From the IMG/VR virus record IMGVR_UViG_3300045988_080466: a DNA stretch of 64,000 nt, one strand, 5' to 3'. The notes beneath the pieces were generated by a model that was not told where the DNA came from, did no database searches, and was given only the letters and a program-made list of their open reading frames with translations. This stretch comes from a virus. Numbering within the stretch: the stretch's first letter is position 1; each line of letters opens with the position of its first letter. This document shows, one piece after another, positions 1 through 64,000 of this stretch. A program made the translations under genes and the position numbers.

Positions 1-2
1 TG

Positions 3-3000
3 AATATCTCTGGTTCTTGTGTAACTTCTCTATCTTTACCAAATGCTTCACTTGCTTCCCTTAATATTACTAACTCAGATGTAGAAAAGATTACATTACA
101 GTCTCAACCATTCTTGAGTTCTATCGACTTTACAGGATGTAAGAAATTAAAAACTGTAATTATTGATTCTTGTACTAAGATAGAATCACTTACTCTATCA
201 AGTTTAAGTGACTTGGATTCTGTAACCATTACAGGATGTCCTAATTTGAAATCTATTGTTTGTACTAACAATACTGCGCTATCAGTATTTAATGTATCTA
301 ACTCTAACAATGTAGAAACAATAAACCTATCTAATTGTAATAGTAGGTCTCTACAAATATATATTGTAGGTGCGGCTAAGATTAAAACACTAAATCTTTC
401 TGGAACTACAACTCCAGAGCCAATTCAGTTAGCACAAGGTCTGAACACAATTACTTCTTTAGACATTAGTAATAGTTCTGTATCTGCTTTCCAATTTGGT
501 AATGACCCTATCCCTACTTATAAAGGTGATAATATCTTAGATTTAAGTCCATTTAATCTTACTTCATTATCTTTAAGAAATGCAGGTTTAGTTAAATACA
601 TTAAATTTGATAATAATAAAACTAAGCCATTTACTGTTGGTAATTCTTTCTTCGTTGGATGTTCTTCTCTTATAAGAGTATTCGGACATTTGGCACTTAG
701 TGGGCAGAGTATATTTAGTAACTGTAACAAGTTCTTTATACATGACATGCCAGATACTATTCCGACTCCAATGATTAGTCCTACTGAATGGTTCGGCCCA
801 GATACGAGCACAGAAGATGGAAAAACTCAATGGAAAGCTAACACAAATCTAGATACAAACTTTACTATCTCAACCACTGCTTTAAACAGTGTGTTTAGTA
901 CTACTGCTTGTACTCTATATGATGTGTATTATATACTTAATAGATGTCAGAATGTTACAAGTTTGAATGGTACGTTTGTTGCTTGTAGACAAGTTACTAC
1001 TTCAGTTCCTAACTCTTTTAACAGAAATATGTTCAAGTACTGCGGTAAAGTAACAACCATAGATAGCTTATTCTGGGATTGTGGAGACTTAACTAGTATA
1101 TATTTTAGCCCTACACATGATGACGATGGAAACATTACAGCATACGATGGACTGTTCTCACCGCTTGTGAGTTGTACTAATATGAACAACTCATTCCAAG
1201 CAGGCGGTCAGAAGTATATGGATGAATATCTATTTGCCCCAGTAAATGCAAATGGAGATACTCTAAAACTAACTTCAATCAGTTGGGCTATCTACCACGA
1301 GACATTTATTAAAAATGCTAGTGCTCCTAAAGAAGAAATTTTAAGTTCTGATTATATATATGCCAAGGCAAGTAAGCTGTTAAAATATTTGCCAGAACTT
1401 AACAATATAGGTTATCTGTATGCAAGTACTTATTCTAAAATTGAGTTTGATTTAGATACATATACAGAGAATGGAAAGACAGCTTCATACTGTCCTCTAT
1501 TCTATAATAACTCCAAATTGGTTTCAATAAGTCAATGCTTCAATTGTTACGGTAAAGGTTCTTTATTGAATGTATTTGGCGGAGATGAAGTATTTAACTC
1601 TATGAGAAATAACTTCCCTCAATCATTACAATATATTAGAGGTTCATTTAACTGTGCTAAAGAAGGAAGCAATACAGTAACTTGGCCTATAAAGAACTCA
1701 ATGTTTAGTAAGATTAAGTCTACAATCAAGTTTATTGGGCCGGTTGATGAAGGTAACTTTACAACAAGTGCAGGTAGCTTTGCTGGAGCAGGTATTGTTA
1801 AATCATACATTCCAGACTTAGTTGGAGATAAGTTCCCTTATGATGTATTTAGAGGTTGTACTAACCTAACAGAAGCTCCGGCTTTCTTTGCTAGAATGGC
1901 GTTTCCTTCTGATACAACAACTGAAATTCCGGGAACTACATTTAATGACTGTACCAAACTTACTAATATTTCTTACATGTTCTACAATATGAGTAATGTA
2001 AAATACTCACTTACAAGTAGAGGATTTAAGAATTGTAGGATAGTAAATGCCACAGCTTGTTTTATGGAAGATACATCTAACTATTGTAAAATAGGAAAAG
2101 TTCCTTATGGTTTATTCTATCAAGAAACGGATGTAAGAAAACAATTTATTGGTTGGAATCATACAGACGCTGCAGCTTCTGGAATTACTGAAACATTTGG
2201 TATTACAGAAAGTGGAGAATGGATTCCTGATGATGAATTGCCAACTCAATTACCTGCAACTAAAACATATGAGTTTACAAGAAAACAATTAAATAGAACT
2301 ATAAGAACCTTAGATGGATGTCTAAGAGGATTTAGAAGTCCAGATGCATCTCAATACTTAATTGATTGGGGAAATCTAGAATATGGAGATTCAGGGGATT
2401 TAGTAGCAATTAATGAAGACTATAACCCAGTTGAGTTTATAAAGAACTCTGCTTATGACCCAAGAGAACAGGTTCCTAATCCTGCTTACAATCCTGAAAA
2501 TCCAGGAGCTGAGCCAGAGTTTATTCCTAATCCAAATAGAGATATTCGTAGAGTATTGAAGAATACTAACTATGACCCCTATGAAGAAATGTGGAATTAT
2601 TGGGCAGTTGACGGTAGGGTTGGAATGAAGGGAATTATAGAAAACAGTAATTTATATAGAGATGTATTAAATGGCACTGTAACTACACTTCCAACAACCA
2701 TTCCAGATACTATGGAAGATGAAAACAATAGTAGGTCATGTATAACTCCTGCTTCTTACACAGCTAAAAGACTAGTTATGAACTACATTTGTCCTCCAGA
2801 TTTATTTAGATATTGTGAAAACAGTGCAGCACTGAATGTGAATAACATATTTATGCAAAGTGGGATTTCTTCAGACGTCACTGGTAATTATCAATCTTAT
2901 GGTCTATGTGGTAGAATCCCGCCAAGATTGTTTGAGCCAATATCTAATGTGACTAAGCTAGAAGGTATATTTTATTATTGTTTTATGGTTAATCCATATA

Positions 3001-3578
3001 CTTGGCCTGATACTACAAATGCTGGAACAATGTATCCACCGAACCTATTCTCAACATTGAGAAATTTAACTTCTATTAAGTTGTTATTCTCATACAATGA
3101 GATACCTTCTAATATTGCTCTATCTTCTTCACTATTTGTGAATAATTTGAGTCTTTCAGACTTAGATAGAACTTGGATGTGTTGCAGATGGTATTCAGAT
3201 GCTACATTGCCTGCACAAGTCCCTACTGATTTATTTTCTAGAAATGGAGCTTTAGGAAACCTAAGAGGTACATTCTCAATTTCATCTCTGAGTGTAGATA
3301 GTAGTGATAATGTAACAGCTAGTTTATATACTTATGGAAGAAACCCAATAAAGATAGACAGTACGTTAGTAACAAGAGCAAAACATGCAAATGTATCAAA
3401 CGTATCTTATATGTTTGGTGGTTGTAAGACAACTCAAGGAACTGTACCTGAGCTATGGAATTGGCTAAACAAACTATCTCTTAAATATAGAACACAACCA
3501 TTCTATCAAATGTCTAAAGCATTAATAACAAATAGTGCTGGCATACCTGCAGAATGGTCAATAGGTATGAATGATTAA
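3..3578 (+). CDS. BspA-like leucine-rich-repeat (DUF285-type) adhesin / tail-associated protein; 5' end lies outside the window
   Basis: Frame 3 is open from nt 3, with no stop before the TTG at 114 used by the ORF track. The upstream residues NISGSCVTSLSLPNASLASLNITNSDVEKITL continue the same L/I/N/S/C-rich periodicity as FTGCKKLKTVIIDSCTKIESLTLSSLSDLDSVTITGCPNLKSIVC. Later repeats carry the F-x-x-C-x-x-L and YMF-x-x-C signatures (FVGCSSLIRVF, FKYCGKVTTIDSLFWDCGDLTSIYF, FRGCTNLTEAP, FNDCTKLTNISYMFYNMSNV, NVSNVSYMFGGCKTT). Stop is TAA at 3576-3578. Confidence 0.7.
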   Translation, partial: NISGSCVTSLSLPNASLASLNITNSDVEKITLQSQPFLSSIDFTGCKKLKTVIIDSCTKIESLTLSSLSDLDSVTITGCPNLKSIVCTNNTALSVFNVSNSNNVETINLSNCNSRSLQIYIVGAAKIKTLNLSGTTTPEPIQLAQGLNTITSLDISNSSVSAFQFGNDPIPTYKGDNILDLSPFNLTSLSLRNAGLVKYIKFDNNKTKPFTVGNSFFVGCSSLIRVFGHLALSGQSIFSNCNKFFIHDMPDTIPTPMISPTEWFGPDTSTEDGKTQWKANTNLDTNFTISTTALNSVFSTTACTLYDVYYILNRCQNVTSLNGTFVACRQVTTSVPNSFNRNMFKYCGKVTTIDSLFWDCGDLTSIYFSPTHDDDGNITAYDGLFSPLVSCTNMNNSFQAGGQKYMDEYLFAPVNANGDTLKLTSISWAIYHETFIKNASAPKEEILSSDYIYAKASKLLKYLPELNNIGYLYASTYSKIEFDLDTYTENGKTASYCPLFYNNSKLVSISQCFNCYGKGSLLNVFGGDEVFNSMRNNFPQSLQYIRGSFNCAKEGSNTVTWPIKNSMFSKIKSTIKFIGPVDEGNFTTSAGSFAGAGIVKSYIPDLVGDKFPYDVFRGCTNLTEAPAFFARMAFPSDTTTEIPGTTFNDCTKLTNISYMFYNMSNVKYSLTSRGFKNCRIVNATACFMEDTSNYCKIGKVPYGLFYQETDVRKQFIGWNHTDAAASGITETFGITESGEWIPDDELPTQLPATKTYEFTRKQLNRTIRTLDGCLRGFRSPDASQYLIDWGNLEYGDSGDLVAINEDYNPVEFIKNSAYDPREQVPNPAYNPENPGAEPEFIPNPNRDIRRVLKNTNYDPYEEMWNYWAVDGRVGMKGIIENSNLYRDVLNGTVTTLPTTIPDTMEDENNSRSCITPASYTAKRLVMNYICPPDLFRYCENSAALNVNNIFMQSGISSDVTGNYQSYGLCGRIPPRLFEPISNVTKLEGIFYYCFMVNPYTWPDTTNAGTMYPPNLFSTLRNLTSIKLLFSYNEIPSNIALSSSLFVNNLSLSDLDRTWMCCRWYSDATLPAQVPTDLFSRNGALGNLRGTFSISSLSVDSSDNVTASLYTYGRNPIKIDSTLVTRAKHANVSNVSYMFGGCKTTQGTVPELWNWLNKLSLKYRTQPFYQMSKALITNSAGIPAEWSIGMND

Positions 3579-3598
3579 TAATTTTAAAACGATATAAT

Positions 3599-3862
3599 AT
3601 GTACGGATACGGAAAAGTAGCAAACAGAGAAGGAAAAATATCTTCTGTCCAAGTAAGTATCTTGCAGAATGTTCCTGCCGGAGATTTCTTCCCCGGTGTG
3701 ATATTTCTGATAAAGAATATTACTGATGATAATATAACAGCAGAGATTAGACCTGCAGGACAGGACAATTTCATAGAAACAGTACTATATCCCGGATGGA
3801 ACCCTGAGATGTGTGAAGAAATAAGAGACGCAGAAGAAGGAACATTACAATATGGGTACTAA
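3599..3862 (+). CDS. small hypothetical protein (87 aa)
   Basis: ATG-initiated ORF on the uniform coding strand. It fills the gap between two large genes and overlaps the next ATG (3852) by 11 nt. No recognisable motif. The antisense ORF 3514..3774 competes but is less plausible. Confidence 0.45.
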   Translation: MYGYGKVANREGKISSVQVSILQNVPAGDFFPGVIFLIKNITDDNITAEIRPAGQDNFIETVLYPGWNPEMCEEIRDAEEGTLQYGY

Positions 3863-6800
3863 TATTACTGGTATTGGTAATGCCAATGCCATAGGATTTA
3901 AGTCTAGAGTTACAGGTGGGGCATACTTCCCACCTGAACTTAAAGACGCTCTTGTAGGGGTGTGGTCAGCCTACGGTAAATCGAATGATAGTACTGACCG
4001 TAACATTATCAAGAATAAAATAAAAGATAAAGGCGGAGACTTTGAGCTGCTAAACTTTAACTACAAAGAAGGAAGTGGATATGGTAAGTATGGGACTGAT
4101 TTTCTAAATTGGAATGTTGAAACTTCATCAGTTACTGCATCTTCAAATAAGATAGAAGTCATTAAAGAAAGTAATATGTACAAGATGTACCGTTATTCAA
4201 GTATGACTAAAAATCTTCCCTCCTTTAAGGTAAAAATATCTAATCTGCAAAAAGGATATATAAGATACTATTATCGCAAGCAAACCGGAATCGAAGCATA
4301 TATTGATTTCCACCAAAATGGAATATATGAATTACCCGCATCCTATAAAGTAGATGAAGGAGGAACAGGAACAAATGGAGGATTTAACTCAAACGCAGCC
4401 GTCCTAAATGTGGGGGTGACTATTGAACAAATCCCAGAGTTTAAAGGAGCTGTTGTTACTGACGGAATTGATGATTTAATTATTTCCACAAAAACTGCGA
4501 CAGAGATGGGCATTACTAATGAGGTCACAGTGGTTAGTATGATTCACCAAATAGGAGGTATTAATTCTTCAGCTGTAAATTATGGTTACACTAATTATTT
4601 TAGAGGCATAAATCATAGTACATTAAGAAACAATGCAACAGGATTAAATAAAACTGGTATCTATGGTTATTCTGCAACTAATTATACTCCTACTATAATC
4701 AATAATATATTAGGGGACAAGAATGATTATACAACCAACAGTGCCGGATTTTCACAATCAACGTATAATAATGTTTTTAGTGTAGAAGGATATAAAGTAT
4801 CTAGTATGATTGCCGAAACTAGTCAAGTTGCTTGGTACTGGACATTTATAGCTAACAAAGTTCTTACAGAGGATGAAATTAATCTTGTTATCGAGAAATA
4901 TAACCTTGATAGACCTGGGGAAATAGTTACACCTCAAGTTTATTACAACATAAAGAAACAGAAGATTTCTAATGATAATCACTCTGCATTTGATGATAAA
5001 CTAATTGACTATTCTGGAAATGGTTATGATGCTAAGTTGTATAACTTTGGCTGGAAAGAAGATAGTGGAATTGGGAAATATGAAACTGATTTTACTGATT
5101 GGAAAAAGAGTTTTAAAGTAACATCTTTTGATAGTGAATCTATTAAGTTTACTAGCGATGTTTCTTGGGTATTACTGTATCATCCATCTAGTATTGGAGA
5201 AGATATTCCCTCTTTCAAAGTTCGTATAAAACTTTATGGAAAAGGCACTTTATATTATAACTATATAACTCAAGAAGGGAAATACACTAATGTAGCTGTA
5301 AAATCAGAGATTTTTGAAACACCGATTTGTTATAACACAAAATATACAGGTGAAAAGGGAGTAAACGTTGGATTTACTCTTGGCGTTATCTCTGGTGAAT
5401 GTAGTGGTACTATTACACAAATTCCAGAGTATGAAAATGCATTAGTATTAGATGGTGTAGACGATTATGGAAAAGTAACAGGACTTCCTATTTTAAAGGA
5501 TTATACCTTTTTGGTAGATAGACAAATAATAAATATTGGCGATGTGCAAAGAATAGTTGCTTCTAAATCTGAAAGTGCAACGGATACAGCTAAGCAAGGA
5601 GCATTTCTATTTGAATATTTAAGTAAAAATTCCATTAGTACTTGGAGCTATTATGAAAATAATCCTCTAGTAGCTAATGCTGACTTTAATAGGGATATAA
5701 GCTATCAATCAAAATATATTTACAATGGTAAAGAATTAACAATTGGAGGAGCTGGAGATAGTGATAAATTATGGCTAGGAACAATTCGAGATAATGATTC
5801 TCGTTTCTTTAATGGAGCTATTTATCTTCTTATGCTATTCCCTTACTCTATGAGTGAGTTCTTAATAGAAAGACAAATAGAGAAAGTAAAAGGAGGAACA
5901 TTATATCCTAATCAAGTTGAGTTTAGACCTATAATTCCAGAGGATGAAAACATTACTAAAATTGATTATTTTGTTGTTAATTCTGGTACATGGACAGTAA
6001 TTAAACCTGGAGACTATGTAGACGTAGGAGCTAGGATTGTTCTTAATGTATATACAAAACTTCCTTATAAAATAGCGGGAGCATCTTCAACAGCTTTTAC
6101 TGGTATGACTGTCGGACCTTCAACAGCATTAAATATATGGGATGTTAAGGGTTATATAAAGGATAAGACTCCACAGAAAATCAAATTGACTCTTGCAGTT
6201 AATGAAGATATTGTTCAATGGAATCCTACAATTTCAGCTAATATTCCAGACTCTTACGATGCAGTAACAGAATGGTTTGCCAATGGTTGGGAGACTAAGA
6301 TTGCTGTAGGTGATTGGATTAAAAAGTCTGATAGAATATTCTTTAAATTAAAACTTAAAGAACCTCTACATGAAATAGGTAAAGTTACATTTGGTGGTTC
6401 TGAATGTCAGGCTACTAAAGCAAGTAATTGGTCAGAATCTAATAATCTATGGGAGATTGTAACATATTCTTCTGTTGGAGATTTATCGCAAGTATTTAAT
6501 GTACAAGTAGACGAGTACATCAGATACGAGGACATTGTACAGCCTTATCCAATTCTATTGAGATTCAATGATGAAAACGGTAATGGAGTATCTTGGGGAG
6601 GAAAGTTCAGAGTTGGTTCTACTATTACTAGAATAGGTAGTATTGCTGACCCTGAAAGCAATCTATTAAATGGTTTATATTCTATTTCAGGATTGTCTTT
6701 AAATGGTAAAGCTGTTACTAGTAGTACTAGTATCGTTGAAAAGCAAATGGTATTTAAAACTACTGCAACTTATCTTTTTGATAATAATGAACCTAAATGT

Positions 6801-9800
6801 ATTCTTTCTCCTAGACTATTGAGAATACCTAACTCTAGTTACAAGATTCTAAGACACATTCCCGATATATCCGGTCATGGTAATCATGGAGTTATTCATA
6901 ACTCGGCTTATGCAGGAATGAGTGGAGCGAATGGATATGGAACTAATCTAGGTAATTGGAGTATTAATAGTGCTAATACTGGTAAGATAATAACTCAAAG
7001 AGAAGAATATTTAGAATATGAAGTATTAAGTGCAGATAAGAATATATTATTTTATAATACAAAAATAAAAAATGATACATTTGTAATATATACTAGTGTT
7101 AGTACTAATATTGTATATTCAAAAGAATCTGATATTATTGCTAATATTCCTGCTAATACTCCTACTAAAGTAGTTTGTCCTAAAATTGGTACTATTCTGT
7201 TAAAAACAAATGAAACACCTACTGTTGGAAATATAATTACTGTTAAACAAGATGGAATATATGAAGGAGCATACTGTTTCGATGGCGTAGATGACTTTGT
7301 TATTATTCCTACTACGGTCGGTGGTAAGCAGGTGTTGATGAAGGTGAATTGGCAAAGTGATGTGGGAGCTGTGACACTATACGACCAAAGGCTTAATCTA
7401 TCTGATTATGAATTTGCTATCTATAACGGTAATAGAGACCTTGATGACAATCCTATTATGGCTTATCAGGGAAGAAACAATGGGCAAACATACATTGATG
7501 GAATCTTGAATAGTAATATTAAGGCTTCGGAATTGAAGGCTATTACTCATAATATAACTATTACAAATGAGTTAAGTTTGGGAACAAATAATACCTATCC
7601 TGTTATTGGTTCAACTAGGTCGAATACTCACTTCGCTCAAATGTCTCTCTATGACTTCATGCTCTTCGATGAAATCTCAACAGAAGCTAAGATTAAAGAG
7701 CTGAACGAGTATGTAGGAATAGAAGGAAATGTATTCGAGTTTAATCCTACGTTTACAATAGACCTTCCTATGGCAATTAAGTCTATAAAGGTATATCAAG
7801 GAGGAAATGAAATAAGTCCAGGTTATCTATATCCTAATAAAGATACTGAGTTTGAAGTATATGTATCGCTTAATGATGGTAAATATGCTGTTGATACTAT
7901 TACAGTAGACGGTGTAGAAATCACTAAGGATAGAGTAGTTGGAGAATATAACATATTTAAGTTTACTCTTAATGGTTCTTCTGAACAGAAGATTACAATC
8001 CATTCCTATGAATATATAATGTATGAGGATATTATACAGCCGTATCCAAGTTTTGTTAAGTTAGAAAATCTAGATAGAACTCATACTTATACTTGGGGAG
8101 ATAAACTAAGAATAGGAGATACTATTAGGTATAATTCTTCTAAAAATTTACTGGAGGGAGCTTATACTTTAAGGGGTCAACTAGAGTGTAACGGTGTATA
8201 TGTATTCGATAATAACCAACAAATCGTTGTTACTAAGGAGATGGTATTTGCTTGGTCACATAGTCCCGTTTGGACTATTGGGAACAGTGCTCCTAAATGT
8301 GTATTCTCTCCAAGTAAGTTAAGGATTCCAAATTCTAGCTACAAGTACTTAGGTTATATACCTGATATTTCTGGAAATGGAAACAATGGAACATTTACTA
8401 ACTTTGCTTTCTCTGGTATGTCTGGAGCTAACGGATATCTAGAAGATTTTACTATCATGAAAGACCATGGTACTAGTGGCATAGTTCGCACCGAGAGTAA
8501 GATATATCTTAATGAGTCGTTTAATTATAAAGAGGGATTTTGGCTAGGATATACAAACAATCCTTCCCCTGCTTATAAAGTTAAAGTATCTGGAATACCC
8601 GAAACTGGTATGCTTACATATACAGGAGGTATTTGGTTAAATCTAGTAAATGGAATAAACGAATTGCCTGCAAGAACAAATACTGCAGAAAATCACGGTT
8701 TTGTGGTTCAATCTCCAGGCCTAGACTGGTCAAAATTAGTTATTGAACAAATAGGAAACTATGAAGGTTCTATATGTTTTGACGGAATTGATGATTATGT
8801 AGATATTCCTTCCTTATCAATAGGAGGAAAGCAGGTATTAATGAAGACAAACTGGTTAAAATCTCCTACGTTATTGTATGACCAGAGAGCGTCGGGAAGC
8901 TTTGCTATTCTTACAACTAAGGAGGATGACGCAACTAATCCAAGAATAGCGTACCAAGCACGTAATCAAGATGGCAAGACTTACATAGATGGGATAGAGA
9001 ATAATTATATTGAAACTTACTCTCTAAAAGGTATAACACATAATATTACAGTGACAAACCCTTCGGCAGGAAGTGGAGTAGTACCTGTAATAGGTGCCAA
9101 TACTGGTAAGTCAAGCGGTTTTGCCAAAATGGCTCTTTATGATTTCATGTTGTTTGACGAGGTAAGTACTAACGAAGAAATAAAGCAACTCAATGATATA
9201 GTAGGAATTGAGGGAAATTATGTACAAAGACCTCCTTACTATTGGGACGCTTATGGCAAGACTAACTCTGATGAAGATAGGAGTACTATTCAACAAAGAG
9301 GAACAGCAGTAGGAGACTATGATTTAACTAATCATAATCATGCTTACGATAAAATGTCAGGTTATGGAGGTTATAATTTAGGTAGATTTGATAAGTCTTG
9401 GGCTAGTTCTAGTTCTTCTAATACTAGTATTAAAGTTGTTCAACGAAATCCTTATGATATTACTTTAAAGAAGTTAGGAGGAAATAGTGATTGGGAATTT
9501 AATAACACAGAATTAAAAATTATATCTAATCCTGTATCTGTTAAATTTAAATCTGATAAAAATATAAGATTTACGTGCGATTATCATTATTATCCTGTTG
9601 GAGAAAATAGTGAAGGTATTCCTTTAAGAATAACTTCTAAAGACTTAATTGCTAATGAAGATACCATTATCACAATTTCACCAATTAGTCAAGAGAATAT
9701 AGATAAATATAATATTGATGTAAATAGAGGATACTATCTTATTTATTTTCAATTATCATCTACTCTTGCAGTTAACGAAGAAGTAACTATCGAAATGCTT

Positions 9801-10334
9801 CCTCTTTATCCTAATGCTTTATTATATGATGGAGTAGATGATTATTCAGAAAACACTAGTATTCCGGCATTTACTGATTATACTTATATCATTAAGTATG
9901 AGGATTTTAATAATCCAAATACTGGAAGTTGTATTCAAAGAAAAGGCAGCATTAAGGCAGGTGGAGGAGCATTTGTTCAAGACCATATCTATAGAGGTAC
10001 AAAATATCAATATAATTTTGGAATTAGTAGCAATATTCATAAAGATGATTCCATCGCATTTTGTACTAGAACAAATTATAATGGCACTGCAATTCCGTCT
10101 GGAAACAATACTGATGATACAGGTTTTACTATCGGAAAATTCGATGGATATCGTAAAATGGTATTTTATAAAGAAATGTTGTATCCTAGGACCGTTAATA
10201 TGCTAACCATTAATATGATAAAGAATATGATGGCGGAAGATGGAATAATAGATATACAAGGTAAATTATTTACTGATAAATTTACAGGAGATTTTAATTT
10301 AGACTTTAATAAAGACTTTTTAATAGGTAACTAA
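3852..10334 (+). CDS. modular tail fibre/adhesin (2160 aa) with five LamG-like (concanavalin-type jelly-roll) modules
   Basis: There are five copies of the D-G-[VI]-D-D-[YFL] signature: VVTDGIDDLII, LVLDGVDDYGK, CFDGVDDFVII, CFDGIDDYVDI, LLYDGVDDYSE. Each is preceded by an N-[FH]-x-x-x-x-SG-x-G-x-Y/W segment (NFNYKEGSGYGKYGTDFLNW, NFGWKEDSGIGKYETDFTDW, NSAYAGMSGANGYGTNLGNW, NFAFSGMSGANGYLEDF, HNHAYDKMSGYGGYNLGRF). D-I-SG-[HN]-GN-[HN]-G motifs typical of LamG-domain phage fibre proteins are also present. ATG 3852, stop TAA. Confidence 0.75.
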   Translation: MGTNITGIGNANAIGFKSRVTGGAYFPPELKDALVGVWSAYGKSNDSTDRNIIKNKIKDKGGDFELLNFNYKEGSGYGKYGTDFLNWNVETSSVTASSNKIEVIKESNMYKMYRYSSMTKNLPSFKVKISNLQKGYIRYYYRKQTGIEAYIDFHQNGIYELPASYKVDEGGTGTNGGFNSNAAVLNVGVTIEQIPEFKGAVVTDGIDDLIISTKTATEMGITNEVTVVSMIHQIGGINSSAVNYGYTNYFRGINHSTLRNNATGLNKTGIYGYSATNYTPTIINNILGDKNDYTTNSAGFSQSTYNNVFSVEGYKVSSMIAETSQVAWYWTFIANKVLTEDEINLVIEKYNLDRPGEIVTPQVYYNIKKQKISNDNHSAFDDKLIDYSGNGYDAKLYNFGWKEDSGIGKYETDFTDWKKSFKVTSFDSESIKFTSDVSWVLLYHPSSIGEDIPSFKVRIKLYGKGTLYYNYITQEGKYTNVAVKSEIFETPICYNTKYTGEKGVNVGFTLGVISGECSGTITQIPEYENALVLDGVDDYGKVTGLPILKDYTFLVDRQIINIGDVQRIVASKSESATDTAKQGAFLFEYLSKNSISTWSYYENNPLVANADFNRDISYQSKYIYNGKELTIGGAGDSDKLWLGTIRDNDSRFFNGAIYLLMLFPYSMSEFLIERQIEKVKGGTLYPNQVEFRPIIPEDENITKIDYFVVNSGTWTVIKPGDYVDVGARIVLNVYTKLPYKIAGASSTAFTGMTVGPSTALNIWDVKGYIKDKTPQKIKLTLAVNEDIVQWNPTISANIPDSYDAVTEWFANGWETKIAVGDWIKKSDRIFFKLKLKEPLHEIGKVTFGGSECQATKASNWSESNNLWEIVTYSSVGDLSQVFNVQVDEYIRYEDIVQPYPILLRFNDENGNGVSWGGKFRVGSTITRIGSIADPESNLLNGLYSISGLSLNGKAVTSSTSIVEKQMVFKTTATYLFDNNEPKCILSPRLLRIPNSSYKILRHIPDISGHGNHGVIHNSAYAGMSGANGYGTNLGNWSINSANTGKIITQREEYLEYEVLSADKNILFYNTKIKNDTFVIYTSVSTNIVYSKESDIIANIPANTPTKVVCPKIGTILLKTNETPTVGNIITVKQDGIYEGAYCFDGVDDFVIIPTTVGGKQVLMKVNWQSDVGAVTLYDQRLNLSDYEFAIYNGNRDLDDNPIMAYQGRNNGQTYIDGILNSNIKASELKAITHNITITNELSLGTNNTYPVIGSTRSNTHFAQMSLYDFMLFDEISTEAKIKELNEYVGIEGNVFEFNPTFTIDLPMAIKSIKVYQGGNEISPGYLYPNKDTEFEVYVSLNDGKYAVDTITVDGVEITKDRVVGEYNIFKFTLNGSSEQKITIHSYEYIMYEDIIQPYPSFVKLENLDRTHTYTWGDKLRIGDTIRYNSSKNLLEGAYTLRGQLECNGVYVFDNNQQIVVTKEMVFAWSHSPVWTIGNSAPKCVFSPSKLRIPNSSYKYLGYIPDISGNGNNGTFTNFAFSGMSGANGYLEDFTIMKDHGTSGIVRTESKIYLNESFNYKEGFWLGYTNNPSPAYKVKVSGIPETGMLTYTGGIWLNLVNGINELPARTNTAENHGFVVQSPGLDWSKLVIEQIGNYEGSICFDGIDDYVDIPSLSIGGKQVLMKTNWLKSPTLLYDQRASGSFAILTTKEDDATNPRIAYQARNQDGKTYIDGIENNYIETYSLKGITHNITVTNPSAGSGVVPVIGANTGKSSGFAKMALYDFMLFDEVSTNEEIKQLNDIVGIEGNYVQRPPYYWDAYGKTNSDEDRSTIQQRGTAVGDYDLTNHNHAYDKMSGYGGYNLGRFDKSWASSSSSNTSIKVVQRNPYDITLKKLGGNSDWEFNNTELKIISNPVSVKFKSDKNIRFTCDYHYYPVGENSEGIPLRITSKDLIANEDTIITISPISQENIDKYNIDVNRGYYLIYFQLSSTLAVNEEVTIEMLPLYPNALLYDGVDDYSENTSIPAFTDYTYIIKYEDFNNPNTGSCIQRKGSIKAGGGAFVQDHIYRGTKYQYNFGISSNIHKDDSIAFCTRTNYNGTAIPSGNNTDDTGFTIGKFDGYRKMVFYKEMLYPRTVNMLTINMIKNMMAEDGIIDIQGKLFTDKFTGDFNLDFNKDFLIGN

Positions 10335-10336
10335 CA

Positions 10337-12364
10337 ATGGCAAATTGGAGTAATTTAAAAACAGCAATATCAAATGTTGTTAAAAGTAACGGAATCCAAG
10401 GGATTACCGGAGATTCACTACAATCTGTAATGTTAAATATGGTTACAAAACTAGGAGAGAATTATATGTTTGCAGGGGTAGCTACCCCTGCTACAACTCC
10501 TGGGACTCCAGATGGTAATGTATTCTATATTACTACACAAGCTGGAACTTATGCCAACTTTAATAATACAGTAGTGGCAGATGGAGAACTAGCAATTCTT
10601 ATGTGGAATGGTGCTTGGACAAAACAGAGTATGGCAATAGCCACTCAAGCAAAGATGGAAGAAATTGACCAACATGTAACGGAAGTTGATGCTAAACTTA
10701 ATGAAATGCAAAAAGGTATGGAAGATGTATATGCCTATGGAGTCGAATGGGATTCTACTGTGGCAGACCCTACTCTCACAAGAATTGGGAATCTTACTCT
10801 TCATAAATCGTTACCTATTCAGTCTCAATTAAAAGGCTGCGTAGCTAACGGAGGAGTAATCAATTATTATCTTCATCCAGATGATTGGTCAAAGAAAGAA
10901 GATGGCACACCATCAGTATTAGATGGAACTGACGGAACTGTCAGAGTTAAAGTACCTCGATTCTGGGGAAAATCTGGAGTTGTAGGAACAAAAAGATGGG
11001 TTAAGATTTCTACTGTATGTATTGATGATACTTGGACAGAGATTCCAGCAATGTTAATAGATGCATATAGGTCTACAACAGATAACACTGTAACAGCAAC
11101 ACCTAAGTTGGTATCAGTTGTGAATACTACTGCTGCATTTAGAGGTGGAGGAAATAGAACAGCTTATGATACTTATTTAGAAACAGACCCAGTAAGAACA
11201 GATTTAGGAAAACCAAGAACAGCAATGACTAGAGCAGTTGCACGTACTTGGGCAACAAACGCGGGTTCAGAACTACTGAACTACGAATACTACAAATGGA
11301 TAATGTTTTGGTTACCTGTGATTGAGTACGCTACATTTAATATGCAAGCTAACTTCAATTCAGATTTAACTTCCGAAGGATTTCATCAAGGAGGATTAAG
11401 CGCAGGTGTAACAAACATGTCAAATTGGGAGTTTTACAATGGAAATTATTCAGTATGTCCTTGCGGATATGCCAATGAATTAGGAAATTTTACAGGAGCT
11501 AAGGTTATTCCTCAAGCTGATTGGGTTTATGAATCCACAGGTTTAACTAATATGGCTTCTTATTCAAGAGATACTGCTCAAGCAGATATGACAGCAGAAA
11601 CAAATAAAGTCACAATTACAAACGTTAAAGGTACTAATAGATATATGTATAGAACTTGGGGTTACCAAAATGGAGAAACCGTTTATACTATATCAGGATT
11701 AGCAGAGGGACAAGATGTAATATTCTATGTAGGAGGTACAACAGTAGCAACAGCTACAGCCGATGGAGATATTACAGTAAATTGGCCTACAAACAATCTG
11801 GGAGATAGATGCATTAAATCATCTTTTACTGGAAGTTGTAATATTGTGATTTCTATTAAGAGTGCATCTAACGTAAATGTAACAGTTAGCCGTCCAGCTA
11901 TGAGTATTGCAAGATATAGAGGATTTGAAAATATCTTTGGAGACCTGTGGACAAATATGGAAGGCATAATTATACAAGGTTATACAGACGAAGGAACAAG
12001 CACTTATAACTGGAAAAATGTATATACAACTACTAATCCAGAAAATTATGGAGAAACAGAAACTCAAAAAGCTAAAATGAAATTAATCTCTAGTAGAGAA
12101 ATTCATGCAGATGGATATACTAAGGATTTTGACCTCCAAACAACAGGAGAAATAGTACCATGTGCTGTTGGTGGTGGAAGTACTACCTATATGTGCGACT
12201 ATCATTACACTGGTAATAAAGACGCAAGTCTAAGGACACTCTTGCTTGGCGGCCGCGCTGATTCTGGCGGTGCTTCCGGCCCTGGTTGCTTCTATTCTGG
12301 TGTTGGGGTCGGCCTTTCCAGCGCCGCTGTGGGTTTCCGTACTCTAAATAAAATTGAAAAATAA
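10337..12364 (+). CDS. DGR target protein: tail fibre / receptor-binding protein with a C-terminal C-type-lectin-like variable region
   Basis: 675-aa ORF starting 3 nt after the preceding fibre gene. Its last ~40 codons (LLLGGRADSGGASGPGCFYSGVGVGLSSAAVGFRTLNKIEK) contain the VR and end with the GFR motif common at the end of CLec-fold DGR variable regions. The VR is a conspicuous GC-rich island in an AT-rich gene. Confidence 0.85.
   Translation: MANWSNLKTAISNVVKSNGIQGITGDSLQSVMLNMVTKLGENYMFAGVATPATTPGTPDGNVFYITTQAGTYANFNNTVVADGELAILMWNGAWTKQSMAIATQAKMEEIDQHVTEVDAKLNEMQKGMEDVYAYGVEWDSTVADPTLTRIGNLTLHKSLPIQSQLKGCVANGGVINYYLHPDDWSKKEDGTPSVLDGTDGTVRVKVPRFWGKSGVVGTKRWVKISTVCIDDTWTEIPAMLIDAYRSTTDNTVTATPKLVSVVNTTAAFRGGGNRTAYDTYLETDPVRTDLGKPRTAMTRAVARTWATNAGSELLNYEYYKWIMFWLPVIEYATFNMQANFNSDLTSEGFHQGGLSAGVTNMSNWEFYNGNYSVCPCGYANELGNFTGAKVIPQADWVYESTGLTNMASYSRDTAQADMTAETNKVTITNVKGTNRYMYRTWGYQNGETVYTISGLAEGQDVIFYVGGTTVATATADGDITVNWPTNNLGDRCIKSSFTGSCNIVISIKSASNVNVTVSRPAMSIARYRGFENIFGDLWTNMEGIIIQGYTDEGTSTYNWKNVYTTTNPENYGETETQKAKMKLISSREIHADGYTKDFDLQTTGEIVPCAVGGGSTTYMCDYHYTGNKDASLRTLLLGGRADSGGASGPGCFYSGVGVGLSSAAVGFRTLNKIEK
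12239..12337 (+). repeat. DGR variable repeat (VR), 99 nt, 33 in-frame codons at the 3' end of the target gene
   Basis: Gapless alignment to 12451-12549 at a constant offset of 212 nt, checked base by base. There are 28 mismatches and all lie where the TR has A. No mismatch lies where the TR has C, G or T. Position 12239 is codon position 1 of ORF 10337..12364. Confidence 0.92.
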
Positions 12365-12450
12365 TTTCTCATAACATATAACAGATAGGGCACTATTTAC
12401 CTTTTTTACCGGGTTGCAAGGGCAGCGAAAGTTTACTGTGAAAAACAAAA

Positions 12451-12549
12451 CTCTTACTTAGCAGCAACGCTAATAATGGCAGTAATTCCAGCCCTAGTTA
12501 CTTCAATTCTAATAATGGAGTCAGCAATTCCAGCACCAATGTAGGTTTA
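12451..12549 (+). repeat. DGR template repeat (TR), non-coding, adenine-rich
   Basis: In the VR frame the sequence reads ctc tta ctt agc agc aac gct aat aat ggc agt aat tcc agc cct agt tac ttc aat tct aat aat gga gtc agc aat tcc agc acc aat gta ggt tta. It has 31 adenines, nine AAY codons and seven AGY codons. It sits in the 330-nt non-coding gap between the target stop and the RT start. Confidence 0.92.
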
Positions 12550-12694
12550 TTATATATTTTGATTTTGATAATTTTGTTTTTATTATTTTGTCTAAATAGT
12601 GTCCTTGCCTCTTGGCAAAAAATAACGTAGTATTTAATATAACTGGTGTTAGTAGGTTAATTCTCGAACACTCCTTGCATAAATATATAAGACT

Positions 12695-13939
12695 TTGAAA
12701 AGAATAGGATATTTGCATGAGCAGGTATGTAGCCTGTCTAATATAGAACTTGCTGATAGAAAAGCAAGAAGACACAAATCAGTCAGATGGGGAATCCTGA
12801 AACACGATAAGCATCATGAGAGGGAAAATGAAAAGTTGGCAACCGTTTTGAAGAACTTGACATATCACACTTCAAAATATAGCACGTTTAAAATCTATGA
12901 GCCTAAGGAGAGATTAATCTTTAGGCTTCCATATTATCCTGATAGAATTACGCATCATGCGATAATGAATATAACAGAACCGATATGGGTAAATATATTT
13001 ATCAAACATACATATTCTTGTATAAAAGACAGAGGAATACATGATGTTGCAAAAGACTTAAAGTACGTTTTGCAAAAATATCCAGAAGAAACTAAGTATT
13101 GTTTGAAAATTGATGTGAAGAAATTTTATCCGTCTATTAACCATGACATACTGTACGAAATACTCCAAAAGAAAATAAAAGACCCTAAATTGTTGAGTCT
13201 ACTAAAGGAGATAATATATTCGGCAGACGGAGTACCCATTGGAAACTATTTGTCTCAATTCTTTGCAAATTTATATCTTGCTTATTTTGACCATTGGGTC
13301 AAAGAAGAGCTTAAATGTAAATTCTATTTCAGATATGCAGATGATATAGTAGTATTAAGTGACAATAAAGAATTTTTGAGAACAGTTCTATTGTCAATGA
13401 AATTATATCTGCGAAATGTCTTAAAATTAGAACTTAAACAAAATTATCAAATTTTTCCCGTAAACAGTAGAGGAATAGACTTTGTAGGTTACAAGTTTTT
13501 CCATACTCATGTACTGCTCAGAAAATCTATCAAAGTTAGATTATTCAAGTTAATTAAAGGGTACAAGGATAAGAAAATTGATAGAAACGAGCTAAGAAGG
13601 AGAATGCAATCGTATTTTGGATGGTTAAAGTTCTGTAATTCTAAAAATCTACTCCATAAAATTCAGTTAGAGACTGGATTGAGATTTTCTAACTGGAATG
13701 GGAAGAAGGTAAATATTTCAAGATTCTATGGTAAGTATATTCATATAGTTGACATCATATTGTATAGTAATAGATCCAGAGTCAACTTTGTATATAATTA
13801 TAAGTCATATTATTTTGAGAGTAAGAATAAACGATTGCTTTATTCTATACGTAGATATTCATTACCTGTAAATTTTAAAATAACACCATATGTTAGACCC
13901 AAGAAGAATAGAAGCAAACCTGCAACCCGAACCGATTGA
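12695..13939 (+). CDS. DGR-type reverse transcriptase (414 aa) with a ~90-aa basic C-terminal extension
   Basis: Motifs seen: YEPKERLIFRLPYYPDRITHHAIMN (RT motifs 1-2), CLKIDVKKFYPSINH (motif 3), PIGNYLSQFFANLYL (the [ILV]GxxxSQ motif that distinguishes DGR RTs from group II intron RTs) and YFRYADDIVVL (YxDD catalytic box). The thumb region ends near GWLKFCNSKNLLHKIQ. There is no in-frame ATG near the 5' end; an in-frame stop at 12653-12655 leaves TTG at 12695 as the best start. Stop is TGA. Confidence 0.9.
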   Translation: MKRIGYLHEQVCSLSNIELADRKARRHKSVRWGILKHDKHHERENEKLATVLKNLTYHTSKYSTFKIYEPKERLIFRLPYYPDRITHHAIMNITEPIWVNIFIKHTYSCIKDRGIHDVAKDLKYVLQKYPEETKYCLKIDVKKFYPSINHDILYEILQKKIKDPKLLSLLKEIIYSADGVPIGNYLSQFFANLYLAYFDHWVKEELKCKFYFRYADDIVVLSDNKEFLRTVLLSMKLYLRNVLKLELKQNYQIFPVNSRGIDFVGYKFFHTHVLLRKSIKVRLFKLIKGYKDKKIDRNELRRRMQSYFGWLKFCNSKNLLHKIQLETGLRFSNWNGKKVNISRFYGKYIHIVDIILYSNRSRVNFVYNYKSYYFESKNKRLLYSIRRYSLPVNFKITPYVRPKKNRSKPATRTD

Positions 13940-14264
13940 ATTGCTTGGAAATGGTACATATTACTATAACTATGATATTAAATCAGAAATAGTATACGTT
14001 CCTCACATGGACGGAAGTACAACGGAAGAAATTAGATGGAATTACATTCAGATACATTTAAGTGGAACACCAGAATATAAGGCATGTGCTAGAGCTATTA
14101 TTAGACAATATATTGATGAAGAATCAGAGTTCTCCATAATTAATGACTTTAATGCACACCAATTAGGAATTAGAAAAGATGAAAAAGCATACTCTGAATA
14201 CATAGAGTATATTAATTTAGTTTCAGAAATCAAATCAAAAATTAAGTCGGACTTTAATAAATAA
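13890..14264 (+). CDS. hypothetical protein (124 aa), overlaps the RT 3' end by 50 nt
   Basis: ATG start on the coding strand. The protein is acidic, with a Tyr-rich beta-looking N-terminal half and a helical C-terminal half. No recognisable motif and not Avd-like by composition. Confidence 0.5.
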   Translation: MLDPRRIEANLQPEPIELLGNGTYYYNYDIKSEIVYVPHMDGSTTEEIRWNYIQIHLSGTPEYKACARAIIRQYIDEESEFSIINDFNAHQLGIRKDEKAYSEYIEYINLVSEIKSKIKSDFNK

Positions 14265-14268
14265 AATT

Positions 14269-14673
14269 ATGGATTACGCAATTGTAACAAAAGAATGGAT
14301 GACACAACGTGGTTTAATCATAGAACCACACATGAGAACAAGTGTAGATAACAACAAAGTAGTATTACACAAATCGTGGCTAAGACCTTTCTTAGAAGAT
14401 GAAGGTATTGAGCTTTACTATCATGACGACCCTGCTTTTATAGCACTATTAGCATCTGCAGAATGGACATCTCCTGAGGGAGAAATCGAACCTGTGTCTA
14501 TGGGAGAAGGAACAAAAGAAAGTCCTTACACATATGATGGAGTAATGTCTTTAGTAAAGGGTAACTATTACTCACAAGATGGAGTTACATATCTATGTAC
14601 AAGAAGTCTTTATGAAGAAAACAGCACTGCTCTTAAAGATTTAATAGGAATGTATGTAAAGGAAGCTGCCTAA
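14269..14673 (+). CDS. hypothetical protein (134 aa)
   Basis: ATG start 4 nt after the previous stop, on the coding strand. It is followed by a long hairpin and T-tract. No recognisable motif. Confidence 0.55.
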   Translation: MDYAIVTKEWMTQRGLIIEPHMRTSVDNNKVVLHKSWLRPFLEDEGIELYYHDDPAFIALLASAEWTSPEGEIEPVSMGEGTKESPYTYDGVMSLVKGNYYSQDGVTYLCTRSLYEENSTALKDLIGMYVKEAA

Positions 14674-14703
14674 ATGGCATCTTTCTCATTTGAAAAATAA
14701 TTT

Positions 14704-14778
14704 TTAACACTCGTAGCTAAATTACAAGAATTTTTAAAGAAATTTAATAATTTAGTTGCGAGTGTTAATTTTTATTTA
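14704..14778 (+). terminator. long imperfect-palindrome hairpin plus T-tract; candidate intrinsic terminator closing the fibre/DGR operon
   Basis: 14704-14724 (ttaacactcgtagctaaatta) pairs with 14748-14768 (taatttagttgcgagtgttaa). That gives 21 bp: 19 Watson-Crick pairs plus 2 G-U pairs, including a perfect 10-bp outer stem. The loop is 23 nt and tttttatttata follows. It starts 31 nt after the stop at 14673. Confidence 0.5.
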
Positions 14779-14786
14779 TATCTTTG
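14755..14786 (+). promoter_or_regulatory. candidate Bacteroidota-type promoter (-33 GTTG, 20-nt spacer, -7 TAtcTTTG)
   Basis: TATCTTTG at 14779-14786 matches the Bacteroides -7 consensus TAnnTTTG. The -33 element is imperfect (GTTG 14755-14758 versus TTTG). It lies in a 240-nt intergenic gap upstream of ATG 14914. Confidence 0.35.
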
Positions 14787-14913
14787 TGCTGTTACAAATG
14801 GAGAAAGACCGAGACGTCTAAAATTATAATTAGGTCGATTGAAAGGAGTAATAAGTAACTGATAATAAAAAAAGTTACTTTAGTTCATTTATTAATTTAA
14901 AAAATTTTTAAAC

Positions 14914-15798
14914 ATGGCAGAGTTTTTAACAATGGAAGATGCCGAAAACAAATTCGGTACGAAAGGGAGAACAAATGCGGGCCTAACCCTAGGTATTATT
15001 GGTACAGCACTAGCTGCACTTGGTAATAACGGAGGAGGCTGTGGAAACAACGGTGGTATTTTAGGTGGACTCTTCGGAGGAAACAATGGCTCTTGTTGCG
15101 CTATGCAACAAGCAGAACAGGCTAAAACGTTAGCAATGGTTCAAGGACAACAGGCAGATAATTTATCTTGGGCAAATAGAGTACAATCTATGCAAGACGA
15201 CATCAACCTATATACTTACATCAATGCGGCTGATACAGGACTTCGTAATCAAAACTACGAAGGAAGAATCACCGACCAGGGAGAAAAATGTAATATGTAT
15301 ATAGACCTTATAACAAGAGACAACGCACAGAATCTGAGATTGTGTGATGAACTCTATAAGAGAAGAGAACAAGATGTCCAAGAAAAGTCTGATTTGTTCG
15401 CAAGATTAAGTACTAGAATCAGTGATTTAGAGAAGAAAGAAGCTGCTACATCAGCTGCATTACCTCTAATGTTCGAACTTGCAAAAGAAAAGTCAGAAAG
15501 ATATTCTGATGCTTGCTGCTGCAAGAGCGAAAAAGATTTACTTAAAACTGCTAGTGCTCTTCAAACTGAAGGTATGGCTGTAGCTAACAACTTACAAAGA
15601 CAACTTGACCATAAAATTACTGGAGAATTAAAATATTCTTATAGTAACTTATGTGCTCCTGTTCCTAGTATAGCTCCTCTTTATTGTAGTCCGTTTACGC
15701 AATATGGTACAGGCATGTACGCTGGTACAGCTGCTTCTAACTGGAACGCAGTGAATACAGCTATTAATGGAGCTTGTCCTTCTTGCCAAGCACAATAA
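14914..15798 (+). CDS. hypothetical Gly/Asn/Cys-rich coiled-coil protein (294 aa)
   Basis: ATG start and TAA stop, immediately followed by a strong terminator. It has an N-terminal hydrophobic stretch (AGLTLGIIGTALAALG), then the low-complexity run GNNGGGCGNNGGILGGLFGGNNGSCC. The centre is helical and Q/E/K-rich, and there are 12 cysteines including ACCC and a C-terminal GACPSC. Confidence 0.65.
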   Translation: MAEFLTMEDAENKFGTKGRTNAGLTLGIIGTALAALGNNGGGCGNNGGILGGLFGGNNGSCCAMQQAEQAKTLAMVQGQQADNLSWANRVQSMQDDINLYTYINAADTGLRNQNYEGRITDQGEKCNMYIDLITRDNAQNLRLCDELYKRREQDVQEKSDLFARLSTRISDLEKKEAATSAALPLMFELAKEKSERYSDACCCKSEKDLLKTASALQTEGMAVANNLQRQLDHKITGELKYSYSNLCAPVPSIAPLYCSPFTQYGTGMYAGTAASNWNAVNTAINGACPSCQAQ

Positions 15799-15804
15799 GA
15801 TATT

Positions 15805-15843
15805 GAAAGGAGATTATGTAACAGTAGTCTCCTTTCTTTTTTT
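15805..15843 (+). terminator. rho-independent terminator
   Basis: gaaaggaga (15805-15813) pairs perfectly with tctcctttc (15828-15836), followed by seven T (15837-15843). Confidence 0.8.
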
Positions 15844-15853
15844 ATAACCTAAA

Positions 15854-16339
15854 ATGCTCAAAATTATGACTACAAAAATAACTCCATTTGGAACCGAAGA
15901 TAACGGGAGTCAAATATTAGAGTTTAATGTTTCTATACCTAAGGGAGCAAATACAAGTATAGCTCCTAACTCTACACTAACAGTAACACAAAGATTCGCA
16001 GAAGTCTATAATCAAGCCACTTCTGGTGCTGCTTCTTATAGACAAGTCACTAAACTAGATGTGGTTCATAACCTACAATATGTTGATTGTAAGGGTGCAC
16101 CAAAAGTTATCACAAACGTCACTTCAACTATTATCGATACTCCGGCAACTTCCGCTACTCCAGAAACTCTGACACCAGAGATTTTCAAAGTAGTTGATGT
16201 TTTAATTCCAAGAGGAAAGACAATAGTAACACAAGATTTAATTAACGATTTACCTACAACTACGCCACAGTTGGCTCATTGTGCTTATTCTGTATTCGTT
16301 ATACAGATGGCAGCATCTGCTCCAGCACCAGCGCAGTAA
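15854..16339 (+). CDS. hypothetical protein (161 aa)
   Basis: ATG at 15854, with an alternative in-frame ATG at 15866. On the coding strand and T/S/P-rich. No recognisable motif. Confidence 0.55.
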   Translation: MLKIMTTKITPFGTEDNGSQILEFNVSIPKGANTSIAPNSTLTVTQRFAEVYNQATSGAASYRQVTKLDVVHNLQYVDCKGAPKVITNVTSTIIDTPATSATPETLTPEIFKVVDVLIPRGKTIVTQDLINDLPTTTPQLAHCAYSVFVIQMAASAPAPAQ

Positions 16340-16355
16340 CTAATTAATTTATGAC

Positions 16356-16799
16356 ATGTTTGGCGATACTTTTAGTAACAATAGCTTGGGTGATTTACAG
16401 AAGACTTACTACCAACAACTGGAAACGTTGAACAGGATGCAACAGCAGCAACAAGCGACTAACACTTCTATATTAGAAGAGATTAATAAATCAGTCGGGA
16501 TGCTTAGTTCTGAGGAACAATCAGTATTGGCTAATTCACATGATTATCAATTAGCAAAACAAACCTATGAAGCCGGTTTTATGGCTTACTTAGGAAATAA
16601 ATTCGCTGGAGAATACGTAAGTAGTCCGGATGGAAAAATTGCTGCTGAAAATCTATTGAGTGCAATTAATAAGTCCAAGGAAAAAATTGCAATAGAATTA
16701 AAGAAAAAACAAGAAAAACTTGATACAATGCTTAATCTATTGGAAAATGACCCAGAAATAAAGAAGAGATATGATGAACTTATGATGAATAAACAATAA
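16356..16799 (+). CDS. hypothetical coiled-coil protein (147 aa)
   Basis: ATG start, Q-rich helical sequence (LETLNRMQQQQQATN) and a K/E-rich C-terminus. On the coding strand. Confidence 0.55.
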   Translation: MFGDTFSNNSLGDLQKTYYQQLETLNRMQQQQQATNTSILEEINKSVGMLSSEEQSVLANSHDYQLAKQTYEAGFMAYLGNKFAGEYVSSPDGKIAAENLLSAINKSKEKIAIELKKKQEKLDTMLNLLENDPEIKKRYDELMMNKQ

Positions 16800-16803
16800 T
16801 ACT

Positions 16804-17124
16804 ATGGTTAGTGACAAAGAAATATTAATGCAAGCTGCTGAGAAATATGCAAAGGATATCGCGAGTAATTTCTTCGGATTATCCACTATTCCAGTACAAA
16901 CTGCTATCACCTATGTTGTAAGAAATTGGGTTGATAAACACAACGCTCTAATTGACTTATTTGTTGATATTGACGGAAATATAAATACGAAGATTCTAGG
17001 AGATGCTGCAAAATCAGTATTGAAAGAGAACGACGGTTTCAAAATTGGAAAAGTAAAATTCACTGAAGCCGATGTAGATGATTTATTTAGTACTTTCAAT
17101 GACATCAAGTCTAGAAATATATAA
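16804..17124 (+). CDS. hypothetical protein (106 aa)
   Basis: ATG start 4 nt after the previous stop. A terminator follows. Confidence 0.55.
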   Translation: MVSDKEILMQAAEKYAKDIASNFFGLSTIPVQTAITYVVRNWVDKHNALIDLFVDIDGNINTKILGDAAKSVLKENDGFKIGKVKFTEADVDDLFSTFNDIKSRNI

Positions 17125-17128
17125 TAAG

Positions 17129-17167
17129 ATACCATCGGCATTAATTTGTCGGTGGTATTTTCGTTTT
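17129..17167 (+). terminator. rho-independent terminator
   Basis: ataccatcgg (17129-17138) pairs with tcggtggtat (17149-17158) in a 10-bp stem with two G-U pairs, followed by tttcgtttt. Confidence 0.65.
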
Positions 17168-17184
17168 AATATACTTAATAAATC

Positions 17185-20100
17185 ATGGAAAACGTTAGAG
17201 TAGACTCTCTCTTGGGAAACAAAAAAGTAATAGTTGGAAATCCCTATTCTGACATTGTACTAGAAACTCTAGGTAAAGTATATATAAAGTCAGGAAGAAA
17301 TTGTAAACTATTGGATGATGTTATAAAAGAATTAGCCACAATTACTGAGAAACCTCAGGAAGAAGTGTATGCTAAGACTATCATAGTAAATAGCGTCGAT
17401 GAGCTAGAGTCTCTCGATTATCCGGGAGATGGCTATTTAATTTACAATTCTCTTAATAAGTCTTTATATATCTCATATGAAGATAAATACATAGCTTTAA
17501 TTGAATCTGTTGCAGATACGTCAGAGAACTATGTAAAGAAAACAGGAGATTCAATGTCTGGGCAGCTGGAAATAACAGTGGATGCTTTTCCACCTCTTAT
17601 TGTTCATTCTAAAAAGTTAGTTAGTAATTTTAATGCCAATTACCTTGAAGGTTATGCAGCAAAGGATTTAGCTAAGAAGAAAGTTGATGAAATTATTTCT
17701 GGAGACTGGACGTTTACTGGAAGCAATATATCTAAAGCAAATTGGAGATTTTACAGAGACATAATAGTCGACGGAAGTATAACTTCTCCATTTTTCTCAT
17801 CTGGATTCTCGGGCTCTGGTTGGAGAATTGACGCAACAACAAATACCCTTACCATCGACTACTTGGTAGTAAGAAAAGCCATGCAAGTATATGAAATGGT
17901 GGTAAATAAAATTACAGCAACTAACGGTTCTCTTTGGGTATCTAATGCAAGCAAAGTAGAAAACTTTGTCTTAGCTTATGAAACTACTACAACAGAGTTC
18001 CTAAACGAATTTAATGAAGCATATAAGAACGCTTCTGGCGGAACAGATTTTACAGAACTGGACGACCTTGCTCGGTCACTACTCACTTCATTACTGTCCC
18101 AACGGACTGATATTATCTTTACTGATAAAAATGTGAGGGCTTATATGGTAGGAGACTCTTCGTGGCAATGTCCGGCTATTTTGACCCATATAACAGATGC
18201 CTATGCATTGGCAAATTCTACACTGTTTACAAACATAAATCAACTATGGGATAAGTCGTTCTTAGATAGCATCAACATAGAAGACCCTCAAACTCCAGAA
18301 ACACTGGCAGTCAATAATTCGGCTCAAGCAATTGACCTATTTAGTGAGTCTGGGCCCGAATCTTATATGGATATTGTATCAGATGATAACAAATCCATTA
18401 TTAAGAAACCGCTGTATTATAGTTATTTCTATGGTACAGAGAATATCTATGTAGTTGATTTTGACGATGATGAAATCCCAGTCTTTAAACCGGGAGACAT
18501 TGTTAGATGTCAAAAATGGGACAATCAAAATATTAAATATTATGATGCCATAGTACTTGCTCCAATAGGATTACATTCTTTCGCTATTCAATTAGCTAAA
18601 TCTGTGTTTGATAAATATACAGAAGTATCCTATGACGAGAAGGGAAACATATCTGAAATCGTAGAGAAATATAATGATAATCTTTATGATAGAACTGACT
18701 GGACTCCATCTGATGATGATTTAGATTATGAAGGAGAGCCAGTCCAAGAAGAAGAAATAAAAAAGAAGCTGGCAACAGTAGAAATAGGAGATAGTTTAGT
18801 ACAAGTTGGAAATATAAAACCTGACTCTGGAAGACAAAATGCTATTTATCTAACTTCTTCTGACGACCAAGCACCTTATATAAATATACTATCAGATTTA
18901 AATAGACCTGACTATTCTGTACTTTATAAGATTCCTAAATACGATGAAGAGGGAAATCCTATTACTAAAAAGGATGAAGAAGGAAACTTTGTAGAATACG
19001 AATTTGAATATACAAAAACAACTAAAGTAAGAATAGGAAATCTTGGAGGAATTATTGATTATACATTCCCTGCTGATAAACAGCCAAGAGGATATGGCCT
19101 TTATGGACAGAATGTGTATCTTACTGGTAACTTTTATTTGAATAATGGAAAATCAGTAGTAGATGTCTCACAAGATGGAGTATTTCTTAAATACAAAGAA
19201 GCTGGATTATCTATTGCTGATGACCCTAAAACAGGTGACCCTATAATCTCTTTGGAAGCTAACAAGGTATGGATTGGAGATTCCAAAGGACAAATCGGAA
19301 CTTTGTTTAAAGTAGAAGATGGTAAAGCATATATAAACACTGACTTTATTAAAGCCCAAAAGATTGAGGTGCAGGAAATATGGAATTATTCTTTTGATGA
19401 AACTACATCTCAGCAAGTTGAATTACCACTATTTGAGGGGACTTATACTCCAGTTATGTATGAAAGTAGTATAGGAACTATGACTCCGGACCCTCCTTAT
19501 GGAATGGCAGATTCATCAGCATGGACGGGAACAATATCTAAACATGACGGAAGTGGAGTATTTAAAGATTCATCATTATATCCAGGTTCAGCCTGCTTTA
19601 TGGAGTCAGTGAACGGAGAACAAGTTCACATAATGACCCCAATATTATCTTTAAAAAATGGAACTTTAGACGGAAAATTATCTTACTGTAACATTGGAGT
19701 AAATATGGGAGATTTCATTGGAGAAGGCATGGGTGAAATAAAGGTTACAGCTCATAGTGTAGATACAGGCGAATCTTGGGATGTTCCATTCAAAATGGCT
19801 AGTAGAGGAACCTTAGACTATGAATTAAGTGCGATAGAAACTACTGCTGCTACTAATAATTTAATATTTGCTATATCATTGATTCCAGCTTCAAAGGAAA
19901 CTGCACGAAGAATAATAGTAAACATATCAGTTAGTTATTACTACCACGAAGGAGCATTGAACTGGGCTTTATGGAAAAATGGGTCTGGTAGTTTAGCGAG
20001 AGAAAAAATCAACTGGAATAAAGATGGAGAACTTACTGTAAATGGTGACTTTAGGTCTTCCAATGGCCAAACTACCATTTTAATGGGAAATAATTCTAAA

Positions 20101-20592
20101 TCAGCATATTTGAGTATGTTTTCTAATGCTACTGAAGAGCATCCATTATTATATATAAGATATAGAAATGTGGGTTCTGGAAATTCTGTAACTGTGGAAG
20201 TCGATAGTGAGTATACTCATGATGATATATATTATTCAAGAGCAAGATTAACTTGTGAAGGTTTAACTTTTGGATATACACAAAAAGGATATTTAGATTC
20301 TATTATTACATCAGGAATGGGATATACGTATATATCTATGGATAAATATAATGGGTTCCAGATGTCTAATTCAAATTTTAGCTTTGCTGCAGCTCCTGTA
20401 GTTCAGGGTGTCAGTATTGTTATGGGAGGAAAGGCATTTACTATTAGACCTGATGGAGGAGGGATTTGCTTCAACTATGGTGCTTATCCTGGCACCGGCG
20501 GTCATGCTTGGCCTACTAGTATAGACCAAGTTAGTGTTGGGGGAGTATATATTCATACTTCCGATGGAAGTTTACACGTAAAACAATCATGA
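17185..20592 (+). CDS. tail fibre / tail spike protein (1135 aa)
   Basis: It contains YVKKTGDSMSGQLEI ... NANYLEGYAAKDLAKKKVDEIISGDWTFTG, the K-x-GD-x-M-[ST]-G-x-L and L-x-G motif pair widespread near the N-terminus of phage tail fibre proteins. Large size and position in the fibre block agree. Confidence 0.7.
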   Translation: MENVRVDSLLGNKKVIVGNPYSDIVLETLGKVYIKSGRNCKLLDDVIKELATITEKPQEEVYAKTIIVNSVDELESLDYPGDGYLIYNSLNKSLYISYEDKYIALIESVADTSENYVKKTGDSMSGQLEITVDAFPPLIVHSKKLVSNFNANYLEGYAAKDLAKKKVDEIISGDWTFTGSNISKANWRFYRDIIVDGSITSPFFSSGFSGSGWRIDATTNTLTIDYLVVRKAMQVYEMVVNKITATNGSLWVSNASKVENFVLAYETTTTEFLNEFNEAYKNASGGTDFTELDDLARSLLTSLLSQRTDIIFTDKNVRAYMVGDSSWQCPAILTHITDAYALANSTLFTNINQLWDKSFLDSINIEDPQTPETLAVNNSAQAIDLFSESGPESYMDIVSDDNKSIIKKPLYYSYFYGTENIYVVDFDDDEIPVFKPGDIVRCQKWDNQNIKYYDAIVLAPIGLHSFAIQLAKSVFDKYTEVSYDEKGNISEIVEKYNDNLYDRTDWTPSDDDLDYEGEPVQEEEIKKKLATVEIGDSLVQVGNIKPDSGRQNAIYLTSSDDQAPYINILSDLNRPDYSVLYKIPKYDEEGNPITKKDEEGNFVEYEFEYTKTTKVRIGNLGGIIDYTFPADKQPRGYGLYGQNVYLTGNFYLNNGKSVVDVSQDGVFLKYKEAGLSIADDPKTGDPIISLEANKVWIGDSKGQIGTLFKVEDGKAYINTDFIKAQKIEVQEIWNYSFDETTSQQVELPLFEGTYTPVMYESSIGTMTPDPPYGMADSSAWTGTISKHDGSGVFKDSSLYPGSACFMESVNGEQVHIMTPILSLKNGTLDGKLSYCNIGVNMGDFIGEGMGEIKVTAHSVDTGESWDVPFKMASRGTLDYELSAIETTAATNNLIFAISLIPASKETARRIIVNISVSYYYHEGALNWALWKNGSGSLAREKINWNKDGELTVNGDFRSSNGQTTILMGNNSKSAYLSMFSNATEEHPLLYIRYRNVGSGNSVTVEVDSEYTHDDIYYSRARLTCEGLTFGYTQKGYLDSIITSGMGYTYISMDKYNGFQMSNSNFSFAAAPVVQGVSIVMGGKAFTIRPDGGGICFNYGAYPGTGGHAWPTSIDQVSVGGVYIHTSDGSLHVKQS

Positions 20593-20897
20593 AATTAAAT
20601 GTAAAAGAACGAGTGGCAATATTACAAATGCTTCCAGAAACTGGAAGTCTTGTAGAAATGGTAGATATAATGGAAATTGTGAAAAAGGTAAGATTAGAAG
20701 AGGAAGAAAAGAACAACATAGAGTTTAAAGAAACTAAGAATTCTTTATCTTGGAACGCAGTTAAAGATTTAGGAAAGGATATTGAATTTAAACATGAAGA
20801 AATATCTATTTTAAAAGCTGCTGTGAGAAGACTTGACGAAGAGAAAAGAATCAATGTATCCAATCTCGATATCTGCTTAAAAATAAATAGTTTATGA
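20589..20897 (+). CDS. hypothetical protein (102 aa), translationally coupled between fibre and lysin
   Basis: ATGA overlaps at both ends (20589-20592 and 20894-20897). It is acidic and helical with no hydrophobic segment, so it is not a holin. Confidence 0.55.
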   Translation: MKLNVKERVAILQMLPETGSLVEMVDIMEIVKKVRLEEEEKNNIEFKETKNSLSWNAVKDLGKDIEFKHEEISILKAAVRRLDEEKRINVSNLDICLKINSL

Positions 20898-21484
20898 AAA
20901 TTTTACTAGACAACGGTCACGGAGAGAATACTCCCGGAAAGAGAAGTCCAGATGGCAAACTTAGAGAGTATCTTTATGCAAGAGAGATAGCTTCTATGGT
21001 TTACGATGAACTTTATAATAGAGATTATGATGTCGAACTTCTTGTTCCAGAGACAACTGATATTTCCCTTTCAGAAAGATGTAAACGAGCTAATAAGTTT
21101 GCTAAAGAATTAGGAAATAAAAATGTCTTGTTAGTGTCTATTCATTGTAATGCTGCTGGTAATGGCAGTGCATGGATGGGTGCTAAAGGATGGAGTATCT
21201 TTGTTTCAAATAATGCTTCTACTAATAGTAAATTACTAGCTGACTGTTTGTATGATGCAGCTGAACAGCAAAAACTTAGATTAAGAACCGAAAGACCTGG
21301 ACAGAAATACTGGCAACAGAGCCTTGCTATATGCAGAGATACTAACTGCCCAGCGGTTTTAACAGAAAACTTGTTTCAAGATAATAAAGAAGATGTGGAA
21401 TTTCTTCTTAGTAAGGAGGGAAAGGAAGCTATCGCTAAACTTCACGTAGACGGAATCATCAGATACATTTCCAAAATTTCATAG
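20894..21484 (+). CDS. N-acetylmuramoyl-L-alanine amidase (Amidase_3-type lysin)
   Basis: Motifs LLDNGHGENTPGKRSP, LVSIHCNAAGNG and VLTENLFQDNKEDVEFL match the GHG / SIHxNA / E-N-x-F-x-x-N zinc-amidase pattern of PF01520-family cell-wall amidases. Confidence 0.85.
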   Translation: MKILLDNGHGENTPGKRSPDGKLREYLYAREIASMVYDELYNRDYDVELLVPETTDISLSERCKRANKFAKELGNKNVLLVSIHCNAAGNGSAWMGAKGWSIFVSNNASTNSKLLADCLYDAAEQQKLRLRTERPGQKYWQQSLAICRDTNCPAVLTENLFQDNKEDVEFLLSKEGKEAIAKLHVDGIIRYISKIS

Positions 21485-21531
21485 GTTAAAGTTATTAAAA
21501 AATGTAAAATTAGAAAATTTTAGTATTTCAC

Positions 21532-21562
21532 TTTATGTGGAATAAAAAAATGACTATATTTG
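21532..21562 (+). promoter_or_regulatory. candidate Bacteroidota-type promoter (-33 TTTA, 19-nt spacer, -7 TAtaTTTG)
   Basis: TATATTTG at 21555-21562 matches TAnnTTTG and lies 24 nt upstream of ATG 21587. The -33 element is imperfect (TTTA 21532-21535). Confidence 0.35.
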
Positions 21563-21586
21563 CAAATAACTTTAAAAGAATGATAT

Positions 21587-22723
21587 ATGGAAAAGGGAAT
21601 TGAGGATTTAGACTTTAACGAAGAAGATTACGGTATAGCACAGGAACCGTCGAACCCTAATGGTTACGTACCAGATTATGAATCATTAGAGCCAGAGAAA
21701 CCTTGGATGGGGGATGAAAATCAACCACAGCCAGCAGATGGTACAAAACCAGAACCTGCTGCTGCACAAGAACCAGTACAAGAAGATGATATTATCATTT
21801 CTATGCTTAAACAAATAGGCATTTCAGACCCTTCAAAAATTAAATTTGAAAATGATGAGGGTGAAATTGAGGAAGTTTCTTGGGATTCATTATCCGCAGA
21901 GGAAAAAATGAATATCTTAACACCAGAATCTCCTGACCCGAACTTTGGTCTGGAAGACCCCGAAATTAACTTTATTAACTTGTTACGTGACGCGGGAATT
22001 ACTCCAGAGGAGTACATTAACTATCAGAGAGAACAGGCTATTGAAGAATACAGACAAGCATTAGAAGGTAATCCACAATACGAAGTTGAGAGGTTAACAG
22101 ACGAAGACTTATATGCTTTAGACTTACAATCAAGAGTTCCAGATATGACAGACGAAGAAGTTGCCATAGCTCTAGAACACGAGAAAGCTAATCCTGAACT
22201 TTTTGAAAAGAAAATGCAAGGAATTAGAGCTGAGTATAAAGCACTAGAAGACGAAAGAAGACAAAATGAGGAACTTCTCGAACAACAACAGAAGCAAGAA
22301 CAATTTGAAGCCTTCCAATCTGATGTACTTGATGCAATTGAGTCTTTAGATGAAGTTGGAGGTGTAAAATTAAATTTGGACGAAGATGACATGGAAGAAG
22401 TTGCAAACTTCATATTATCGCTAGATTCGGCAGGAGTTAGTTATTTAGGAAAAGCATTAGACGACCCACAAACTTTAGCAAGAATGGCTTGGTTTGCATT
22501 GAAGGGAGACGAAGCTTTTGCAACTATCACTGATTATTACGATAAGGAGATAGCAAAAGAAAAACGTTCAGCCTACGAAGCTGGATATGAAGATGCAAAG
22601 AAAGGAATACAACCAAAGAGTACTAGAAAACCTACTGTTGTAGTTGCTCCTAAACCTGCATCTGAACCCAAACCCGGGGGCACTAATCCCCATGAAAAAA
22701 CAATTGATGATATAGATTTTTAA
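21587..22723 (+). CDS. acidic coiled-coil protein (378 aa), putative scaffolding protein
   Basis: Very D/E-rich and helical (EERRQNEELLEQQQKQEQFEAFQ). It sits directly upstream of the putative major capsid gene. The function is assigned from position and composition only. Confidence 0.4.
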   Translation: MEKGIEDLDFNEEDYGIAQEPSNPNGYVPDYESLEPEKPWMGDENQPQPADGTKPEPAAAQEPVQEDDIIISMLKQIGISDPSKIKFENDEGEIEEVSWDSLSAEEKMNILTPESPDPNFGLEDPEINFINLLRDAGITPEEYINYQREQAIEEYRQALEGNPQYEVERLTDEDLYALDLQSRVPDMTDEEVAIALEHEKANPELFEKKMQGIRAEYKALEDERRQNEELLEQQQKQEQFEAFQSDVLDAIESLDEVGGVKLNLDEDDMEEVANFILSLDSAGVSYLGKALDDPQTLARMAWFALKGDEAFATITDYYDKEIAKEKRSAYEAGYEDAKKGIQPKSTRKPTVVVAPKPASEPKPGGTNPHEKTIDDIDF

Positions 22724-22733
22724 TTAAAAAAGT

Positions 22734-24155
22734 ATGATAGTAGCGAATTTTGTATCAAACAGACCGACAATGTCGGAAACTAGAACTTATGAGGATTTCT
22801 ATAAGTTCTTAGGAACTAGACCAACTAAATTAGGTGTTGTTTCAAGACTTTACCCAGAACTTACAGCTTCTTACCTAACAGAATCTCTAAGAAACATTTT
22901 CTACCAAGATGTAAAATCTGGTAATAAATATCAAAGCATTGACTCAATGTACTTTGAATGGGAAGTTGAAACCAACTACATTAAGAGAGTTGAGTTTGCA
23001 GATGTACCAACAGAAGATGGTTCAAACGGTTCAGAAATTGTAATGGCTTTCAAAGAAAGATATTACGAAAAGTATGACATCTTCAAGATTGATAAAACAA
23101 TGCAGCAATGTATTGTAGTGAGCAGACCAGTTAGAAAAGCTGATAACTATTGGGAAGTAGTTGTTAGACTTATTGATAGTGACTATTCTAGCGTTCTTGA
23201 CTTTAGTGGTTGCCAAGTAGGTGATACTACTAGATTCCAATCTAACGCAATGCCTGAAATGCACGAAGAAGGATATGTTAAATATCAATCTAACATTGAA
23301 AAACACAGAAACTTCATCACAACTCACAGATGTGACGACAGTTATTCTGCACTTTATGCAGCTCATGAAAACGTATTCATCAGTATTGCAGAAGGAAAAG
23401 ATACTGGTAGCTTGAAAGAAACATTATATAAGATGGACAAGAAAGAAAAAGTTCTTCTTGATAACTTCTTATATGTAAGAAACAACGGTCTATTATTCAA
23501 CAAATGTAATGTTGACGTAAATGGTAAACCGACTATTGTTGACCCAGATACTCAAAGACCAATCTACATTGGTGACGGTATCATCCCACAAGTAGAAAGA
23601 TTCGCATCTAAATATGCGTTCGCAAAACTTTCTATCGACGTATTCCAAACTGTAATTGCTACAATGAATGAAAAAGCAACTCAGCCAACTGGAAACAAAT
23701 ACGTATTTATTTGCAATGAAAGAATGTGGTTCTTAATCCAGAACGTTCTCGGAGATTTCTTAGCTAAATACAAAACTATTGGTACTTACCTATGGTCTAA
23801 AGCAGCTAACGATTACATCAAAGTTGGTGCTGCATTTGATAGCTATACATTCGGTGGAAACACTATCTCCTTCAAAGTTGATAGAACATTCTCTAGAGAA
23901 TATGGTATGGAAAAAGCATATTGTCTATGCTTAGACCTAACTGCTGATTCTACTGGAAATGAACCTCCAATCCAAATGTTCACACTAAAAGGTGGAGACT
24001 TCATCACTAATAAATATCCAGGTGTAGGTGGATTAGACGGATTAAGTTCAGGAATTGTATCAAGTCCTGTTGCTGCTTCTAAGCTAATTAACTGGGGATA
24101 TTCTGGTGTTGGCGTATTCAACCCATATAGAAGCTTCATTTTAAGAGAACTTTAA
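22734..24155 (+). CDS. putative major capsid protein (473 aa)
   Basis: Its size and its position after a scaffold-like gene fit a capsid gene. It is followed by the cleanest terminator in the window. The gene order matches crAss-like structural modules. No direct motif proof is available by eye. Confidence 0.55.
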   Translation: MIVANFVSNRPTMSETRTYEDFYKFLGTRPTKLGVVSRLYPELTASYLTESLRNIFYQDVKSGNKYQSIDSMYFEWEVETNYIKRVEFADVPTEDGSNGSEIVMAFKERYYEKYDIFKIDKTMQQCIVVSRPVRKADNYWEVVVRLIDSDYSSVLDFSGCQVGDTTRFQSNAMPEMHEEGYVKYQSNIEKHRNFITTHRCDDSYSALYAAHENVFISIAEGKDTGSLKETLYKMDKKEKVLLDNFLYVRNNGLLFNKCNVDVNGKPTIVDPDTQRPIYIGDGIIPQVERFASKYAFAKLSIDVFQTVIATMNEKATQPTGNKYVFICNERMWFLIQNVLGDFLAKYKTIGTYLWSKAANDYIKVGAAFDSYTFGGNTISFKVDRTFSREYGMEKAYCLCLDLTADSTGNEPPIQMFTLKGGDFITNKYPGVGGLDGLSSGIVSSPVAASKLINWGYSGVGVFNPYRSFILREL

Positions 24156-24172
24156 TAAATAGTCAAGATATA

Positions 24173-24208
24173 GTAAGGGAGTTGAAATAGCACTCCCTTA
24201 CATTTTTT
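24173..24208 (+). terminator. rho-independent terminator
   Basis: gtaagggagt (24173-24182) pairs perfectly with actcccttac (24192-24201). The loop is 9 nt and attttttat follows. Confidence 0.85.
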
Positions 24209-24234
24209 ATATATTATAAACCTTATGAATTAAT

Positions 24235-25167
24235 ATGAGTACTGATAATGCAAACAAACTAATGCAAAGTCCTGCTGAAAATTTTATCATTCTTAGAAGT
24301 GTATATGGTAAAGTAGGCATGAAATATTACATCCAACCTAGTAAAGACCCAAGAACTGGACAGTATCCACCTTGTGTAAAACCTGTAAATAGTGTTGGAG
24401 ACATGATTCTTTCAGACCCAGAAAGAAATAGCGGTAAAGTCTTTATTAAAGAAACTGAAACGTTCGTTATTGAAGATGGGACTACATTTGATTTAAATAA
24501 CCCTTATGACGCTGCTAAATGGGAAGCAATTAAAAATTGCATCTTTATTGCTCAATCAAGAGATAGCACTGACTCAAAAGGTGTAAACGTATTTGATGGT
24601 CCGGGTGTAAAGGGAACTCTACGTCCAAGACAAGGTATTGCTGAAATCTATATCGAAAGACCTGGATATGAAGCTGCTAAAAGAGTTTCTAAGAAAAAGA
24701 AAATTCACGATGCTGGAACTTATATTCTTGATGACCCAAGAGGTGATGAAGGAAGAGTTCAAATGGCTAGACTACTTGGAAAACACATGCGTAATGTATC
24801 AAGCGCTGATGTTACTGACTTCTTACTAAGCATTGCTGAAAAAGACCCTGACAGAATTATTAACCTATATACAGGAGATGATATTCATGTTAGACTTCTA
24901 TTTATGGACGCAAAAGACAAACACGTCATTATAGTTAAACAAAAACTATATATGTACGGAGATAGCGTTTGTTTGGGGGCAACTGATGATGCAGCTATTA
25001 CTTGGATGAAAGACCCACGTAATAGAAGAGTGCTCGAGTTAATTAAGAAGGACACATATCCTGACTTATACGAAGACTATAAAGGATACGAGGAAGAACC
25101 AGAAGGCAATCCAGCCGAAGAGTTCGCAGCTTTAGACGCTCCGAAGGCTCCTAGGTCTAAAAAATAA
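24235..25167 (+). CDS. structural-module protein (310 aa), function unknown
   Basis: ATG start on the coding strand, in the capsid-proximal position. The C-terminal tail is acidic then basic. Confidence 0.55.
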   Translation: MSTDNANKLMQSPAENFIILRSVYGKVGMKYYIQPSKDPRTGQYPPCVKPVNSVGDMILSDPERNSGKVFIKETETFVIEDGTTFDLNNPYDAAKWEAIKNCIFIAQSRDSTDSKGVNVFDGPGVKGTLRPRQGIAEIYIERPGYEAAKRVSKKKKIHDAGTYILDDPRGDEGRVQMARLLGKHMRNVSSADVTDFLLSIAEKDPDRIINLYTGDDIHVRLLFMDAKDKHVIIVKQKLYMYGDSVCLGATDDAAITWMKDPRNRRVLELIKKDTYPDLYEDYKGYEEEPEGNPAEEFAALDAPKAPRSKK

Positions 25168-25188
25168 AACTATAAAAATAATTCTACT

Positions 25189-26157
25189 ATGACAGCAAAA
25201 CAGGCATGGGAATACATGTTAATTGAAATTAATAAAGTTACTTCCCCTACTATGCTGATAGAGGATTTCAATCATCTGATTAATAGAGGCATATATCAAT
25301 TCCTCAATAAGAGGTACATTATGTACGATATGAATCAGCAAACTTCTGATGATTTAAGGGTATTGAAGGCTTCGGCAACATTGTCGCCGGAGCTCCCATA
25401 TTCTGATTTAGCTTTAAAGGGAGAGGACTTGGAAATGATTTCACAATTATGTGGAGCTTCTTATGAAGTAACACTTCCAAGTGACTATTTTCATATGCTA
25501 GGTTGTATTTGCCTTTATGAAATAGTTAATCCAAAGAAAGGCTGTGAAGGAAAATCCAAATATGTTAAATTTCCTGCAAGGAGATTGACCGCTGATATGG
25601 AACCCCAAATCATTAATAACTCTTACTTTAAGCCCTCTTATAAGACTCCATATTACTATATAAACAACATTAATACTTCAACAGAAGTTCCAACCTATCC
25701 TTATAAAGATAATCGTGGAACTGATATGAATGGAACTTATAAAGTAACCTCGCTCTTAGGAGATGCAGAAGGCGACAATAGCAATCTTCCAAGAACTATA
25801 ATAATAGGAGGTGAGTCTGTAAGTACAGTTGATAGAGAAATTGCTGTTAGATATGGAAATGCTTCTACAGTAAGAATGGAAATAAAATGCGGAGAGTCTA
25901 CCGCTTATAAACTTGTGAAAGTTAGAATAGACTACATTAAAGTTCCTCAAACGGTTATACTTACTAAAGAACAGCTAGACTTTACAGAGGACACATCTCA
26001 AATATTAGAATTTCCAGATTACATATGCTTAGAGATTCTCAAAGAGTTGGTATCTATTGTATTGGAGAACTCCGGTGACCCTAGAATACAAACATATAGT
26101 CCAGTTAATCCGCCACTAGCACCTCCAACTCAGCTGCTGGCACAAACTAAAAAATAA
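25189..26157 (+). CDS. structural-module protein (322 aa), function unknown
   Basis: ATG start on the coding strand, in the capsid-proximal position. Confidence 0.55.
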   Translation: MTAKQAWEYMLIEINKVTSPTMLIEDFNHLINRGIYQFLNKRYIMYDMNQQTSDDLRVLKASATLSPELPYSDLALKGEDLEMISQLCGASYEVTLPSDYFHMLGCICLYEIVNPKKGCEGKSKYVKFPARRLTADMEPQIINNSYFKPSYKTPYYYINNINTSTEVPTYPYKDNRGTDMNGTYKVTSLLGDAEGDNSNLPRTIIIGGESVSTVDREIAVRYGNASTVRMEIKCGESTAYKLVKVRIDYIKVPQTVILTKEQLDFTEDTSQILEFPDYICLEILKELVSIVLENSGDPRIQTYSPVNPPLAPPTQLLAQTKK

Positions 26158-26165
26158 ATTAAAGT

Positions 26166-27341
26166 ATGTTTCAATTTACGACAACAACCTTAATCAACGA
26201 CGCTCTAGATTATACAACAAAGTTACCAAGATGGGAAGTAAAAGGTGAAACTCTCCAAATTAAGAGAGTTGGAAGTTTCAAGAAGGCTAACGTTGTTGCA
26301 ATGTATAAGAGAGCGTATTCTGCTCCTGTTTTAGCAAAGGCTGTTTTAGATATGACTACTATTACTCAAGCATCTGGAGTATTCAGAATCGCTATGTATA
26401 TTAGACTATCTGGAAATCAGAACTCTTACTATTCAAATGACTTTGTATTCAAAGGTAAACCTCTATACATTGAGTTTGAAAAGAAAACTGGAGATTCAGC
26501 AGCTCAATTAGCAACTAAAGTTGCAAATCAAATTAAGAAATATCAACGTGCTTACGACTTCAAACATTTTAATGTTTCAGTAAGCGGTAATAACCTGATT
26601 ATCGAAGCTGTTGACGAGTATCAAAGATTCACTAAAATGGATATTGAATACTTCGACCCAGATTTAAGAGAAATTGCATGTACTTGTGCAGAAGGTGCAT
26701 TTGCTGTAATTGCATCTGCAAAAGAAGCTGGTGCAGAAGGATTTGATAGCAAAAACATCCTAACTCAGGGAAGAGAAGGATTTGGAACTTATCAAAACAT
26801 CATTAAAGACCTTAGAATCCCTACTCTAGATGTAAGAAGATATGAAGCTCCGTTACAAGACGAAGTTCCTATCATCAATGGTAAGTATAGTCAATATACT
26901 ATCTATTACAAAGTAGATAGAGGACTCATGGGTGGAGCTGCTGTTGGACAGCAAGTAACATCTCAAACTACTCACGTATTCTACGTACATGATTCTGTAG
27001 CTGCTGAATTTGAAGCTGCATTAGCAACTTTAGGAACAGTAACAGAAGAAAAGAAACGTATCGTAATTACAGGTGGGATTATAGATATTACTGATATGGT
27101 AAAAGCAGGAACTAAGAAAGAACTTACTCCAACTATTGATGGTGGAAGTACAGTAGCTTACGTTTCAGCTACAACAACAGCAGATTGGCTAACAGTTACT
27201 CCTGGAACTACTAAAGTAGGTTTCACAGGAACAACTAATGATTCTGATGCTGCAAGAAGTGCAAAAGCAACTGTAACAGTATCAGCTAAAAACGGAGTTA
27301 GTGCTTCTAAAGAAATCACTATCACTCAGTTAAATGCCTAA
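26166..27341 (+). CDS. structural protein (391 aa) with a C-terminal BACON/Ig-like domain; candidate capsid decoration or auxiliary protein
   Basis: The C-terminal ~60 aa (SATTTADWLTVTPGTTKVGFTGTTNDSDAARSAKATVTVSAKNGVSASKEITITQ) follow the BACON pattern: W-L-[ST]-V, then N-x-x-x-x-R-x-A-x-[IV]-T-V, ending [IV]-T-[IV]-x-Q. A terminator follows. Confidence 0.55.
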   Translation: MFQFTTTTLINDALDYTTKLPRWEVKGETLQIKRVGSFKKANVVAMYKRAYSAPVLAKAVLDMTTITQASGVFRIAMYIRLSGNQNSYYSNDFVFKGKPLYIEFEKKTGDSAAQLATKVANQIKKYQRAYDFKHFNVSVSGNNLIIEAVDEYQRFTKMDIEYFDPDLREIACTCAEGAFAVIASAKEAGAEGFDSKNILTQGREGFGTYQNIIKDLRIPTLDVRRYEAPLQDEVPIINGKYSQYTIYYKVDRGLMGGAAVGQQVTSQTTHVFYVHDSVAAEFEAALATLGTVTEEKKRIVITGGIIDITDMVKAGTKKELTPTIDGGSTVAYVSATTTADWLTVTPGTTKVGFTGTTNDSDAARSAKATVTVSAKNGVSASKEITITQLNA

Positions 27342-27359
27342 TAACTAATCTTTATATTT

Positions 27360-27400
27360 AAAGGCGGCGTCCGTTAGAGGTCGTCGCCTTTATTTGTTTT
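27360..27400 (+). terminator. rho-independent terminator
   Basis: aaaggcggcg (27360-27369) pairs with cgtcgccttt (27382-27391) in a GC-rich 10-bp stem with one G-U pair, followed by atttgtttt. Confidence 0.8.
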
Positions 27401-27406
27401 AGCCCT

Positions 27407-28078
27407 ATGATATACAACAAATTAGCATCAGCAATATATAATGATATAGTATCAGGCTTACGCGGAATGCATGGGACAGCTACTATGTCAATCGAACAAT
27501 TAGAAGATGACATAATAGATGAAAGATTGCAGATAATTAAAGAATATTCACTAAAAGGAATTCTTCCAAAGAACGATTTACTTTTATCATTAAATTGTAT
27601 AGATGTAGATTGTAAATCATTAGAAAGATGTAATTGTGGAACAACTGGAGAAACACCAGTGGCTCACTTTGAAATTCCACAGCTTCTTAATGACTATGGA
27701 GAATTAGCTATTGATTATATAGGTAGCACAGACAGACTACTTCCCTTTATATATTACACTTCTTCATCTGCATGGATGTATCATCAATACAGAAAAAGAG
27801 GAAGAAATAAACCTTATGTTTATATAGATGTTACTCCAAACGAAAATAATATGTATGATTGCTTTATCTTTAATGCTCCACTTATTAAGCAAGTAAGTGT
27901 TGTGGCAATCTTTAAAGACCCAAGACAGTTAGAGAACTTCGGCTGCTGTGATTTAGAAGGAATTGATAACTTTACATTTATTAATACGGAGATTAAGAAA
28001 AGATTAACGGAGAAGAAGTTACGTTATTACAGACAATTGGCTTCTCCAGTATTACCTAATGACCAAACACCTGCATAA
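27407..28078 (+). CDS. structural-module protein (223 aa), function unknown (head-tail joining region by position)
   Basis: ATG start. Its stop overlaps the next ATG (TAATG at 28076-28080). Confidence 0.5.
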   Translation: MIYNKLASAIYNDIVSGLRGMHGTATMSIEQLEDDIIDERLQIIKEYSLKGILPKNDLLLSLNCIDVDCKSLERCNCGTTGETPVAHFEIPQLLNDYGELAIDYIGSTDRLLPFIYYTSSSAWMYHQYRKRGRNKPYVYIDVTPNENNMYDCFIFNAPLIKQVSVVAIFKDPRQLENFGCCDLEGIDNFTFINTEIKKRLTEKKLRYYRQLASPVLPNDQTPA

Positions 28079-28764
28079 TGGTAAATTTTCATCAAGCAAT
28101 GTTCCAAGCTAATTTATTATATGGAGTAGAAATGCTCCCTCAAGACTTTGAGGAATTTGGTTTAATAGCTTGGAACCTAATAGGAAACAAAAATGTAAGA
28201 TTATACAGATATTGTACTAAGATAGAATGTCCGGACTATACAGTGGAACTTCCCTGTAATTGTGACATTATTGAAGCAGTTACTTATGCTTCTGAAGATT
28301 GGAAGTATGTAACTAACTATTCTCCTAATGGAGATTACACTTCTCAATTTGTAGAGAATTACATAGAAGGAAGAAAAATGTATGAAGACCCTTTATATAT
28401 GAGTGGTAAATATGCAAAGTTTGAAAGAGTAGGAGATACTCTTTACTTTGATAAGAACTATGGAACTGTATACATCCTTTATAAAGGAGTTATACTAGAT
28501 GATGAAGGTCTTCCTATGTTATCTGAAAAAGAAAGTTTAGCTATTGCAACATTTGTTGCCTATAGAAAGAAATATAAAGAAGGATTAATGACTAACAATG
28601 CGAATATCCTTCAGACAGCACAATTAATGCTTCAAGATTGGCTTAAGTATTGTGATGCTGCTAGAGTTCCAGAATATCTAAATCAAAATGAGATGAATGA
28701 TATACTGGATGCCAAAACGAACTGGAATAGAAAAAGACATAATTTCTCATATAAACCTGTTTAA
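28078..28764 (+). CDS. structural-module protein (228 aa), function unknown
   Basis: ATG start coupled to the upstream gene, on the coding strand. Confidence 0.5.
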   Translation: MVNFHQAMFQANLLYGVEMLPQDFEEFGLIAWNLIGNKNVRLYRYCTKIECPDYTVELPCNCDIIEAVTYASEDWKYVTNYSPNGDYTSQFVENYIEGRKMYEDPLYMSGKYAKFERVGDTLYFDKNYGTVYILYKGVILDDEGLPMLSEKESLAIATFVAYRKKYKEGLMTNNANILQTAQLMLQDWLKYCDAARVPEYLNQNEMNDILDAKTNWNRKRHNFSYKPV

Positions 28765-28769
28765 CAATT

Positions 28770-29210
28770 ATGAAATATTCGACTGGATGTGCGTTCAATA
28801 TGGACGAAATGTTTATGAATTTTCCATATAACAAATTGGAAATGTCATGTGAAGATTGTAAGAGAATAAATAAAAACCCTCACAGGGATGTATTAGTAAA
28901 GAAAATATTTAGAGAGTGTGTAAAGGAAGTACTTAATGATATTGTGGATAACAATGTTACTTTCGTACTTCCTACACAAGGAAGATTTGCAGAAATGCAT
29001 GTCAAAAGAACATACGGAGAAGACTTTAAAAAGGCTAGGCGACATGGTAAATGGAGAGATGTAGATTTTTTAAAGTCAGGATTCTCTGGAAATGAAATAG
29101 TTCTCAACATAAAGAGTGGAAACTTAGTAAAGTCTAAAACTGTATATGTTGATAAAAATATAAAGAATAAGATTATAGAGAATACTAACGAAGGTAAACA
29201 ATACTGTTAA
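28770..29210 (+). CDS. possible HU/IHF-like DNA-binding protein (146 aa)
   Basis: VKEVLNDIVDNNVTFVLPTQGRFAEMHVKRT loosely resembles the HU/IHF core (helix, then V-x-L-x-G-x-G-x-F-x-V-x-x-R). An IHF-like gene is a known member of crAss-like structural modules. The match is weak. Confidence 0.35.
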   Translation: MKYSTGCAFNMDEMFMNFPYNKLEMSCEDCKRINKNPHRDVLVKKIFRECVKEVLNDIVDNNVTFVLPTQGRFAEMHVKRTYGEDFKKARRHGKWRDVDFLKSGFSGNEIVLNIKSGNLVKSKTVYVDKNIKNKIIENTNEGKQYC

Positions 29211-29213
29211 ATT

Positions 29214-29789
29214 ATGCAACTTAAAGAAATTAAAGATTACTACGAGTCACTTTGTGAGAAGTTTCCAGATGTTTCTGAAAAGGACATTAAAAGAATTTTG
29301 AACTATGGTTGGAAATCACTATATTTGCATAATCTTTACGGTGGAGATACCTTAATTACTGATGATTCGTTGTGGTGCTATATAGGAACACTTAGAAGAG
29401 ATTCTATAAAACACTTTGAATACTACATCAAGAAATTAACTGTAAAATTAAGGGTTCTCTATAAACGTAAGAACATACAATGGGACGGATATTACTATTT
29501 TGCATTGACTGACTCTCAATATGAGGATTTCCTCAAACAGCACAATTCAAGAGGCAGAAAGAAGAAAATATTTAATTATGGGAATCAAGTACTATATCAA
29601 ATATTAGATGAGTGCAAGATAAGAGAGCATAATCGGAAGTATATATTCAGAGTTCCCTTTGTTACCCTTGTAGGGAATGTTACATATAGAGAAAACTTTA
29701 CATCTAAAGATGCGGAGTTAATTATAACAAGAGAACCTTTAAAATTTAAAGATATATTAGTATACAATAATAATTATGAATTTTTGTAA
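29214..29789 (+). CDS. hypothetical protein (191 aa)
   Basis: ATG start on the coding strand. Basic and Tyr-rich with no recognisable motif. Confidence 0.5.
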   Translation: MQLKEIKDYYESLCEKFPDVSEKDIKRILNYGWKSLYLHNLYGGDTLITDDSLWCYIGTLRRDSIKHFEYYIKKLTVKLRVLYKRKNIQWDGYYYFALTDSQYEDFLKQHNSRGRKKKIFNYGNQVLYQILDECKIREHNRKYIFRVPFVTLVGNVTYRENFTSKDAELIITREPLKFKDILVYNNNYEFL

Positions 29790-29791
29790 AC

Positions 29792-32700
29792 ATGAGCAAA
29801 CAGGAAACAGTTAATACATTTGATGGTGGTCTTGTGATGGATTTAAATCCTATGACTACACCCAACAATGTTGTAACTGACTGCCTTAATTCTACTATGA
29901 TTACCTATGACGGAAACGAGTTCATTCTCCAAAACGATATGGGTAACGGAAGGGTAGAGACTGCTAAGTTAGATGCAGGATATATTCCAGTAGGTATTAA
30001 GGAATACGGTGGGATTATATATGTCGCATCTGTAAATCCTCTTACTAATAAATGCCAACTCGGTTCATTTCCATCTCCAGAAAGAAATTTCACTACTGAT
30101 GAAATATCTAAGAGTCCTATTATTCTACAAACATCAGACTTCTTTACTAAAGGTCTGAATACAATGTATGTAAGAAAGGAGTTACTTGACGGAGAGGAGA
30201 ATAAACTAAGACCAGGAGACAAGTTTATTATAGGAAGTACTGGAATTAATGACAGTCTAAACGACATATTATCAGATTATAAAACAAAAGGAAAAAGAAT
30301 ATTAAGACTTCACTTAGCTATATTGGACGATGATAACAATATATCTTATATAGAAGATGAAGTAAATCACGTAGATGGATATTGGATATATCCTCTTAGT
30401 GGTGATGAAGTTGATGATACTGAATTACTTGCTGGACAAAATCCTAAATATCCTTATAATGTATATAAGAATAAAGTATCTGGAAAACTTCTACTGATTG
30501 CAGAGCTTGAAACTCCCAAAACTTTCAATACGTCCGTTGACGTTTATAAAGTTGAGGATGATAAAGTAAGTATGATGGTTCCCATTTCTTGGGATGAGGA
30601 TGAAGAAGAAAAAGCTAAACTTCTTGGAGTTAAAGTAGAATGTGAACACGAGGGAGAAGGAAATTTGACTAGATTCGTGGATTTTGATAAGGATAATTAT
30701 GAATTTAGAATAGAGGATTTAGTTAAAGATGATAAACTCTTTACTTATGCCTTTACTCCATATACTTCATTCGGAACTATTGATTACCTATCTAAGAGAG
30801 GTTCTATGAACCTTAGTTATATTGGAACAGGTAAAATAGATTTAGTGGAATGGAGATATTATGTAGACCAAAATTCTATTTCAATATCTTGGGGACTTGA
30901 AGCATATCCTAGGTATGGGTATCAAATTACAGAAGTTAATATGGACTTCCGTGATGTTACAGACCCAAATACTCCTAACGTTTATAGAACTAGACAGAGA
31001 AGGTCGTATAATGGAAACTTTACAGAATACATTACGTTCGATGAATCTAATGTTTATTTTGAAAACTCCTATATGTCTCTTACAAAAGGAAAGCTATATG
31101 TAGTAAGAATAGAAGCTGTTAGTACGAATAGCTTAGACCCTACTAATAAAATATCAAACATTACATATAGGTTGATGTATACTTCGAGTACATTCAATGA
31201 ATCCTTTATTGCTAATAAAGTCGATGATTTCTCTTCATTGGAAATTAATTGTGATTTAGATATTGATGTTAACCAAAAAATAGGAGAGAAAACATCTAGT
31301 TCTAATACTTTAATGGCAGAACTTGTAAAAAGTTCAGCAGAAGTTACTCCGAAGGATATGATGTCCTTTATATATACTTCATTTGAAGAAGAACAAGAAA
31401 TCGTTGCAGTTCCTATACTTAAAAAGAACAGTGATAAGAATTTCTTCATTGGAGACATTGGAGAATCTGATGTTGCTTTAGAAATTGATGTTAAATCACA
31501 AGGAATTGATATTACTGATTATGAGCCTAAATTAATGGGTTCTACTGGACTTGAAGAATATTACAATTCTATTCTTCCAAATGTTGGAACAGGTTCTGTT
31601 ACTTCAAGCAGTGCAATTACTCGTAGTGAATTGCTTAAGGATGATTCTATGAAATTTGAAGTTACGGGTAGAACTACTGGAAGTACTTGGAAAGGAACAC
31701 TAAGAGGTTCTAACATTAAGAAAATAACCAGTGACTTGAAATATACCAGAGAATCTGGAAGTGTTAGACGTATTGCCCCATATATGGATTTGGAAAACTT
31801 TAGACAATCTGATATTAGTCCTTTATTCGGACATGAAATCAGTACTCCTACTGCTGCATCTCCGCACTTCCACTTCAATAAAATGATTGCAATGATTTCT
31901 GGTAGAAAAAAGAAAAGTAGCTCTCAAAGATATCGTTCTGGAGTAGCTACATATAGTAATGGCTGGTCATTAACTGATGTAACCTCTGGTAAAGACACTC
32001 ACTATGGTGGAGATTTGCCTGATAACAATACAGGATTCACTAATGATTTCTATGCTTGCATGAATAATGGCTATGCTGGAAGACCTATCTTTGCTGTCCT
32101 TAGAGGATGTGGTAGAGATGAAGATGGTAATGGTCGTCTGAAAGTATTGAGTGGTTACAATTCAGGTTGGTCTTATAGTATGGATGGAAATCTTTGGAGA
32201 CAATATCAAGAACCTGACTATGGTGGATGGGATTTAGATTGTAATAGGTGGTCGTTCATTTTGTGGAAGACAACTGATTCTGACAAATATGTAGCTTTAA
32301 ATGCTTGTATGTGTGTAGACAACTGGGACGGAAGAGGAAACACTTTCATGCTTGATAAACTGATGTTATTCTTATCTCAGCTATATGTTGCACAAGATAG
32401 AGAATATTCAACAGAAAAATATATTCCGGATAATGTTTACTATCAGAATAATTTCAAAGCAGCATATAAATACACTATAACAGCAGAACCTACAGAAAAG
32501 GGAAATAAGGTACTTAATATTATTAGCGAAGGAAAAAGAATAGATGCAAAAGCCATCAATGATATAATAGCAGACTTTGAAGATACTCCATCTGAAAAAG
32601 TAATTGTTGCAGAATTACCTTCTTTAAATAACATTAATTACGTTTTGAGCCTAGATAGATTAATTTCTCAAGACTATTCTACATCAGTTACTACTCCAAG

Positions 32701-33157
32701 TGCAGACTCTTTATTAATAAGATATACAACTGCTGGAGAAGGAGGATTCTCAGGACTTGGAGCTGTTGGGCCAAATGGGGACATTTATGAAGCTACTTTA
32801 AATGGAGAGCCGTTCTCCGAAGGTAGAATTTATTGGCTAAACAGAACTGGACAAATTGGATTTTATGGACTGCAAGAGAAGCCATTTACTTTATACAAAG
32901 ATACGTTCTCTGTTGACGGTAGTGGTAATATCACAGTTTCCAGAGTAACCACAGTAGATGTTGCATCAGGAAATTATTCAGCTCTTGGCAATATATTGAC
33001 TCTGCAATCTACCGAAACAGGTAAGCCTAACATATTGGTCAACCGAGCATCTCTAGGTGTAGCAGGAACAACAAGAAGAATTTCTAGTTACAGTGACGAT
33101 GATTGGTTCAATATATATCAAATAAAAATAAGTAGTGATTTAGCTATTTGCGGATGA
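29792..33157 (+). CDS. large tail structural protein (1121 aa), candidate tail barrel/ring protein
   Basis: Assigned from its size and its position after the connector genes. The N-terminus TVNTFDGGLVMDLNPMTTPNNVVTDCLNSTMITYDGNEFILQNDMGNG resembles the N-termini of podovirus tail tube/ring proteins. The call rests on position plus this weak resemblance. Confidence 0.45.
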   Translation: MSKQETVNTFDGGLVMDLNPMTTPNNVVTDCLNSTMITYDGNEFILQNDMGNGRVETAKLDAGYIPVGIKEYGGIIYVASVNPLTNKCQLGSFPSPERNFTTDEISKSPIILQTSDFFTKGLNTMYVRKELLDGEENKLRPGDKFIIGSTGINDSLNDILSDYKTKGKRILRLHLAILDDDNNISYIEDEVNHVDGYWIYPLSGDEVDDTELLAGQNPKYPYNVYKNKVSGKLLLIAELETPKTFNTSVDVYKVEDDKVSMMVPISWDEDEEEKAKLLGVKVECEHEGEGNLTRFVDFDKDNYEFRIEDLVKDDKLFTYAFTPYTSFGTIDYLSKRGSMNLSYIGTGKIDLVEWRYYVDQNSISISWGLEAYPRYGYQITEVNMDFRDVTDPNTPNVYRTRQRRSYNGNFTEYITFDESNVYFENSYMSLTKGKLYVVRIEAVSTNSLDPTNKISNITYRLMYTSSTFNESFIANKVDDFSSLEINCDLDIDVNQKIGEKTSSSNTLMAELVKSSAEVTPKDMMSFIYTSFEEEQEIVAVPILKKNSDKNFFIGDIGESDVALEIDVKSQGIDITDYEPKLMGSTGLEEYYNSILPNVGTGSVTSSSAITRSELLKDDSMKFEVTGRTTGSTWKGTLRGSNIKKITSDLKYTRESGSVRRIAPYMDLENFRQSDISPLFGHEISTPTAASPHFHFNKMIAMISGRKKKSSSQRYRSGVATYSNGWSLTDVTSGKDTHYGGDLPDNNTGFTNDFYACMNNGYAGRPIFAVLRGCGRDEDGNGRLKVLSGYNSGWSYSMDGNLWRQYQEPDYGGWDLDCNRWSFILWKTTDSDKYVALNACMCVDNWDGRGNTFMLDKLMLFLSQLYVAQDREYSTEKYIPDNVYYQNNFKAAYKYTITAEPTEKGNKVLNIISEGKRIDAKAINDIIADFEDTPSEKVIVAELPSLNNINYVLSLDRLISQDYSTSVTTPSADSLLIRYTTAGEGGFSGLGAVGPNGDIYEATLNGEPFSEGRIYWLNRTGQIGFYGLQEKPFTLYKDTFSVDGSGNITVSRVTTVDVASGNYSALGNILTLQSTETGKPNILVNRASLGVAGTTRRISSYSDDDWFNIYQIKISSDLAICG

Positions 33158-36100
33158 AGATAACATATAACAATACAGAGGTAACTGCATCGTCTAAGAC
33201 GTTTGAACTTGCGGACTTTCGTCTAGACTTTCAGTTATCTTTAAAGAAAATCAATACAAAAGGTAGAATAGTATACGAATATAATCCGTTTAGAAATTAT
33301 AGGCTTCCAGATGGAACCCTGAATGATTTCGATACAGAAGAACTTGGATTTGATATTAATAATCCAGTTTCTATACTTACTCAACCTTCGTATGATGGTT
33401 CTGTCAATCTAATATTGAATGACAATAAGAACATACCGAGATTAATTAACTCAAGATTCTCTGTAAGAGAATTGAATACATACGAAATAGTCGATAGGTC
33501 AGGAAGTAATGATACCAATATTTACGACCAAGGGGAACAGTTTAATATTGATACATCGCTTTATAAAAGAACTACAACTATCCCTAAACTAGATTTTGGT
33601 GGAGTATTCCCAGGCGGAGACCTAGATGTTGGAAACTATGTATTTTATTTTAAATTCTCTGATGCAGACGGAAATGAAACAGATTTTGTAGCTGAGTCAG
33701 GAATTGTATCTGTATTTATTGGAACTTCTCCGCAGTCTATTAGAAGTGGATTAAGAAATGAAAATAGCCATAAATACGCTCAGTTTGTTCTTAGAAATAT
33801 CGATTCTGCATATAATTACGTTACTGTTTATTATACGAAAAGTACTTCTGATGCTAATCAATCAGAGGTAACATCTGCCCATAAGATAGACAAAAAGTAC
33901 CTTATTAGAGGTGATGCTTCTGTTATTCTTATTAATGGTAGTGAAAACATTATTGATATTTCATTAGATGATATTAATATGCAGTATAATATTGTGGATA
34001 GAGTTAAAGCTCAAGCTGCTTGTCAGAATATGTTATTCCTAGGTAATGTTAATAAACCTAAGATAGACTACACAGAGCTTGCTGACCTATCTCTAAGATT
34101 CACTCCTTATCTCAACACTTCTAAGAAGATAGAAGATGTAGGAACATCTTATGATACCGCTGCCGGATACTATAATCCAAATAATATATATCACTTCCTT
34201 GGATATTGGAATAATGAAATTTATAGACTTGGTATAGTTTATATCTTAAAGGATAATTCATTATCTCCTGTATTTAACATTAGAGGAAGGGATGAGATTC
34301 CTACATATACACAAGGACTTTATACAGATACTCCATTGTACGATGCTCAAGGTAAGAGAAATTATATATCTATTAATGAATCTGATTACACAATTTCATC
34401 AAATGGATATATTGAAAATGCAATGGGTGTATGTAGATTTATAAATGAAACTGATACTAATACTGATAAGATTGCTTATGGTATTGATATTAGAATTATG
34501 CAGGAATCTAACGAAGTAATGGAAGAATTGAAAAAGCACATCAAAGGTTTCTTCTTTGTAAGACAGAAAAGAATCCCAACTGTACTTTGTCAAGCACTTA
34601 CCATAGGACTGGATAGACAGAGTCATTTACCTACTGTTCCAGTTAATTTGGAGAAGGTAACTAATAGAAGTCTAACATCGGAAGAAAAATCAGAGAATTT
34701 CATTCTTGAAAGGTTCATAAACGACGATAGGACTTTAGATAGTGACTATGTATCTAGGCTTTATAAAATGAAGAAGTCTGGTATATTGCAGAAAGCCGCA
34801 ATTTGCCCGGAGTACGAATTACGTGCCCCATATTTCAATCAACTCTTTACAGGAGAAGATTTCCCAGTAGGAGAAGCTGATTGCCAACCTACAGAAGAAT
34901 ATTTTGACTGTGAATATATAAATAACAGACACTTATATATCCCTGCATACAAGAGTAATATTGGAGAAGCCAAGAACTTATCTCATAAAGTTAACATTAT
35001 AGCTGTTGGAGATGATGTGGAACTTGTATCAAACGGAAATCAGAAATTCTCTTCAAGAGCTGGTTCTGCCGAAGAAGCATATAAATTTGAATATGCTTAT
35101 AAAGAAAACAAAGTAAAGACAGCATCCAATTTAATTAGAGGAGCCTATGGTCCTTATCTTGGAATGGATAACTTTGAGAGAGTTATGAAACTTATCAATA
35201 TCTACATTCCAGAATATGATGTAGGTAAGAATAAAACATATTTCGATGTCAGATACAGTGATAAATCTTCTTATTATGCAATAAGCGATAGAATAGATAT
35301 TGAAGAGTTTAATAATTCTGTGACTTGTTATAGAGGTGACTGTTACATTTGCCAATATACACATAGAATGAATAGAAACTTCCAAGACCCTTCTGCTCCT
35401 ACTAATGATGATATAGTTGACATTAATACTTGGAAAAACAATTATGATGTTAACAATAGTGAAACAAACGCTAAGATAAACAGAGGGGATGTTAATGCTA
35501 TTCAATTAGGACATTGGATTACATTTAAAGTAAGGTCAAGTATTAATCTAAGTATTAGAGATTTAGATTATTCTTATCCTGCCGAAGAAGGACTTGTAGG
35601 ACATCCTAGAGTATTCTATCCTTTATATGCTCAAAACATAGAAGGCTCATATAAGACTCCAGAATCGTTTGTTATAAATGCTGGAATAAGCTCTACAACA
35701 TCTGATAAGTATTATTTTGAACTTCCTAATGTTCCTTATATAAAGAATAATTACGAAACCAGAATATTGTACTCCAACATACATGTAACTGATGCCTTTA
35801 AGAATGGATTCCGTGAATTTAAGTTTACTAACTATCGGGACTATCCAAAAACTTATGGTTCAATTATTAAAATGGTTGAATTATTTGGTAATATCTTATG
35901 TGTGTTTGAGCATGGTGTTGCCTTAATTCCAGTGAACGAAAGAGTCGAAGCAGGTGACGGAGTAGGCGGAAGCGTCTTCATAAACACCTCTAATGTGCTG
36001 CCAGAGAACCCAAGAGTACTGTCGGATACATTCGGTACCCAGTGGCCCGAAAGTGTCATCAAGACCCCATATTTCGTTTATGGAGTGGACACAGTAGGAA

Positions 36101-37845
36101 GGAAGGTTTGGAGAACTAACGGACAAGAGTTTGAGATAATCTCGGATTTCAAAATACAAGAGTTTCTAAATAATAATATTACTCTTACTGAAAGAGAATT
36201 GACCCCAATAATTGGAATCAGAAATGTGAAAACTCATTACAATAGATTCAAACAGGACGTAATGTTCACATTCTACGATAACCTTTATGGATTCGAAGAG
36301 AAAGTTTGGAACATTTGCTACAATGAAATCTTACAGAAGTGGATGACATTCTATTCATGGGTCCCTTCATATTCTGAAAACATAGATAATATGTATTTCA
36401 GTTTTGATAGAAATACTTCTAAACAGGCAGCTAAAATGTGGGCATCTACTCATGGAGAATATATTTATACTGACACATTCTTGATAGAGGATGATGGCCC
36501 AGTAAATCTATTCTTTAGAGAAGATAAGAAGCCTTCTACATTTGAACTTACTGTTAAGTTTAGTATTGAAAGGGACAATTTAGGAAACTATAAACGTTTC
36601 GTCTTAGACGGAGATACTATTAAGTATAATACTACTGAATACGGAAAACCAGACGGAATTTACTTACTAAACGTAAGAGCTAATCTGGAATATCCAACAG
36701 GTGGTTCTCCTGCAATACAAGAATATATAGATTCTTATAAAAACTATGCAACGGTAAATGCAGGATATTATGACTTAGTAATTGCTTTATGTACTAAAGA
36801 GTATAGAGATAATCTTACTACTTCATTCTGGAAGCATGGAACAGCAGGAATTATTGATATTGCTGATACTCTTAAACCATGTATGTGGTATGGTAAACAA
36901 CATCCATTTGAGTTTGAAGTTGTAGTACTTGATAATCCTTCAGTTCATAAGATATTTGAAAACTTAGTAGTCCTATCTAACAATGTTGCTCCAGAATCAT
37001 TCCATTATGAAATAACTGGAGACGTTTATGATTTTGCTGACGATAGGAGAAATATGTATTTCAGACAAGAAGCTACTAAGAACTTATATCAGTATAATGG
37101 CTCAGATATTCTATTTAATAAGAACTACTTAAAGGTAAAACCAAAACAAAGAGACATATTAGGTTCTACATCTCCTTATAAAGACAGGTCTACAATGTTT
37201 CCTTTGTATTACACAAGAGTAGATACTGTTAATGAAATAGAAGATTATTACCAAGCAGCCACAGCTCCTAATAAAGACTATCAAAGTCTATCAGGTTCTG
37301 AAATTATCTATAATGAGAAACTAGACTCGTTTAAAATCCTTACTCATGTTAAAGGATGCCCATTTAAGGGATTCTATAAACAAAGATGTAAAGATACAGA
37401 CCCAGGAGCTATAATCGATGACTCAGTTCCATATCCATATGTGTGGGCTCAATATGGAAGACTTAGAGGTAACATGGATTTCATAGAAGATAACTGGTAT
37501 GTACAAATTCCTTCAATTAACTTCTACCAGAGGAACGAACTTCAATGGAAGGTTGGAAAGGAAGGAGCTTGGTATCCTCCTCTTAACCTAGTGAACAATC
37601 CTCTTCCGAGTGATATGTCAGTACTAGAGATTAAAGGTAAGAGTGATATTCCAGAGGACTTAGTTAGACTTGGATATGATGTAAATGCAGACTCGTTTGA
37701 TACAACTAAATGGGAAACTATTACTAATCGCAGGAAAGAGTCTAAGATAAAGGATAAGGTTATGAAGGTAAAAATCAGATATACTGGTAACGAGCTAGTT
37801 TACATAACTGCATTAAAAACAATATATAATATAAGTTACGCATGA
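33154..37845 (+). CDS. large tail structural protein (1563 aa from ATG 33154)
   Basis: The ORF track starts at TTG 33148. ATG 33154 forms an ATGA overlap with the upstream stop (TGA 33155-33157), as at other junctions in this operon. The function is inferred from size and position only. Confidence 0.45.
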   Translation: MKITYNNTEVTASSKTFELADFRLDFQLSLKKINTKGRIVYEYNPFRNYRLPDGTLNDFDTEELGFDINNPVSILTQPSYDGSVNLILNDNKNIPRLINSRFSVRELNTYEIVDRSGSNDTNIYDQGEQFNIDTSLYKRTTTIPKLDFGGVFPGGDLDVGNYVFYFKFSDADGNETDFVAESGIVSVFIGTSPQSIRSGLRNENSHKYAQFVLRNIDSAYNYVTVYYTKSTSDANQSEVTSAHKIDKKYLIRGDASVILINGSENIIDISLDDINMQYNIVDRVKAQAACQNMLFLGNVNKPKIDYTELADLSLRFTPYLNTSKKIEDVGTSYDTAAGYYNPNNIYHFLGYWNNEIYRLGIVYILKDNSLSPVFNIRGRDEIPTYTQGLYTDTPLYDAQGKRNYISINESDYTISSNGYIENAMGVCRFINETDTNTDKIAYGIDIRIMQESNEVMEELKKHIKGFFFVRQKRIPTVLCQALTIGLDRQSHLPTVPVNLEKVTNRSLTSEEKSENFILERFINDDRTLDSDYVSRLYKMKKSGILQKAAICPEYELRAPYFNQLFTGEDFPVGEADCQPTEEYFDCEYINNRHLYIPAYKSNIGEAKNLSHKVNIIAVGDDVELVSNGNQKFSSRAGSAEEAYKFEYAYKENKVKTASNLIRGAYGPYLGMDNFERVMKLINIYIPEYDVGKNKTYFDVRYSDKSSYYAISDRIDIEEFNNSVTCYRGDCYICQYTHRMNRNFQDPSAPTNDDIVDINTWKNNYDVNNSETNAKINRGDVNAIQLGHWITFKVRSSINLSIRDLDYSYPAEEGLVGHPRVFYPLYAQNIEGSYKTPESFVINAGISSTTSDKYYFELPNVPYIKNNYETRILYSNIHVTDAFKNGFREFKFTNYRDYPKTYGSIIKMVELFGNILCVFEHGVALIPVNERVEAGDGVGGSVFINTSNVLPENPRVLSDTFGTQWPESVIKTPYFVYGVDTVGRKVWRTNGQEFEIISDFKIQEFLNNNITLTERELTPIIGIRNVKTHYNRFKQDVMFTFYDNLYGFEEKVWNICYNEILQKWMTFYSWVPSYSENIDNMYFSFDRNTSKQAAKMWASTHGEYIYTDTFLIEDDGPVNLFFREDKKPSTFELTVKFSIERDNLGNYKRFVLDGDTIKYNTTEYGKPDGIYLLNVRANLEYPTGGSPAIQEYIDSYKNYATVNAGYYDLVIALCTKEYRDNLTTSFWKHGTAGIIDIADTLKPCMWYGKQHPFEFEVVVLDNPSVHKIFENLVVLSNNVAPESFHYEITGDVYDFADDRRNMYFRQEATKNLYQYNGSDILFNKNYLKVKPKQRDILGSTSPYKDRSTMFPLYYTRVDTVNEIEDYYQAATAPNKDYQSLSGSEIIYNEKLDSFKILTHVKGCPFKGFYKQRCKDTDPGAIIDDSVPYPYVWAQYGRLRGNMDFIEDNWYVQIPSINFYQRNELQWKVGKEGAWYPPLNLVNNPLPSDMSVLEIKGKSDIPEDLVRLGYDVNADSFDTTKWETITNRRKESKIKDKVMKVKIRYTGNELVYITALKTIYNISYA

Positions 37846-39023
37846 ATGAAAATCAAATTAGTGGAATGACAACAATGCCACAATTGCCATCTATCATTCC
37901 TCCTCAGTTTAGTATAACTAATAAAGTAGGCCCATCGAAACTTCCTAAAATGGATTTCTCCTCTGCTACTAAAGGCAGAGGAGGATTCTTTCAGGGAATG
38001 GGTGGAATGGGTTCTCTAGGAAATATGGCTAGTACTGTTAGTAGTCTAATTCCTCAAAAAGAACAATCTGGACTTACTACTGGACTTAATGCTGGCTATG
38101 ATGCTGCTGCTAATGTAGTTAGTGCTATTCCTGGAGTTGGAACAATCATTGGAGGAGCTATGAAGATTGGTGGTATGTTATCAGACGGACTTACAGCTAT
38201 GGGAGTGGGAACAGACCAAATGACTACAACCGATAAGATTCTGGATAGTAAATTTATGAAATTAACTCCAATAGGTCTCATTAATGCCTTTGGTGCTAAG
38301 AAAGCTGACACTATCAATAAAGATGCCGAAACATTCGAACAGGTAGGTAGTTCTTACACTGGAACAGAAGGAGAAGTAGACTCTGCTACTGAAAAGAGTG
38401 GAAAGAAATATGGACTACTTAGTGGTAAGGGAAGAAAAAAAGCCAATGCACAGATTGCAGAAGCTAAGAGAAAACAGAATGTAGTTGCAGGAATTGCTGA
38501 TGAAGCTAGTGACGCATTTGCTAATCAAAGAGGTTCTCTGGATATGCTAAATACTAGGAATTTATTAAATATGAGTGGTGGATATAAACAGAGAGGTTCT
38601 TATGTCGGAAGAAATGGATTAAAACTTCCATCCGTAGAGGATATGGAGAAAGCTAGAGCTACTGTTGCGAGAATTAGACAGAAAAAACTATCTGAATCTA
38701 AACCTGTTGAAGAGTTCAAAGATGGAGGTAAGATGAATGTAATTCCAGAAGGAGCTTTACATGCACATAAGCATCACATGGATGTTGAAGGTATTACTCC
38801 TAAAGGTATTGCAGTAGTAACTCAAGAAGAAGGTGGAGTAGTTCAACATGCTGAAATAGAACGCAATGAAATAATCTTTACCAAAGAGGTAACAGAAGAA
38901 TTGGAACGTCTATATAAAGATGGAAGTGATGAAGCAGCAATACAAGCTGGAAAGCTAATTGCTAAGCAAATAATTGAAAATACTCAAGATAATACAGGAT
39001 TAATCGCGGAGGTACAGGTATGA
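37842..39023 (+). CDS. Gly/Met-rich internal virion (ejection/cargo-like) protein (393 aa)
   Basis: ATGA overlap with the upstream gene. The N-terminal half is glycine-zipper-like (GGFFQGMGGMGSLGNM ... IPGVGTIIGGAMKIGGMLSDGLTAMGVG). The C-terminal part contains EEFKDGGKMNVIPEGALHAHKHHMD. Confidence 0.5.
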   Translation: MNENQISGMTTMPQLPSIIPPQFSITNKVGPSKLPKMDFSSATKGRGGFFQGMGGMGSLGNMASTVSSLIPQKEQSGLTTGLNAGYDAAANVVSAIPGVGTIIGGAMKIGGMLSDGLTAMGVGTDQMTTTDKILDSKFMKLTPIGLINAFGAKKADTINKDAETFEQVGSSYTGTEGEVDSATEKSGKKYGLLSGKGRKKANAQIAEAKRKQNVVAGIADEASDAFANQRGSLDMLNTRNLLNMSGGYKQRGSYVGRNGLKLPSVEDMEKARATVARIRQKKLSESKPVEEFKDGGKMNVIPEGALHAHKHHMDVEGITPKGIAVVTQEEGGVVQHAEIERNEIIFTKEVTEELERLYKDGSDEAAIQAGKLIAKQIIENTQDNTGLIAEVQV

Positions 39024-39601
39024 AAATAGAAATAGGAGATAAAGAATATAACGTAGAGGTTGCAAGAACCGAGGAAGAGAAGGTTAAAGGCCTACAAGAA
39101 AAGGAGTCTTTAGGAGAAGATGAGGGGATGTTATTTGTGTATGACGAACCTCAAGAAATCGCCTTTTGGATGAAAGATACTGCAATTCCGTTGGACATAG
39201 TATTTATGGATGAAGATGGAGAGGTAATATCAGTTAAACAAGGACAGCCCTACGATGAAACTTTATTAGAAGAAGATGGAGTAATGTATGTTCTTGAAGT
39301 TAATCAGAACTCGGGAATCCAACCGGGCGATGAACTCGATATAGAAGATGACGATGATGACAAACAGCCAGTTATGAAAGTGCTGGCTCCAGACGGTTCC
39401 ACTCAAATGGAACTTGAAGGTGGAGAGAGAATTTTTAGTAGAAAAAATACTAAAACACTTATCAAAATGGCTAAACGAGCATATTCTTCGGAATTAGATA
39501 AGGATTATAAAGCCTTAGGAAAGAAAGCTTTTAAATACTTACATATACAGGACACAAATACTCCAGAATACGTAGATACTCCAAAGAGTAAAGAAGATTA
39601 A
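39020..39601 (+). CDS. DUF192-domain protein (193 aa)
   Basis: ARTEEEKVKGLQEKESLGEDEGMLFVYDEPQEIAFWMKDTAIPLDIVFMDEDGEVISV matches the DUF192/COG1430 pattern (GLM-like, G-M-L-F, F-W-M-K-[DN]-T, P-L-D-I-x-F). ATGA overlap with the upstream gene. Confidence 0.75.
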   Translation: MKIEIGDKEYNVEVARTEEEKVKGLQEKESLGEDEGMLFVYDEPQEIAFWMKDTAIPLDIVFMDEDGEVISVKQGQPYDETLLEEDGVMYVLEVNQNSGIQPGDELDIEDDDDDKQPVMKVLAPDGSTQMELEGGERIFSRKNTKTLIKMAKRAYSSELDKDYKALGKKAFKYLHIQDTNTPEYVDTPKSKED

Positions 39602-39650
39602 CTATTTTAAATGAACTAAACGTATAAATACTAAATTAATGGATTATTAT

Positions 39651-39681
39651 TTTGATATGTCCATAAATATTGCTAATTTTG
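39651..39681 (+). promoter_or_regulatory. candidate Bacteroidota-type promoter (-33 TTTG, 19-nt spacer, -7 TAatTTTG)
   Basis: Exact TTTG at 39651-39654 and exact TAATTTTG at 39674-39681, separated by 19 nt. It lies in a 118-nt intergenic gap, 38 nt upstream of ATG 39720. Confidence 0.55.
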
Positions 39682-39719
39682 TCAAGTATTTAAGTATTTA
39701 ACGTTAAAACTAAAGAATT

Positions 39720-40025
39720 ATGAAATTAGAACCTAAAGTAAAGAAATTTCAGGAAGGCGGAGCAGCTCCAGCACCTGCTGCTGAACCAATGCCAGCTGAA
39801 CAAGGTGCAGCACCAGAACAAGGTGGAGGAGAAGGCGACCCATTGATGCAATTAGCTCAAATGGCTGCAGAAGCACTACAAAGTGGTGATTGTAATACAA
39901 CTCTAGCTGTATGTGAAGGATTTATGCAACTCATTCAAGAAGCATCACAAGGACAAGGCGGAGAAGCAGCTCCTCAAGGTGAACCCGTCTATAAAAGAGG
40001 TGGAACCTTAGTCAGAAGAGTATAA
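39720..40025 (+). CDS. small Ala/Gly/Pro/Gln-rich protein (101 aa), own promoter and terminator
   Basis: ATG start and TAA stop, bracketed by the best promoter candidate and a terminator. Its N-terminal leader MKLEPKVKKFQEGG is shared with the gene at 44907. Confidence 0.65.
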   Translation: MKLEPKVKKFQEGGAAPAPAAEPMPAEQGAAPEQGGGEGDPLMQLAQMAAEALQSGDCNTTLAVCEGFMQLIQEASQGQGGEAAPQGEPVYKRGGTLVRRV

Positions 40026-40038
40026 GAGTAGAAGTTAG

Positions 40039-40078
40039 AAAGGAGTGTACAAGATTTATGTATGCTCCTTTTTTATTA
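40039..40078 (+). terminator. rho-independent terminator
   Basis: aaaggagtgta (40039-40049) pairs with tatgctccttt (40061-40071) in an 11-bp stem with two G-U pairs, followed by ttttattat. Confidence 0.65.
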
Positions 40079-40092
40079 TAAATGTAAAACAC

Positions 40093-43000
40093 ATGTCACA
40101 GGCGATTAAAAAATTATCAAACGGTGGAGGTGTCTCACAAACTGAACAGAAACCAAAAGAAGAAACTCCTCAAGTAAGAACATTTAAACTTGGAGAGAGA
40201 GAAATTGAAACAGGCTCTTTATTAAGAAATGCTGACTCAAATTTAGAATCATACCTTGAAAGTACAGGTTGGAGTTCTAAAAAGAAGAACGCTTTCAGAG
40301 AAACTTATGGTAAATACCTGCAAGGAATTAACTCTGGAACAATCTCTTCTAGAGATGTAGGAAGAAATTGGATTGACTCCACTGGACAATTAACAAATAC
40401 TTCTGGAAAGGGATTCGATGCTAATGGAGCCGTGGCACATTACCTGGACTCAATAGCAGATGCTATTCCAGATTATGTAAAAGAAGAGAAAGTTCAACCT
40501 ACTGTTACTAAGAAATCACTTAATTTTAGTGCAGGACTAAATAAGTCACTGCTTGATAAATTCTTCGGAGGAAATAGATACAATCAATCAGTTTGGTATA
40601 GTAGAGACGCTTTAGATGAAACTACGAAGAAAAGAGGGATAACCAATAGATTAAAAGATTTTTCAAGTCAATTTAACTCTTACGCTGATTCATTATTAAA
40701 TGACCCTGAGTTTGATACTAAGTATGATTTATCAAATACAGCCTTTAAGAACAAGGATGAGTTTAGAAACAAAATAGAACAGGCTAAAGCAGCTCTGTCT
40801 AATGATAAATTCGGAGATGATGATTGGAGAGCTTTGGCAGAACTTGGAATAGACCCAGAAGGTTACAGAGGTTGGTTTGGAGATGTTGATGATGCAACAG
40901 CACAGCAACAAGCAGTAAAGAAAGATAATTATAAAGGAACTCCACTAGAGGATTTATCTAAAGCAAATACTAAACTTACAGATGCTGGATTCTTGGCTAG
41001 AACTGATGAGAAAGGTAACATATTTTATTTAAATCCAGACGGTACAGAAATTAAGAATGGAGTTATTGGAGAAGAATTTAACCCCAAGACCGATTCTTTA
41101 GCAGGTTGGTTTAGAGTAAATGGAAACATTTATAACCCAAGCGAATATGCTAATTGGAGTCCAGAAGTAAAGAACGCTTATAATATTATCCTTAATCAAC
41201 AGGATGATAAAAACATATATGATGACCCTGTTTACGGAGAACTTAAAGATAAATACGGATATTCTCATGTAGCAGATGCTTCTCTATTCTTCGATAATTT
41301 CAATGGAGAATTAGTAAAAGCATATACAAGACCTACTGTTGAGAATCCTACTGGTTCTAAATCTCAATACTTCCTTAATAAGAATGGTAAGTTTACTCCA
41401 GTAAACGTTACCTACAATGATATTTTGGGAGAATGGGTTGCCAATGATAATGGCACAACCATTAGATTAGGAAAACAAAGAGAAGCCGGTACACAACCGA
41501 TTTCTGGAAGTGATGCAAAAGTAGGATTTAATAAAGTAAGACAATTTACCTTTAGTGGTAAGGATGCTTATACACAAGACAATATCTTAGGTTTATTAAG
41601 AAGACTTGGAGATAATCCTAATCTTGCCAATGATGCAAGATACAGAAGTTTTATTCAAGGACTTTTCTTACCCGGTTTATTAGATTCAATGAAATCAGAA
41701 GAGGGAATACCTCTAACTGACCTTATTAAAGAGGGAAGAATTGACTTTAGACTACTTCCAAATGAGACTAAGAGAGGATTAAGAATCCTTAGAGATAGTC
41801 AGGGTAGAGTTACTAACCTTACATTTGACACAGGAGATGGGCCTCACAGTTCAGGTTCTCCATTAGGTGGAACAGGTTGGAAAGGATTTAAACCTATCAA
41901 AACAGACTATAATGCATCTCCCTTAAAAAGGAAAGAGGGAGGAATCATTAAAGCACAATGGGGAGTAAGTACTGATTACATAGTGGACAGACGTAAACCC
42001 GCAGTAGAGCTTAATGAAGAAGAAAAGAAATTAAATAAGAAAGCTACTGATAGTTATGATAAAACCCAATCAATAAAGTTTGATAATAAAGACTTGACTG
42101 ACGCAGGTGGTATTATTAAAACTTCTGATAGGGTAAAAATGGGGGCAGCTATGGCTGACTTATTAAGTGCAGGACTTGGGTTTGTTCCAGGAGCTAACAT
42201 TGCTTCCGCGGGTATTGGAGCCGCTAGTTCACTTGCTGAATTTGGTGCTGATGTTTCTGATGGACTCGAATGGGGAGATGTAGGAAATCTGGCTCTTAAC
42301 TTGGGAATGGATGCAGTGTCATTAATTCCTGCAATGAAGAGTATTAAAGCAGCTAAAGCTATGGGCAAATTAGCTAAGTTTGTTCCACTTATAGCAACAG
42401 CTATTGGAGCAAGTACATTATTTAATGACCAAGAAAGAGAATCTCTTACATCATCATTAAAGAAAGTAACTAGTGGTAATGTAAAGGATTTAAGTACTGA
42501 CGACTTTAAAAATCTAGCAACCATTTCAAGAGTTGTACTAGGTGGTAAAAACTTCCTAAAATCTCAAGACGGCAAAATAATGTCAAGACTTAGAGGAACG
42601 AAGAGAGCCCCATCTACTAAACAAGAAATATCTGTAGTTGTTAAAGGAAGAGAAAATCCTATTAAAGTTCAAGTAAATAATGCAGACATTGAAGGAAAGG
42701 ATGCAAACTATATACAAGATTTAGCTAAAAAGAAAGCTAAGAAAATACTGGCCGATGAAGGCTTAGTAGAAAAGAATATTCCTGATGATGCTTTATCAGT
42801 AGAAACTAAAGGTACTGATAAGTGGTATAAAGGAAGTCTTTTAAATAAGAAGAGAGTTCCAACAAAGAAAGTGCCAGGATTTGAGTATTCTAAACCTAAT
42901 TGGGCGCAGAGACATTTAGTTCCTCAATCTTCAGAAACCCCTAAGAACTTTGGACAATTCTGGGGAATGAGAGGTATCAATCCTAATGGAAGACTTGGTT

Positions 43001-44910
43001 GGCTATCTGATACTCATTGGCTCGAAAAAGGCTCTACTGGACGTTATCTACGGCCAAATAAAGAGGAACCTATTGAAACTGTCAGAGGGGATAAATTTAA
43101 ATTTACCACTCCAGTAAGTTCCAGAACTAAACAACATAGTAAGTTATATCAAGATAGTAAAAGAATATACAATAAAAGACAAGCCGATAAATATATAAAT
43201 TCAGTTGAAGACAATTATATGGAACCTTGGTTCAATCCAGGAAGATTCAAGCAAGGTGGAATTATTAAAGCTTCAAATGGAGATAAATTAAAGATTTCCA
43301 ATGTAGTTAGTAATGCTGATTGGGGAACTGATATTTATGGAACAGAAGGATTTAATAACTGGTTAAATAGTTATAATCTTAAGAATTATCAAGACTTTAA
43401 TAACTTACAGAAATCTTATCATGGAAATCTTACTGCTTCTGGCTATAAACCTGGAACTTCTCCAGTAAGTTATAATCAAGGAGTTTATGATAGACAAACT
43501 ACCTTTAATAAAGTAGCTCCTGGAGTTAATGCAGTTATTGAAGGTCTTGCTAAAACTGGCAAGATTACGAGAGCCGGAGTATCAGGAGACAATGCAGCAA
43601 GTAACTTTACTGATGGTTATTTTGGAGGACAAGAATATTTAAGACATGGTGGAATGAGAGGAGTTACCTCTGATGAGCAACTTAAAGCTATAAATGCTTT
43701 AGCAAATAAGAGAGGTCTTGAATATTACATTGATGATGCAACTGGTATGGCTATGTTAAGACCTAGTACTACTTTACAGACTCCAATTGCTCCTAAGTTC
43801 AATACCCAAACTATTGATACATCCAAAGCTGTTATAAATCCTAATACTGGAAAAGTAAGTGGACTTCCTAATATTGGAGGAGCAGCTCCTACGAGAGCTA
43901 ATCCCTCTAAAACAAGAGGAGCTACATCAGGAGGTGGAATTAGACAAATCTTAGGTAACTTAGACCCTACTGCATTTATCCAAGCTGGAAGAATGATGGG
44001 AAATATCTGGAACAATAACAGAGTTGCAAAGAAAACCAAAGAAGGATTAAAACCATTATTACTTGATACTTATGAGACTCCAAGACAAATAGTAGGAGAC
44101 TTAGCAACAAGACAGGCTTATAATGAAAGAGCAGCAAACTTAGAAAGTCTTGCAGCAAAACCAAGAACATCTGATGCTTCTTTACAATTGGCAGGAGAAT
44201 TAGCAGCTAATTCACAAGCTAATCAAATGAGAGCAGAGGGAGCTTTAGCTGATAACGATATGATTCGTAGAACTGGTGAAGCAGCTTGGCAAAACAATGC
44301 AGAAGCAGTTGCAAGAAGAAATGAAGTTGCTAATAGAAATAGAGCTTCTATGCTAGGAATTGATAAAGCTAAGAAGGATATCGATGCAGCAAGAATGTCT
44401 GCAAATTGGACTTCTTTAGAAAACTTTATGAAGGAAAGAGAGTATAAGGCTACTATGGATAGAGACAGACAAAGACAATTTGACCTTAATGTTGGAATGA
44501 GTAACATTCAAGCAGGTACAGAAGCTAGACTTAAACCTCTTAGAGATTACTTAGAACAACAGAGTTTAAAAGGGGTTGATATTAGTACTCTTCCGCAATA
44601 CAAACAATACTCTGACCTTATTGAGAGTCTAGGACGTGAAAATGTTCAAGCACAAAATCAATTATATTCAGATGTATATGGATTAAGAATGCCTAGAGGA
44701 CGTTGGCCACCCATTATTAGAAAAAGAGGAGGACAATTAACTTATGCTGAACGTTCAAAACTTCAAGCACAAAAAGACACCTTTAAAGCTAAGACTGAAA
44801 ATGCTAAACTCTTTCAAAAGAATATAGAAAAAACAATAGATACAAATATAAAAATGATTAATAATCTATCATCAGTATCTAAACAACTTATAATTAAGTC
44901 AATGACATGA
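40093..44910 (+). CDS. large internal virion / ejection (cargo-like) protein (1605 aa from ATG 40093)
   Basis: The ORF-track start at 40045 lies inside the upstream terminator hairpin, so the in-frame ATG at 40093 (MSQAIKKLSNGGG) is preferred. The protein has a glycine-zipper hydrophobic region (GAAMADLLSAGLGFVPGANIASAGIGAASSLAEFG ... FVPLIATAIGAST). It also has repeated basic-x-GG motifs and a C-terminal coiled coil. Confidence 0.55.
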   Translation: MSQAIKKLSNGGGVSQTEQKPKEETPQVRTFKLGEREIETGSLLRNADSNLESYLESTGWSSKKKNAFRETYGKYLQGINSGTISSRDVGRNWIDSTGQLTNTSGKGFDANGAVAHYLDSIADAIPDYVKEEKVQPTVTKKSLNFSAGLNKSLLDKFFGGNRYNQSVWYSRDALDETTKKRGITNRLKDFSSQFNSYADSLLNDPEFDTKYDLSNTAFKNKDEFRNKIEQAKAALSNDKFGDDDWRALAELGIDPEGYRGWFGDVDDATAQQQAVKKDNYKGTPLEDLSKANTKLTDAGFLARTDEKGNIFYLNPDGTEIKNGVIGEEFNPKTDSLAGWFRVNGNIYNPSEYANWSPEVKNAYNIILNQQDDKNIYDDPVYGELKDKYGYSHVADASLFFDNFNGELVKAYTRPTVENPTGSKSQYFLNKNGKFTPVNVTYNDILGEWVANDNGTTIRLGKQREAGTQPISGSDAKVGFNKVRQFTFSGKDAYTQDNILGLLRRLGDNPNLANDARYRSFIQGLFLPGLLDSMKSEEGIPLTDLIKEGRIDFRLLPNETKRGLRILRDSQGRVTNLTFDTGDGPHSSGSPLGGTGWKGFKPIKTDYNASPLKRKEGGIIKAQWGVSTDYIVDRRKPAVELNEEEKKLNKKATDSYDKTQSIKFDNKDLTDAGGIIKTSDRVKMGAAMADLLSAGLGFVPGANIASAGIGAASSLAEFGADVSDGLEWGDVGNLALNLGMDAVSLIPAMKSIKAAKAMGKLAKFVPLIATAIGASTLFNDQERESLTSSLKKVTSGNVKDLSTDDFKNLATISRVVLGGKNFLKSQDGKIMSRLRGTKRAPSTKQEISVVVKGRENPIKVQVNNADIEGKDANYIQDLAKKKAKKILADEGLVEKNIPDDALSVETKGTDKWYKGSLLNKKRVPTKKVPGFEYSKPNWAQRHLVPQSSETPKNFGQFWGMRGINPNGRLGWLSDTHWLEKGSTGRYLRPNKEEPIETVRGDKFKFTTPVSSRTKQHSKLYQDSKRIYNKRQADKYINSVEDNYMEPWFNPGRFKQGGIIKASNGDKLKISNVVSNADWGTDIYGTEGFNNWLNSYNLKNYQDFNNLQKSYHGNLTASGYKPGTSPVSYNQGVYDRQTTFNKVAPGVNAVIEGLAKTGKITRAGVSGDNAASNFTDGYFGGQEYLRHGGMRGVTSDEQLKAINALANKRGLEYYIDDATGMAMLRPSTTLQTPIAPKFNTQTIDTSKAVINPNTGKVSGLPNIGGAAPTRANPSKTRGATSGGGIRQILGNLDPTAFIQAGRMMGNIWNNNRVAKKTKEGLKPLLLDTYETPRQIVGDLATRQAYNERAANLESLAAKPRTSDASLQLAGELAANSQANQMRAEGALADNDMIRRTGEAAWQNNAEAVARRNEVANRNRASMLGIDKAKKDIDAARMSANWTSLENFMKEREYKATMDRDRQRQFDLNVGMSNIQAGTEARLKPLRDYLEQQSLKGVDISTLPQYKQYSDLIESLGRENVQAQNQLYSDVYGLRMPRGRWPPIIRKRGGQLTYAERSKLQAQKDTFKAKTENAKLFQKNIEKTIDTNIKMINNLSSVSKQLIIKSMT

Positions 44911-46823
44911 AAGTAGAACCGATAGTAAAGATGCAGAGTGGGGGTGGTATGCCCCCATTCACTTATTATACACCACTTGGGATGCAAGATACTACAAATG
45001 TAGGTGCAGCAGAGCAACCTCAAGCTGTACAGCCAAGTACCAAAGAAGAGGGAATCACTGACAAGGATTTACTTAAAATGGTAGATAACATTGATGGATT
45101 ACCAAGTGACACTAATGAGATAATTAAAAACTTAAGTTGGCTTTATAAACAAGACAATCTATTTAGTAAGGGGAAAATTAATTCTTCTTCAATATCTTCA
45201 AGATACCTTCAGGCATTAAGGCAAATTAAAAATGCTAACTTTAATAAAAAAGAATACGATTCTGCATTAGAAACTGTTAAAGCTAATGGGGGATTAAATG
45301 AGGTTGCTATTACAACTACTGGAAATGTGGTTGTTCAAGATACAGAGGGAGATATTAAACAAGTATCTACTGATGAGTATTTAAACAATAGAGATAAATA
45401 CTTTGCTCTTAAAAATTCTGACTTGCTTTATATAAGAGCTCACTCTGATGAAATGGCTAATAAGAATGATATATTTAATACAGTTAGAAATGGCATTGGC
45501 ATATCAGCTATTAACAAGATAATTCAAGGAGCAATGGGTAAGTTGGGAACTATGTCTATATCTAAAGAAGGGTACTCTTATAAAAAAGAGGGAAATATTA
45601 TACAAGGTATGGAATATATAAACAACATTGTAAATGAAGGGGCTGACCTTTCAGGTATGGGCTTAGACGGAGTTTACAAAACTGGACTCTTAAATAAGAA
45701 TCAATATCAAGCTGCAAAAGCGGCAGTTCAATATATTTATGATACATTAGACCCAAATGCTATTACTTTATTAGAGGTTAAATCTGGAAATACAGAGAAT
45801 CCTAAGAAAGGAGCATTAGACTTAATAACTCAACTAATAGCATCTCAATTAGATACTACTATTGAAACTACTCAAAACTATGAAGAAAAACTTACTGGAA
45901 CCATTAGTGGTACTGGAGATGGTGGAAGTGGTTCGAGAAATGATTTAAAACAACTCGATGCAATTGTAAATGGTCAATCTACTGTACAGAGAGATTATAC
46001 TTTGAATCCTCACTCTAATTATCAATATACTACATCAGCCAATTGGTGGGCAGAACCCCAAGATGTTAAAACAGGAGAAGGATTGGGAATGAACACTCTC
46101 GATACAATATTGAAGAGTGCAGGTTATGGTTCAGCAGTTTTACAGAACTCTGTTTATTTTGGTGATAATAAAGTAGACCCGACTCAATTTAATAAACTTG
46201 TATATGACCCGTCAGAAGGAGTTGCACAAGTATGGCTACCTTATACTAATACACCAAATGGTGGAATTGCTCCCAATCTTGGAATTATTAGCATTATAGA
46301 AAAAGTTGAGGATGATTTAAGAAGAAAAGGTAATGTATCTGATGTAGAAAGAAGACAAGCTTATGAAGCAGCAGGAATAGGCCCATTCTGGGATGCCATG
46401 CAGAATCCACAGTCTGCTTATGAAAGAGGATTACTAAGACCATTCATAGCAATGACAGGAGTTGCTTCTGATGATGAACAGAGTGGAATAGTAAACGAAA
46501 ATGAGAGTGTTGATAAACTTAGCAGAGACGAAAGAAAACACTGGAAGGATGCTGCTATGAAAATTATAAATGACCCTGCCAGAAATGGTAATAAGAAAGG
46601 AGACTATGACTTCGATTCTTGGTGGGAATGGGAAATATTTGGAAATGTTTCAGATATGTATAGAGGAACTATTTATATGCCAATGTCTGGTGACTATGTA
46701 AGTTCAGCAGCTAAAACTGGTAATATTAATCTTCCTAAATCTACATTTGATGCTAACAGGCTAATTAGAGAAGGTCAAATTGCTAATAACAGAAGACCTC
46801 TAGTAAAAACAAATTTTGATTAG
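44907..46823 (+). CDS. virion-module protein (638 aa), function unknown
   Basis: ATGA overlap with the upstream gene. Its N-terminal leader MKVEPIVKMQSGGG is homologous to that of gene 39720. Confidence 0.55.
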   Translation: MKVEPIVKMQSGGGMPPFTYYTPLGMQDTTNVGAAEQPQAVQPSTKEEGITDKDLLKMVDNIDGLPSDTNEIIKNLSWLYKQDNLFSKGKINSSSISSRYLQALRQIKNANFNKKEYDSALETVKANGGLNEVAITTTGNVVVQDTEGDIKQVSTDEYLNNRDKYFALKNSDLLYIRAHSDEMANKNDIFNTVRNGIGISAINKIIQGAMGKLGTMSISKEGYSYKKEGNIIQGMEYINNIVNEGADLSGMGLDGVYKTGLLNKNQYQAAKAAVQYIYDTLDPNAITLLEVKSGNTENPKKGALDLITQLIASQLDTTIETTQNYEEKLTGTISGTGDGGSGSRNDLKQLDAIVNGQSTVQRDYTLNPHSNYQYTTSANWWAEPQDVKTGEGLGMNTLDTILKSAGYGSAVLQNSVYFGDNKVDPTQFNKLVYDPSEGVAQVWLPYTNTPNGGIAPNLGIISIIEKVEDDLRRKGNVSDVERRQAYEAAGIGPFWDAMQNPQSAYERGLLRPFIAMTGVASDDEQSGIVNENESVDKLSRDERKHWKDAAMKIINDPARNGNKKGDYDFDSWWEWEIFGNVSDMYRGTIYMPMSGDYVSSAAKTGNINLPKSTFDANRLIREGQIANNRRPLVKTNFD

Positions 46824-46826
46824 AAT

Positions 46827-49800
46827 ATGGAAAATGTACAACAAAACGATTGGTTTGCAACGATACTATACAATCCAGACAAAGACTTTAAAAACTTTAA
46901 AGAAGCTGGATTAGATGCAGCTAATACAGGTTTAAAAGATAGAGAATCATATAAAGATATACAGGCAGTGCAAGACCAATTCAAGGATGCTGAAGGTAAT
47001 TTTGATGAAAAATTATATAATCAGTTCTATGATAGCGCTGTAAGAACATATAATACTTTTGTACAAGGAAACATTGAAGATACATTCCTTCGTAATATGG
47101 TTAAAAGCCCGTTAGATATTTTATCTGACAGAAGTACTCCATCTCAAAAACCTTTGTTTATTGTACAAAAAGTATCTAATCCTACTCTTAAATCACAAGG
47201 TATTAATAGCTTATTTGGAGAAGGTAAAGCTCTTAGGTCTTACAGAGAAGCAGCTCAAACTCAAAGAGTTGTAGACTATAAAACTGGAAAAGAGCTTGAC
47301 TGGACTCCAGACGATGATGATAAGAGTGGATTCTTCGATTTCATGTTTATAGAACCATTAGTAGAAGCTAAGTGGGAAGAAGATGGATATCACAAAGACG
47401 AATATGGTAGAGACATCAAGCACTTTGCGGGAGACTATAAACTTAATGCAAATGGTATGCCATATTATGAAACTCTAGGAGATAGAGATGCTGCCAATAA
47501 GAGTTTCTTGCACTGGACTGATACATTGACTACTACTGGCTCTAAATGGGATAAATATAATTTCTTAGCTTCTGACGGAATTGATAAGAGCGTGGCAGGA
47601 ACTACTGCAAAAATGATTGCTACTATTGCCCCATTATTTATTCCTTATGTAGGACAGGCTTATGGTATTGCTACTGCATCTGCATATTTTGGTCAAGCAT
47701 TGGCAGTATTTGGTAAGACTGTAATTGATGCTATCGGAGATGATACTGCTTCTAAAAAGCCAGGTCTATGGCAGTTCCTTAATAAAATTGACTCTTCAGT
47801 TAGAAAGTTTGATTCATCTGTAAGTGACGCAGGAAATCAAGGAATGTTCAATTATGAACAATTTGCAAACTTAGTAACTGATGTAGTAGGTCAACTTTAT
47901 CAACAAAGAAGTATTGCTAAAATCCCACAATGGATTGGATGGGATGCTAGAAGTGCTAAGAACTCTAAAGCCTTTGTAGAAGCACATAATGCTGATTATT
48001 TAAAGAAATATGGAAAAACTCTACGTCAAGCTATTAAAGACGGAGATGTTGCTTCTGACTATACTAAATTAGTAAACAATGATTTACTAAATGCAATTAC
48101 TGCAAAACAGGGAACTATAAACAGCTTTGCCAAGAATGGTTCTCAATTCTACATGGCTATGACTCAATCTAAAGACATGTATGACACCTTTAAAGAAAAT
48201 GGGTTTAGTGATGTCACTACTGCCATTGGTATGGGTGCTGCATTATATGGATTTAGTAAGCTGTTTAATTCCTCTCTTGGAGAAGTGGCTCTTAGTGGTT
48301 TAGGTCTTGATGATTTAAAACAAGCTAATAAGAGACTTATTAGAGAGTTTACCAAAGAGATGAAACCTCAACTTGAATTAGTTGAAAAAACATCCTCTAA
48401 CATTACTAACTCCGGAAAAATTAAATGGATTAAAAATCTAGGTGAGAAATTCAAAGGCTTTTATGAAAAACATTTAGTAAATGACCCAGAGGGCTGGATT
48501 GCCAATTCTGTTAAGGAATCTATTGAAGAAGTATCAGAAGAAGCATTGCAGGATGTAATATTCGAAAGTAGTAATGTAATTGATTGGACATTTAACAAAC
48601 TTGGATGGACTCAAAAGGGAGGTAATTATGAGTTTACTCAAAGTAATCCTTTAGAAAGATACTTAATGTCAGCTCTTGGGGGTGCTGTGGGTGGAGCTAT
48701 CTTCCCTGCCATTACTAAAATGGAAAATATTAAAGATGGAGTTCCTAATATCCAAAAGAATATTCCTGAAAATCTAGCCATAGATATAGCTACTATGATT
48801 AGAAATAATGGAGTTCAGAAATCGGTTGATTTATTAAAGAAAAGTATTGATAAGGGAGAAGTAGGTTCTACAACTCTATCCATGACTTTATCTACTAACA
48901 CAACTGATGACGGGCGAGTTTATTATGAGCCAGCTAAGAAAAGAGAAGATAGCCAAAATAATATTGTAGGTAATATCTTAATTAATTATCTGTATGCGGT
49001 AGACTCTGTAATCAACAATGAAGGATATAATCTGAAAGACGATGAAGTTGTTAATAACTCATTAATGAAAGATTTCAGATTAAAACAACTTGCTGATACT
49101 GGAGTGGGAGAAGAAATTCTTTATGATTTCCAGAAACAATTACAAGGTCTTATTACAGCAGCTATAGAACTAAAGAGCGCATCAGAAAGTTCAGAAGTGA
49201 GCAAAATTAAGCAAAGATATGATGAATTTAAACAGAGAGTAGATGATACTTTATCTGGAAAAAGAGCAGGAGAATATGCTGAAATGATGGCATATAAATT
49301 AAATAGAGGATTAATGTCTCCATTTGCCGCTCCTGATATCTATGCTTATTCAAGATATGTAAGAGGTATTAACTACGCTACTGCAACAGAACAGCAAAAG
49401 AAAGACCTAGAAGCTGACTACGAGAAATATACTCAATCAGACCAAAAAGAAAAAATAAATCTTGGTTATGAAATATTTAAGAACTTAAAAGCTGAAACAG
49501 CTGAACCTATTCTTAGATATAGAGACTCTCAAATATATAAATATAAGTCTCAATTATATGATGTAATATCTAAACTTAATGATTCTCAAAACATTTCTAA
49601 ACTTAGTGATACAGAAATTGCTGAATATAAGGAAGAAGTAAGAAATGGAAGAAGCGATGACCAAATTATTGCTGATGCCAATCTTAATCCAGAGGAGAAT
49701 GTATATAGTGCTCAACAGAAAGCAAAAATAGTTGATTCTTATCTTGAAAGAGAAATTTGGAACTCAAATCCAGGAAGTGATAAAAAACATCCAAAGCCTT

Positions 49801-52800
49801 TTGGTAAAGCATATGTTCAGAATCTAAAAAATATGTTGGAGAATATGAAACAACATATGAGTATAGGTGTAGACCCAATTCTTAATCAGAGAAGAACTGG
49901 AGAGTTACAAGTCTTATTTGAATCAATAAACAACATAGTTCAATCTACTGGCTTTATTGATGCAGAGACTAAACAAATGATTGATACAGTTAAACAGAGC
50001 TATAATAGGTTTAGTCCTGAAAATTTTGTAAATAGACTTACAATATTCATGGACCCATTTAAGGGATTTACTTTCGAAGACTCTTATTACAACGATGTTC
50101 TTACTAGCAATTCTACTTACTTAGGTAAGATAGATGAAGTAGACCCATCCATTGTTGAAGAACTTGGAGATTCAAAGGGAGAGTATGTATTTGAGGACGA
50201 AGAAGGATATTATGCCCTAACTCAAAATGAAATGCAGAATGTGTTCATGGATATGTTTACTACAGAGTTTACTGGAGCTAACTCAGAAGAATTGCTTGGA
50301 GGAATCCTAACTGATGGAAATATAAATGAAAACTCTTTAAATTCTTCATTTAAAAAGAATCCTGACTTTTCTGTATTTAATAAACAATTACTTGAATATC
50401 TAAATTTAGACGCTGACAGAATTGGTTTATTAGGAGAAATTGATAAAATGTCTACTGCTGCTCTACAGGATAATCCTGTATGGGATATGTTGGGAAGACT
50501 ATCTACTAACCTTATTGGTGAAGATGTATTTAAATTACTAAAGGCAGAAGAAGGAGACTACAAAAGTACAGCTTCTTTGTATGACTACGTAATCAGTAAT
50601 GAACTTACTAGGGAGCAACTTGAAACCGCAAATACTGCAACTCAAATATTAAGTCACTCTATCATTCCATATCTTACTGGAAATGAAGGAGTATTTAATA
50701 TGATTGATATTGCCAATCAATATAAGAGAAACATGGGAGCTCAAGAAGATGTTCCTTTAACTCAAGAAGAAGCTCAAACTATTCAAACTGAATTACAGAA
50801 CATTCAACAAAAGATTGCATGGTTACTTGCAGTTAATGATATGAATAGTGGTAGTAAGACAGTTGATAGTAGTAAAACTATGGGAAGACTAAACAGTATG
50901 TTTGCACTTATATTAAGTGGGAATACCGCTGATTCTACTTTATCAAGACTAAAGAATCTAAGCTATACTGATGCTGATGAGAATGAACAAACATTCATTG
51001 AAGAAGATTTACTAACTGGCGATGAACTCGTTAAACTACAAGAGATTATCGCTAATGGTAAGAATGATGAAGAATCTCTAAGATTCTCAAATGAGACATT
51101 ATTAAGAGTTAGTAAGGCTTTATATGATAAATTCTCTGGACTTACATCTGAACAGAAAGAAGAAATTATAGGCAAAATAGCTGGAACTGATATTATTGAT
51201 TATAATGACTATGGTGCATCTAAATTCAAAAGAAATAGTACATATCAAGACATTAAAGGTATTGACCTTGCTACTTATCTGTTAAGTATTCTGGCAGTTA
51301 ATCCGGAAGAAATGCAGAGTGTGTTAAGAAAAGCTATTATTAGCAATCCTTCTCATGCTCCGTTCTATAATCAGATGTTTAGTGCCCAAGAAATGTTTGC
51401 CTTATATAAGAATCCTGTATTATTCAATAAATTCTTACAGAAAACTTATGAGTTTAAGCCTATTCAAAATAAAGAGTTCTATACAAAGAATACCTTTACT
51501 AAGAATATAATTACTGTACTAGGAGGGGCTGGGACAGGTAAATCAACTGGTGTTGCTAAGGTAGCTTACAACATGATAAAGATTGATAACCCTGATGCTA
51601 CTGTAATGGTATCTGGACCTAAAGCTGACGTAGGAGAAAGACTTGCTGCCACATTAGGAATTGATAAGAGCTATGACAGACTTCAATTATGGCAAGCATT
51701 ACTTACCGAATCTGGTTGGGAAAAGGTAAAGAAAGCAATTTCCGAATTTAGAAATCCACCAGAAGAAAAGGGAGAAACCCCTTATTTAGTAGACGGAAAT
51801 CCTGAAATATATAATCAAAACTTCCTAACCGAAGAAGATGTAAATATTGCAGCTTTACCTGATGTATTATTTGTTGATGAGTTTACTCACTTCTCTGGTA
51901 TAGAAATGCAAATGCTTGCCAGCTTAAGCAAGTTTGTCGACAAGGATATGGTTATTTATGCCCTTGGAGACAATAAGCAAGAAGGAGTAATCAACCCAAG
52001 AAATGGAGAAGAACTTGATTTAACTGGAATGTATTTTGGAACTCCTGTACTTACTTCAAGTATTAGAGCCAACAATGTTCATAAAAAAGATAATTTGGAT
52101 AAAGTATCTTCAATATTGTCTGAACTTATTGATAAAGAACAAGACAGTCAACTTAATGGAACTCAATTAAACATCAAGTCTACAATGAGGGACATTAGAA
52201 GTAAGTCTTTATTAAAGTATTATGAGCTTAAAACTGATAAAGAAATAATTCTTCATGGAGATAAGCTAGTAGATGAAAATGAACTAAATGTTGATTATCT
52301 ACAAGGACTTATTAATAACCTAAAGGAGGGGGAAAGAATTGCCTTAATTACTGATAATGTTCTTTCAGACTTTAGAAAAGATGTATTTCATCAATTTGAG
52401 GAAAAATATCCTGGACAAGTAGTAGTAAGAGATTCAAGAGACGTTCAAGGTTCTGAATTTAAATATACTATTGTCGATGTTAACTGGACTGATACAACCA
52501 ACCAGAATACATTTATTAAAGATTTAAAGTATTTCTATACTTTAATGAGTCGTTCAGCTGATGGTAACTTAATAGTTAAAAAGAACTATAATATGGTTGC
52601 TAAATCAGATAGGGCTTCTACAACAAGTACTTCTGAACTTAAGGCTGATGACATTGACGGATATAAGAAATTAATCCTTAGTGTTTTAAAGGATGTTAAG
52701 CCAGACACAGAAGAAGTCCCGGTGGCTACAACAGAAGGAGAAGAAGTAGGAGAAACAATTCCAGCTACTCCGGAAGAAGTTCCTGCAACTGACGGTAACA

Positions 52801-55800
52801 CTGGAAAAGAAACATCCAATGAAAATAAAGGACTTTATGACACTTCTAAGGATGAAGAAGCTGCTGCAGAGGTAATGAAAAGGAATGTTTTTGAAGAAAA
52901 TGATTTACCTAAAGCATTGAAAGAAATAGAGCAAAAAATGGATGAGGAAGCTACTGGTGACCCAAATGCAGATATTAAGGCAAGAACAATGTCCATAGGA
53001 AGTTATTATAATCATCTTGCCCTTAATATGAATGAGGATGGAATTATTCAGCCTTATAAATCTACTAATGGAATTGATGAAGATTTATCAGGATTCTCTA
53101 ACTTAATAAGTGGAAAGACTATTGAGGATATAAGGGATATTAACTTAGAATCTGGACAAGGTATTGATTTACTTTCTTCATTAGCTTATATGAGGTCTTT
53201 ATTTAAAAGGTCTGCATCTGAATTAAAAGACATAGTAAGAACTAAGTTATCATCTGCTGGTTCTGAACAATATAAGGCCCTTAGACCATTTATTGAATTA
53301 TACTTTAATGGTAAAACATCAGAAGACAGATTCAGAAGCTTCAAGGCTGCTGTTGCAAAAGGTAACTGGTTAGTTAAATTAACTAAGTACAAACCTGGAT
53401 ATGATAAAGCTTACAATGTAGAAAACCTTAAAGAACTTAAACAAGATGAATTGTTTGGAAGAATAGTATTCCAGTTAAAGACTAAGGACGGATATCTTGA
53501 TATTACTTTAGGAAGTACTACTGCCATTGATAAAATCATACAAAGTTCTGGCAATACAGAATTTGTAAATATCTTGAATGATAGAGCAACTCTAAACTCT
53601 AAAATAGACCAAAAGGGACAAGTATATTTCAGACTTACAGATTTTAAAGCAAAAAAGAAAGGAATTTCTTTTGGTAATAAAATCTTTAAGAATAAGAATT
53701 ACAACAAGTTAGATATGGTCAGACAGAAGTACAACAGAGGTAAAACTCTTGACCAAACTATGAGAGAGCATCCAGAAATATTGTTCAGTGACATTTATAT
53801 GGACGGCGCTGTTGAACTTGACGGAAAAGCTAAGAGAGTTGTTAAGGGCTATCCTACAGTCTTTATGAGTGACGACTTATGGAATGTTACTACTTCAGAA
53901 CTACTCGATAGACACTTACAGAAAATGCAGTATTTAGGAACTGATGAAACTGCACCTTTCTTTGAAGTAACAAAAGGACATTTAAATCTTAGAGGGCTTT
54001 CCTTGATTGACTTTATGAAAGAATGGGGAAGACTTGAAGGAGAAGGTGGAGGAAAAATCTATGGTGCTAAAGAGTTCTTTATGCTGGCTAGGCCAGTGGA
54101 AGCTGCCAGATTCTTATACAGTATGTTAAGACTTAAAGAAGCAACAGTTCAAGATATTGAGCTTTACAATCAAGGAGTTGAAACCTTTAATAACAATCTA
54201 CTTCCGTCAGAAGAAGACCTTAAAAAGGATAAGATCGCTGTTGACCCTACTGGTGACGGAATTAGAGTAAGTGAATCTTCTCTTAATGAAGTGAAGGCTA
54301 AAATTACTAATATGCTGAATGATTTAAAAAATTCATTCCCTAGCTTGGTAATGGGTAGACTTAAACCAGTCAAAACTACTAAAGCAGCTGGACAAGTTGA
54401 GGCTCAAGACAGTAACACCCAATATTCTGTAAAGAATACGTCTTACTATATGCGTATGGCTATTTCTCCGTCAGAACAGTTCGAAATGCTAAGAGATTTC
54501 GGAGTTCTTCCAGAGTATGACCCAAGTGGGCCTTCGAATTATATTGTAAAGACTTTGCAGAATTTATCTAAGACTAATTCTAACTTAACAACTTTATTGG
54601 AGAAATTAGTAAATCCAGATGATGATATTTACAGTTCTCCAGATATAGACCCACAAATAACTAAAAATGCTGAATCAAAGAACCGTGCAATTCAAACCTT
54701 TTTAAGGATTCAACAATCTATACAAGGATATGAAGCACCTTCAACAGCTGCGATGCTCCCATTAATTAAAAGAGGAGTTATGGCTGGATTCACAGCAAGT
54801 ACTAACGTTATTCGTCACTTATTCTACAATACTATATCGGAGTATGGCCCAGGTGATTTTGCCACATTTAAGCAAGCTATCGACTATGGAAATCTATACA
54901 AATACGGAGTATGGACTAACGGTATAGATACTGCAAGAAATGATAATGTACAATTTGGATACTATATATCTGCTTTAGGTCAGCAACAAGTATACTTCGA
55001 TGGACCTATCCAGACTCCAAATTATTATATTAATTACGATGCATTAGAAACCGACCAAGAATTTGAAGTAAATCAACCTACTCAAGTTGTACCGGTACAA
55101 GGTCCGCCAGTTGTAGAAGAGGCTCCTGTAGTAGAACAAATTAGTGATAAAATGAAGTTACTTAATGCACAACAAGATTTGATTGCAAATATTTTGAGTT
55201 CTGTGGAAAATAATGTAACTTTGCAAAAGGATGAAATTAAAAGGATGCTAGAGACAATAGACATTACTAAGTTCAACTTAAATGGTGAAACTGTTGAGGA
55301 TAGAATCCAATCATTCAATGCCCAATATATAAGTAAGGTACGTGATAAATTAGCAAGTCTGCCAAGGAGACTCTATACGAACAGCAGTGATGTTGCGACA
55401 ATAACTCCTGAATATCTTATTGATAAAAACAATAATATTATTCCAGACCCTAATGCAATTGTTTCGTTTGCTGAACATATAAATGAAAATGAGTTACTGA
55501 AAAATACAGAAATAAATACTGTAACCCTTGAAGATAGTGATATAAAACTAAATGCAGAAGAACAAACCTTTACTGTAAGAGTAAATGGAAATGATTATGT
55601 ATTTGGATTTGAGGAAAATGAAGCTATTCTAAAGGATATACATCCTTTACCTCAAGATGAAAATCCTCAAATTAAGTTCGTAGAAGAATTTAACAAGGGA
55701 GTACAATCACTAATATCTTCTTTAGGTAAGAATGAGGATATCACTAAAATGACTAAAGTACAACTAATGAAATACAACAAAGGAAAAGCAGTGGCTGAAT

Positions 55801-55988
55801 TATTATCTACATTAGATATTAATGCGATAGCTAGTGAATTATTTGACCCTGATACTTTTGTTTTTGAGGTGGTTGACAAGTATCTTCCAGCAGATGGTGA
55901 TGCTTCTGCTAAAGAAGGAGTAAGGAATAAAATACAATCTGTTAGAGATTCACTTATAAAGAATAACGAAGGAAAACCAAATTGTTAA
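46827..55988 (+). CDS. giant protein (3053 aa) with a central superfamily-1 (RecD/Pif1/viral SF1-like) helicase domain
   Basis: Ordered SF1 motifs are present. I: VLGGAGTGKST (nt 51522-51548). Ia: VMVSGPKADVGERL. II: VLFVDEFTHF (DE at 51876-51881). III: IYALGDNKQ. IV: LTSSIRANN. V: VRDSRDVQGSEFKYTIVDV. VI: FYTLMSRSADGNLIV. The N-terminal third has hydrophobic segments (MIATIAPLFIPYVGQAYGIATASAYFGQALAVFG). E/P/V-rich linkers occur at about nt 52700-52830 and 55080-55140. Confidence 0.75.
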   Translation: MENVQQNDWFATILYNPDKDFKNFKEAGLDAANTGLKDRESYKDIQAVQDQFKDAEGNFDEKLYNQFYDSAVRTYNTFVQGNIEDTFLRNMVKSPLDILSDRSTPSQKPLFIVQKVSNPTLKSQGINSLFGEGKALRSYREAAQTQRVVDYKTGKELDWTPDDDDKSGFFDFMFIEPLVEAKWEEDGYHKDEYGRDIKHFAGDYKLNANGMPYYETLGDRDAANKSFLHWTDTLTTTGSKWDKYNFLASDGIDKSVAGTTAKMIATIAPLFIPYVGQAYGIATASAYFGQALAVFGKTVIDAIGDDTASKKPGLWQFLNKIDSSVRKFDSSVSDAGNQGMFNYEQFANLVTDVVGQLYQQRSIAKIPQWIGWDARSAKNSKAFVEAHNADYLKKYGKTLRQAIKDGDVASDYTKLVNNDLLNAITAKQGTINSFAKNGSQFYMAMTQSKDMYDTFKENGFSDVTTAIGMGAALYGFSKLFNSSLGEVALSGLGLDDLKQANKRLIREFTKEMKPQLELVEKTSSNITNSGKIKWIKNLGEKFKGFYEKHLVNDPEGWIANSVKESIEEVSEEALQDVIFESSNVIDWTFNKLGWTQKGGNYEFTQSNPLERYLMSALGGAVGGAIFPAITKMENIKDGVPNIQKNIPENLAIDIATMIRNNGVQKSVDLLKKSIDKGEVGSTTLSMTLSTNTTDDGRVYYEPAKKREDSQNNIVGNILINYLYAVDSVINNEGYNLKDDEVVNNSLMKDFRLKQLADTGVGEEILYDFQKQLQGLITAAIELKSASESSEVSKIKQRYDEFKQRVDDTLSGKRAGEYAEMMAYKLNRGLMSPFAAPDIYAYSRYVRGINYATATEQQKKDLEADYEKYTQSDQKEKINLGYEIFKNLKAETAEPILRYRDSQIYKYKSQLYDVISKLNDSQNISKLSDTEIAEYKEEVRNGRSDDQIIADANLNPEENVYSAQQKAKIVDSYLEREIWNSNPGSDKKHPKPFGKAYVQNLKNMLENMKQHMSIGVDPILNQRRTGELQVLFESINNIVQSTGFIDAETKQMIDTVKQSYNRFSPENFVNRLTIFMDPFKGFTFEDSYYNDVLTSNSTYLGKIDEVDPSIVEELGDSKGEYVFEDEEGYYALTQNEMQNVFMDMFTTEFTGANSEELLGGILTDGNINENSLNSSFKKNPDFSVFNKQLLEYLNLDADRIGLLGEIDKMSTAALQDNPVWDMLGRLSTNLIGEDVFKLLKAEEGDYKSTASLYDYVISNELTREQLETANTATQILSHSIIPYLTGNEGVFNMIDIANQYKRNMGAQEDVPLTQEEAQTIQTELQNIQQKIAWLLAVNDMNSGSKTVDSSKTMGRLNSMFALILSGNTADSTLSRLKNLSYTDADENEQTFIEEDLLTGDELVKLQEIIANGKNDEESLRFSNETLLRVSKALYDKFSGLTSEQKEEIIGKIAGTDIIDYNDYGASKFKRNSTYQDIKGIDLATYLLSILAVNPEEMQSVLRKAIISNPSHAPFYNQMFSAQEMFALYKNPVLFNKFLQKTYEFKPIQNKEFYTKNTFTKNIITVLGGAGTGKSTGVAKVAYNMIKIDNPDATVMVSGPKADVGERLAATLGIDKSYDRLQLWQALLTESGWEKVKKAISEFRNPPEEKGETPYLVDGNPEIYNQNFLTEEDVNIAALPDVLFVDEFTHFSGIEMQMLASLSKFVDKDMVIYALGDNKQEGVINPRNGEELDLTGMYFGTPVLTSSIRANNVHKKDNLDKVSSILSELIDKEQDSQLNGTQLNIKSTMRDIRSKSLLKYYELKTDKEIILHGDKLVDENELNVDYLQGLINNLKEGERIALITDNVLSDFRKDVFHQFEEKYPGQVVVRDSRDVQGSEFKYTIVDVNWTDTTNQNTFIKDLKYFYTLMSRSADGNLIVKKNYNMVAKSDRASTTSTSELKADDIDGYKKLILSVLKDVKPDTEEVPVATTEGEEVGETIPATPEEVPATDGNTGKETSNENKGLYDTSKDEEAAAEVMKRNVFEENDLPKALKEIEQKMDEEATGDPNADIKARTMSIGSYYNHLALNMNEDGIIQPYKSTNGIDEDLSGFSNLISGKTIEDIRDINLESGQGIDLLSSLAYMRSLFKRSASELKDIVRTKLSSAGSEQYKALRPFIELYFNGKTSEDRFRSFKAAVAKGNWLVKLTKYKPGYDKAYNVENLKELKQDELFGRIVFQLKTKDGYLDITLGSTTAIDKIIQSSGNTEFVNILNDRATLNSKIDQKGQVYFRLTDFKAKKKGISFGNKIFKNKNYNKLDMVRQKYNRGKTLDQTMREHPEILFSDIYMDGAVELDGKAKRVVKGYPTVFMSDDLWNVTTSELLDRHLQKMQYLGTDETAPFFEVTKGHLNLRGLSLIDFMKEWGRLEGEGGGKIYGAKEFFMLARPVEAARFLYSMLRLKEATVQDIELYNQGVETFNNNLLPSEEDLKKDKIAVDPTGDGIRVSESSLNEVKAKITNMLNDLKNSFPSLVMGRLKPVKTTKAAGQVEAQDSNTQYSVKNTSYYMRMAISPSEQFEMLRDFGVLPEYDPSGPSNYIVKTLQNLSKTNSNLTTLLEKLVNPDDDIYSSPDIDPQITKNAESKNRAIQTFLRIQQSIQGYEAPSTAAMLPLIKRGVMAGFTASTNVIRHLFYNTISEYGPGDFATFKQAIDYGNLYKYGVWTNGIDTARNDNVQFGYYISALGQQQVYFDGPIQTPNYYINYDALETDQEFEVNQPTQVVPVQGPPVVEEAPVVEQISDKMKLLNAQQDLIANILSSVENNVTLQKDEIKRMLETIDITKFNLNGETVEDRIQSFNAQYISKVRDKLASLPRRLYTNSSDVATITPEYLIDKNNNIIPDPNAIVSFAEHINENELLKNTEINTVTLEDSDIKLNAEEQTFTVRVNGNDYVFGFEENEAILKDIHPLPQDENPQIKFVEEFNKGVQSLISSLGKNEDITKMTKVQLMKYNKGKAVAELLSTLDINAIASELFDPDTFVFEVVDKYLPADGDASAKEGVRNKIQSVRDSLIKNNEGKPNC

Positions 55989-55989
55989 A

Positions 55990-58900
55990 ATGATTAAATG
56001 TAGAGTTGTTCCAGAAATAACGGAAATCGGTGCTGCCTACGATGCGGCTATCGAAAACTTTCCGGACAATTTAGAACCAGATTCAGTTGAAGGTAGGAGA
56101 GAGGTAATCTCTTCTGCCTTAAACTATTTAAAAGATAATGGGATAGTCCCATCACAACAAAGTCTAGGTCTAATTCAAAATGAATTGATTAGATACGATA
56201 GAGATGGTTATGAAGGTATATTCGGCTTTGCCACAAATGAAAAAGAAACTAGAGACTTAATAGAACAAAACTGGGATATTGTATCAATAGATGAAGATGC
56301 TAAGAATATAGCACCAGAAGCTAACGATTTCCCACAAGCTCCTATTCCCTCTATTAGTGAAGGATTGGATTCTATATTTGATAATATCAACGACCAATCG
56401 AGATTTGTTAGACATTTCCAAAATGAATTAACAAGATTTGCCTTCGTAAATTATAATCTTAATAAACTTATATCTACTAATAGAGATTTAAATGATTCTA
56501 TTAGAATGTATAAGAATCAAATCTTCCAAGAACTTGCAAAGGAAATAGGAAGCCCTGTTACTCAAATGTATGCAGGAAGAGAGTTTCAGTTAGAAGCCTA
56601 TAACAATCTTATTAAAGATGCAAGAATATATTTCTTCGAAGATGTGAAAGACGGAGTGTTTGTATCAACTGACCAAGATAGAATCAATGCATATAATAAA
56701 TATGTAATACTTACTAATTTTGATGGATTCTTATTACGTTATAGTAAGAATATCATTCAAGTAGCAAGAGGATTCGTGGGAGGACATATAGACCCTAAAG
56801 CTGGATATAAGTACACCTTTAACTTAGGAAAGCATATCAAACAGGATTATAATAATGAACTTCAAGATATTAATGAACACGTTAATGGAGCTGTTCAAAT
56901 GTTTGTTAATTCCATACCTATGGTAGATGAACATAATAATCCTACAGGACAATATGTTGAATTTAAGACATTCAACTCTCTTACTAGAATCTTTAGAAAT
57001 ATCTCTGAAAATAACCCAGGCATTACTAGAGAAATAAGAAATAACCCAAGAGAAGCCATTAAAGAAATTATCAATATTGCATATAATAATAGTAAAACAT
57101 ACTTCAAAGGAAATGATGCAACATTATATCCTACCTTTAGAAGTGTGAGACGTGCTGTATTTGATATAACAAATCCTTCTAGCTTAGCTTCTTTAGAAAG
57201 TAGTATAACTAGTCCAGACCAGATGAACTTATTCTCAATGATATTAAATCATATTAATAAGACATCTCCTGTAAGTTATCTGCAATACAAGTATAATCCA
57301 GATACAGGTAAATATGTTGTAAGTTACTTGGATAGTGAGTCAATTTCTCAAAAGAGAACTGACTTAGAAAAACACTTAATGATTCAGAGTACTTATGATA
57401 ATTTCTCTGACATCTTTTCTAAACACTCAATTAATCCAGTTGAAGATGCTGACGGAGTTGTAAGTAATATTACCTTTAATATTGGAGGAGCACATTACAA
57501 TTACAACTTATCAAATAAAGCTCTTACTAAGAATGGGATTGTTGTTCAAGATTATTTGTCTGAATTACTAAGTAATAGAAGTGGTTGGGGACAATTCTTC
57601 TCCGATGTTATGAGAAAGCCCATCGATGCAACATTTATTGAAACAGCAACAGAGGTTAACGATTCAGAAGACTTAAAAGGATTCCTAAATGTAGCTATGG
57701 CTACTGTTATTAACGCTGATGCTAAAGATGCTGCAATTAAGGCAGGAGAAACTTTAAAGGATGTTATTTCTACTAGGTATTCGAGAATAATTCCAGAAGA
57801 TAGTAAAGCTACAACATATTATGATAGAAGACTTGATTCTTTAAGAATTGGTGGTATACTTGATGGACTTAGAGGACTAATTGCATTAAGTAGAACTATT
57901 GCAGCAAACAATAGAGATACTACTAAGAGTTATGTAAAAAATGCTGATGGGAACAGCCTCCCAAAGTATCGTTTGACTAGTGCTGGTAATGATGACTCTT
58001 ATATCTTAAACGATATTAGGAGCATAGCCAATTTCAATCCCAGAAATCCAATGAATAGTAACTTATTTATTAGTACTGATGGACTATTAACAGGAACAGC
58101 CTTAAAGACTGACTTTACTAATTCAGAAGGAACGTCAAAGAATATATTTAAAATGCAAGCTAATGAGCTTCTATATTCTCAATTTGTATTTGATTATTTA
58201 CAAACAAGAGACAAGAACTCAGCTAATAGACAATCAAATGAACTTGCAGGCATTGTTGCAATTCAGCCAACTACTTATTCAGATAAATCAAATATTTGGG
58301 TAAAGTTAGTGGATTTGTATAAGACATTGTCTTTCAAAGATATGTATGGAAACAATCTATTCGAAGGTAAATCTTTATCTGATTTAACAGTTAATGAACT
58401 TAATCAGCTAAGATTTTCTACATTACATGGAATGTTTCAAGGTCTATCTAATCAACTTGTAAATGACTATAAGATGTTATTTGCGGCAGTTGACGGAGTA
58501 TATGTTAATGAACTTGGGGAATTTGATGAAACAGACTACAAGCAAATGAGTCCAGCTCTTAAAGCCTTAGTTGAGAAACAGACTCAATATATAGGTGATG
58601 AAGGAAGTTATGAATATTATGGATATAAAGAAGGATTAACTGTTGAGGATTTCATTCCAATGTTATCTAAACTTGATACTGATACAATCCATAATGCAAT
58701 ATATATGCTCCAATCAATGGGGCAGGATATAACTATTCTTCCAGAAGTTCACTACATCCAGACTAAAAAAGGACTTGCATTTAATACAACATTGCTTGAA
58801 AATATAAAGAGTTATTCTCTGAGAGACAAGAGCAACCAATCTACTTTAGACAACATTAGTGATAGTTATTGGACTAAGAAAAAAGAAGAGGATAAATTAT

Positions 58901-61900
58901 ATGCCCTAACTTTAAAAATGAGTGATGTGAGATTCGACCTATATGATGAATTTGGCAAAGAGGTTACTACTCTTACTGAAAACATTAATAGAGAAGCTTC
59001 TCAAAAGGACTTCGTTGATAGACTTACTCTTAAAGCTAAACAGGAACTATACAATAAGTTGCATATAGAATCTGATGAAAATGCAACATACGAAAATATT
59101 TGGATTAACAATAGAACTCAAAGACTAAATAATTACTACATTCTTAAAAAGAACGGAAGTAAATACGATATAGTTGATGATATAGATTTTATGAAAGTTG
59201 CAGGTAATACAGACTATGAAGTAGTACTTAACCCTGACTTAGACCTTTATAAGTCCATTGACAATTTAGTTAGTGACAACTACAATGCAGCAACTATTGG
59301 ACTTCCATTTTTGCATCCTGCTAAGAAAGCAGCAGTTGCAAATGATGCTCCGCTCATTGATAAAATCAATGAAGAAGCAGCAAGAACAACGGCTATGTAT
59401 AAGAGAGGTGTAGTAGTTGGAGCTACAATTCATCCATTCATCAAAGGTAAGATTACTGGTATTCCGGATACTTACAAACTTGCAATAATTGAAGACTTAA
59501 AAACTCCAGTATTCAATGTACAGGGAGATGATGATGGAGCTACACAATTTGACGGTGGTATCTTCCTAAATCCTATGATTGCAAGATACGAGCAAAACTC
59601 TCTTGAAGAAATTGAAATGAGTCCTATCCATAGAAAACCGCTTGGATATTTCTCTCTTTCAAATTATCTATCTTCTGGATTGTTAAAATGTGCTACCTTC
59701 GCTGTTACTAATGAGTATCTAAGAGCAGCACAGACTGGTGATGTTATAGGTAACTCCTTATTAAAACAAATGCTTGATGTTCAATGGGATATTCCAAATC
59801 TTGATATTACAGTTGATAGAAACGGAAGAAAAATCTCTTACAATGGACAAATGTATAGAGACATCAATACTCTTAAATATTGGAGCATTAATAATATTGA
59901 GAAGCTTAACAAGATAGGTTATGATGAAAATGGCAACCTTGACAATACATATGAAATTACTAGAACTCAAATTGATAAGAATGGACAAGCTCTAAAAAGA
60001 GATGGTTCTATCATTACTGAAAAAATCAGGGTTAGAATTGATACTAACTATGATTTATGGATGGCTTTAGGTGGAGAGTTCTCCGTATCAAGAGACGGTA
60101 AGACTTTAAAAGAGAGTGAATCTTCATTGGATAAACTGACAGAAGTAGGAAACCAAGTAGCTTTCAATAGAAACAACATTGATGATATCCCTCTTATTCA
60201 AGAAGCTAGACGTCATGGAGCTAGAATAGATATTTATCCAACTGGTTTTGATGAAGATGTATCTCAAAATACATACTATCAACCAATGAAATTCTCTGGT
60301 ATTGCTTACCTTGCTACTGCTGGTGCAGTTAAAAATGGTATGGCTAATGTAAATCCAGGAAGATTGTTTAAGAACGGATATAATCCAAATATTCAAGCCC
60401 TTGAGGATTCTGACAGAATAATTTACGGACATCCTGCTATTGGTAAAACTTATGCAAAAGCAAGACATGATTCATTCCTATCATTTGACGACGATTATGG
60501 TAATGCTATTAGGAACTTTGTTGACAAAAGACTTAAGGAAGGACAAACTCGTCAAGACTATAAGAGAGAATCCCCGGAGGAATATAGACAGTTCTTACTT
60601 GGACTTTATGAAACCGCCAAGGCTAAAGCTAATGATGAAGGAAAAAGATTATTCTTCTCTGATTCAATCTTATTACAGGCTTTAGATGAAACTGGAAGAC
60701 TTGAAGAGGTAGACAAAGCTCTTTCTATGAACCCTGATGAATTTGTAGAGAGAAGTAGAAATAGAGGAGAAATGGATGATGCAAATACAAGGGATTGGAA
60801 AAATACTATTGATTTGTATCTTAATAAAATTTCTGACAGAATAGTTAATGTAGGAAGAAATTATTTACTCGACATTCTTGACAATACTAGAAAGAAACAT
60901 CAACGCTCTCAACTTACATATATTAATATCAAACCAGACTTTATTGGAATCCAGCTAAATGCTGAACACAGTGTTGATGAAGCTGAAGTATCTGAAATGA
61001 CACAGGTAATTTCTGCACTTGAACAAATGAGTACAAGTCATGGAATGGCTAATCAAGTGTATGAAGATATTGGTAGAGTAATTGCAAGGGGTCTGCAAGA
61101 ATATAACTTCGATGCGAACAGTGAAGAGGATAAAACTAGAGTATATAAAATCTTAGGTAGAGACTTATTAAGAACATTCTCAACCGGAGATAAGGACAGA
61201 CTAGGACTTGCAGGAGCTTATATGGAATTAGTAAAAAAAGACATCCTTAGTGATAAATCTTTACAGGATATGGCATATAAGATTCCATTTGATGATAACA
61301 ATATCTTTGGTGTATTTACTAATGGATTTACTAATGGAATCAATAGAGACATCATTAAACGTAAATATGCTGGACTTCAAGCTATTTTGAATCCTTCTCA
61401 CGATGTTGTTACAGTATATGACGGCCCAGATGGTGGAGTTCTTAAATATTCTGATATTCTTGGAAGAGTTAATACTCCCGCTGAAAGAGACGCTATCTTC
61501 AGAAAAATGGATACAGAAGTGGAAATTGGAGAAATCAGAGCAGGCGACTGGGTTTCAATACAAGGTGGAGAACCTGTTAAAGTTCTTAACTATCGTAGTA
61601 AAGCTCCAGGAACAATAGGTATTATAGACCTAAAGGATATGAGACTTAATGGAATATTATCTGTTAAACGTCTTGGCTCTAAAGGTAGAAATCTACGTTC
61701 TGCAAACCACGTTATTAAATTAGTTGATGGAAGTTCTTCTAACGGATTTACTACATTTGATGCTTATGACTTAGACACTTCAAGACTTTCTTGGGATTTA
61801 AAAGAAAAGAACTGGGTAGATAATGTAAAGAACAACCCAATGCAGTTACAAGCTTGGAATGAAATAGTTCAGAGAATCTATGATAAATATGGAAGAACCA

Positions 61901-64000
61901 TTACTTTTAATACAGATAAAGGAGAAATTAACGGATATTTAAGAGATTTAATCACTGATGATTTAGCTGAAATAGCACAGGGAAGGTATAGAATCCCAGT
62001 AGCTTATAGAAGCGGAGAAAATATCTTTGCACAGGTTGCAGAAGATAGATTTGATGCTAATGAACTTGCTATTGGTAAGAATACTGCTTCCAAGTTTGGA
62101 TTAAAGATTGGTGACTCTTTAAGTGAAATTGAAGCAACTGGACCTTTATTCTTTGAAAGAAGACAAAGAGAAATCTTAAATACTGATATAGGCAGCAACA
62201 ATTATGACATGTACTTTGTTAAAAACAATAAACAACATTTACATGTTATGTTAAGCAACAATCCTGCATCTAAAGCCAGAATTGATTCCTTAATAAAGGA
62301 TGGAATTATGGTTGAAGATAAAGGAGTTGAAAAGACAACAGTCAATGGTAAAAACTATGTGATAGTAGACGGGCAAATAGGTTATAGAATTGATGATGAT
62401 TCTAAGTTCTATAATTACATTACGTCTGCAGGAGAAAGTAGACAAGTCCTAGTTACATCTGATGTAGACACTTTAAGAGGAATTGATAAGTCTAAATTAT
62501 ATAGCAATGCTGTATATAAGTATAGCTCTGGAAACATTGCAACTTTATTCCCATTACAAATAAACTCAATGTTTACTTCTTTAGAAGATAAAGCCATACT
62601 AGAAGAATGGTATGATGCTCTTAAAGAAGCAGAAACTGAACAGGATAAGTACGATATTGCAAATGAAGTGAATGAGCAAACAGCTTTAAATCTTGAAAGA
62701 AGAATTAAGAAATCTGCACAAGACACTTTCACTTCCTGGCAAGAAGCTCTAAAGTTCATTGTGGCTCGTATTCCTTCGCAGTCTATGCAGTCATTTATGA
62801 ACATGAAAGTAGCAATGTTTACTGAATCAGAAACAAATATTTGTTATGTCCCAGTAGAACAGATTTGGTATCAAGGTTCCGACTTCGATATTGATAAAGC
62901 TTTTATGTTGGGAGCTAGTATCTCTAATCAAGGTATTTATTATAATTGGAGTCCGCTATTTAACTTTAATAGTCAGGAATTACTTTCTATATCTCATGAT
63001 TTACCATTCCCTACTGGATATAAATATTTCTTAGATAATGAAGTAGGATTCCCTCTTGAAGGTGATTATTCGAACTTATTTGGTAAAACTTATGATGAAA
63101 TTACACACGACCCTATATTATTTAGGAGTTTAGTAAATCTAATAAGAGAAGTTAGTAAATTCCCTCCGAGTGGAAATGCTAATATGGTTAAAATTGCAGG
63201 TCTTAATGAAGAATTAATTGACCTAATAGGAATCCATAATGAGTATGAACTTGGGGAAGCTGATTATCAAGAAGCAATTAAGAATAAAGTATTTAATGCT
63301 TTATGGAGAATTGGAGCTGATGTTAAGAACGTAGTTTCTGCAACATCTCCTATCTCAATGGGTCCTGCTCAAGATGCTGCTGCTGCTTCCACATCTGGAC
63401 AGTTCAGTAAGCTAGTATCTAATGAAAATCCGGGAGCTAGAGTAATTCTACAATACCAGAACTCTATTGGTAAAGACGGTATTGGTGTATATGCTACTGG
63501 TATTAAAGTATTCTCTATCTTACTTAACTACTATAATGAAAAATTAAGTAAAGCAACAGAAGATAATCTAAATAGATATACCTTTTATAATGAGAATAGT
63601 GAAAACAAGGGAACAATAGAAGTATATGACAATGAAGGTAATAAACATATTATTCAACAGAGCCCTACACTTCCTAATGTTAAAGTAGACCCAACAACTA
63701 ATCCTGCATTATTAAGTCTTGCAGAAGCAATAATCAAGAGAGGATTCCAAGAAGACGTATTCTTAACTGACTCTGTGCTTCTATCTGCTGCTACCGATAA
63801 TGCTAAAGAACTTATTCTTGAAAAGATTAATGCTGGTCCAGACCTTGCATCTGTTTACATTTATTTATTTGCGACTGGAGTAGACTTTAAAACAGCTTCT
63901 GACTTTATGACAACAAGAGCTGTAACAATGGCTCAAAATAAAGCCAAGACCGATATTCTATATATAAATGGTAAGAAAAATAATCTGGATAAGGCTGTTA
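55990..64000 (+). CDS. giant crAss-type virion RNA polymerase (two double-psi beta-barrels in one chain); 3' end outside the window (over 2670 codons in window)
   Basis: Frame 1 has ATG at 55990, 1 nt after the upstream stop. No listed + strand ORF terminates afterwards, so the frame stays open to nt 64000. The beta-prime-like motif is FIVARIPSQSMQSFMNMKVAMF...YVPVEQIWYQGSDFDIDKAFML (DFDID at 62881-62895), paralleling NRxPSLHxxS...NADFDGD of Rpb1/beta-prime. The beta-like motif is MYKRGVVVGATIH...GATQFDGGIFLNPMIARY (about 59395-59600), paralleling RHGxKGVV...D(I/V)xLNPxGVPSRM. Confidence 0.8.
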   Translation, partial: MIKCRVVPEITEIGAAYDAAIENFPDNLEPDSVEGRREVISSALNYLKDNGIVPSQQSLGLIQNELIRYDRDGYEGIFGFATNEKETRDLIEQNWDIVSIDEDAKNIAPEANDFPQAPIPSISEGLDSIFDNINDQSRFVRHFQNELTRFAFVNYNLNKLISTNRDLNDSIRMYKNQIFQELAKEIGSPVTQMYAGREFQLEAYNNLIKDARIYFFEDVKDGVFVSTDQDRINAYNKYVILTNFDGFLLRYSKNIIQVARGFVGGHIDPKAGYKYTFNLGKHIKQDYNNELQDINEHVNGAVQMFVNSIPMVDEHNNPTGQYVEFKTFNSLTRIFRNISENNPGITREIRNNPREAIKEIINIAYNNSKTYFKGNDATLYPTFRSVRRAVFDITNPSSLASLESSITSPDQMNLFSMILNHINKTSPVSYLQYKYNPDTGKYVVSYLDSESISQKRTDLEKHLMIQSTYDNFSDIFSKHSINPVEDADGVVSNITFNIGGAHYNYNLSNKALTKNGIVVQDYLSELLSNRSGWGQFFSDVMRKPIDATFIETATEVNDSEDLKGFLNVAMATVINADAKDAAIKAGETLKDVISTRYSRIIPEDSKATTYYDRRLDSLRIGGILDGLRGLIALSRTIAANNRDTTKSYVKNADGNSLPKYRLTSAGNDDSYILNDIRSIANFNPRNPMNSNLFISTDGLLTGTALKTDFTNSEGTSKNIFKMQANELLYSQFVFDYLQTRDKNSANRQSNELAGIVAIQPTTYSDKSNIWVKLVDLYKTLSFKDMYGNNLFEGKSLSDLTVNELNQLRFSTLHGMFQGLSNQLVNDYKMLFAAVDGVYVNELGEFDETDYKQMSPALKALVEKQTQYIGDEGSYEYYGYKEGLTVEDFIPMLSKLDTDTIHNAIYMLQSMGQDITILPEVHYIQTKKGLAFNTTLLENIKSYSLRDKSNQSTLDNISDSYWTKKKEEDKLYALTLKMSDVRFDLYDEFGKEVTTLTENINREASQKDFVDRLTLKAKQELYNKLHIESDENATYENIWINNRTQRLNNYYILKKNGSKYDIVDDIDFMKVAGNTDYEVVLNPDLDLYKSIDNLVSDNYNAATIGLPFLHPAKKAAVANDAPLIDKINEEAARTTAMYKRGVVVGATIHPFIKGKITGIPDTYKLAIIEDLKTPVFNVQGDDDGATQFDGGIFLNPMIARYEQNSLEEIEMSPIHRKPLGYFSLSNYLSSGLLKCATFAVTNEYLRAAQTGDVIGNSLLKQMLDVQWDIPNLDITVDRNGRKISYNGQMYRDINTLKYWSINNIEKLNKIGYDENGNLDNTYEITRTQIDKNGQALKRDGSIITEKIRVRIDTNYDLWMALGGEFSVSRDGKTLKESESSLDKLTEVGNQVAFNRNNIDDIPLIQEARRHGARIDIYPTGFDEDVSQNTYYQPMKFSGIAYLATAGAVKNGMANVNPGRLFKNGYNPNIQALEDSDRIIYGHPAIGKTYAKARHDSFLSFDDDYGNAIRNFVDKRLKEGQTRQDYKRESPEEYRQFLLGLYETAKAKANDEGKRLFFSDSILLQALDETGRLEEVDKALSMNPDEFVERSRNRGEMDDANTRDWKNTIDLYLNKISDRIVNVGRNYLLDILDNTRKKHQRSQLTYINIKPDFIGIQLNAEHSVDEAEVSEMTQVISALEQMSTSHGMANQVYEDIGRVIARGLQEYNFDANSEEDKTRVYKILGRDLLRTFSTGDKDRLGLAGAYMELVKKDILSDKSLQDMAYKIPFDDNNIFGVFTNGFTNGINRDIIKRKYAGLQAILNPSHDVVTVYDGPDGGVLKYSDILGRVNTPAERDAIFRKMDTEVEIGEIRAGDWVSIQGGEPVKVLNYRSKAPGTIGIIDLKDMRLNGILSVKRLGSKGRNLRSANHVIKLVDGSSSNGFTTFDAYDLDTSRLSWDLKEKNWVDNVKNNPMQLQAWNEIVQRIYDKYGRTITFNTDKGEINGYLRDLITDDLAEIAQGRYRIPVAYRSGENIFAQVAEDRFDANELAIGKNTASKFGLKIGDSLSEIEATGPLFFERRQREILNTDIGSNNYDMYFVKNNKQHLHVMLSNNPASKARIDSLIKDGIMVEDKGVEKTTVNGKNYVIVDGQIGYRIDDDSKFYNYITSAGESRQVLVTSDVDTLRGIDKSKLYSNAVYKYSSGNIATLFPLQINSMFTSLEDKAILEEWYDALKEAETEQDKYDIANEVNEQTALNLERRIKKSAQDTFTSWQEALKFIVARIPSQSMQSFMNMKVAMFTESETNICYVPVEQIWYQGSDFDIDKAFMLGASISNQGIYYNWSPLFNFNSQELLSISHDLPFPTGYKYFLDNEVGFPLEGDYSNLFGKTYDEITHDPILFRSLVNLIREVSKFPPSGNANMVKIAGLNEELIDLIGIHNEYELGEADYQEAIKNKVFNALWRIGADVKNVVSATSPISMGPAQDAAAASTSGQFSKLVSNENPGARVILQYQNSIGKDGIGVYATGIKVFSILLNYYNEKLSKATEDNLNRYTFYNENSENKGTIEVYDNEGNKHIIQQSPTLPNVKVDPTTNPALLSLAEAIIKRGFQEDVFLTDSVLLSAATDNAKELILEKINAGPDLASVYIYLFATGVDFKTASDFMTTRAVTMAQNKAKTDILYINGKKNNLDKAV

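Follow-up and report, generated by a model that had tools for sequence, protein, structure and literature searches.

The Avd-less cassette described here (positions 10337-13939 of IMG/VR record IMGVR_UViG_3300045988_080466) is a working diversity-generating retroelement (DGR) by which a large crAss-like phage of the gut alters the tip of one of its tail-fibre proteins. The 64,000 nucleotides analysed are referred to as the window; coordinates are those of the window, and the genes, repeats and RNA elements of the cassette lie on the + strand. The full reading, which we hold with high confidence, is of an active DGR with the layout target gene-VR-TR-spacer RNA-RT, placed within the structural gene module of what is probably a Zeta-type crAss-like phage. 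It is carried by a repeat pair that differs only at adenines, a reverse transcriptase (RT) of the DGR clade, a lectin-type target, flow of sequence from TR to VR across natural strains, and covariation of two RNA duplexes. We infer in addition a priming site, roles for the two duplexes, and receptor switching by the phage.

DGRs have been published for the Alpha, Delta, Epsilon and Zeta crAss-like phages (PMC7290462, PMC11054128, PMC12386605), because of which the novelty of lineage context suggested in the first-pass annotation of this DNA does not hold. Since DGRs with the target-VR-TR-RT layout, no Avd and a 414-aa RT were reported for the Zeta group in 2025 (PMC12386605), the cassette adds to an already known kind. 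What the analysis adds is an RNA map: a TR-bracketing duplex, an RT-17-like stem-loop and a second covarying duplex.

The repeat pair

VR (12239-12337) comprises codons 635-667 of the 675-codon target gene and aligns with TR (12451-12549) over 99 nt. An ungapped recount gave exactly the figures first noted: 28 mismatches, all 28 at TR adenines (A->G 18, A->C 6, A->T 4), with three adenines unchanged (12473, 12506 and 12532), none of the 68 non-A positions mismatched, and no indels. That 28 of 28 mismatches should land on the 31 A sites by chance has a hypergeometric probability of about 1e-21. VR was also correctly recognized as a GC-rich island, with 63.6% G+C against 36.8% in the rest of the target gene (TR, 39.4%). 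It had been described as the last 33 codons of the gene, ending in VGFR; the count of 33 is right, but the repeat ends in ...VGF with R668 outside it, and eight codons (RTLNKIEK) follow, so that VR is not literally the end of the gene.

TR is non-coding and lies in the 330-nt gap between the target and RT open reading frames, its end 145 nt upstream of the RT. Its 31 adenines include those of ten AAY codons in the VR frame, and no A->N change yields a stop codon; in theory, 4.6e18 DNA variants and 4e16 protein variants are possible. No third copy of the repeat is found on either strand of the whole window. Of 68 related loci, 65 have a VR/TR pair in the corresponding position, with TR about 145 nt upstream of the RT, and three have none that is detectable. 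Homology between VR and TR stops at GGTTT(C/A), with no common GC-rich block past the last adenine that would represent an IMH of the type found in phage BPP-1, and no inverted repeat (the downstream hairpin) occurs within 120 nt 3' of VR. An atypical IMH in crAss DGRs was also remarked upon in the paper on crAssphage LMMB (PMC7290462).

Reverse transcriptase and accessory genes

The RT gene (12695-13939) encodes 414 aa from a TTG start; relatives use TTG, ATG or GTG at the same NTGAAA position. Both motifs pointed out earlier, PIGNYLSQ (of the GxxxSQ type) and YADD, are in this reading frame, which matches Pfam RVT_1 (7.6e-18) and phrog_1423 (1.9e-113). The best solved relative is the Bordetella bRT (PDB 8ub7, E=4.2e-47, aa 5-326), and at the C-terminus the protein extends about 88 aa beyond Brt. 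Group II intron and retron-type RTs follow at E>=3e-13 in the same PDB search, 34 orders of magnitude behind. In sequence the enzyme resembles the Bordetella DGR RT much more than it does group II intron RTs, and it is assigned to the DGR clade, as had been proposed. Identity to the RTs of crAssphage LMMB and cr7_1 is 55-57%. A length of 414 aa is that of the longest Zeta crAss RTs and is shared by three Zeta phages (PMC12386605).

No Avd homologue was found, the small ORFs near the cassette giving no Pfam match at all; lineage-3 DGRs as a rule, and most Zeta DGRs, likewise lack Avd (PMC7290462, PMC12386605). The 124-aa ORF that overlaps the RT gene (13890-14264) is taken to be a backbone gene, since its homologue in IAS virus is not accompanied by an RT. 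The first-pass description of the DGR as complete stands for TR, VR, RT and target; Avd and a BPP-1-type IMH or hairpin are missing, which is normal in the lineage.

The target protein

The target gene (10337-12364) encodes a 675-aa crAss-type tail-collar fibre/tail protein with a predicted C-type-lectin/FGE-like C-terminal domain. It matches phrog_5302 ('tail protein', E=6e-81), and tblastn finds Crassvirales tail and tail-collar fibre proteins, including KP06_gp54 of p-crAssphage. Neither Pfam nor a profile search of PDB sequences detects a lectin or FGE family in the sequence. A structural model of aa 125-675 (pLDDT 92.9, pTM 0.90) has as its top Foldseek match in the PDB the DGR variable protein TaqVP (5vf4; probability 0.98, E=5e-3, short of 1e-3), in line with the lectin-type tip predicted earlier. 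Against BFVD it matches tail proteins of cr7_1, cr85_1 and cr130_1 (TM 0.7-0.8), a viral entry annotated as TvpA (E=5e-15) and an FGE-like entry (7e-4). With the sequence-profile tests negative and the structural matches positive, support for the fold is structural and moderate; on the model, the tip would be a CLec/FGE-like domain with VR at the C-terminal ligand-binding surface.

Within this lectin-type domain the models place a beta-sandwich domain at aa ~387-527 (11495-11917), with pLDDT >90 in both models. In tblastn the target aligns with its crAss homologues in two pieces, part of the protein middle being unmatched. Foldseek returns weak matches of the inserted domain to CBM86, CBM6, CBM29 and a hyaluronan-binding module (E 2e-3 to 5e-2), and it may bind carbohydrate.

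Variation across natural strains

Variation at A sites was measured across independent metagenomic contigs, and it is restricted to adenines as the first-pass annotation had anticipated. Four IMG/VR contigs whose flanks are 99% identical carry the same TR (invariant or one base off) and different VRs; with the window included, 23 of the 25 variable VR columns are TR-A sites. Genomes 99% identical in the flanks have VRs that are only 80-87% identical, the differences falling at A sites. In a subset of 16 strains with RTs 80-100% identical, 392 of 536 A sites (73%) were changed, against 16 of 1147 non-A sites (1.4%), and at the 1-11 positions that distinguish the TRs, each VR agrees with its own TR. 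All 17 VRs compared in that analysis are distinct. In the 90% cluster (1680 members) to which a homologue 88% identical to the target belongs, hypervariability is limited to aa 640-664. From these sequence comparisons the DGR looks active. Non-A mismatches or indels, an RT from outside the DGR clade, and a lack of A-restricted variation had been named beforehand as findings that would count against a DGR; each comparison came out in favour of one.

Two readings that would deny a functioning DGR can be weighed against these data. The cassette might be a fossil that formerly diversified the fibre and is now silent, its VR/TR differences being relics; the three related loci with no detectable VR/TR pair and the non-A mismatches in cr130_1 would agree with this. 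The window pair has no non-A mismatch, however, and its RT reading frame is intact. The divergence of VRs at A sites alone between near-identical flanks, the copying of TR point variants into the cognate VR and the lack of any two identical VRs among the 17 likewise speak against silence, and we consider a fossil very improbable. Still more remote is the possibility that the RT belongs to another retroelement or a defence system (a retron, group II intron or Abi/DRT) and that the repeats are an unrelated duplication. NCBIfam searches give only group II intron, Drt3a and retron matches, all sub-threshold, and GenBank labels some relatives 'retron-type' or 'intron reverse transcriptase'; yet every NCBIfam score is far under its cut-off, the lead of the Bordetella bRT in the PDB search is very large, the SQ motif is present, and neither intron RNA domains nor maturase/endonuclease domains were seen. 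A chance duplication, moreover, cannot account for A-only mismatches together with a TR kept at its distance from the RT in 65 loci.

RNA elements around TR and in the spacer

TR is bracketed by a predicted 12-bp duplex, whose 5' arm (12388-12399) pairs with a 3' arm at 12593-12604. Across 51 relatives, five of the 12 pairs are changed on both sides, and there are at least 13 distinct complementary arm pairs. Duplexes of different sequence bracket TR elsewhere, with 13 of 13 pairs in LMMB and 12 of 13 in both cr7_1 and cr130_1. The 3' arm is followed at once by a 5-bp hairpin, UUGCC-UCUU-GGCAA, and a run of A (12605-12622), which correspond to the stem-loop and adenosines found after the 'cPRT Stop' duplex of BPP-1; a TR-flanking duplex with a stem-loop and adenosines after it is what defines the BPP-1 element. 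In the 51 sequences the hairpin is invariant or compensated (GC->AU in L086). By analogy, 12388-12399 would correspond to the upstream strand of the cPRT Stop, with a putative function in stopping the cDNA.

Next comes a conserved segment predicted to be unpaired, UAACGUAGUAUUUAAUAU (12623-12640), in which AACGTAGTATTTAA is nearly invariant in A2 and A3; by position only, it is a candidate analogue of the BPP-1 'Thumb Ring'. A stem-loop at 12644-12675, derived from a consensus fold of 17 relatives, has conserved UAGUAG and CGAA internal loops and shows one-sided changes only (GU/GC/AU) among these relatives. Its position suggests an analogue of the RT-binding stem of BPP-1.

The segment 12601-12695 matches the Rfam motif RT-17 (RF03020; PMC5737381) over its full length, model positions 1-95, with the match ending at the RT start codon. 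The score of 29.0 bits (E=0.001) is below the gathering score of 40.4, so that the element resembles RT-17 and falls short of certified membership. Shared features are the CCUUGCCUCNUGGCAAAA hairpin, which is the first helix of the match, and the UAGUAG...CGAA stem. In LMMB (30.5 bits) and cr130_1 (35.5 bits), too, an RT-17 match lies immediately before the RT, in the same placement. Neither long-range duplex of the window is included in the RT-17 model, and the spacer resembles this motif rather than RT-10; beyond RT-10, a role of RT motifs in DGRs was put forward in Weinberg et al. 2017 (PMC5737381) only as speculation.

A proposed template:primer duplex

Directly 3' of the last mutagenised TR adenine lies the proposed template strand, UUAUAUAUUU (12550-12559). 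It is perfectly complementary over 10 nt to the proposed primer strand, AAAUAUAUAA (12681-12690), and matches no other part of the spacer as well. The primer strand ends 5 nt before the RT start codon, and its A12690 is a candidate for the priming nucleotide. The same arrangement is found with different sequences in eight other lineages (nine with the window). Cognate pairs average -6.7 kcal/mol and non-cognate pairs -2.8, and none of 20000 permutations was as good. The duplex begins mostly 1-3 nt past the last mutagenised adenine or the end of VR homology (+5 in cr52_1 and cr60_1, where it is also interrupted by a bulge), and the primer-side segment lies 0-6 nt from the RT start codon across lineages. 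In the window the duplex is AU-rich, and it is invariant in the close family, its support coming from distant lineages only. We infer that it is a relocated template:primer duplex, the primer role of 12681-12690 being suggested by analogy with Sp47-56/A56 of BPP-1.

A competing view accepts the DGR and takes the pre-start motif for a translation or transcription (promoter) signal, with priming at another site, such as the BPP-1 position immediately 5' of the 3' arm, or by some other route. It is a strong contender, from which we lean slightly away. Pair counts within the close family are uninformative, since both segments are AU-rich and do not vary there; the primer-side segment is where translation signals lie; and the order of elements is unlike that of BPP-1, the only solved DGR RNP. 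Against it stand the complementarity kept in nine lineages despite different sequences, cognate pairing that surpasses all permutations, and the start of the duplex close to the last mutagenised adenine or the VR homology end in most lineages. A search of the whole spacer, moreover, found no comparable complement of the TR 3' end before the 3' arm.

If 12681-12690 is the primer strand, its place at the 3' end of the spacer means that the two long-range duplexes cross as a pseudoknot. Opinion is evenly poised on the more general proposal that Avd-less Crassvirales DGRs use a rearranged Bordetella DGR RNA, one that retains the stop duplex, hairpin, single-stranded stretch and RT-binding stem, has lost the Avd-binding stem-loop, and has its primer strand relocated to the spacer 3' end, with crossing duplexes. 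Were it true, priming and the loading of ribosomes onto the RT gene would be in competition.

The proposed mechanism runs as follows. RNA of about 12388-12695, TR included, would be transcribed and folded by the two long-range duplexes. The 12388-12399/12593-12604 duplex, with the adjoining hairpin and A run, would bracket TR and, by analogy, mark the cDNA stop, while the 12550-12559/12681-12690 duplex would bring the spacer 3' end beside the last TR adenine. With a primer ending at about A12690, cDNA synthesis would begin at A12549, and the RT would copy TR faithfully except at adenines. Replacement of VR by this cDNA would alter the lectin-type tip of the tail-collar fibre at up to 22 codons and thereby, it is proposed, change the binding range of the phage, which may switch receptors by this means.

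Comparison with known DGRs

The Bordetella phage BPP-1 system (Mtd, Avd, TR, Brt) shares with the cassette adenine-specific transfer from TR to VR, a homologous RT (E=4e-47) and a lectin-type receptor-binding target. Its RNA elements (10.1101/2023.10.23.563531) follow a common logic of TR-flanking duplex, stem-loop plus adenosines, single-stranded stretch, long internal-looped stem and RT gene. BPP-1 differs in having Avd and an Avd-binding stem-loop, and a (G/C)14 IMH and hairpin after VR, none of which is present in the window cassette, and in lacking the 88-aa C-terminal RT extension. Its primer, unlike the candidate in the window, lies just 5' of the stop-duplex strand, and so the BPP-1 duplexes are nested where those of the window cross.

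Closer to hand is crAssphage LMMB (Intestiviridae, PMC7290462), which has the same TG-VR-TR-RT layout with no Avd (Wu et al. lineage 3), an RT 55% identical over 99% of its length and a homologous tail-collar fibre target. It also has the TR-bracketing duplex (13/13), hairpin, RT-17-like element and TR-flank:pre-start duplex (11 bp). LMMB belongs to another phage family with a genome of ~98 kb, and its target, at 486 aa, has no inserted domain. Its IMH and IMH* share an identical 12-nt stretch, whereas homology in the window stops right at the last adenine.

The DGR variable proteins TaqVP (5VF4) and TvpA (2Y3C), whose C-type-lectin folds are solved, resemble the target in its predicted fold, the GFR hallmark at the VR end and variable residues encoded by AAY. 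Similarity in sequence is undetectable, the Foldseek E for TaqVP is only 5e-3, and the target differs from both proteins in its fibre-type N-terminus and in the domain that interrupts the lectin fold.

The Zeta crAss DGRs (PMC12386605) agree with the cassette in the order tail-fibre target-VR-TR-RT, the lack of Avd, the GxxxSQ motif, the 414-aa RT and a target with a C-terminal lectin-like domain. The three phages with a 414-aa RT use amber suppression, whereas codon recoding is not evident in the window. That paper contains no description of RNA elements, population-level VR variation or an inserted beta-sandwich domain.

Placement of the phage

The crAss-like origin proposed at first reading agrees with matches of the tail fibre, RT and major capsid protein (MCP) candidate, and of BFVD entries, to crAss phages. 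No TerL was found within the 64-kb window. The MCP candidate (22734-24155) is only 21-23% identical to crAss MCPs (E 1e-8 to 1e-5) and 78% identical to the unannotated 117-kb gut contig MT835470.1. On present sequence comparisons its most likely position is within the Zeta crAss-like group (proposed Echekviridae). Zeta phages with DGRs have genomes of ~180-190 kb and ~34-35% G+C (PMC12386605), and the relatives of the window are contigs of 180-190 kb, inside the Zeta size range of 145-192 kb (PMC7886860).

The repeat pair and its natural variation

The cassette is a real and apparently active diversity-generating retroelement (DGR); it acts on a tail fibre with a lectin-type tip, in a crAss-like phage that is probably of the Zeta type. 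Two open reading frames in the same orientation, 330 nucleotides apart, encode the 675-residue target (10337-12364) and a 414-residue reverse transcriptase (RT; 12695-13939, TTG start). The variable repeat (VR, 12239-12337) and the template repeat (TR, 12451-12549) align without gaps, and all 28 of their mismatches fall at TR adenines (18 A to G, 6 A to C and 4 A to T). Three TR adenines are unchanged and none of the 68 non-adenine positions is mismatched; the chance of such an adenine-confined pattern is about 1e-21 (hypergeometric). The first-pass annotation had described the pair in these terms, and its counts were reproduced by an ungapped recount, but its placement of the VR end at ...VGFR, in the last codons of the gene, needs correction: the VR stops at ...VGF (codon 667) and is followed by eight more codons. 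The VR is 63.6% G+C, versus 36.8% for the remainder of the target gene, and no further copy of the repeat occurs in the window.

Copying from TR to VR is directly evidenced across related strains. A 44-nucleotide exact TR sequence used to probe IMG/VR found six contigs, four of which carry both repeats. The flanks of these four are 99% identical to the window, and in the TR they show at most a single base difference; their VRs are just 80-87% identical among themselves. When the four and the window are compared together, TR adenines account for 23 of 25 variable VR columns; of the remaining two, one holds a C to T change shared by the TR and VR of one contig. The adenine-restricted variation that the earlier annotation had proposed to seek by read mapping is thus seen across contigs instead of reads. 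A subset of 16 strains, whose RTs are 80-100% identical, shows 392 changes among 536 adenine sites and 16 among 1147 non-adenine sites; where the TRs differ, each VR has 0-2 mismatches to its own TR and 4-9 to that of the window. The element might be supposed a fossil, a DGR no longer active, but the diversity of VRs at adenines across strains, and the way in which VRs follow their own TRs, argue against this. At the protein level, a homologue with 88% identity to the target heads a cluster of 1680 sequences formed at 90% identity, of which 14 members were compared: columns outside residues 640-664 hold two or three alleles (five in one column), and the AAY-encoded columns inside hold five to eight. 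No substitution of a TR adenine can create a stop codon, and with a theoretical repertoire of 4.6e18 DNA and about 4e16 protein variants, and a different VR in every one of the 16 related strains, the element is a clean natural case of a DGR.

A bias in the substitutions was also noted, in the window's own repeats and in those of 40 related pairs (loci L008-L086): a TR adenine with a 3' G is nearly always G in the VR, and first positions of AAY codons are near uniform. Protein selection cannot account for the AG to GG bias, because it holds at fourfold-degenerate third codon positions (VR base G 83, A 3, C 0, T 0). Recent work on the Bordetella RT demonstrated a 3'-neighbour "template re-use" bias (PMC12875486), with which this pattern agrees, though it is much stronger here.

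The reverse transcriptase and accessory components

The 414-residue product matches Pfam RVT_1 and PHROG 1423, and carries the DGR-type GxxxSQ motif and YADD in alignment. Its best relative among all PDB sequences is the Bordetella phage DGR RT (8ub7, E=4.2e-47, residues 5-326), with retron-type and group II intron RTs as runners-up at E=3e-13 or worse; the intron, retron and DRT models of NCBIfam all score far below threshold. An exact-sequence look-up of the RT gave no match, and a difference in the start assigned by gene callers is the probable reason.

The accessory protein Avd was not found, and small ORFs near the cassette have no Pfam match. Residues 327-414 of the RT form an extension past Brt, the RT of Bordetella phage BPP-1, that is common to the RTs of crAssphage LMMB and cr7_1 and absent from cr52_1-type RTs. 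As a universal substitute for Avd this extension was rejected, since the RTs of cr52_1, cr60_1 and cr6_1 are short (matches span 78% of the query). Also rejected was a 124-residue ORF (13890-14264, phrog_11557) that overlaps the last 50 nucleotides of the RT gene, as it does in cr7_1: it has no Pfam match, and its IAS-virus homologue has no RT alongside, which marks it as probably a backbone gene, on whose upstream side the cassette was inserted. Neither a BPP-1-type IMH (the element at the VR 3' end) nor a post-VR hairpin was found on searching.

RNA architecture of the spacer

The RNA map is the sole part of this analysis that exceeds published descriptions, and a more useful outcome than the element itself. 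In an alignment of 51 distinct sequences, from the VR end to the RT start, 12388-12399 pairs with 12593-12604 across the TR, and 5 of the 12 pairs are changed on both sides, a count obtained although the aligner mis-registered 10 sequences; an anchored search gave at least 13 different complementary arm pairs. The same TR-bracketing duplex, with unrelated sequences, occurs in LMMB, cr7_1 and cr130_1. Directly 3' of it come a conserved hairpin of 5 bp, then an A run, a stretch that is conserved and unpaired, and finally a stem-loop with UAGUAG/CGAA loops, the same element order as the "cPRT Stop", "Thumb Ring" and RT-binding stem of BPP-1 in cryo-EM (10.1101/2023.10.23.563531). Such bracketing duplexes have been predicted in 207 of 278 Avd-containing DGRs (10.1101/2023.10.23.563531), and the "cPRT Stop" architecture, defined with that class, extends to Avd-less gut-phage DGRs. 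Folding of the whole RNA region is no better than that of shuffles (z=0.53), and the structural claims are therefore drawn from covariation only. A scan for sigma-70 promoters and terminators gave no excess over chance.

The segment 12601-12695 is a full-length match, below threshold, to the Rfam motif RT-17, which also matches the segments immediately upstream of the LMMB and cr130_1 RTs. In the paper that is the source of these motifs only RT-10 was tied to a DGR, the others being speculated (PMC5737381), and a literature search covering RT-17 and the priming of DGRs that lack Avd led to no source other than Weinberg 2017; the RNA map now links this orphan motif to DGR spacers.

The map also supplies a specific, testable candidate priming site. 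Directly 3' of the last TR adenine lie 10 bases, 12550-12559 (UUAUAUAUUU), that can pair without any mismatch with 12681-12690, five bases ahead of the RT start, and this is the best complement in the entire spacer. We propose, by analogy with the TR117-129:Sp47-56 pairing of BPP-1, that the two strands form a template:primer duplex; the primer strand would have been relocated to the spacer 3' end, with the consequence that the two long-range duplexes would cross. On this model A12690 would be joined to a cDNA that begins opposite A12549 and stops just short of 12399. Both strands are invariant within the close family, and the pre-start motif 12681-12690 could instead be an expression signal. 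Across lineages, a duplex of different sequence lies at the same two places in eight others (LMMB, cr7_1, cr130_1, L086, cr52_1, cr60_1, cr55_1 and cr6_1), and in most lineages it begins within 1-3 nucleotides of the final mutagenised adenine or of the point where VR homology stops (+5 in cr52_1 and cr60_1). In a control across lineages, cognate pairs average -6.7 kcal/mol versus -2.8 for non-cognate pairs, and none of 20000 permutations was as good. The proposed priming duplex and the wider map are relevant to rebuilding a minimal two-component DGR (RT and RNA) for protein engineering.

The related strain L016 (IMGVR_UViG_3300045988_051520) has a 74-nucleotide tandem duplication in the spacer, from the hairpin to the RT-17-like stem, and these elements are therefore present in two copies upstream of its RT. 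L082 (IMGVR_UViG_3300035647_000071) resembles a recombinant cassette, in which one lineage would have supplied the 5' arm with the 5' portion of the TR, and a second lineage the spacer with the TR 3' end; the cassette's bracketing duplex is weakened (10 of 13 pairs) and its detectable VR match shortened.

The target protein

The target falls in PHROG 5302 ("tail protein") and is homologous to tail-collar fibre proteins adjoining RTs in many Crassvirales genomes. A first AlphaFold model (full length, 38 sequences) scored low across the lectin region (pLDDT about 25-30) and gave weak matches to carbohydrate-binding modules (CBM) only. Its replacement, from a 91-sequence alignment including a second subfamily and covering residues 125-675, reached pLDDT 92.9 and pTM 0.90. 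Among 350,542 PDB chains its top three matches all belong to TaqVP, a DGR variable protein of solved structure and C-type-lectin fold (probability 0.97-0.98, E just 5e-3). Among viral predicted structures it matches crAss-like tail proteins at TM 0.7-0.8, with further matches to entries whose annotations read Treponema variable protein 1-like and FGE-like. No lectin or FGE family was detected in the target by Pfam, by NCBIfam or by profile comparison with PDB sequences. A confidently modelled beta-sandwich (residues ~387-527, window 11495-11917) lies inside the lectin-type domain; it resembles CBMs weakly in fold and possibly serves as a second site for binding glycans, one that does not vary. 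Alpha-crAss tail-collar fibres align just to the N-terminal part of the lectin domain (residues ~133-373).

Lineage and published relatives

Megablast of the cassette against GenBank phages gave no match. The putative major capsid protein (MCP, 22734-24155) matches an unannotated 117-kb gut contig at 78% identity, and crAss MCPs at just 21-23%; in PHROG it matches major head protein (E=7e-7). An RT search confirmed 343 relatives, and many of the best 80 of these, like many target homologues, lie on contigs of 180-190 kb, within the 145-192 kb range of Zeta crAss-like genomes (PMC7886860).

This kind of DGR is already documented. In a 2025 description of the Zeta group, 18 of 43 genomes have DGRs, without Avd save in two phages, with GxxxSQ RTs (414 residues in ctoVY1, cthgQ11 and 3717_85572) and with lectin-tipped tail-fibre targets (PMC12386605). 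The same layout was earliest described in LMMB (PMC7290462) and afterwards in Epsilon phages (PMC11054128), and of the 68 related loci that were examined, 65 have a VR/TR pair in the equivalent position; the element therefore belongs to a known kind. Three loci (L033, L040 and L087) have no detectable pair upstream of the RT (about 970 nucleotides upstream covered in L040), and may be decayed cassettes or have targets elsewhere. The annotated DGR target tail protein of cr130_1 (L088, 1893-3959) is interrupted in frame by three standard stop codons, which fits recoding of stops by this phage, and non-adenine mismatches are present in the TR/VR pair of cr130_1.

The rest of the window

Between 56000 and 64000 there are only short ORFs, mainly on the minus strand, and their lengths do not increase when TAG or TGA is taken as a sense codon. 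No tRNA gene was found anywhere in the window. Three giant ORFs flank the cassette, and none holds a second VR for the TR: 114-3578 (1154 residues) and 3852-10334 (2160 residues) have no Pfam or PHROG match, and 17185-20592 (1135 residues) matches Phage_Tail_Tip and a tail-fibre PHROG. The structural block includes an Amidase_3 protein (20894-21484; N-acetylmuramoyl-L-alanine amidase, likely an endolysin) and a DUF192 protein (39020-39601).

Follow-up and report, generated by a model that had tools for sequence, protein, structure and literature searches.

The locus described here is a complete and, on the basis of its sequence features, probably active DGR of the known Avd-independent lineage found in crAss-like phages. 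It lies within a stretch of 64,000 nucleotides of viral DNA (hereafter the window), which also encodes Crassvirus capsid, muzzle and ring proteins. The elements follow one another in the order tail-fibre target gene with a 3' variable repeat (VR), 85 nt gap, template repeat (TR), 146-nt structured spacer and RT gene, with two small ORFs further downstream. The features referred to in the text are as follows:

10337-12364, + strand: target gene of the DGR, encoding a 675-aa tail (fibre) protein and carrying the VR at the 3' end
12238-12336, + strand: VR, 99 nt, 73 % identity to the TR
12388-12399, + strand: long-range duplex P1, 5' arm, located upstream of the TR and pairing with 12593-12604
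12450-12548, + strand: TR, non-coding, with 31 adenines, conserved among relatives
12550-12559, + strand: 5' arm of P5, UUAUAUAUUU, which begins 2 nt past the TR; putatively the template strand in a cis-priming duplex
12593-12604, + strand: 3' arm of P1 (inverted repeat; RNAalifold)
12601-12695, + strand: full-length, sub-threshold match to the Rfam RT-17 RNA (RF03020; 29 bits, E = 0.0018)
12605-12618, + strand: hairpin P2 (UUGCC-UCUU-GGCAA), stacked directly on P1
12619-12629, + strand: conserved single-stranded tract AAAAUAACGUA, which includes columns 251-254 (A, C, G and T)
12645-12674, + strand: helices P3 (12645-12649/12670-12674) and P4 (12655-12656/12664-12665) around the conserved GUUAGUAGG
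12681-12690, + strand: 3' arm of P5, AAAUAUAUAA, located upstream of the RT start codon at a distance of 4 nt; putative primer strand, with A12690 as its 3' end
12695-13684, + strand: DGR RT core, aa 1-330 (N-terminal extension subdomain, fingers, palm and thumb), with a TTG start
13685-13939, + strand: RT C-terminal extension, aa 331-414, followed by the TGA stop; structured domain and disordered basic tail
13890-14264, + strand: ORF124, acidic protein of 124 aa (phrog_11557), overlapping the RT end by 50 nt
14269-14673, + strand: ORF134, acidic protein of 134 aa, listed as context only

The target protein matches the PHROG family phrog_5302 'tail protein' (E = 5.9e-81), and the VR falls within the last 127 nt of its gene. 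Comparison of the C-terminal 300 aa of the target against the PDB sequences gave no C-type lectin (CLec) match. Fibre gene homologues also sit 5' of the RT in relatives. The VR and TR are offset by 212 nt, and their homology stops at 12336 and 12548, respectively, with the flanks diverging beyond these points. The pair is adenine-specific, with 27/27 mismatches in the 99-nt core lying opposite a TR adenine (TR-A to VR-N). When the VR is compared with that of the closest relative (L010), 11/31 adenine sites and 8/68 other sites differ. The target gene stops at TAA 12362-12364, and therefore 85 nt (12365-12449) separate the stop codon from the TR, one fewer than the 86 nt counted in an earlier, sequence-only reading of this DNA, which was correct in that no ORF fits into this gap. 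Elsewhere in the window, no internal repeats were found in the 2160-aa protein at E ≤ 1e-5, and promoter and terminator scans gave counts at background level. The region 55988-64000 is a single open frame running off the window end; stop-codon recoding, suspected there as no ORFs had been listed, was thereby ruled out.

The RT ORF spans 12695-13939 and is matched by the Pfam RVT_1 domain at aa 77-267 (E = 7.6e-18). It encodes GNYLSQ at aa 183 (IGNYLSQ, aa 182-188) and YADD at aa 214, corresponding to the [I/L/V]GxxxSQ and YxDD motifs by which RTs of the DGR clade are recognised. Profile searching identified the Bordetella bRT (8ub7_A, 328 aa) as the best PDB relative (E = 2.8e-58), and since the alignment covers query residues 2-330 (chain residues 3-326), the end of the thumb can be placed at about aa 330. 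The sequence-only reading had set it near aa 325 and had described a basic, beta-looking extension beyond it; this description holds, with an extension of about 85 aa. The AlphaFold2 model of the RT (mean pLDDT 88) superimposes on 8ub7_A with a Foldseek TM of 0.94 and rmsd of 1.6 Å over 330 columns, and the core is thus bRT-like, with the GxxxSQ and YADD motifs. The TTG start at 12695 proposed earlier is retained, as it is conserved in relatives, while the in-frame stop nearest to it on the 5' side is TAA 12680-12682 and not, as had been stated, TAG 12653-12655; no canonical start occurs between this TAA and the TTG. Homologous RTs align from residue 1-2. At the aligned start position, all close relatives (L010-L031) have TTG, LMMB-like loci have ATG and L032 has GTG.

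The extension that follows the thumb is strongly basic (pI 10.45; 19 K/R versus 3 D/E) and rich in aromatic residues. It comprises a structured, beta-rich domain of about 70 aa (aa ~335-400), for which AlphaFold2 predicts strands at 348-356, 361-367, 370-376 and 392-395 and a helix at 379-386 (pLDDT 80-90), while residues 403-414 are predicted to be disordered; modelled alone, the extension attains a pLDDT of 84. It is kept in 59/59 aligned homologues, with S332, N333, W334, G336, I341, Y367, L381 and K395 nearly invariant and S376 invariant, and its conservation extends to over 100 independent clusters of proteins (390-430 aa) drawn from many samples. Searching 1.84 billion representative proteins with the extension gave only 76 matches, and every match that was inspected proved to be an RT or a fragment of one. 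The RTs bearing it all fall in one clade of crAss-like phage RTs. The basic domain is thus genuine and clade-specific, and the extension represents a synapomorphy of one RT subclade. The earlier reading had looked to structure prediction and Foldseek for the nature of the extension, and these have given a predicted beta-rich domain with no significant relatives: the best PDB match has an E-value of 0.05, and the PDB and BFVD together yielded nothing beyond small beta-barrels without significance and proteins of the same RT family. The PHROGs search with the extension alone gave no match, and no significant fold match was obtained to the D (DNA-binding) domain seen in RTs from group II introns, with which the extension has no more in common than its location after the thumb. 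Visual comparison suggested a similarity of the extension to the 'family a' ORFs of about 110 aa that are located between VR and TR in some short-RT relatives. Its derivation from such an ORF by fusion was rejected (hhalign probability of 0.07 %).

Covariation among relatives indicates that the RNA around the TR forms a set of conserved pairings, P1 to P5. In P1, which was independently predicted by RNAalifold, 9/12 pairs show changes on both sides (17 loci). All cells (100 %) pair in P2, where 2/5 pairs are compensatory (GC to AU and CG to UA), and 90-94 % pair in P3/P4, where 5/7 pairs have changed on both sides. Columns 251-254 in the AAAAUAACGUA tract are invariant in 17/17 extension-clade loci. 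Overall, 89.9 % of cells pair, as opposed to 44-54 % when the partners are slid, and changes on both sides occur in 16 pairs, as opposed to 5-7 in the slid controls; 0/500 shuffles reach the observed values. The two arms of P5 are perfectly complementary and the predicted helix crosses P1 as a pseudoknot. Their complementarity is kept in six sequence variants among the relatives, each of which is matched by 0.7-6.6 % of 1000 dinucleotide shuffles. The evidence for P5 thus consists of these per-sequence shuffles (longest-complement tests) on AU-rich arms and of compensatory variants recognised by eye, as was a P5-type pairing in the short-RT loci. A cross-genome matrix of duplex energies was uninformative for P5, because the arms are AU-rich and common to many loci. 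No conserved stem-loop was found between the TR end and the 3' arm of P1, a region which is variable and AU-rich. A correlation between the RT extension and a minimal P2 hairpin was also considered and rejected, as a minimal P2 also accompanies the short RTs of cr60_1 and cr52_1.

Much of this spacer corresponds to the Rfam motif RT-17, with P2 representing its first stem and P3/P4 its second stem system. The match covers model positions 1-95 of 95, although its 29 bits fall below the gathering score of 40.4; the short-RT relative L040 scores 40.4 bits. A covariance model constructed for the spacer element in this study (R1) detects one element in the window and locates it in 27 other loci, in each case immediately upstream of the RT. 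In common with RT-17, the RT gene is immediately preceded by a hairpin, CCUUGCC...GGCAAAA, and by the stem system GUUGGUAG...CGAA, whereas the P2 loop in the window is a tetraloop rather than an insertion of about 40 nt. The window element is RT-17-like in its working, homologous in layout and divergent in form. The original description of RT-17 (Weinberg et al. 2017, PMC5737381) did not tie the motif to DGRs or to the long-range P1/P5 pairings.

Avd is absent from the 64-kb window: no PF05635 or Avd-like match was obtained at E ≤ 1 in the 16 ORFs of 87-310 aa scanned, in agreement with what had been noted for the neighbouring ORFs. The same target-TR-RT order is found in relatives, with VR-TR offsets of 141-283 nt. 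In the Bordetella phage BPP-1, the only structurally solved DGR, the bRT-Avd-RNA RNP (PDB 8ub7; preprint 10.1101/2023.10.23.563531) carries the Avd pentamer on the N-terminal subdomain of the RT and on a stem-loop just 3' of the TR. The present locus resembles this system in the fold of the RT core, in adenine-specific mutagenesis and in the occurrence of two spacer duplexes, one formed with a segment upstream of the TR and one with the TR 3' end, which may be functionally equivalent. It differs in the absence of both Avd and an Avd-binding stem-loop after the TR, in the approximately 85 extra C-terminal residues of its RT, where bRT 'lacked additional subdomains', and in its spacer RNA, which is of the RT-17 rather than the RT-10 type. 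By analogy, P1 may be the counterpart of the avd:Sp ('cPRT stop') duplex and P5 that of the TR:Sp (template:primer) duplex of the Bordetella phage RNP, with the 3' arm of P5 acting as the putative primer (10.1101/2023.10.23.563531). If P1 and P5 represent these two Sp duplexes, cDNA synthesis would be cis-primed near A12690 and would enter the TR at its 3' boundary, with the template positioned by RNA scaffolding and not by an Avd pentamer.

DGRs of this kind have been described previously. Wu et al. 2018 (PMC5758913) found 29 % of DGRs to be without accessory genes, including the avd-less Lineage 3, which implies Avd-independent retrohoming, and reported motif-less C-terminal extensions in about 20 % of DGR RTs. 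The Avd-less DGR of crAssphage LMMB was placed by Morozova et al. 2020 (PMC7290462) in Lineage 3 / Architecture A, following Wu et al. 2018. It shares with the present locus the order TG-VR-TR-RT, the lack of avd, a tail-fibre target, an RT with 55 % identity over aa 1-411 (C-terminal domain included) and the same P1, P2, P3 and P5 pairings with compensatory changes. In contrast, the LMMB RT starts with ATG, no ORF124 homologue is detectable, and the LMMB genome (~98 kb, Intestiviridae) is smaller than the 140-187 kb contigs on which the relatives of the window occur. The locus displays the Avd-less Architecture A1 directly, and is placed in Lineage 3 indirectly, through the grouping of its RT with that of LMMB. 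RTs of 414 aa also occur in the Zeta crAss-like phages ctoVY1, cthgQ11 and 3717_85572 (PMC12386605, 2025), where variable RT C-termini were reported along with the GxxxSQ motif, fibre targets of the C-type lectin type and, for some RT genes, amber codons, and where AVD is missing from all phages but two. These phages have large genomes, as do the nearest relatives of the window (~185-kb contigs), and the phage from which the window derives would appear to be a member of the Zeta group. In that study, the C-terminal variation was treated as thumb variability, and no conserved extra domain or RNA structure was defined. The mechanistically distinct DGR subtype suggested by the sequence-only reading is thus not new: the locus belongs to an Avd-less lineage of crAss-like phages already described in these three studies (PMC5758913, PMC7290462, PMC12386605). 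The explanation we favour, with a probability of roughly 0.7, is that of an Avd-independent DGR of a crAss-like phage in which the RNA provides the scaffold, the C-terminal RT domain is an add-on, and ORF124 and ORF134 are linked to the fibre gene.

It had been proposed that the extension takes the place of Avd. Under this explanation the basic C-terminal domain would be a built-in replacement which holds the DGR RNA in a clamp and makes priming and adenine mutagenesis possible, giving rise to a distinct subtype. The basic and aromatic-rich composition of the domain and its conservation under selection are compatible with such a role, as are its restriction to RTs of Avd-less cassettes and the fact that Avd is itself basic and binds nucleic acid. 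Its weak Foldseek neighbours, none of them significant, are small beta-barrel nucleic-acid binders. The sister RTs of 316-361 aa (cr52_1, cr60_1 and L040-type), however, are equally without Avd and without room for it, have VR/TR pairs with 13-20 differences of the adenine-specific kind, and possess the same RNA motif in the spacer. RTs sharing the extension, for which the sequence-only reading had asked whether they also lack Avd, occur in Avd-less cassettes, but the short RTs do so too, and Avd independence does not depend on the extension. Furthermore, no RNA feature exclusive to the extension clade was found, and the contact of BPP-1 Avd is with the N-terminal subdomain of the RT rather than with the end of the thumb. 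Replacement of Avd by the extension, in the form in which it was put forward, is therefore not supported and appears rather unlikely. Similarly doubtful is a shared arrangement, in which the domain, as a nucleic-acid-binding module, and a self-organising pseudoknotted P1/P5 RNA would together take over the RNA-clamping and priming-support role of Avd; if this were true, a single polypeptide would make up the reverse-transcription machinery of the DGR, and its fold would be without known counterpart. The domain is most likely a nucleic-acid binder, its ligand being either DGR RNA or cDNA/target DNA, which was added on in its clade, and would not constitute a general solution to the absence of Avd.

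The overlapping downstream ORF was likewise put forward as a substitute for Avd. ORF124 and ORF134 are acidic, as had been noted (pI 4.94 and 4.56, respectively), and the Pfam comparison envisaged earlier gave no match for either at E ≤ 1, Avd included. ORF124 has no PDB-sequence match, its family profile retrieves no Avd chain from the PDB at E ≤ 10, and 0/21 family members match PF05635. A non-Avd accessory function, exerted by ORF124 alone or with ORF134, could be envisaged, considering that homologues directly follow the RT in 56 loci, usually overlapping its stop codon, and that these include non-crAss phages with short RTs. ORF124 is also small and acidic like CH1, the flanking protein of Avd-less DGRs (Wu et al. 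2018), with a pI of 4.9 against 4.7; the two were compared by description, and CH1 is longer (160-169 aa versus 124 aa). Contrary to what would be expected of such an accessory, five loci devoid of TR and RT (L092-L095 and L105) have an intact ORF124 homologue directly after the fibre gene, with 82-94 % identity to the protein of IAS virus. That virus, in its complete genome, encodes no RT anywhere, and its ORF124 homologue directly follows the fibre gene. No homologue is detectable in the LMMB-type DGRs with an extended RT, and where the gene is present it tracks the fibre gene. ORF124 as an obligate DGR factor, and with it as an obligate stand-in for Avd, is refuted, and its role as a new accessory is very improbable. 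The C-terminal domain of ORF134 is fused to ORF124 in L009, L020, L026, L029 and L030, and both would appear to be fibre-associated phage genes, such that in DGR-bearing genomes the TR-RT module may be regarded as sitting between the fibre gene and ORF124/ORF134.

That Avd is still used, being encoded outside the window or supplied by the host, would be consistent with the window covering about one third of a probable ~185-kb genome and with the AVD genes of the two Zeta crAss-like phages. The RTs of those two phages are clearly different, however, and the present locus lacks an Avd-binding-type stem-loop 3' of its TR. No avd was found for the LMMB DGR, and Wu et al., who looked for avd elsewhere in the genomes of avd-less DGRs, concluded that the mechanism is Avd-independent, so that continued use of Avd here is most improbable. 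Finally, an origin of the extension through a frameshift error in sequencing or through fusion of the RT with an unrelated ORF, the outcome that would have undermined the sequence-only reading, can be dismissed, given the recurrence of the same frame and domain in the independent clusters above, the conserved residues, the confident fold prediction and the occurrence in RTs only among all inspected matches, and no point in favour of such an artefact was found.

The locus makes concrete a question which has stood since 2017, namely how cDNA priming and the restriction of mutagenesis are achieved in Avd-independent DGRs. It offers a compact system of a single-protein RT and an RNA of about 335 nt (12365-12700), whose covariation-supported pairings parallel the two spacer duplexes that are essential in the BPP-1 DGR, and yields a testable predicted priming site and a removable C-terminal domain. 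The orphan Rfam motif RT-17 is hereby linked to DGR function, and the gene regularly found beside these RTs, ORF124, would be a fibre-linked gene rather than a DGR accessory.

The window encodes the structural module of a crAss-like phage, with all coding on the + strand. Besides the major capsid and muzzle proteins, Pfam matches were obtained for both tail ring proteins (1 and 2), for an endolysin of the amidase type and for a protein with a BACON domain. Behind a 3053-aa ORF (46827-55988) comes an open frame (55960-64000) that extends for at least 2680 aa and runs off the window end, which is why the last 8 kb appear devoid of ORFs. The flagged region is a bona fide diversity-generating retroelement (DGR), comprising a target gene with a variable repeat (VR), a template repeat (TR) plus a reverse transcriptase (RT).

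Principal features of the window
10337-12364, + strand: target gene, 675-aa tail protein (phrog_5302), with the VR at its 3' end
12238-12336, + strand: VR, 99 nt, 73 % identical to the TR
12450-12548, + strand: TR, non-coding, paired with the VR by sequence
12695-13939, + strand: RT ORF (Pfam RVT_1), with the DGR hallmarks IGNYLSQ and YADD
22734-24155, + strand: crassvirus major capsid protein (Pfam)
33148-37845, + strand: muzzle protein (Pfam)

All 27 of the 27 VR/TR mismatches are TR adenines changed to another base in the VR, and the VR differs from that of the closest relative at 11/31 adenine sites and 8/68 other sites. At one locus, whose RT is 89 % identical to that of the window (L008:5753-5860; ENA ERZ27241608 k141_338003), the TR position is occupied by a VR-like sequence that lacks adenines and is bounded on either side by flanks of the TR type. 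Its first ~55 nt are those of the VR of its own contig, and no more than 5-7 nt of its flanks are shared with those of the VR. This represents either a TR overwritten by mutagenised cDNA, and hence a self-inactivated DGR, or an assembly chimera.

A profile of fifty-nine RT homologues matched the Bordetella bRT (8ub7, the BPP-1 bRT-Avd-RNA complex) at E=2.8e-58 (query residues 2-330 against 3-326 of the 328 in the chain). Similarly, the AlphaFold2 model of the RT (mean pLDDT 88) superimposes on 8ub7_A with a TM-score of 0.94 and an rmsd of 1.6 Å over 330 columns. The TTG start proposed from the sequence is real, with no canonical start between it and the nearest in-frame stop. However, this stop is TAA 12680-12682 rather than TAG 12653-12655, as had been proposed. 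The RT homologues align from residue 1-2, and every close relative likewise has TTG as the aligned start codon; LMMB-like loci (resembling crAssphage LMMB) have ATG there, and one locus has GTG. The TAG lies in the highly conserved GUUAGUAGG loop of an RNA helix (P3; 12644-12675), and the TAA within the 3' arm of a further pairing (P5). In the otherwise full-length RT genes of L021-L028, L038, L039 (cr7_1), L064, L003 (cr52_1) and L005 (cr60_1), every in-frame stop is TAG, suggesting that amber codons are recoded or suppressed there; under code 11 no such interruption occurs in the window RT or the listed window ORFs. For one RT homologue, P0117 (394 aa; contig of 192 kb), the precomputed Pfam matches include the RNA-binding domain OST-HTH (PF12872) as well as RVT_1.

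The absence of the accessory protein Avd was borne out. The gap between the target stop and the TR is just 85 nt, and no match to Avd or another helical-bundle family was obtained at Pfam E<=1 among the sixteen window ORFs of 87-310 aa scanned. The order in relatives is equally compact, with VR-TR offsets of 141-283 nt. Accessory genes are absent in 29 % of DGRs, and ~20 % of DGR RTs carry motif-less post-thumb extensions of up to 150 aa (Wu et al. 2018; PMC5758913). The Avd-less DGR of crAssphage LMMB has been described (Morozova et al. 2020; PMC7290462), and its RT is the best annotated match to the window RT (55 % identity over aa 1-411). Among Zeta crAss-like phages, RTs of 414 aa, C-termini that vary between RTs and RT genes with amber codons were reported, with AVD in two phages only (2025; PMC12386605). 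The nearest relatives of the window RT occur on contigs of 140-187 kb, which fits this group, whose genomes are the largest in the order. The Avd-less architecture is thus already published, and the locus adds one more member to an established kind of DGR rather than the mechanistically distinct subtype envisaged by the sequence-only reading. Some short-RT relatives encode conserved ORFs between the VR and TR, the usual Avd position, of ~110 aa (L046, L051, L052, L056, L062, L063 and L076) or 124-138 aa (L065, L070, L074, L077, L079, L083, L084, L086 and L087). Neither family has a Pfam match, to Avd or otherwise, and both are possible uncharacterised DGR accessory families.

Two replacements for Avd had been suggested, the first being a downstream ORF. 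The two ORFs following the RT, ORF124 (13890-14264) and ORF134 (14269-14673), are acidic as described (pI 4.9 and 4.6, respectively). ORF124 belongs to phrog_11557 and has no Pfam or PDB-sequence relatives and no match to Avd. Its homologues lie directly 3' of the RT, usually overlapping its stop, in fifty-six loci, including non-crAss phages with short RTs. A search outward from the IAS virus homologue revealed five loci (L092-L095 and L105) where an intact ORF124 homologue lies 30-230 nt after a homologue of the target fibre gene, without TR or RT, while a sister locus (L091) has the order target-RT-ORF124. The complete 99,915-bp IAS virus genome likewise contains the ORF124 gene and no RT, while no ORF124 homologue was detectable in LMMB-type DGRs. 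These RT-less occurrences refute ORF124 as an obligate factor of the DGR. They show a linkage of ORF124 to the fibre gene, with the TR-RT module placed between these two genes wherever a DGR is present. In L009, L020, L026, L029 and L030, a single protein of 269-275 aa combines ORF124 with the C-terminal ~55 aa of ORF134, which suggests that the two window ORFs act together.

The second candidate was the basic, beta-looking RT extension of ~85 aa (aa 331-414), and its described character holds (pI 10.45, aromatic-rich, with confidently predicted strands). Its origin in a frameshift or chance fusion can be dismissed, as the query is covered to at least 95 % by members of over 100 protein clusters, each ~390-430 aa long. 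S376 is invariant in the alignment, and T327, G328, S332, N333, W334, G336, I341, Y367, L381 and K395 are nearly so. Modelled in the full protein and alone, the extension is predicted to start with three to four strands, which a helix and one last strand follow before a disordered basic tail. Foldseek identified no significant neighbour in the PDB (best E 0.05, among small beta-barrels) and only members of the same RT family in BFVD. When 1.84 billion representative proteins were searched exhaustively with a profile, only seventy-six matched, the full-length ones carrying the domain at residues ~322-409; the short ones inspected were RT fragments retaining the thumb end or fragments that had been miscalled, and one was a spurious repeat protein. 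The domain is therefore confined to the tail of this RT family. Neighbour-joining of the RT core groups all extended RTs (396-431 aa) in a single clade, apart from the short RTs. This clade spans LMMB (Intestiviridae), IAS-like phages (Steigviridae) and the large-genome group; cr55_1 may carry a very divergent version of the extension.

As a general explanation for the missing Avd, however, the extension lacks support. There are many short RTs (316-361 aa) that share 53-59 % identity with the window RT, about as much as LMMB, and are encoded in the same compact, Avd-less target-TR-RT cassettes with 13-20 adenine-specific VR/TR differences (e.g. cr52_1 and cr60_1). Avd independence thus belongs to the wider lineage, and a single branch acquired the extension later. 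Judged by the composition of the extension, binding of RNA or DNA is plausible.

For an alignment of seventeen extension-clade loci that begins upstream of the TR and ends at the RT start, RNAalifold predicted four elements (P1-P4), to which a fifth pairing (P5) can be added.

RNA elements around the TR
12388-12399 with 12593-12604, + strand: P1, long-range duplex bracketing the TR (RNAalifold)
12605-12618, + strand: P2, hairpin (RNAalifold)
within 12645-12674, + strand: P3 and P4, helices (RNAalifold)
12550-12559, + strand: P5 5' arm, UUAUAUAUUU, 2 nt after the TR, pairing with AAAUAUAUAA
12681-12690, + strand: P5 3' arm, AAAUAUAUAA, 4 nt before the TTG

In this alignment 89.9 % of cells are paired, against 44-54 % with slid partners, and both sides had changed in sixteen pairs, against five to seven with the partners slid; the observed values were not reached in any of 500 shuffles. 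P5 crosses P1 and so forms a pseudoknot. Its complementarity is kept in six sequence variants among relatives, each matched by 0.7-6.6 % of dinucleotide shuffles, and in short-RT loci this pairing recurs with additional compensatory changes. A covariance model for which only extension-clade loci were used has one match in the window and matches directly upstream of the RT in twenty-seven further loci, with long and short RTs, with no match in RT-less loci. The spacer matches the Rfam motif RT-17 (RF03020) over its full length but below threshold (29 bits against 40.4; E=0.0018), and one short-RT relative reaches the threshold. Eight short-RT loci (L040, L041, L045, L049, L054, L059, L073 and L088) carry a ~40-nt insertion with two extra hairpins in the P2 loop, which is the canonical RT-17 form, and keep the P1-, P3- and P5-type pairings with compensatory changes. 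RT-1 to RT-19 were described as motifs near RT genes, with RT-10 alone tied to a DGR (BPP-1) and a DGR role of others speculated (Weinberg et al. 2017; PMC5737381).

In the BPP-1 complex the spacer RNA forms two adjacent duplexes, one with the TR, which is the template:primer for cis-priming, and one with an upstream avd segment, which is the stop element. Avd binds to the RT, at the N-terminal subdomain, and to a stem-loop that immediately follows the TR. The window has no stem-loop of the Avd-binding type after the TR. By analogy, P1 would be the counterpart of the upstream:spacer duplex, and the geometry of P5 would be that of the template:primer duplex. A12690, with which the downstream arm of P5 ends at its 3' side, abuts the TR at the 3' boundary, and elongation would therefore copy A12549 and then the TR. 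Cis-priming would then be scaffolded by RNA without Avd, and the C-terminal domain may serve as a clade-specific nucleic-acid-binding accessory. More speculatively, RNA folding may compete with RT translation, because P5 sequesters the AU-rich leader just before the weak TTG start. The residual interest of this locus lies in an orphan C-terminal domain and in a testable RNA model of Avd-independent priming.
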